Shown: positions 1 through 20,709 of the stretch, piece by piece | How positions within the stretch are numbered: position 1 is the stretch's first letter | Layout of the letters: each line of letters starts with the position of its first letter | Assembly: GCA_026391215.1 (NCBI GenBank) | Contig: JAPLDX010000103.1 | Coordinates: 1-20,709, forward strand | DNA: 20,709 nt | Direction of reading: 5' to 3' | Source: Bacteroidia bacterium | Lineage (GTDB): Bacteria; Bacteroidota; Bacteroidia; Bacteroidales; VadinHA17 | Translations under genes and position numbers: made by a program | Notes under the pieces: generated by a model | Database searches by the model: none | Told to the model about the DNA's origin: nothing | What the model saw: the letters and a program-made list of their open reading frames with translations, nothing else

Positions 1-219
1 GAATTCGGACTGGGAGGATTCCCGGGACAATCGAATGACGGTGATTACGGCAATAAGATAATCGGTTACCTTGAAGGAAAAGGAATAAGCTGGGTATGCT
101 GGGTATTTGATCCTGAATGGGGTCCGCGGTTGCTGCAGTCATGGGATTACTCCCTGACCGATGGCGGCACTTTCTTCAAAAAAGCCATGCATGGTGAACT
201 CGATGTGCAGAAGAAATAG
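1..219 (+). CDS. Glycoside hydrolase, probably family 5 (cellulase/mannanase-like), C-terminal fragment; 5'-truncated by the window edge
   Basis: Not in the ORF track. Frame 1 reads EFGLGGFPGQSNDGDYGNKIIGYLEGKGISWVCWVFDPEWGPRLLQSWDYSLTDGGTFFKKAM...KK* with TAG at 217-219. EFG matches the clan GH-A nucleophile strand and GISWxxWxF matches the last strand of GH5. It lies next to a cellobiose 2-epimerase. Confidence 0.75.
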   Translation, partial: EFGLGGFPGQSNDGDYGNKIIGYLEGKGISWVCWVFDPEWGPRLLQSWDYSLTDGGTFFKKAMHGELDVQKK

Positions 220-224
220 AAAAT

Positions 225-277
225 TGGGTACTCGGTCCTCGGTCTTTTAACCACATGGCACCCAGCACCCAGCACCA
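225..277. repeat. Short heptamer tandem repeats arranged as an imperfect inverted pair
   Basis: Left arm GGTACTC-GGTCCTC-GGTC (227-244). Right arm GCACCCA-GCACCCA-GCACCA (258-277), whose reverse complement is (GGTGCTG)n. Both arms fit GGTnCTn. Flanked by an A-run on the left and TTTTT on the right. Confidence 0.6.
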
Positions 278-311
278 TTTTTCAATTAAACGAATCTTAA
301 ATTCAATATCT

Positions 312-1664
312 ATGAATCGATTATTCCTGACATCTGCCTTATTCCTCTTTCTGTTATCCTCATGCGGTAATTCCGGCAAGTCATCCCGGAAAAATGATTT
401 GTTGCCTGTTGCTGATGAAATGGAAAAACTCCTCATGGAGAATAACATGCCGCAGTGGTATCCTCGTGTAATCGATTATGAGTACGGTGGTTACCTGAGC
501 GATTTCGATTATAAATGGCAGCAGACTGATCAGCAGGATAAGATGATTGTCACTCAGGCCAGGCATGTCTGGACTTGCTCAAAGATGTATGCATTCACCG
601 GGGATACTATTTACCTTGCATATGCAAAGCACGGTTACAAGTTTCTCAGGGATGTCATGTGGGACAAGGAGTATGGAGGTTTCTTCAACCTCGTGACGCG
701 TGAAGGCAAACCGATTAATGAGGGTAATAATCCGTGTATCAGGAAGAATGCCTATGGCAATGCTTTCGGTCTTTATGCACTGGCGGCTTACTATAAGGCA
801 AGCCGCGATCCTGAGGTCATTGAAATGGCAAAGAAGACATTCAGCTGGCTTGAAAAAGGAAGTCATGATGCAAAATTCGGAGGCTATTTCCAGTTCCTTG
901 ACCAGGATGGAACGCCGTCGAAAGAAGGTATGCAATTCATTCCTCCGAAAGATCAGAACAGCTCTATACATATTATGGAGGCGCTGACAGAACTGTACCA
1001 GGTGTGGCCTGATGAACTGCTCCGGCAGCGTCTTGATGAAATGTTCCTGCTCATACGCGATGTGATCGTTAATGACAGGGGATCCCTTCAACTGTACATG
1101 ACTGAAACGCTCACGCCGATATCGCTTCAGGATTCATCAAAGAAAACCCACGAAAGAATGTATTTCCTTGATCATATGTCGTTTGGGCATGATGTGGAAA
1201 CAGCCTACCTGCTGATGGAAGCCGCTGAAGCACTTAATATTAAAGACAAAAGGACCCCGGTAATCTGTAAAAAGATGGTCGACAATGCAATGAACTACGG
1301 ATGGGATGCTGAAACCGCAGGAGTCTATGATGCAGGTTATTTCTATAAGGGAGAAAAAGAGGTCACTATTCTTCGCAATTCAAAAAACTGGTGGGCGCAG
1401 GCGGAGACTCTTAATACATTATTAATAATGTCGGAGCTGTATCCTTATGATCCCCTGGATTACAGCAACAGGTTTCTTGATCAGTGGAAATTCATAAAGG
1501 ATTATCTTATTGACTGGGAATATGGCGACTGGTACTCTGCTTCCATTGACAGAGAGCCTCTGGCAAAAGTAGACAAAAAATCACAGATATGGAAAGGCAA
1601 TTATCACACTGCCAGATCATTGATGAACTGTATTACCAGAATACGAAAAGCAGAACAGGAATAA
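312..1664 (+). CDS. AGE-family epimerase (cellobiose/mannobiose 2-epimerase-like) with a lipoprotein signal peptide
   Basis: Motifs: DKMIVTQARHVW (conserved Arg), NSSIHIMEA, SFGHDVE, WWAQAE, WKGNYH (catalytic His residues of CE/AGE). Start moved from 255 to ATG 312, which gives MNRLFLTSALFLFLLSS-C (SPII lipobox). Confidence 0.9.
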   Translation: MNRLFLTSALFLFLLSSCGNSGKSSRKNDLLPVADEMEKLLMENNMPQWYPRVIDYEYGGYLSDFDYKWQQTDQQDKMIVTQARHVWTCSKMYAFTGDTIYLAYAKHGYKFLRDVMWDKEYGGFFNLVTREGKPINEGNNPCIRKNAYGNAFGLYALAAYYKASRDPEVIEMAKKTFSWLEKGSHDAKFGGYFQFLDQDGTPSKEGMQFIPPKDQNSSIHIMEALTELYQVWPDELLRQRLDEMFLLIRDVIVNDRGSLQLYMTETLTPISLQDSSKKTHERMYFLDHMSFGHDVETAYLLMEAAEALNIKDKRTPVICKKMVDNAMNYGWDAETAGVYDAGYFYKGEKEVTILRNSKNWWAQAETLNTLLIMSELYPYDPLDYSNRFLDQWKFIKDYLIDWEYGDWYSASIDREPLAKVDKKSQIWKGNYHTARSLMNCITRIRKAEQE

Positions 1665-1668
1665 TCTT

Positions 1669-2394
1669 CTACTGGGGCTTTGTAAATATAGTTTCGTCGA
1701 CCGGTACGTTTAATTCGACCTTAGTCACCACCATAGACATTGTAAACTGACCACCAGCCATGTCCATGTCCATTTTATACGGCATGGCATAACCATCAGT
1801 CAGCCTGTAGTCTGAGAAAATAATTATATTTTCAACCATCTGGCCCTGCATATCGGCTTCCTGGACTGATTTTATCAGATAAAAAGTATTGGGGTCAAAA
1901 AAGTATAAAGATGATGTACTATCCGGAGCGGTCAATTTGATTTTAAAAGCCTCTACATCACCAACTGCTTCGGTCCCCGACAATTCGGCCTTATATCCGC
2001 TTTCGGCAAAATTTACAAAAGGAGCTCCAATAACTATCTGATCTTTACCGGAATTATACTGAGCTTCAGGCATATCTTCCGGTGTGGCAGAACCGGCCAT
2101 TGGATTGGTACTCCAGCCACCTTTGTCAGTATAGCATGTAATCATAGGACTGCCCATCATATCCATTTCCTGCTTCATGCCCTTGCCATTCAGCGTGGTA
2201 CTTTTAATAGCTATCTGCATACCCATGACATCCATAGTGCTTTCGGAATAAACAGATGTGATTTTATTCAGTACATCTTTTCCGCCAATTGCCTGGACAT
2301 ATTTACCGATTATTTCATCAGCAGTCTGCGCTGATACCGTAACAGCACAGAATAGTGCTATAAATGCAAGTGCAATAGATCTGTAAGTTTTCAT
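1669..2394 (-). CDS. Secreted LolA-like / outer-membrane lipoprotein-sorting-like protein
   Basis: SPI signal ...AVTVSA|QTADEIIGKYVQAIGGKD, a typical N-terminus for this family. Also GTEAVGDVEAFKIKL, YFFDPNTFYLIK, FSDYRLTDGYAMP and the C-terminus VELNVPVDETIFTKP. Confidence 0.7.
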   Translation of the reverse strand: MKTYRSIALAFIALFCAVTVSAQTADEIIGKYVQAIGGKDVLNKITSVYSESTMDVMGMQIAIKSTTLNGKGMKQEMDMMGSPMITCYTDKGGWSTNPMAGSATPEDMPEAQYNSGKDQIVIGAPFVNFAESGYKAELSGTEAVGDVEAFKIKLTAPDSTSSLYFFDPNTFYLIKSVQEADMQGQMVENIIIFSDYRLTDGYAMPYKMDMDMAGGQFTMSMVVTKVELNVPVDETIFTKPQ

Positions 2395-2425
2395 TTTTAA
2401 AGTTTTAGTAGTTCAATAATTATTT

Positions 2426-2433
2426 GCAAGTTA
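2426..2433 (-). promoter_or_regulatory. Possible Bacteroidota -7 element for the leftward LolA-like gene
   Basis: Minus strand reads TAACTTGC, a variant of TAnnTTTG, about 30 bp upstream of the ATG at 2394. Confidence 0.35.
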
Positions 2434-2448
2434 ATCAGATATTTTATT

Positions 2449-2471
2449 TAATATGTAAATTATACGTAATA
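2449..2471. promoter_or_regulatory. Candidate NrtR-family operator (GT-N7-AC palindrome)
   Basis: TAATAT-GT-AAATTAT-AC-GTAATA, with GT at 2455-2456 and AC at 2464-2465. 8 of 11 symmetric positions pair. It lies just upstream of the -7 element of the operon encoding an NrtR-type regulator. Confidence 0.55.
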
Positions 2472-2476
2472 ATTTT

Positions 2477-2484
2477 TATCTTTG
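2477..2484 (+). promoter_or_regulatory. Bacteroidota sigma-70 -7 promoter element for the GH43 operon
   Basis: Exact TAnnTTTG match (TATCTTTG), 34 bp upstream of ATG 2519 in an AT-rich divergent intergenic region. Confidence 0.65.
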
Positions 2485-2518
2485 ATATAATACAAATCCC
2501 ATTCCAAAAATAAAGATA

Positions 2519-4225
2519 ATGAAAAGATTAATCTTAATATTAATTCCGACTCTTATATTAATTGGATTTTCTGCACCCGTAAAGGAAAAGACATTCTGTA
2601 ATCCGATGGACCTGAATTACCGGTTCCAGGCATCTTCCCGTTTTGCTTTCAGGGAAGCTGCAGATCCTGTTATCACTATTTACAAGGGGAAATACTTTCT
2701 TTACGCATCACACAGCGGAGGATACTGGTATTCGGATAATATGCAGGATTGGAAATTTATACCCATAGAAAGTCTGCCCATTGAAGATTATGCTCCGGAT
2801 GTGATCACCATTAATGATACTACTTATTATATGGGTTCATCCATGGCTAAAAAAAATATTTACTGGACCGCCAATCCCTTTGAGGACAATTGGGAACCAA
2901 AGGAAAAAACCCTGCCTTTCGCGGTATGGGACCCTCATTTCTTTCAGGATAATAATGGGAGGGTATACTTATATTGGGGTTGTTCGGACAGGGTGCCAAT
3001 CAAAGTGGTGGAACTCAACAGTAAGATGCAGCCAATAACAGAGCCTGAAATAGTAATTACACATAATCCCCAGGAACATGGATGGGAAAATCCGGGTGAA
3101 TTCAATGAAAAAGCAAAGAATGGTTATAATGAAGGATCATGGATGACGAAATACAATAATAAATACTATCTCCAGTATGCATCGCCGGGCACTGAATTTA
3201 AAACTTATGGCGATGGGGTATATACTTCAGATTCACCTATCGGTCCTTTTAAATATGAAACGTACAGTCCTTTTTCATATAAACCGGGCGGTTTCATTGC
3301 CAGTGCAGGTCACAGCGGGACCTTCGAGGATAAATACGGGAACTTCTGGCATGTCTCAAGTATGACCATCGGTATACGTCATATATTTGAACGGCGACTG
3401 GGATTATTCCCTGCATGTTTTGACAAAGATGGCGTCTTAAGAACATTCACGGCTTTTGGGGATTATCCGACCATACTGCCCAGCCGGAAAATTGACTTTA
3501 AAAAAGAGAGTCTTTTCAGGGGATGGATGCTCTTATCTTATAATAAGAAAGCAAGTGCATCTTCTTCAACGGAAGAATATCCTGTTCAAAATGCATTTGA
3601 TGAAAATATAAGAACCTCATGGTCTGCAAATTCCGGGAATGCTGGGGAATGGCTAAGCGTGGAATTAGACAACAAAGTAACTATTAATGCCATTCAGGTA
3701 AATTTTGCGGATAACGAAGCAATGCTTAATCCGGATAGTAAAAACCTTCAGTATTGTTACCGGATTTTTGCTTCTAACGACCAGAAAACCTGGAAAGTAA
3801 TTGTTGATAAAAGCAATAATACGAAAGATGCCTGTCATGAATACATTGAACTCGATAAACCTGTAAAAGCAAAATATATCAAACTTGAGAACATAAAAGT
3901 TCCTGACGGGAAATTTTCTGTCTATGACCTGAGGATCTTTGGTAAGAAGAAAGGAAAAACACCCGGACAAGTGACCGGTTTTGAAGTCGAACGGGATGCA
4001 TCCGATCTCCGGAGAGCAACTGTGAAATGGACAAAAGATGATTCAGCCACCGGCTATGTTGTGAACTATGGTCCTGATATAACTAAGCTTTACACTTCAT
4101 TCATGATATATGACTCTGACTCGGTCCGGCTGACCGGATTAAATAAAGATGTTACCTATTACTTCAGCATTGATGCCTTTAATGAATCAGGGATTGCTTC
4201 AGGTACGCAAAGAATAACAAAATAA
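2519..4225 (+). CDS. GH43 glycoside hydrolase (xylosidase/arabinofuranosidase-like, resembling subfamily 28) with F5/8 type C (CBM32-like) and C-terminal FN3 domains
   Basis: Signal peptide. TFCNPMDLNYRF..REAADP (catalytic base Asp), VWDPHFF (pKa-modulating Asp), YNEGSW (acid Glu), SAGHSG. Discoidin motifs NAFDENIRTSW and GEWLSVEL. FN3 motifs ATVKW..ATGYVVNYG and LTGLNKDVTYYFSIDAFNESG. Confidence 0.9.
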   Translation: MKRLILILIPTLILIGFSAPVKEKTFCNPMDLNYRFQASSRFAFREAADPVITIYKGKYFLYASHSGGYWYSDNMQDWKFIPIESLPIEDYAPDVITINDTTYYMGSSMAKKNIYWTANPFEDNWEPKEKTLPFAVWDPHFFQDNNGRVYLYWGCSDRVPIKVVELNSKMQPITEPEIVITHNPQEHGWENPGEFNEKAKNGYNEGSWMTKYNNKYYLQYASPGTEFKTYGDGVYTSDSPIGPFKYETYSPFSYKPGGFIASAGHSGTFEDKYGNFWHVSSMTIGIRHIFERRLGLFPACFDKDGVLRTFTAFGDYPTILPSRKIDFKKESLFRGWMLLSYNKKASASSSTEEYPVQNAFDENIRTSWSANSGNAGEWLSVELDNKVTINAIQVNFADNEAMLNPDSKNLQYCYRIFASNDQKTWKVIVDKSNNTKDACHEYIELDKPVKAKYIKLENIKVPDGKFSVYDLRIFGKKKGKTPGQVTGFEVERDASDLRRATVKWTKDDSATGYVVNYGPDITKLYTSFMIYDSDSVRLTGLNKDVTYYFSIDAFNESGIASGTQRITK

Positions 4226-4232
4226 AATACAG

Positions 4233-5012
4233 GTGAAAACATTGGAAGAAATACATGATGAAATCATAAACGGTCATTTATATTATCTCCGCAATGTTTC
4301 TATCGATAATGTAATTTTCGGTTATCATAACAAGGAGTTAAAAGTATTGCTTCAACGACCGCAGGGGATCCATAAATGGGTATTGTCCGGTGGTTATATA
4401 AAGAGAACTGAATCAATTGATGAAGCGGCAAAGAGAATTGCCAGGGAAAGAACAGGACTGGATGATCTGTATCTCACACAGTTCATGGCATTCGGAAATC
4501 CTGATCGAACCACTGATCCCGATATACCCACCAGGCTTATAAGCAAGCTGGTTAATATAAAAGATGCAAAGGATTTCTGGATGTTTGATTATTTTGTTTC
4601 TATCGGTTATTATACCCTTACAGAATTTGAACTGGTGAAACCCAACGGTGAGTTCAATATGGAAGAATGTCAGTGGTGGGATATTAAGAAACTACCTCCT
4701 TTACTGTTTGATCATAGGGAGATTTTAGTAGCTGCTTTTAAAGCCATGAGACTTCATCTTTACCATTACCCTATCGGTTATGAACTGCTTCCGCATAAAT
4801 TCACTTTACCGGAGATCCATACATTATATGAAACTATCCTGGGAAAGAAACTGGACAGCCGGAATTTTGCTAAAAAGCTTATCTCCACAGGGATTATTAA
4901 AAAACTTAATGAGCGAAGAAACATCGGACCTCACCGCTCCCCATTTCTCTATATATTTGATAAAGTAAAATACGATAAAGCCCTTAAAAATGGTATGGTG
5001 CTGGCTATCTGA
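4233..5012 (+). CDS. NrtR-family transcriptional regulator (NUDIX-like sensor plus winged HTH; AraR/XylR-like)
   Basis: GTG start. VSIDNVIFGYHNKELKVLL, degenerate Nudix box GGYIKRTESIDEAAKRIARERTGL, AFGNPDR, LLFDH. wHTH region LLPHKFTLPEIHTLYETILGKKLDSRNF..GPHRSPFLYIF. Confidence 0.9.
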   Translation: MKTLEEIHDEIINGHLYYLRNVSIDNVIFGYHNKELKVLLQRPQGIHKWVLSGGYIKRTESIDEAAKRIARERTGLDDLYLTQFMAFGNPDRTTDPDIPTRLISKLVNIKDAKDFWMFDYFVSIGYYTLTEFELVKPNGEFNMEECQWWDIKKLPPLLFDHREILVAAFKAMRLHLYHYPIGYELLPHKFTLPEIHTLYETILGKKLDSRNFAKKLISTGIIKKLNERRNIGPHRSPFLYIFDKVKYDKALKNGMVLAI

Positions 5013-5030
5013 CCTTTGAATATCAGAAGG

Positions 5031-5912
5031 ATGAAAAAGAACCTGTTATTAGCGATAATTTCATTATTGACGTTTACGGCAAACGGGCAGGAAATTATCA
5101 AACCAAACAGCGAAGGATATTTCCATATTAAGATCAGGGATGGGATCTATCTGATATCCAATATGTCATGGGGCGGACGGGCAGAGAAAGGAACTGCAAC
5201 ACAGAATGCTCAGTTGATCATCGGAAAGAAAAAAGCTTTGCTGATTGATACATCGCTGCCCAAAGCAGGCTTTGCCGATTATGTTAAATCAATTACACCC
5301 CTGCCGATCATGGTTGTTAATTCCCATGGTCATGTTGACCACATTGGAAATGACAATCAGTTTGACGAGATATTTATTCACCCTTCAGATGAAGAAATGC
5401 TTAAAGAATCTTTAAGCAAAGCTGGTGATATCAATTTTAAAATCAAGTATTTAAATGATGGGGATGTCATTAATCTGGGAGGTCGTCCGGTTAAGGTTTA
5501 TAATGTTCCCGGACACACAAAAGGCAGTATTGTTTTCCTGGATAAAAAAACCTCCACTCTTATTACAGGTGATGCCATTGCTCGAAGACTTTTCTATATA
5601 CCTTCTGGTGAATGGACCGACTTTTCGGATTATTTCCGTGCAATTGAAAAGATTGAAAAGCTGAAATTTGACTCAATCCTTACGAATCACGATCGATTTC
5701 TGATTTCCCGTGATCTGGGAAGTCGTTTAAAACAAACAATTATAGACAATATTGCAACTGCATCTAAAACATGGACTGCCTTTGGAACCGTTTATCTTCT
5801 TATTAAACCGGAAACGGACCAGGCAAGTAAGACATTTCTGGATATTTCCATTACTAAAGATAAGAGGGACGATATTCTAAGTGATTTAAAACAAAACGGT
5901 TATTTGAAATAG
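5031..5912 (+). CDS. Secreted metallo-beta-lactamase-fold hydrolase
   Basis: ALLIDT, SHGHVDHIG (HxHxDH), PGHTKGS, TGDA and NHD metal-ligand motifs. Start moved from TTG 5016 to ATG 5031, giving signal peptide MKKNLLLAIISLLTFTANG|Q. Confidence 0.85.
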   Translation: MKKNLLLAIISLLTFTANGQEIIKPNSEGYFHIKIRDGIYLISNMSWGGRAEKGTATQNAQLIIGKKKALLIDTSLPKAGFADYVKSITPLPIMVVNSHGHVDHIGNDNQFDEIFIHPSDEEMLKESLSKAGDINFKIKYLNDGDVINLGGRPVKVYNVPGHTKGSIVFLDKKTSTLITGDAIARRLFYIPSGEWTDFSDYFRAIEKIEKLKFDSILTNHDRFLISRDLGSRLKQTIIDNIATASKTWTAFGTVYLLIKPETDQASKTFLDISITKDKRDDILSDLKQNGYLK

Positions 5913-5936
5913 ATTTATCTTTAATACAAGACTTCA

Positions 5937-6851
5937 ATGAAAACAAGAATCTTATTATCGCTTCTTATATTACTGGAAATTGGAAATGTCATTTCAGCTC
6001 AACAGGAACTAATCCCTCTGTGGCCAGGAACAGCTCCCGGATCAGAAAGCTGGACGCAGACAGAAGTTCAGTACCTGAATGAACAGGGTCAGCAAATGGT
6101 CAGAAATGTTGTAACACCAACACTTACAGTATATAAGCCAGATCCGGCCAAATCCAACGGTACGGCTATGATTGTAGCACCCGGCGGAGGTTTTCTGTTT
6201 TTATCATGGCAGACAGAAGGTACTGAGGTAGCTGAATGGCTGGCCTCAAAAGGAGTTACTGCTTTTCTGCTGAAGTACAGGTTGTCCAATTCCGGTTCAA
6301 CCAGGGAAGAATTTCAGAAAGCCATGATGGCATTATTCAGTTCAATCAGCGCGGCAAGCAATCCGGAAAACTCAGGTAAGCCTGAAGGCGATATTAACAG
6401 GAATAAGGCTATGTCGGAAATAGCTGTACTCGGACAGGAAGACGGCAGGCAGGCTATAAGGATAGTCCGGAACCGGGCCGCAGAATGGGGAATTGATCCG
6501 CATAAAATAGGCATCATGGGTTTTTCAGCCGGAGGAATGGTGACTCTGGGTCCGTTGCTGCAACATGATGCTGAAAGCCGACCTGACTTTGCCGCTGCTA
6601 TTTATACACCATGGGCAGATAATCCTGTTCCGGCCGATGCTCCGCCTCTGTTCATTCTGGTCGCATCAGATGACATGCTGACTGAAAAGGGAAGCATTCA
6701 GATGTATTCTGCATGGAAGGCAGCCAAAAAACCAACTGAACTCCATATATATTCCAAAGGCGGTCATGGCTTTGGCATGCAGAAGAAAGGATTGCCAGTG
6801 GATAGCTGGATTGAAAGGCTCGGAGACTGGATGAAATCTCAGGGATTTTGA
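5937..6851 (+). CDS. Secreted alpha/beta-hydrolase (carbohydrate esterase-like; BD-FAE/acetyl xylan esterase type)
   Basis: Signal peptide ..ISA|QQ. PLWPGTAPGSE, PGGGF (oxyanion loop), GFSAGG (nucleophile Ser), ASDD (Asp), GGHGFG (His). Confidence 0.88.
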   Translation: MKTRILLSLLILLEIGNVISAQQELIPLWPGTAPGSESWTQTEVQYLNEQGQQMVRNVVTPTLTVYKPDPAKSNGTAMIVAPGGGFLFLSWQTEGTEVAEWLASKGVTAFLLKYRLSNSGSTREEFQKAMMALFSSISAASNPENSGKPEGDINRNKAMSEIAVLGQEDGRQAIRIVRNRAAEWGIDPHKIGIMGFSAGGMVTLGPLLQHDAESRPDFAAAIYTPWADNPVPADAPPLFILVASDDMLTEKGSIQMYSAWKAAKKPTELHIYSKGGHGFGMQKKGLPVDSWIERLGDWMKSQGF

Positions 6852-6901
6852 AGCAACAAAATACCAGTAACAAGCAACTACTAATCTTATTTATCGATAC
6901 T

Positions 6902-9900
6902 ATGATAAAAAACTTCAAACCCATTTTTTTGCAGGCAACCATATTATCCATAGTGTTTCTTGCATTTGTATTTCCAGCCCAGGCTGCCGCTCTTATTCAA
7001 AACCTTAAGGTGGAATATTCCAAAACCCCATTGGGTCTAGATGTGAAAAATCCCCGGTTCAACTGGCAGATGGTAACGAAGGTAAACGAACGCGGATATA
7101 TGCAAACTGCTTACAAGATTGTAGTAAAAGATCCGGAAGGAACAATTATGTGGGATACCCAAAAAGTGCCGGGTAGTGCTTCAATAGGCATTGCATATTC
7201 CGGTGATCCTTTAAAAGCAACCACCCGCTATACATGGACCGTGACTGTCTGGGATCAGAAAGGGAAACCTGCTTCTGATGCATCATGGTTTGAAACAGGT
7301 CTGATGGATACTGACCCCGGCTCTTCAGCCTGGGAAGGAGCAAAATGGATAGGAGGAGGTCCGAATGACCTGGTGCTTCAGGCTCACTTCCTTTCAGTTT
7401 TTAAAGTTAATTATACCATTAAGTTGGACAGCGAATCAAAAAGCACAAAAGCATCATTTATCCTGGGCGCAAATGACGGTCGTCTGCTTGATAAAAACAA
7501 GAACATCTTTAACATTGAATCAAAGCACAATGAGAGCTATATCAAACTTGAGCTTGATATTTCATCTGTTGGTGTTTCTGAAGCCGGAAATGCAAAATTC
7601 AATATTTACCGTGCCGGCTATCATCCTGATGATAATAAAGATGTCATTTTCTTCAGCGCCTCAATTCCCCGGGATATAATCAATAATGAAAACAAGTATG
7701 AACGCCATTTTTTCTTTATAGAAAGTGTTTTCGGAGCCTTAACAGTATTCGTTGATGAGAAGGATAATCACCACAGGTTGTCACCTTCCCAGGGAGGTCA
7801 GATGTTCGGAGGAGGCAGCGGTCTTAACCTTAATCCTGTCGGTAAAGGCGGTGATTATATAGCCTTCCCCCTGCTCGCTGATATAGGCTTTTCTGTCGAT
7901 TCCGGTCAGAAAGCAAGCTTTTCGGAAGTTGCAGTTACCCATTATCGTGAGCCGTCAAATAAAATGTTTGGCGAAGATCTTTTTGCAGCTGATTACAAAG
8001 GGATCTATAAGAATTATGTAAATGACGGGAAATCAGGTTTTTCTGTAAGTAACGGAGCATACACACTGGATGGCGGCAGCAGCGGATCTCTTATCACCGC
8101 TGATCCAAGCCAAAATTCAATGCCTATGCTGAGGAGCGAATTTGCTCCATCCGGAAAAGAGATCAAAGCTGCCAGGCTTTATATCACCGCCAGGGGTATT
8201 TATGAAATGTACCTGAATGGTAAAAGGGTAGGAGAAGATTATTTTAATCCCGGACTTACCCAGTACAATATCACCCACATGTACCAGACCTATGATGTCA
8301 CTTCGATGATCATCCCTGGAGGTAAAAATGCAATAGGGGCATGGCTGGGTGAAGGATGGTGGAGCGGTGCCATCTCATTTACCGGCTCCAACTGGAACTT
8401 CTTCGGCGACCGTCAGTCCCTGATGGCAAAACTTGTAATTACCTATGGTGATGGTTCAGAGACTGTAATAACAACTAATGACCGGGATTGGAAATTCTAT
8501 AATAATGGTCCCATACTCTATGGGAGCTTGTTCCAGGGAGAAATGTACGATGCTACCAGAGAAGCCTCTGTTAAAGGCTGGAATACTGCAGGTTATGATG
8601 ACAGCAAATGGACAAAGGCAGTCGAAATACCATTGAGCGGCACTACATTTACCGGCACATCAGCTGACTTTACGGGATCAAAAAGCAATTTCAATTTTGA
8701 TAAAATGTCGCTGATCGGACAGATCGGTGAAAATGCAGGTATTGTAAAAGAATTGACAGCAGTGAAGGTTGAAGAGGTTCGTCCTGGAGTATTTGTTTAT
8801 GATATGGGACAGAATATGGTCGGTGTACCCCGGGTAACAATTCCAAACGCTGAGCCGGGTAAAAAAATTACTTTCCGTTATGCTGAAGTGCTATACCCGG
8901 ATCTTCCTGAATCCGGAAAAAATGTCGGGATGATCATGATCGAAAATCTCCGTGCTGCCCTGGTACAGGATATCTATATTACAAAGGGCGGGAACGATAT
9001 ATTTCAACCCCGGTTTACTTTTCATGGTTATCGTTATCTTGAGATAACCGGAATTGACAAACCGTTGCCTCTTGAATCAGTCAGGGGAATGGTAATCAGT
9101 TCCGTTCATGAGCTTACTTCAGATTACGAAACATCTGACCCGAAAGTAAACAGGCTCTGGCAAAATATTGTATGGTCAACACTGGGTAATTTTTTATCTA
9201 TCCCCACTGATTGTCCTCAGCGCAATGAACGCATGGGGTGGTCGGGAGATATATCCGTGTTCTCGCGTACATCTACCTATGTGACAAATGCTGATAAGTT
9301 CCTGACCCGCCACATGATAGCAATGCGTAACCTTCAGATGCCTTCAGGTAAATTCACAGATACAGCTCCTGTCGTTGGCGCTTTTGGCGGTCTTCTATGG
9401 GGAAGTGCTGGAATGACAATTCCCTGGGAGGCATATCTCCAGTATGGTGATACTGATTTGCTGGAAGAACATTATAATGCCATGACTGCTTATATGGACT
9501 TTCTGGCAACAACTATTAATAAAAATACAGGACTCAGTTCGGAAAGCCAGCTGGGCGACTGGCTCGGTCCTCAGACTAACCAGGTTGGAACACAGCTGAT
9601 CGTGACAGCCTACCATATCTTCGACCTGGAGATAATGGTAAGAACAGCAGAGATACTTAACAAAAGCGCTGATGCAGAGAAATACCGCAAAATGTATAAT
9701 GAGCGCAAAGAATTCTTCAACAGGACATTTGTAAATTCTGAAAAGAAAACTTTACAGGGACCAAACGGGAAGCTGTCTGATACGCAGACATCTTATGCTG
9801 TTGGTCTTGCATTGGGTGCCTTCAATGATGAGAACATTCCCTTTATGGTAAAAAATCTTGCTGAAACTGTTAAGCGTGAGAATAAGGATGATGGTGGTGT

Positions 9901-10513
9901 TATGCGTCCTGTATATTCCCTCATGACAGGATTTATAGGTACGGCATGGATCAGCAAAGCATTATCCGACAATGGATTCAGCGAACTGGCTTACAGGATA
10001 CTCCAAAACAATAAGTACCCCTCATGGCTTTACGCAATAGATCAGGGTGCCACAACTATCTGGGAGCGGTTGAACGGGTATACTATTGAAAACGGATTCG
10101 GAGGCAATAACAGCATGAATTCCTTTAACCACTATTCCTTTGGAGCCGTCGGTCAGTGGATGATGGCTTATTCACTGGGGATCCAGCGTGATGAACCCGG
10201 TTTCAGAAAATTCAACCTTCAGCCTGAACCGGACCCGACCGGGATGATGACCCGGGCAAAAGGATATTACGATTCAATGTATGGAAGGATCAGCAGCGGA
10301 TGGAATGTCGAAAATGGTATACTTACATATACTGCTATAGTCCCTCCAAATACAATTGCCACACTTTACATTCCGGCTGCATCAGCCGGTGCAGTGAAAG
10401 AGAATGACAAGGCGGTGAAGAAATCGAAGGGTGTAACATTTATTAAATATGAATCGGGGAAAGCTGTCTTCGAGTTGAAATCAGGCAGTTATAAGTTTAC
10501 ATCTTCATTATGA
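6902..10513 (+). CDS. GH78 alpha-L-rhamnosidase, long form with an inserted domain
   Basis: PLGLDVKNPRFNW N-terminal domain, PMLRSEF, ARLYITARGIYE, YDMGQNMVG, PRFTFHGYRY, IPTDCPQRNERMGWSGD (catalytic acid region), GATTIWERLN (base), NSFNHYSFGAV. Start moved from TTG 6848 to ATG 6902 (signal peptide ...FVFPAQA). Confidence 0.93.
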   Translation: MIKNFKPIFLQATILSIVFLAFVFPAQAAALIQNLKVEYSKTPLGLDVKNPRFNWQMVTKVNERGYMQTAYKIVVKDPEGTIMWDTQKVPGSASIGIAYSGDPLKATTRYTWTVTVWDQKGKPASDASWFETGLMDTDPGSSAWEGAKWIGGGPNDLVLQAHFLSVFKVNYTIKLDSESKSTKASFILGANDGRLLDKNKNIFNIESKHNESYIKLELDISSVGVSEAGNAKFNIYRAGYHPDDNKDVIFFSASIPRDIINNENKYERHFFFIESVFGALTVFVDEKDNHHRLSPSQGGQMFGGGSGLNLNPVGKGGDYIAFPLLADIGFSVDSGQKASFSEVAVTHYREPSNKMFGEDLFAADYKGIYKNYVNDGKSGFSVSNGAYTLDGGSSGSLITADPSQNSMPMLRSEFAPSGKEIKAARLYITARGIYEMYLNGKRVGEDYFNPGLTQYNITHMYQTYDVTSMIIPGGKNAIGAWLGEGWWSGAISFTGSNWNFFGDRQSLMAKLVITYGDGSETVITTNDRDWKFYNNGPILYGSLFQGEMYDATREASVKGWNTAGYDDSKWTKAVEIPLSGTTFTGTSADFTGSKSNFNFDKMSLIGQIGENAGIVKELTAVKVEEVRPGVFVYDMGQNMVGVPRVTIPNAEPGKKITFRYAEVLYPDLPESGKNVGMIMIENLRAALVQDIYITKGGNDIFQPRFTFHGYRYLEITGIDKPLPLESVRGMVISSVHELTSDYETSDPKVNRLWQNIVWSTLGNFLSIPTDCPQRNERMGWSGDISVFSRTSTYVTNADKFLTRHMIAMRNLQMPSGKFTDTAPVVGAFGGLLWGSAGMTIPWEAYLQYGDTDLLEEHYNAMTAYMDFLATTINKNTGLSSESQLGDWLGPQTNQVGTQLIVTAYHIFDLEIMVRTAEILNKSADAEKYRKMYNERKEFFNRTFVNSEKKTLQGPNGKLSDTQTSYAVGLALGAFNDENIPFMVKNLAETVKRENKDDGGVMRPVYSLMTGFIGTAWISKALSDNGFSELAYRILQNNKYPSWLYAIDQGATTIWERLNGYTIENGFGGNNSMNSFNHYSFGAVGQWMMAYSLGIQRDEPGFRKFNLQPEPDPTGMMTRAKGYYDSMYGRISSGWNVENGILTYTAIVPPNTIATLYIPAASAGAVKENDKAVKKSKGVTFIKYESGKAVFELKSGSYKFTSSL

Positions 10514-10556
10514 GGTCTGATAAAAATGATTTTTGATAAATATGTGGCAGGTATAA

Positions 10557-13262
10557 ATGTTTAACAGGAATGCCAATAGAGTTTTTGTTACAGGATTAAT
10601 TATTCTTTCATCCTCTCAACTGTTATTTCCCCAGGTCACCGATCAAAGAAGCTACCTGTCAATTGACCAGGTAATTGAAAAGTTAGAACAAAAGTATCCG
10701 GTACAATTCTTTTACAAATCCGAATGGTTTGAAAACAGAACCTTCCATGCTTCTATTCTCGAATTATCCTTCGATGAAACCTTGGACCGAATTAAAACAA
10801 CATCAGAATTATCTGTAATTACCATTGACTCTCTGCTTTATGTATTTATTCCTGTAAAACCAATAATAATACCTCAGCCACAAAAGGGAAAGTCAGATGT
10901 AGTTATAGTTGGTAATCCTGACGAATACGGGAAATATACCAAAGCAACATTAAACGGAAAGATAATTAATGGGAATGATGAAAAACCTTTGCCCGGGGCA
11001 TCCATCTTCATTGACAAATTAAAGTTGGGTTCACATGCTGATGATAAAGGCGAATACCATCTTCAGGTCCCTGTGGGTGAGCATACCATAAGACTATCTT
11101 TTATGGGATATGATGATAATATGCAGAAAATCAAACTGGTAAGCAATGGCTCAATGAATTTTAAATTGTATGAAAAATCGGTTAACCTCCCTGAAGTGGT
11201 AATTTATTCCGAACATGCTAAATCAAATGTTACTGCAACTAATATGAGCATTGTCAAACTGGATATAAAGGCAATAAGGGAACTTCCTGTTTCACTGGGA
11301 GGAACTGATATTATTAAGAGTATTACACTTATGCCCGGTGTTCAGACAGTCGGAGAATTCGGCACCGGCTTTAATGTCCGTGGAGGAAGTGCGGACCAGA
11401 ATCTGATTCTGATTGAAGATGTACCTTTATTCAATTCATCACACCTGTTTGGCCTTATTTCGGTAGTCAATTCAGATGGCATCACTGATGTCACATTGTT
11501 AAAAGCTGGAATTTCAGCAAAGTATGGAGAACGTGCATCATCAGTGATGGATATACGAATGGGTGCCGGTAATCCCGACAAAACGAAGGTGAAGGGTGGA
11601 ATTGGCATTATTAACAGCACAATATATGTTGAGACTCCCCTGATTGAAAATAAAATTGGCCTGTTGCTGGGCGCCAGAAGTTCTTATTCTAACTGGCTTC
11701 TTCACTCTATCCCGGACATCGATTTAATGAACAGTTCTGCACATTTCTATGACGTAAATGCTCTAATATCCTTTAATTTAAATGATAAAAACAAAATCAA
11801 TGTTTTTGCCTATATAAGCAATGATAAATTTCGATTCGCTGAAAATACTGATTATCAGTATAGCAACAAGCTTGGTTCTGTAAGGTGGAGACATTCTTTT
11901 AACGACAATCTCTATTTTAACCTGAGTGCTGGTTTAAGCAATTATAATTATCAGGTATCAGAATCCGATACTTCGCGATCATGGGAATCCTATAAAATAA
12001 ATTCCGCATTGCTTTATCAAAATATTAAGTGGAACTTTTCCTGGATTCCAAACGAAAATCATGCTCTTGATTTTGGCATAAATGCTGTTTCTTATAATAT
12101 CCAACCGGGTAAGCTAAACGGGCTCGTTGACAAATCAGTAATAAAAACCATTCAAGTGCAGCCTGAAAAGGGGATAGAGAATGCAGTCTATTTAACAGAT
12201 AACGTTACTATATCTCCAAAACTCGCCCTGGATTTAGGTGTACGTTATACCTTGTATTCATACCTGGGCCCCAATAAGGTCTATATTTATCGACCTGATT
12301 TGTCCCGGGTTCCCGAAAGCATAATCGATTCATTAACTTATAGTAATAATGATCCGATATGCTGGTATTCAGGATTGGAACCCAGACTTTCCATACGGTT
12401 CACAATTTCAGACAACAGCTCGATAAAACTTAGTTATAACAGGATCCATCAGTTTGTCAACCTGATCTCAAACACAGCGGTAATGTCACCTACTGATGTA
12501 TGGAAGCTTAGTTCTCCGAATCTTAAACCGCTCATATGCGACCATGTTGCGATTGGATACTTTCGTAATTTCAGGAACAATACAATAGAAACTTCGATAG
12601 AAATATATTACAAGAACTTACTAAATACTATCGATTATAAAAATGGCGCAAGAATTCTTCTTAATCCCTATCTTGAAGCAGATCTGACAAATGTCAATGG
12701 GAAGAATTACGGTATTGAATTATATATAAAGAAAAACTCCGGACGACTCACAGGCTGGGCCAGTTATACGTTTTCGAGATCGTGGCAGAAAACAAATGCA
12801 AGTTTCAACGAGGATAAAATAAACTTTAATCAGCCTTTCCCATCGAACTTTGACAGACCAAACAACCTGATCCTGAATGCAAATTATCATATTTCAAAAC
12901 GCTGGCGCTTCAACAGCACCTTCTCTTACAGTACAGGACGTCCTGTTACATTGCCGGAATTAAAATTCAGTTACCAGGGTTACCAGCTGATTTATTATTC
13001 AGATCGTAATAAGTACAGGCTGCCCGACTACCATAGGCTCGATGTTTCAATAACTCTAGATGAATCGCTGAAGATCATGAAGAAATGGAAAGGCAGCTGG
13101 ACATTTTCGATCATTAACCTGTATGGCAGGAGAAATGCGTATTCTGCCTTTTATAAAAAGGAACCCCATATGGTGTCAAATGAATACAGACAATATGATA
13201 CCTATATACTATATATAATAGGTTGTCCGCTTCCGACGCTGACATACAATTTTATATTTTAA
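10557..13262 (+). CDS. TonB-dependent receptor (non-SusC) with N-terminal STN-like and CarboxypepD_reg-like domains
   Basis: Signal peptide. GKIINGNDEKPLPGASI..SFMGY (CarboxypepD_reg). LPEVVI (TonB-box region). Plug motif MPGVQTVGEFGTGFNVRGGSADQNLILIEDVPLFNSSHLFG. YRLPDYHRLDVS and a C-terminal beta-signal ending in Phe (TLTYNFIF). Confidence 0.93.
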   Translation: MFNRNANRVFVTGLIILSSSQLLFPQVTDQRSYLSIDQVIEKLEQKYPVQFFYKSEWFENRTFHASILELSFDETLDRIKTTSELSVITIDSLLYVFIPVKPIIIPQPQKGKSDVVIVGNPDEYGKYTKATLNGKIINGNDEKPLPGASIFIDKLKLGSHADDKGEYHLQVPVGEHTIRLSFMGYDDNMQKIKLVSNGSMNFKLYEKSVNLPEVVIYSEHAKSNVTATNMSIVKLDIKAIRELPVSLGGTDIIKSITLMPGVQTVGEFGTGFNVRGGSADQNLILIEDVPLFNSSHLFGLISVVNSDGITDVTLLKAGISAKYGERASSVMDIRMGAGNPDKTKVKGGIGIINSTIYVETPLIENKIGLLLGARSSYSNWLLHSIPDIDLMNSSAHFYDVNALISFNLNDKNKINVFAYISNDKFRFAENTDYQYSNKLGSVRWRHSFNDNLYFNLSAGLSNYNYQVSESDTSRSWESYKINSALLYQNIKWNFSWIPNENHALDFGINAVSYNIQPGKLNGLVDKSVIKTIQVQPEKGIENAVYLTDNVTISPKLALDLGVRYTLYSYLGPNKVYIYRPDLSRVPESIIDSLTYSNNDPICWYSGLEPRLSIRFTISDNSSIKLSYNRIHQFVNLISNTAVMSPTDVWKLSSPNLKPLICDHVAIGYFRNFRNNTIETSIEIYYKNLLNTIDYKNGARILLNPYLEADLTNVNGKNYGIELYIKKNSGRLTGWASYTFSRSWQKTNASFNEDKINFNQPFPSNFDRPNNLILNANYHISKRWRFNSTFSYSTGRPVTLPELKFSYQGYQLIYYSDRNKYRLPDYHRLDVSITLDESLKIMKKWKGSWTFSIINLYGRRNAYSAFYKKEPHMVSNEYRQYDTYILYIIGCPLPTLTYNFIF

Positions 13263-13263
13263 T

Positions 13264-14421
13264 ATGAAACCAACCTATACAATATTTCTTATACTGATCG
13301 GGTTGGTGACTTCCTGCTACAAAGTCTATGATCCACAGATTGACACAACGGATAAAGTACTGGTAATAGATGGCCTTATAACAAATCAAAAAGATGCTTA
13401 TCATATAGCCCTTTCATATGCCAGACCATTCAATTCAAGCGAAAAAGTTATGCCAGTAAGTGATGCCAATGTTTATGTAACCGACAACTTTGGTAATTCC
13501 TACATTTTCAATAAGATGGGGGAAGGAGATTACGTATCTGATCCATCGCAATTTACAGGTATTCCGGGACGTACCTACCGGCTTCACATTATCACCAGGG
13601 ATGGTGCGGAATATGAGTCGGATCCTCAGCGATTATTTCCCGAAGTATCCCCTGACAGCATCTATGCAGAGTTTGATAATAAAGAAATTCTGCAAAGAGT
13701 TTCAGGATTGAAAGTGAACACACATGGGGCAAATATTCTCGCTGATATACAGAATAAGTCGGATTCACTCCCGCGGTACAGGCTTACGTCAAATCTGGTA
13801 ATGCAATATTATTATACAATCTACCATCAGCTGGATTTGTACACTTTTCTCACTTTTAATTTTTATTGCTGGCAAACAGTCAATGCCTGTACCAATATTA
13901 ACCTGACCGGAGGTGAGTATTCTTTAAATTCAGCCTCTGTTAAAAAACATCCGGTCTGTTTTCTGGATGATAATTTTGACGTTTATGCGTTGTATTACGG
14001 GCTCAAGATCAATATGGAGGATACTACTGGCAGTGAAATCAAAACATCTTCTTATCGATTTTATATGATTCACCACCGGATCCTGTATTTAAACCAGTAC
14101 ACCCTGAATAATGAGTCATATTTATATTATAAGAACCTTGATGAGCAGATGCAATCGGAAGGGAAACTTTTTGATCCAATCGCTGCTCAGCTCAATGGAA
14201 ACATTAAATGCATTTCGGATACGGAGATAAGAGCAATTGGCTTTTTCGAAGCTTCATCTGTCAGCAATTCTGCTTATATCGTTGATTTCAGAAATTTAGA
14301 AAATTCTCAGCCTGCATTAATAAAAACGCCATATATCTTACCTCCTGAACCTGTTGGCTGCCGGATCAATAGATCAGGAAGTATACATTCCAAGATTCCT
14401 TCATTTTGGATTTTTATATAA
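13264..14421 (+). CDS. DUF4249-like outer-membrane lipoprotein, partner of the TBDT
   Basis: Lipobox LVTS-C. VLVIDGLIT, GRTYRLHIITRDGAEYES, CW motif, LFDPIAAQLNGNIKC...AIGFFEASSV, C-terminal PSFW. Starts 1 bp after the TBDT stop. Confidence 0.85.
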   Translation: MKPTYTIFLILIGLVTSCYKVYDPQIDTTDKVLVIDGLITNQKDAYHIALSYARPFNSSEKVMPVSDANVYVTDNFGNSYIFNKMGEGDYVSDPSQFTGIPGRTYRLHIITRDGAEYESDPQRLFPEVSPDSIYAEFDNKEILQRVSGLKVNTHGANILADIQNKSDSLPRYRLTSNLVMQYYYTIYHQLDLYTFLTFNFYCWQTVNACTNINLTGGEYSLNSASVKKHPVCFLDDNFDVYALYYGLKINMEDTTGSEIKTSSYRFYMIHHRILYLNQYTLNNESYLYYKNLDEQMQSEGKLFDPIAAQLNGNIKCISDTEIRAIGFFEASSVSNSAYIVDFRNLENSQPALIKTPYILPPEPVGCRINRSGSIHSKIPSFWIFI

Positions 14422-14427
14422 TAGCTT

Positions 14428-16194
14428 ATGAAAGCTTTATTATATATACTGCTTATATTGCTCAATTGTTTTTGTCTATGTAATGCACAGTACAAGAATT
14501 TATCGGCAATACCCGAAAGTATTTACCTCCATACTGACAGGCGCGTATACATTGCCGGCGACAATTTATTCTATACCCTGTATTTAAAAGGAAATCCAGG
14601 TCAGATGAGTAAATATGCATACCTGGTATTACGTGACCGTCATAATTCGCTGATAACCCAGGTCAGAGTTGACATAAGAAATCAAATGGCTTTCGGTAGT
14701 ATTTACCTCTCTGATACCCTTCACTCGGATATTTACCAGATAGTATCTTATACAAATTGTATGAGAAATGAAGGTGAGTATTCCTTTTTTATAAAAGAAG
14801 TAGTAATTGCAAATCGGTTTGACAAAAAACTAGAGCTGTTTGACAGTACATCTTTTAACGGACTTTCAACTATGTCCCCCGGCCAGTATTCGGTCGACGA
14901 AATTAAAAATGAAAACCTTATTGTTCATTTGGACAAGCAGTTCTTCAATACTAAAGAAAAAGTGACGTTTTCCATTGAAACCAAAGACATTCCGGGAGAC
15001 ACCATTTCCAGGCTTTCGGTTTCTATAAGCGAGATCGTTCCTGGTATTCCGGATGAACCTTCAATATCATCCTGTTTTAATAACGTTGCTAAACCATCAA
15101 TTACTATAGAACCAAGGCAGAATCGTTGCATTTATCATTCCGAAATAGAAGGACCTGTAATAGAAGGGAGAGTTTTAACTATGCCGCAATCCGGCAATCA
15201 GTCTGTTACAGGTACCATGGATATTGAAAACGATATTAATAACTACACAATACTTGTTTCCACCCCGGACAGTATCGCAAACATGCAGTATACCACTGCC
15301 GATTCTTTGGGTTCATTTGCCATCTTACTTAATCACTACTATGAAGGGAAAGAATTAATTATCAGGCTTAAAGAGAGTGCGAAAGCGAGTATCGAACTTG
15401 ACAATAAATTTGAGCTGTTTCAACCGTTTACTCCATCAGAGTTATTCATTATACCTGGCATCAGATCTTATATGGTCCGAAGCAGGAATATTTCTGAAGT
15501 TCAAAGATATTACAATGAAAAGTCTGAAATAGATACTGGCAAAATAGTTGATCATGTATTGGCAATTCCCAGGATTTATTATAAATCCTTTTACAAAGTC
15601 TTTCCTGCTGATTATCTTCCTCTTACTGATTTTGTTGAGATCGCGAGAGAACTATTACCCAGCTTGAAAGTCAGAAAAAGCACAGACAATTATATATTGA
15701 GTTGTACGGATACCCGGAATAGAGGACTTCTTAACAAAGAACCAGCAATTTTTCTGGATGGAGTACCTATTGATGACGTAAATCAGATTATTAATCTTGG
15801 TACAAACCAGATTATGCGCATAGATGTATTGCCCGTAAACAGATATTATGGGGAGATGTTACTACCAGGTATTCTTGCTATTTTCAGCAAAAATCTGGAA
15901 ATCAATAATATCCAATTCAGAACGCCAACTATCAGGTTTCAGGCATTCTCAAGTCTAAACAATACAAAACCAGAACATTATATTCCAGATTATAGCAACA
16001 AACACATCCCTGATGTAAGACAGTTATTATTATGGGATCCGGAAATAATACTGCATAATACAGAAAAGCGACAGATTGAATTTTACACTTCTGATCTTCA
16101 GGGAGATTACAGGATAAGTATTCAGGGTATTACTTCAAACGGTCTTCCTCTAAATTGGTCCGCGATTATTACAGTTCAATCCAAATCAAACTGA
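14428..16194 (+). CDS. Secreted conserved hypothetical protein with macroglobulin (MG2)-like N-terminus and a TonB-plug-like segment
   Basis: ESIYLHTDRRVYIAGDNLFY resembles the MG2 start xxTDRxxYxPGE. PAIFLDGVPIDD..IMRIDVL is plug-like. C-terminal PDVRQLLLWDPEI..FYTSDLQGDYRISIQGIT resembles an alpha-2-macroglobulin domain. Confidence 0.75.
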   Translation: MKALLYILLILLNCFCLCNAQYKNLSAIPESIYLHTDRRVYIAGDNLFYTLYLKGNPGQMSKYAYLVLRDRHNSLITQVRVDIRNQMAFGSIYLSDTLHSDIYQIVSYTNCMRNEGEYSFFIKEVVIANRFDKKLELFDSTSFNGLSTMSPGQYSVDEIKNENLIVHLDKQFFNTKEKVTFSIETKDIPGDTISRLSVSISEIVPGIPDEPSISSCFNNVAKPSITIEPRQNRCIYHSEIEGPVIEGRVLTMPQSGNQSVTGTMDIENDINNYTILVSTPDSIANMQYTTADSLGSFAILLNHYYEGKELIIRLKESAKASIELDNKFELFQPFTPSELFIIPGIRSYMVRSRNISEVQRYYNEKSEIDTGKIVDHVLAIPRIYYKSFYKVFPADYLPLTDFVEIARELLPSLKVRKSTDNYILSCTDTRNRGLLNKEPAIFLDGVPIDDVNQIINLGTNQIMRIDVLPVNRYYGEMLLPGILAIFSKNLEINNIQFRTPTIRFQAFSSLNNTKPEHYIPDYSNKHIPDVRQLLLWDPEIILHNTEKRQIEFYTSDLQGDYRISIQGITSNGLPLNWSAIITVQSKSN

Positions 16195-16198
16195 AGTT

Positions 16199-16933
16199 AT
16201 GAAAATTAAAATAGTACTTGCTTTTGCAGTTCTGCAGATTCTTACATTTCAACTTCTGTCCGGCCAAAGAAACGCCACCAGTGAAAACTGTGGCTTACCT
16301 GACTCTGAACCATATCTGACTGGCGAACTTTTTACGCCAGCTCTCCCGGTTGATCCGACAACCTATTTTAATTCAGAATGGCTTTCAGGAGATATTTATC
16401 TTTCAAATGGAGAGGTAGTGAGAAGTAAACTCATAAAATACAACGGATTACTGGATGAACTTTTCTGGCAGGAACCAAAATCGAAGAATATTATTAAGCT
16501 CGATAAAGAAGCAATACTGCAATTTCATTTTCTGAATTTTAAAGGTGATACATCGGTTTATTTCAGAAAAATCAAAGTCAAACAGAATATTATTGCTGAT
16601 TCGAGTGAAGTTTTCGGGGAGGTGATATATAATGGACGCTTGTCGCTTTTTGTATTGCATACTTTTATTATCGAACGGAGGGAACTTGTTTATATGAATG
16701 GGATTCCTTATCAGAAAGATATTTATGCAGAAGAACCGATTTATTTTTTCAGTTGGACTAATAACAAAACCTTCATTACCAAGCTTCTGAACCGAAATAG
16801 TTTGTATCCAATTTCTCCCGCTAATAAGGATAAAATTAATATATTCCTGAAGGCTAATAAACCCTTGAAATTCATTAATAATTCTTACCTCATAAGGTTG
16901 ACTCAATTTCTAAGTACTATAGTGGATCAGTAA
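16199..16933 (+). CDS. Secreted conserved hypothetical protein
   Basis: Signal peptide ..LLSG|Q. YFNSEWLSGDIYLSNGEV..LIKYNGLLDEL is a motif I associate with Bacteroidota hypotheticals. Starts 4 bp after the upstream gene. Confidence 0.75.
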   Translation: MKIKIVLAFAVLQILTFQLLSGQRNATSENCGLPDSEPYLTGELFTPALPVDPTTYFNSEWLSGDIYLSNGEVVRSKLIKYNGLLDELFWQEPKSKNIIKLDKEAILQFHFLNFKGDTSVYFRKIKVKQNIIADSSEVFGEVIYNGRLSLFVLHTFIIERRELVYMNGIPYQKDIYAEEPIYFFSWTNNKTFITKLLNRNSLYPISPANKDKINIFLKANKPLKFINNSYLIRLTQFLSTIVDQ

Positions 16934-16972
16934 GTAACAATTAAAATCTTAAGATGAAACTATAGTTAAGAT

Positions 16973-17464
16973 ATGAAGAAGCTATCAACATTAATCGTTC
17001 TTCTTTCTTTCACAACGACCGGGTTTTCACAGACCCGGCTCCCTTCAGTTGTCCTCAAATCAACAGACGGTGATGAGGTCAGGCTTTCTGACTATGCAGC
17101 TTTGAAAAAACCTCTGATAATATCATTCTGGGCAACCTACTGCGGTCCTTGTCTTGAAGAATTTGAAGCGGTCACAGATCTTTATGACGAATGGAAAAAA
17201 GAGGTCGATTTCGAGTTTATTGCAGTAAGCATCGATGATTCAAGGTCGGCAGCCAGGGTGAAGAGCATGGCTTCAGGCAAGAACTGGCCATTTATTGTAT
17301 TGATTGACGAAAATCAGGATGTTAAACGAGCCATGAATGTAATTGACATTCCATTCTGCTTCATCTTTGACAAAAACGGAAAGTACGTGTACAAGCATTC
17401 CGGCTATCTGCCGGGAGATGAGTTTGTCATGCTTAAGGAGCTAAAGAAGATCACTGATGAATAG
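16973..17464 (+). CDS. TlpA/ResA-family thioredoxin-like disulfide reductase, periplasmic
   Basis: SPI signal ..GFS|Q. IISFWATYCGPC (CxxC at 17141-17152), IAVSIDD, cis-Pro loop DIPF, HSGY.PGDE. Confidence 0.92.
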   Translation: MKKLSTLIVLLSFTTTGFSQTRLPSVVLKSTDGDEVRLSDYAALKKPLIISFWATYCGPCLEEFEAVTDLYDEWKKEVDFEFIAVSIDDSRSAARVKSMASGKNWPFIVLIDENQDVKRAMNVIDIPFCFIFDKNGKYVYKHSGYLPGDEFVMLKELKKITDE

Positions 17465-19031
17465 AATTACCGGAATAGCGATATTGTCGGTGCTGATCTT
17501 TTCATCAGCTCTGGCTCAGAATTCCGGACAAATATCAGGAAGCCTCGAAAGTAATACCCACTACTATCTCAGGGATGATCTGCTGCTTATAACGAAACCT
17601 GAAAATCCGGTAGCTTCCAATAACTACTTACTCCTGCAGTACAACAACGGACCTTTTTCCGGGGCATTGCAGTATGAAGCCTATATGCCGCCTTTGTCAG
17701 GATACCCCTACCAGCTTGAAGGAAACCGTCTGACCTACCTGAACTTCAGGTATACCAAAGAGGTAATCGATGTTACTGCCGGCAGCTTTTATGAACAGTT
17801 CGGCAATGGACTCATCCTGAGGGCTTATGAAAGCCGTGAACTGGGAATAAACAATGCTGTCAATGGCGTGAGGGTCATCATCAAACCTGTAAAATTCTTA
17901 AGGATAACAGGTATTTTAGGGAGAACGAGAAGCTATCTGGATATCTCTTCAAGTTACCTGAGAGGCTTTAATACAGAGCTTGATATTGGAGAAGTAATGA
18001 AAACAAAACTTGGGCTAAAACTGGGGGGAGGATTTATAAACAGATATCAGGAATATACTGGTCCGGTTTTCAATTTTCCTGCAAGTGTAAATGCCTACAG
18101 TCTCAGATTATCTGCAAATTATTCAAATCTCAATATTGAGACAGAATATGCCAATAAGGGTATTGACCCTTCAATCGCTAACCTTAACAGTATGGCTAAT
18201 GGGGGGGCTTTTCTGGTCAACGGCAACTATACAGCAGCTGGATTCGGAATATATGCTTCAGCCAGGTTTCTAAAAAGCATGGATTTCAGGAGTGAGAGGG
18301 AATCGTATGGCAACTACATGATGATCAATTATTTGCCAGCGAATACCTGGCAGCACACTACTCTTCTTGGAGGCATTTATCCTTACAGCACCCAGGCGAG
18401 AGGCGAAGCATCAATACAAACCGACATCAATTATTCACTTCAGAAAGGGACTTTCCCCGGAGGCAGCTATGGTACAAAGCTCAGATTCGGTTTCTCACAT
18501 GTCAGGAACCTTAAAGACACTAATTCCCCGATACTGATTTCGTTTGGCAATCAGGTTTATTATCAGGATCTGACATTCGAGATCACAAGAAAATGGAGCC
18601 CGTCAGTGAAAACAATCACAGCACTGACTGCATTAAAATATGACAAAGCTGTTATCGAATATCCCGGGGCTGATTTTGTCAAAGCGATTATTCTGAATGC
18701 TGAATCACAGATCCGTATTTCAACGACTTTTTCCCTTAGGACAGAACTGCAGCATCTGTGGACAAAACAAGATGACGGCAACTGGCTGGCCGGCCTTGCA
18801 GAGGTTGGGCTGGCACCTCACCTGAGCTTCTTTGTCTCAGATATGTGGAACTATCAGAATCAAGGTGCTGAACCTCACTATTACAATTCAGGTATAAGCT
18901 TTTCAACGGATTATATGAGGATATCGACGGGTTACGGAAGGCAGAGGGAAGGGCTGATATGCGCCGGAGGAGTTTGCCAGAGAGTGCCTGCCTACAGGGG
19001 ATTTAATCTAAAGCTTACTGTAAATTTCTAA
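17457..19031 (+). CDS. DUF6029-like outer-membrane beta-barrel protein
   Basis: Signal peptide ..ALA|Q. SNNYL, TAGSFYEQFGNGLILRAYE.RELGINN, amphipathic strands, GYGRQREGLICAGGVCQRVPA, C-terminal Phe. Overlaps the tlpA-like gene by 8 nt. Confidence 0.82.
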   Translation: MNRITGIAILSVLIFSSALAQNSGQISGSLESNTHYYLRDDLLLITKPENPVASNNYLLLQYNNGPFSGALQYEAYMPPLSGYPYQLEGNRLTYLNFRYTKEVIDVTAGSFYEQFGNGLILRAYESRELGINNAVNGVRVIIKPVKFLRITGILGRTRSYLDISSSYLRGFNTELDIGEVMKTKLGLKLGGGFINRYQEYTGPVFNFPASVNAYSLRLSANYSNLNIETEYANKGIDPSIANLNSMANGGAFLVNGNYTAAGFGIYASARFLKSMDFRSERESYGNYMMINYLPANTWQHTTLLGGIYPYSTQARGEASIQTDINYSLQKGTFPGGSYGTKLRFGFSHVRNLKDTNSPILISFGNQVYYQDLTFEITRKWSPSVKTITALTALKYDKAVIEYPGADFVKAIILNAESQIRISTTFSLRTELQHLWTKQDDGNWLAGLAEVGLAPHLSFFVSDMWNYQNQGAEPHYYNSGISFSTDYMRISTGYGRQREGLICAGGVCQRVPAYRGFNLKLTVNF

Positions 19032-19042
19032 GGAAGAATAAC

Positions 19043-20095
19043 TTAACTGTCTTCATAAACAAACTCCAGTTTTTCTCCCACCCTGGCTTTAATACAGTTC
19101 AGCACCTCGTCAGTCCTGGACCCGCTGCTGTAGGTGACAAAAGCAATAACAATCATCTTTTTTATTTCGCTGCAGCTGAAATTTGTGAATTTAATTTCCT
19201 TGGCGTAGATGCTGCCAATATCGACGGATGCAGATGGTATTGCATCGCCAAAAATATCTGTACCCGATTTTATCATTACATTCCTGTGAACAAAATTGCC
19301 CATTATAGAACCTGCCTTGTAATATGGGGAGGAAGGATCAGTATCGTAATAATTTGCCTGGTTGGCAATAAGACTGTCATTAAGAAGGTAAACCGACAAT
19401 TCCAGATTCTCAGCGAAATCGTAGCCGAACATAATGTTTATATTGGCTGTTACCAGTGCAATATTGCCTGTAACTTCCATTGATATTCCGATACGTGAGG
19501 GTGTATGGAGAGGTTTAATTTCAGAAGGCTCTCCCTTCCATTCAATATTTCTGTCAGCATGCACTGTCGGGATACCGGTAAAGCCAAATGACTGGAAAAG
19601 TGTACTGTTAAGACTATATGTCATTTCATCACTGAGATGATAGGCAACATGTACAACTCTATTGTCGGTCTTCTGAAGATTACTGATCTGATAGATCGCC
19701 CGCGGACACCATCCACACCAGGTACCGGTATACTGTTCAAGCAATACGTTTTTGTTGAACTTAAGATTCTTATCTTCAACCACCTCTATCTCTTCCTCAT
19801 TGCTTTTTATGTTATTGTACATTGCATATACAGTTGATACTGAGGGAGTAGGGGATGCTATTTTGTCACCGCTAACTGTTTCTCCGTCATAGTAGATAGT
19901 TATATATTCCATAACACTTCTGCCATCCTGATTTACTACAGATACTTTTGCAAAGTCGGTATTGTCTCCGACTATCCTGCTCTTCGAAAGTGTTAATTCC
20001 AGGGATTTTATATTTGGACCGTCATCCTCGTCGCCGTCACAGCCGGCAATAAAGATCGAAAGGGCAAATAATACAACTATCTGAAGCTTATACAT
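19043..20095 (-). CDS. Omp28-related outer-membrane lipoprotein (thioredoxin-like CxxC domain) with an N-terminal Ig-like domain
   Basis: Lipobox IAG-C followed by DGDEDD. NVLLEQYTGTWCGWCP (CxxC at 19706-19717), VAYH, TGIPT (cis-Pro loop), QANYY, FVHRNVM, IAFV. Confidence 0.88.
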   Translation of the reverse strand: MYKLQIVVLFALSIFIAGCDGDEDDGPNIKSLELTLSKSRIVGDNTDFAKVSVVNQDGRSVMEYITIYYDGETVSGDKIASPTPSVSTVYAMYNNIKSNEEEIEVVEDKNLKFNKNVLLEQYTGTWCGWCPRAIYQISNLQKTDNRVVHVAYHLSDEMTYSLNSTLFQSFGFTGIPTVHADRNIEWKGEPSEIKPLHTPSRIGISMEVTGNIALVTANINIMFGYDFAENLELSVYLLNDSLIANQANYYDTDPSSPYYKAGSIMGNFVHRNVMIKSGTDIFGDAIPSASVDIGSIYAKEIKFTNFSCSEIKKMIVIAFVTYSSGSRTDEVLNCIKARVGEKLEFVYEDS

Positions 20096-20268
20096 TTGAT
20101 CTTTAATTCAATGTAAAATTAAACAATATATCTGAAACATTACACTTCCTTTTTTGCTTCTACCTGAGATCAACCTCACTGGTCACGTACTTATTCCTGA
20201 TCATTTTAACAGGTATTGACTCTATACACCTTGCACCAGTCAACCTCTTCTTCATCCCAACTTTCTCT

Positions 20269-20709
20269 CTGAAGAGATCATTTCTTTCAGGTTTCCTTAT
20301 GTTAACTGTATTTTATTTCCTGCAGGCACAAACTATTTTACTGCAGGAAGACTTCAGTACAGCCTCAGGTACAACTCCGCCTGCCGGATGGACAGTTCAG
20401 ACCAGTATTGGTGACCCATTAGCTGATTTGTGGCATCTCGATAATCCGGGACGACGCTCGCCGGGAGATCCTGTTGCCGGACCTTTCGCCTGTTTTGACA
20501 GTGATAAACTAAGCGACAATGGATTAGCTGAAGAAGTATGTCTGACCTCCCCGGTCTTTGATGCTACTACTACTGCAAACATTACATTGGAATTTGACCA
20601 GTATTTTATTGAAGGTTATGGTGGTTCCTGTACGGTTGAAATTTTCAATGGCACTTCGTGGATCAGCATCTACACTAATAGCTCGACTACAGGCAATCCG
20701 CACCATTCC
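20269..20709 (+). CDS. Secreted surface protein with a cleaved-adhesin/MAM-like N-terminal domain; 3'-truncated by the window edge
   Basis: Not in the ORF track. Frame 1 is open from 20107 to the end: (M)KRSFLSGFLMLTVFYFLQA|QTILLQEDFSTASGTTPPAGWTV..DLWHLDNPG..FACFDSD..LTSPVFD..ITLEFDQYF..NGTSW. EDF..PAGW and LTSP.FD are typical of this beta-sandwich type. Start uncertain (CTG 20269 or ATG 20299). Confidence 0.75.
   Translation, partial: MKRSFLSGFLMLTVFYFLQAQTILLQEDFSTASGTTPPAGWTVQTSIGDPLADLWHLDNPGRRSPGDPVAGPFACFDSDKLSDNGLAEEVCLTSPVFDATTTANITLEFDQYFIEGYGGSCTVEIFNGTSWISIYTNSSTTGNPHHS

Follow-up and report, generated by a model that had tools for sequence, protein, structure and literature searches.

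The closest described systems include the DsbD/CcdA pathways that lead to TlpA, ResA and CcmG. The α domain of DsbD carries the cysteine pair Cys103/Cys109, and work on DsbD indicates that two thioredoxin folds usually react only slowly with each other directly and that known cascades alternate fold types. Among outer-membrane barrels, usher pores are wide enough for folded domains of ~15 kDa, and LptD has functionally important disulfides near its C-terminal strands together with a lipoprotein plug. At the cell surface, the available part of one report on P. gingivalis HBP35 (PMC2907840) describes a surface-located modified form, cysteine-dependent thioredoxin activity of the recombinant protein in vitro that requires C48/C51, binding of haemin, and a need for HBP35 in low-haemin growth; it names no electron donor for HBP35.

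Here we analyze three adjacent genes in a 20,709-nt stretch of DNA from a Bacteroidia bacterium (the whole stretch is referred to as the window). No published description of the module that they form was found, and we regard it as undescribed. The features are as follows:

16973-17464, plus strand: TlpA-like gene, 163 aa
17141..17152, plus strand: TlpA active site CGPC (C57, C60) within WATYCGPC, from the translation
17457-19031, plus strand: DUF6029 barrel gene, 524 aa
17457..17464, plus strand: 8-nt overlap ATGAATAG of the barrel ATG with the TlpA stop, read in the sequence
18960..18977, plus strand: barrel cysteine pair CAGGVC (C502-C507), from the translation
19043-20095, minus strand: Omp28-like/HBP35-like lipoprotein gene, 350 aa
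19706..19717, minus strand: CGWC active site (C127, C130) within TGTWCGWCP, from the translation
20018..20050, minus strand: lipobox IAGC and acidic tract DGDEDDG, a candidate surface-export signal, from the translation
20299..20709, plus strand: partial ORF truncated at the contig end, possibly from an HBP35-like type IX secretion (T9SS) protein

A three-gene locus and its conservation

All three open reading frames, each with its dithiol motif, are present as the first-pass annotation had described them. The 8-nt overlap indicates translational coupling of the TlpA and barrel genes; the Omp28-like gene is convergent to the barrel gene, a detail absent from the first-pass annotation, and 11 nt separate their stop codons. 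Beyond it lies the partial ORF, for which BLASTP finds similarity (31–33% identity, E 5e-5 to 2e-3) with three proteins at their N-terminal ends. Two of these (L104:1590-4169 and L044:7933-10008) combine an Omp28 domain with Por_Secre_tail in a Pfam scan of these two, and the third (L104:7575-10877) is assigned by the locus-built omp28 HMM alone (2e-13, CAPC). The partial ORF may encode an N-terminal domain from a large HBP35-like T9SS protein and is an uncertain member of the module.

The TlpA-like protein matches Pfam Redoxin (PF08534) and AhpC-TSA with E 1.8e-19 (Redoxin cut-off 26.6 bits), in keeping with a thiol-disulfide oxidoreductase of the TlpA/ResA type, and has a putative N-terminal hydrophobic signal sequence for export to the periplasm, which by eye reads MKKLSTLIVLLSFTTTGFS/Q, ending in GFS/Q. 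Across 56 DUF6029-linked TlpAs, C57, P59, C60 and P127 are invariant, the last being a putative cis-Pro whose cis conformation we infer. Orthology to characterised ResA or TlpA was rejected because the scores against the NCBIfam models for ResA (NF002854; 74.5 bits, cut-off 170) and TlpA (NF047696; 43.4 bits, cut-off 230) fall below cut-off, and the protein is therefore called TlpA-like. A TlpA HMM built from the loci gives seven TlpA-like matches in the window's own genome, with 221 bits for the module protein versus 57 bits for the next paralogue; as judged by these scores, the barrel-linked TlpA is a distinct, dedicated orthogroup in that genome.

Co-occurrence of the TlpA, DUF6029 and Omp28 families, which the first-pass annotation had put forward, is verified both by synteny and by counts over 401 genomes. 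The synteny sample comprises 149 loci in three sets of related loci (30, 39 and 80). Within these sets, TlpA is encoded ≤400 bp upstream of the barrel in 24/30, 33/39 and 70/80 loci (127/149 overall), with median same-strand gaps of 0 to 26.5 bp across the three sets, and Omp28-like CxxC genes are likewise frequent, being found ≤1.5 kb from the barrel in 25/30, 22/39 and 77/80 loci. An adjacent TlpA is missing from 6/30 and 10/80 loci whose barrels keep the cysteine motif, which counts against the relay discussed below. In four of these loci (L009, L013, L022 and L026) a TPR protein occupies the TlpA position. DUF6029 occurs in 104 of the 401 genomes, Omp28 in 79 and both in 69; of the 10 genomes with Omp28 only, nine are under the Pfam cut-off, and of the 35 with DUF6029 only, 31 belong to the CPHC clade described below. 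Neither DUF6029 nor Omp28 was found in the largest family of this sample (87 genomes); the phylum as a whole therefore does not share the function, another point against the relay. Judged from gene order and these counts, the three genes form a widely conserved module.

Natural TlpA–barrel fusions occur in three diverged proteins (P0148, P0233 and P0234; 46–71% identical), each comprising a single signal peptide, a WCGPC-bearing Redoxin domain, ~10 linker residues and a DUF6029 barrel with CVGGVC. No second signal peptide was found before the barrel part of these three proteins. The existence of three such fusions supports a physical tie, predicted from their architecture, between TlpA and the periplasmic N-terminus of the barrel.

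The predicted surface partner and the barrel

The lipoprotein matches PF11551 over residues 165–341 (E 2.6e-19, 70.1 bits, cut-off 34.9), and its score against the NCBIfam model 'Omp28 family outer membrane lipoprotein' (NF033782) is 46 bits, below the cut-off of 150; on these scores it is a divergent relative of the Omp28 family. It consists of an Ig-like domain (about 28–108), a thioredoxin fold (about 115–200) and the Omp28 β-sandwich (165–341), and its structure model has a pLDDT of 93.4. The best Foldseek match is HBP35 (5y1a; E 6.7e-15, TM 0.53 to 0.59), and a profile search of PDB sequences returns HBP35 at E 1.2e-18 and the P. gingivalis Omp28 domain (2r2c) at E 2.8e-8. In the profile alignment, WCGwCp pairs with WCGYCP of HBP35, the sole cysteine pair in the aligned stretch, which we read as C48/C51, the alignment itself not fixing the numbering. 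The window's lipoprotein is thus homologous to HBP35. The earlier view that Omp28 lacks an assigned function consequently needs qualifying: the thioredoxin part matches HBP35, and NCBIfam contains an 'Omp28-related selenoprotein' model. Among 55 Omp28-like homologues, the invariant residues are C127, C130, E120, T123, W126, H153, P176, R182, Q246, N248, H270 and G283.

A lipoprotein export-signal consensus of K-(D/E)2 or Q-A-(D/E)2, dependent on charge, is given in the available part of PMC5080379. A regular expression finds a lipobox in 77 of 118 small Omp28-like neighbours, and in 64 of these 77 the next seven residues are net negative. Pfam found no Por_Secre_tail in the window's lipoprotein, which carries the lipobox in place of a T9SS domain; among the large CxxC neighbours scanned in other loci, 28 of 33 have Por_Secre_tail. 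In a distant clade without Omp28, CPHC redoxin lipoproteins are encoded downstream of the barrel, and seven Redoxin proteins there have a T9SS C-terminal domain. The third partner appears always to be a surface-targeted thioredoxin fold, whether an Omp28-like lipoprotein, a T9SS protein resembling HBP35 or a CPHC redoxin of either the lipoprotein or the T9SS kind, and these signals support predicted surface targeting by two independent routes: (i) an acidic-tract lipoprotein and (ii) a T9SS C-terminal domain.

The barrel matches PF19494 (DUF6029) at full length (residues 1–524, profile positions 1–538; E 2.9e-169, 564.6 bits, cut-off 27). This is its sole Pfam match, with no transport-family signature. 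The signal peptide ends in SSALA/QNSG and the C-terminal residue is F. In the AlphaFold2 model (pLDDT 95.9, pTM 0.90), 24 long strands are formed and all 503 mature residues lie in the barrel and its loops, with no plug domain. The FimD/PapC usher pores are the best Foldseek matches (E 5.3e-11); in a VIA search the two give Z 18.6 (rmsd 4.6, 367 residues aligned) and 17.5. MtrB is also among the Foldseek matches (VIA Z 14.6). The protein is accordingly modelled as a barrel of about 24 strands whose fold is nearest to that of usher pores.

The 524-residue protein has exactly two cysteines, both within CAGGVC, located in a short hairpin (strands 499–503 and 506–510) that follows transmembrane strand 23 and precedes the final strand. 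From the strand order of the model, this hairpin belongs to the last extracellular loop, so that the whole membrane would separate it from the periplasm, which counts against the relay discussed below. The motif C-x-[GSNA]-G-x-C is found in 148 of the 149 barrels from the fetched loci, and the cysteine pair is invariant in 127/127 representatives (≤50% identical to each other), which bears out the conservation that the relay of the first-pass annotation called for. Only eight alignment columns are invariant among the 127, including C502, G505 and C507, at a mean column identity of 24%; the invariance covers the pair and the neighbouring G, R and P. Even barrels that match the Pfam model weakly (E 1e-5 to 1e-13) retain the motif. 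Such a pattern lies far beyond chance, and we propose the C-x-[GSNA]-G-x-C hairpin as a hallmark of DUF6029, outside the Pfam description.

A possible thiol relay and its alternatives

The first-pass annotation had proposed that electrons pass through the barrel cysteines to a surface thioredoxin. The conserved module, the conserved dithiols, the tie of TlpA to the barrel seen in the fusions, and the surface-targeted, HBP35-homologous partner all speak for this proposal, and the sequence patterns and the barrel model make electron passage through the pair plausible. The size of the predicted 24-stranded barrel, nearest to that of usher pores, also counts for it. We tentatively take an envelope-spanning thiol-redox module with a cysteine relay in the barrel as the best explanation, with a likelihood that we put a little under one half. 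Reducing equivalents from the cytoplasm would reach TlpA via the single DsbD of this genome (98.9% complete), whose DsbD_TM gene lies away from the locus, at C100:36267-36893. TlpA would dock in or under the wide barrel, and the cross-strand cysteine pair would act as a non-thioredoxin relay station, much as the DsbD α domain does between thioredoxin folds. Electrons would then pass to surface thioredoxins, which may serve to reduce, isomerise or protect thiol proteins or ligands at the surface or outside the cell. The CPHC partners resemble oxidising DsbA, which counts against a fixed direction; flow could reverse where the surface partner is CPHC.

Synteny and phyletic data fit equally well a barrel that merely houses its partners, in the way MtrB forms a sheath for MtrA and MtrC, with TlpA entering from the periplasmic side to meet the surface thioredoxin in the lumen and the cysteine pair acting as a structural or gating staple. 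The modelled barrel is usher-sized and plug-free, with MtrB among its fold matches, and the fusions place TlpA at the periplasmic mouth; moreover, a structural staple would also give an invariant cysteine pair, a point against the relay. Such an arrangement would, however, depend on direct thioredoxin–thioredoxin exchange of the usually slow kind, and the absolute invariance of the pair and its adjacent G, R and P across very distant members goes beyond that usual for a staple. Nor were DsbA, VKOR or DsbB found when sought in the window's own genome, so that, with no recognised disulfide-forming enzyme there, a catalysed structural disulfide is not expected. We consider this arrangement unlikely. 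Somewhat less likely again is a role for DUF6029 as a channel in the diffusion or uptake of a thiol/disulfide-containing or redox-sensitive solute (cystine, disulfide-bonded peptides, haem or metal), captured or reduced outside by the surface thioredoxin and handled by TlpA in the periplasm. The haemin binding of HBP35 and its role in low-haemin growth, as given in the available part of PMC2907840, are in keeping with a solute of this kind, and the invariant H153, H270, R182, Q246 and N248 beside the Omp28-like CxxC could bind a ligand. TonB-dependent receptors lie near some DUF6029 loci, the window among them, and rhodanese genes lie 3′ of the barrel in L007 and L008. The receptor neighbours are nevertheless unconserved, and relatives of the window's upstream ORFs, sought in the other 148 loci, were not found; the barrel has no transport-family signature with DUF6029 as its sole Pfam match, and a plain channel requires neither an invariant cysteine pair nor a fused TlpA.

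The adjacency of the barrel to T9SS cargo and to lipoproteins with export-signal-like tracts could also mean that it is a dedicated translocon or platform by which surface thioredoxins are exported or anchored, much as LptD-LptE, Slam or PorP/SprF act on their cognate cargo, with TlpA keeping barrel and client cysteines in the reduced state on the way. The disulfides and lipoprotein plug of LptD fit this idea, as does a weak, sub-cut-off similarity (E about 1e-4 to 1e-5) between the TPR repeats of Slam and the TPR proteins that replace TlpA in four loci. The T9SS C-terminal domains are, however, mostly Por_Secre_tail, which we take to be the 'type A' class that requires no PorP/SprF-like partner; the same barrel would have to serve two unrelated export routes, and a transit chaperone need not be permanently fused to it. 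We regard a role in biogenesis or anchoring as improbable. That the genes have no joint function is hardly credible: adjacency would then follow from the large number of TlpA paralogues that Bacteroidota carry (seven matches in the window's own genome), and the cysteine pair would be a fold-stabilising disulfide. The TlpA next to the barrel belongs to an orthogroup of its own, adjoins the barrel in 127/149 loci and is fused to it in some proteins, and across genomes Omp28 and DUF6029 occur together. Synteny, fusions and phyletic distribution already weigh heavily against independent functions.

If the relay reading is taken further, DUF6029 may, more tentatively still, represent the first conduit to carry electrons by thiol chemistry across the outer membrane of a bacterium. 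At the periplasmic mouth, a docked or fused TlpA would reduce the barrel pair, which would recharge HBP35/Omp28-type thioredoxins. NADPH-derived reducing power would then leave the cell via TrxB, Trx, DsbD, TlpA, the barrel and the surface thioredoxin, which would explain how surface thioredoxins such as HBP35 stay active.

Comparison with known systems

Like the window's barrel, the FimD/PapC ushers, its best structural match, are 24-stranded; the window's barrel differs in having neither a plug nor N- or C-terminal periplasmic domains, at an identity of 10–13%. Membership of the chaperone-usher pores was rejected, as DUF6029 alone and no Usher Pfam family was found. The available part of PMC9603273 reports HHpred similarity to DUF6029 for barrel-only homologues of Wzi. 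The likeness to Wzi (2ynk) is partial (VIA Z 12.6 over barrel residues 25–419), and membership of Wzi (PF14052) was rejected, the window's barrel having no match to this family at E up to 0.01. Weak Wzi-like fragments adjoin three loci. Among the scanned neighbours in DUF6029 loci there was no match to a polysaccharide-export (OPX) family; redox genes are near-always present in these loci. LptD-LptE likewise consists of a large barrel and its lipoprotein partner, and LptD is among the Foldseek matches, whereas the locus here has no LPS-transport context or sequence-family match, and its barrel cysteine pair lies inside one hairpin and not between domains.

MtrCAB (6r2q) also uses a large outer-membrane barrel for electron exchange between periplasmic and surface redox proteins. 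Its chemistry is haem-based; here the barrel has two cysteines and the partners CGPC and CGWC, and a porin-cytochrome conduit of the MtrCAB type was rejected since CxxCH is absent from all three proteins. HBP35 (5y1a) shares the thioredoxin plus Omp28-type architecture and the aligned CxxC with the window's lipoprotein, and HBP35-like T9SS proteins are encoded in many DUF6029 loci. The window's protein differs in being a lipoprotein with an extra N-terminal Ig-like domain and no T9SS C-terminal domain; thioredoxin activity (insulin reduction) and haemin binding are known for HBP35 only.

Homology of the barrel to DsbD_TM/CcdA was rejected, as DsbD_TM is helical and the window's protein is a β-barrel with DUF6029 as its sole Pfam match. 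The DsbD/CcdA pathways to TlpA, ResA and CcmG nonetheless resemble the module in forming a chain of dithiol proteins that runs from one compartment to the next and includes a CxPC reductant of the TlpA type, and differ in that the module would cross the outer membrane and serve acceptors at the cell surface. If the relay hypothesis holds, the barrel would further parallel the DsbD α domain, in which a non-thioredoxin cysteine pair on adjacent β-strands shuttles between thioredoxin folds.

Module genes and their setting

The first-pass annotation had described three open reading frames with dithiol motifs, and all are present in the window at the following positions:

Module genes of the window
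16973-17464, + strand: TlpA-like Redoxin/AhpC-TSA protein, 163 aa (Pfam E 1.8e-19)
17457-19031, + strand: DUF6029 barrel, full-length (PF19494, E 2.9e-169)
19043-20095, - strand: Omp28-like protein, 350 aa (Omp28 domain, E 2.6e-19)

The TlpA-like protein carries WATYCGPC behind a hydrophobic N-terminus that ends in GFS before Q, and its stop codon and the barrel ATG overlap by 8 nt (ATGAATAG). Translation of the barrel gene yields two cysteines only, both in CAGGVC (residues 502-507), exactly as had been claimed. The Omp28-like gene is convergent with the barrel gene, with a stop-to-stop spacing of 11 nt, and encodes the lipobox IAGC, followed by DGDEDDG, as well as TWCGWCP. The DGDEDDG tract is acidic, yet not an exact fit to the charge-dependent lipoprotein export signal, K-(D/E)2 or Q-A-(D/E)2, in the available text of PMC5080379. 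Among the NCBIfam models, the TlpA-like protein is close to ResA and TlpA (far under both cut-offs) and the Omp28-like protein to ‘Omp28 family lipoprotein’ (under cut-off), and the CxxC region of the latter protein is weakly matched by the N-terminal region of the ‘Omp28-related selenoprotein’ model. Candidate selenoproteins beside barrels, with an in-frame TGA (genomes G363 and G075), were rejected; the TGAs are ordinary stop codons of Omp28-like genes. A promoter and terminator scan of window 16000-20709 gave a site count not above that of shuffled sequence, and found no terminator between the module genes, an uninformative outcome.

The source genome, GCA_026391215.1 (3.39 Mb, 98.9% complete), encodes DUF6029, Omp28 and DsbD once each, and neither DsbA nor VKOR nor DsbB was found in it. 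Scored with an HMM built from the fetched loci, the DUF6029-linked TlpA forms a distinct orthogroup in this genome: it reaches 221 bits, whereas the second of seven hits has 57.

The rest of the window comprises three parts:

Other regions of the window
255-10513: glycan-utilisation region, unrelated to the module (GlcNAc 2-epimerase-like protein, GH43 with F5/8 type C and fn3 domains, NrtR/Nudix regulator, metallo-beta-lactamase-fold protein, esterase, 1221-aa alpha-L-rhamnosidase)
10557-16933, + strand: four tightly packed genes upstream of the TlpA-like gene and on its strand, by family scan (TonB-dependent receptor with FecR_C-like N-terminus and CarboxypepD_reg domain, DUF4249 protein, two ORFs, 588 and 244 aa, without any family match)
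20299-20709, + strand: partial ORF, interrupted by the contig end, similar to the N-terminal domain that large Omp28-like neighbours carry

Of the upstream genes, only the 588- and 244-aa ORFs were queried; neither has a relative in the remaining 148 fetched loci, and the upstream genes are therefore not counted in the module. The partial ORF is 31-33% identical to large Omp28-like neighbours of other loci (E 5e-5 to 2e-3), and for two of the three proteins matched, Pfam confirmed an Omp28 and a T9SS C-terminal domain; owing to this resemblance, the window's locus may also encode a partner similar to HBP35, a surface protein of P. gingivalis.

Conservation of the Cys pair and of the gene neighbourhood

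A phmmer search of 1.84 billion representatives returned 936 relatives of the barrel at E <=1e-3. We aligned 127 near-full-length sequences, namely the window's barrel and 126 of the 150 best listed, and only eight columns are invariant: G109, G116, G118, G137, E449, C502, G505 and C507, with G504, R508 and P511 at least 90% conserved. Gene neighbourhoods were counted in three sets of loci, which were drawn from overlapping species collections and related genomes and are therefore not independent samples:

Barrel Cys motif, TlpA with CxxC within 400 bp upstream, and Omp28-like CxxC gene within 1.5 kb, in three sets of DUF6029 loci
Set A, 30 best DUF6029 matches, own locus among them, ±1.5 kb: Cys motif 30/30, TlpA 24/30, Omp28-like 25/30
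Set B, 39 lower-scoring matches, picked, Pfam E 1e-5 to 1e-142, ±5 kb: Cys motif 38/39, TlpA 33/39 (25 same strand, 8 divergent), Omp28-like 22/39
Set C, 80 best named genome contigs, ±5 kb: Cys motif 80/80, TlpA 70/80, Omp28-like 77/80

The Cys pair typifies the barrel family: it is invariant in 127/127 aligned sequences and missing only from L068, a set B locus whose barrel has a masked (X) C-terminal stretch. The co-occurrence of the TlpA, DUF6029 and Omp28 families, which the first-pass annotation had put forward, is borne out as synteny by these counts. Active-site variants among the partners include CKPC in TlpA and CGNC or CGWC in Omp28-like proteins. DUF6029 matches at least 596 stretches of species-representative genome contigs, and its carriers include Mucilaginibacter, Hymenobacter, Chitinophaga and marine flavobacteria. 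Across a sample of 401 genomes from the phylum, 104 have DUF6029 and 79 have Omp28, with both in 69 and neither in 287; nine of the ten Omp28-only genomes score under the Pfam cut-off, and 31 of the 35 DUF6029-only genomes belong to one family, in which CPHC redoxins are used instead.

The third partner varies. Four of the six set B loci missing TlpA have one slightly farther off or overlapping the barrel ORF, and where set B lacks the Omp28-like gene, the downstream genes mostly encode other thioredoxin folds bearing CPHC. They comprise lipoproteins of 173-178 aa together with seven Redoxin proteins (269-373 aa) whose C-terminus holds a T9SS sorting domain. From the CxxC neighbours in sets B and C we picked 33 of 430 aa or more, and a domain scan identified Por_Secre_tail in 28 of them, with an Omp28 domain too in 18 of those 28; these two domains mark them as HBP35-like T9SS cargo, and their genes usually lie immediately upstream of TlpA. 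The third partner has thus been repeatedly replaced by differing thioredoxin-fold proteins, always predicted to be surface-targeted, and the conserved module comprises a TlpA dedicated to it, a barrel whose Cys hairpin is invariant, and thioredoxin folds predicted to be surface-addressed.

Further neighbours of the barrel were observed in individual fetched loci:

Additional neighbours of DUF6029 barrels
L003:1-1468 (-): DsbD (DsbD_N and DsbD_TM), adjoining the barrel
L007:3265-4338 (+), L008:3247-4440 (+): Rhodanese-domain proteins of 357 and 397 aa, downstream of the barrel
L043:6697-7239 (-): MsrB (SelR), near the barrel
L009:3165-3782, L013:3132-3761, L022:866-1495, L026:2555-3214: TPR proteins (~205-219 aa) directly upstream of the barrel in place of TlpA, one clade
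L018:4147-4674, L021:4051-4656, L024:4058-4639: truncated ORFs with weak matches to the Wzi capsule-assembly barrel (E 6e-5 to 7e-4, under cut-off), downstream of the Omp28-like gene on the opposite strand
L146:4449-6659 and 10460-11656 (Ignavibacteria): two TlpA-barrel pairs on one contig, ~6 kb apart
L084:1595-2365 (-), L018:214-915 (-), L043:3671-4420 (+), L007:1-697 (-), and others: small T9SS protein, about 230-280 aa

The TPR-protein clade keeps the Cys motif and the Omp28-like gene, and its TPR proteins bear a weak likeness, under cut-off, to Slam TPR repeats. Both TlpA copies in L146 are 175 aa long with an identical HMM score, so the double pair may reflect a recent duplication or an assembly repeat. 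The small T9SS protein is a recurrent fourth neighbour whose only Pfam match is Por_Secre_tail and whose N-terminal domain holds a conserved motif of the type H..x.[FL]C[WFM]x2-3C[YFW]. Its BLAST cluster contains 86 ORFs from 74 loci, possibly joined by the shared C-terminal domain, and 42 of the 59 members of 180-340 aa have Cx3C or Cx4C; a protein-atlas look-up returned ‘hypothetical’ clusters only, below 0.9. This protein might serve as a surface substrate or as an additional redox partner.

Natural fusions and structural models

In some lineages TlpA is physically linked to the barrel. The fused proteins P0148 (695 aa, clustered with P0232), P0233 (697 aa) and P0234 (702 aa) each begin with a single signal peptide at the N-terminus. 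A WCGPC-bearing Redoxin domain comes next and is joined by some ten linker residues to the first strand of the barrel; the barrel has no signal peptide of its own and carries CVGGVC near its C-terminus. Since P0148, P0233 and P0234 come from different sources and are 46-71% identical pairwise, they are not assembly artefacts, and their layout places TlpA at the barrel's periplasmic N-terminus. A search of longer proteins (918-2620 aa) turned up no barrel fusions, which is weak evidence.

The barrel model (pLDDT 95.9, pTM 0.90) has 24 long strands by DSSP, and the Cys pair lies on a 5+5-residue hairpin (499-503, 506-510) that follows strand 487-496 and precedes the final strand, 513-523. Both termini of outer-membrane barrels are periplasmic as a rule, and given this and the alternation of long loops and short turns, the Cys hairpin is predicted to lie in the last extracellular loop. 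The nearest solved folds are the 24-stranded usher pores FimD and PapC (Foldseek E 5.3e-11; VIA Z 18.6 and 17.5), with MtrB (VIA Z 14.6), LptD and TonB-dependent transporters ranking lower; Wzi (VIA Z 12.6) matches part of the barrel only. In the lipoprotein model (pLDDT 93.4), an Ig-like domain, a thioredoxin fold and a beta-sandwich are combined; in the thioredoxin fold, helix 130-143 opens at the CxxC, and P176 precedes the next strand. Its best fold match is P. gingivalis HBP35 (5y1a; Foldseek E 6.7e-15), and the family profile matches HBP35 (E 1.2e-18), with CxxC aligned to WCGYCP, and the Omp28 domain 2r2c (E 2.8e-8). Fusions, T9SS partners and HBP35 homology extend the synteny of the three families.

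The available text of PMC2907840 describes an HBP35 form modified at the cell surface, C48/C51-dependent thioredoxin activity of the recombinant protein in vitro, complementation of an E. coli dsbA mutant by an hbp35 plasmid and a need for HBP35 at low haemin. Surface thioredoxins of T9SS and lipoprotein kinds are described in Muribaculaceae in a 2026 preprint (PMC13404670), the text of which, supplements aside, nowhere names TlpA or Omp28, and no barrel is mentioned in its available passages. The one work that we found on DUF6029, PMC9603273 with its preprint, suggests in its available part a role in polysaccharide export from HHpred likeness to Wzi-type barrels, for which the barrel neighbourhoods provide no support.

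The relay proposal, its rivals and known systems

The first-pass annotation had interpreted the three genes as a thiol relay across the outer membrane. The conserved module and the TlpA-barrel linkage support part of that interpretation; the relay steps themselves we infer. TlpA would be fed by DsbD and docked in or under the wide barrel, whose cross-strand Cys pair would hand electrons on to surface thioredoxins. Cross-strand disulfides are typically strained and redox-active. We give passage through the barrel Cys pair slightly less than an even chance. Against it, the hairpin is predicted by the model to lie on the membrane side opposite TlpA, the invariant Cys pair could be structural, no TlpA adjoins the barrel in 16 of the 110 loci of sets A and C (four of these have a TPR protein there instead), and the CPHC partners hint at oxidising chemistry. 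Prediction of a complex of barrel 22-524, TlpA 20-163 and Omp28-like 108-350, run without controls, gave ipSAE values of 0.00 and 0.01 (mark 0.32), an outcome that counts neither for nor against the relay.

TlpA might instead meet the surface partner directly, with the barrel as a sheath, an arrangement that dispenses with the Cys hand-over and that we consider unlikely. We think it less likely still that the barrel is a channel for substrates, and a somewhat poorer prospect is that it serves as an export or anchoring platform. A lack of any joint function is highly improbable, as the module is a strongly supported functional association. This association is new and would stand even if the relay step were wrong, as would the TlpA-barrel fusion and the repeated swap of the surface partner among surface-targeted thioredoxin folds.

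To our knowledge, thiol-disulfide chemistry is thought to end at the periplasm, and we know of no route by which reducing or oxidising equivalents reach proteins exposed on the outside of the outer membrane, nor of an electron source for the surface thioredoxin-fold proteins of Bacteroidota. F. psychrophilum tlpB reportedly has a gliding and biofilm phenotype. Our literature search found nothing on a trans-outer-membrane thiol relay or a TlpA-barrel link. If true, the relay would be a new kind of outer-membrane system, supplying the missing electron link to surface thioredoxins and a function for DUF6029 and Omp28. In DsbD gamma, DsbD alpha and DsbC/CcmG, thioredoxin folds alternate with another dithiol fold, and the order of the module (thioredoxin fold, beta-hairpin dithiol, thioredoxin fold) resembles this arrangement. 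With a working relay, the module would add to the porin-cytochromes another type of electron conduit across the outer membrane.
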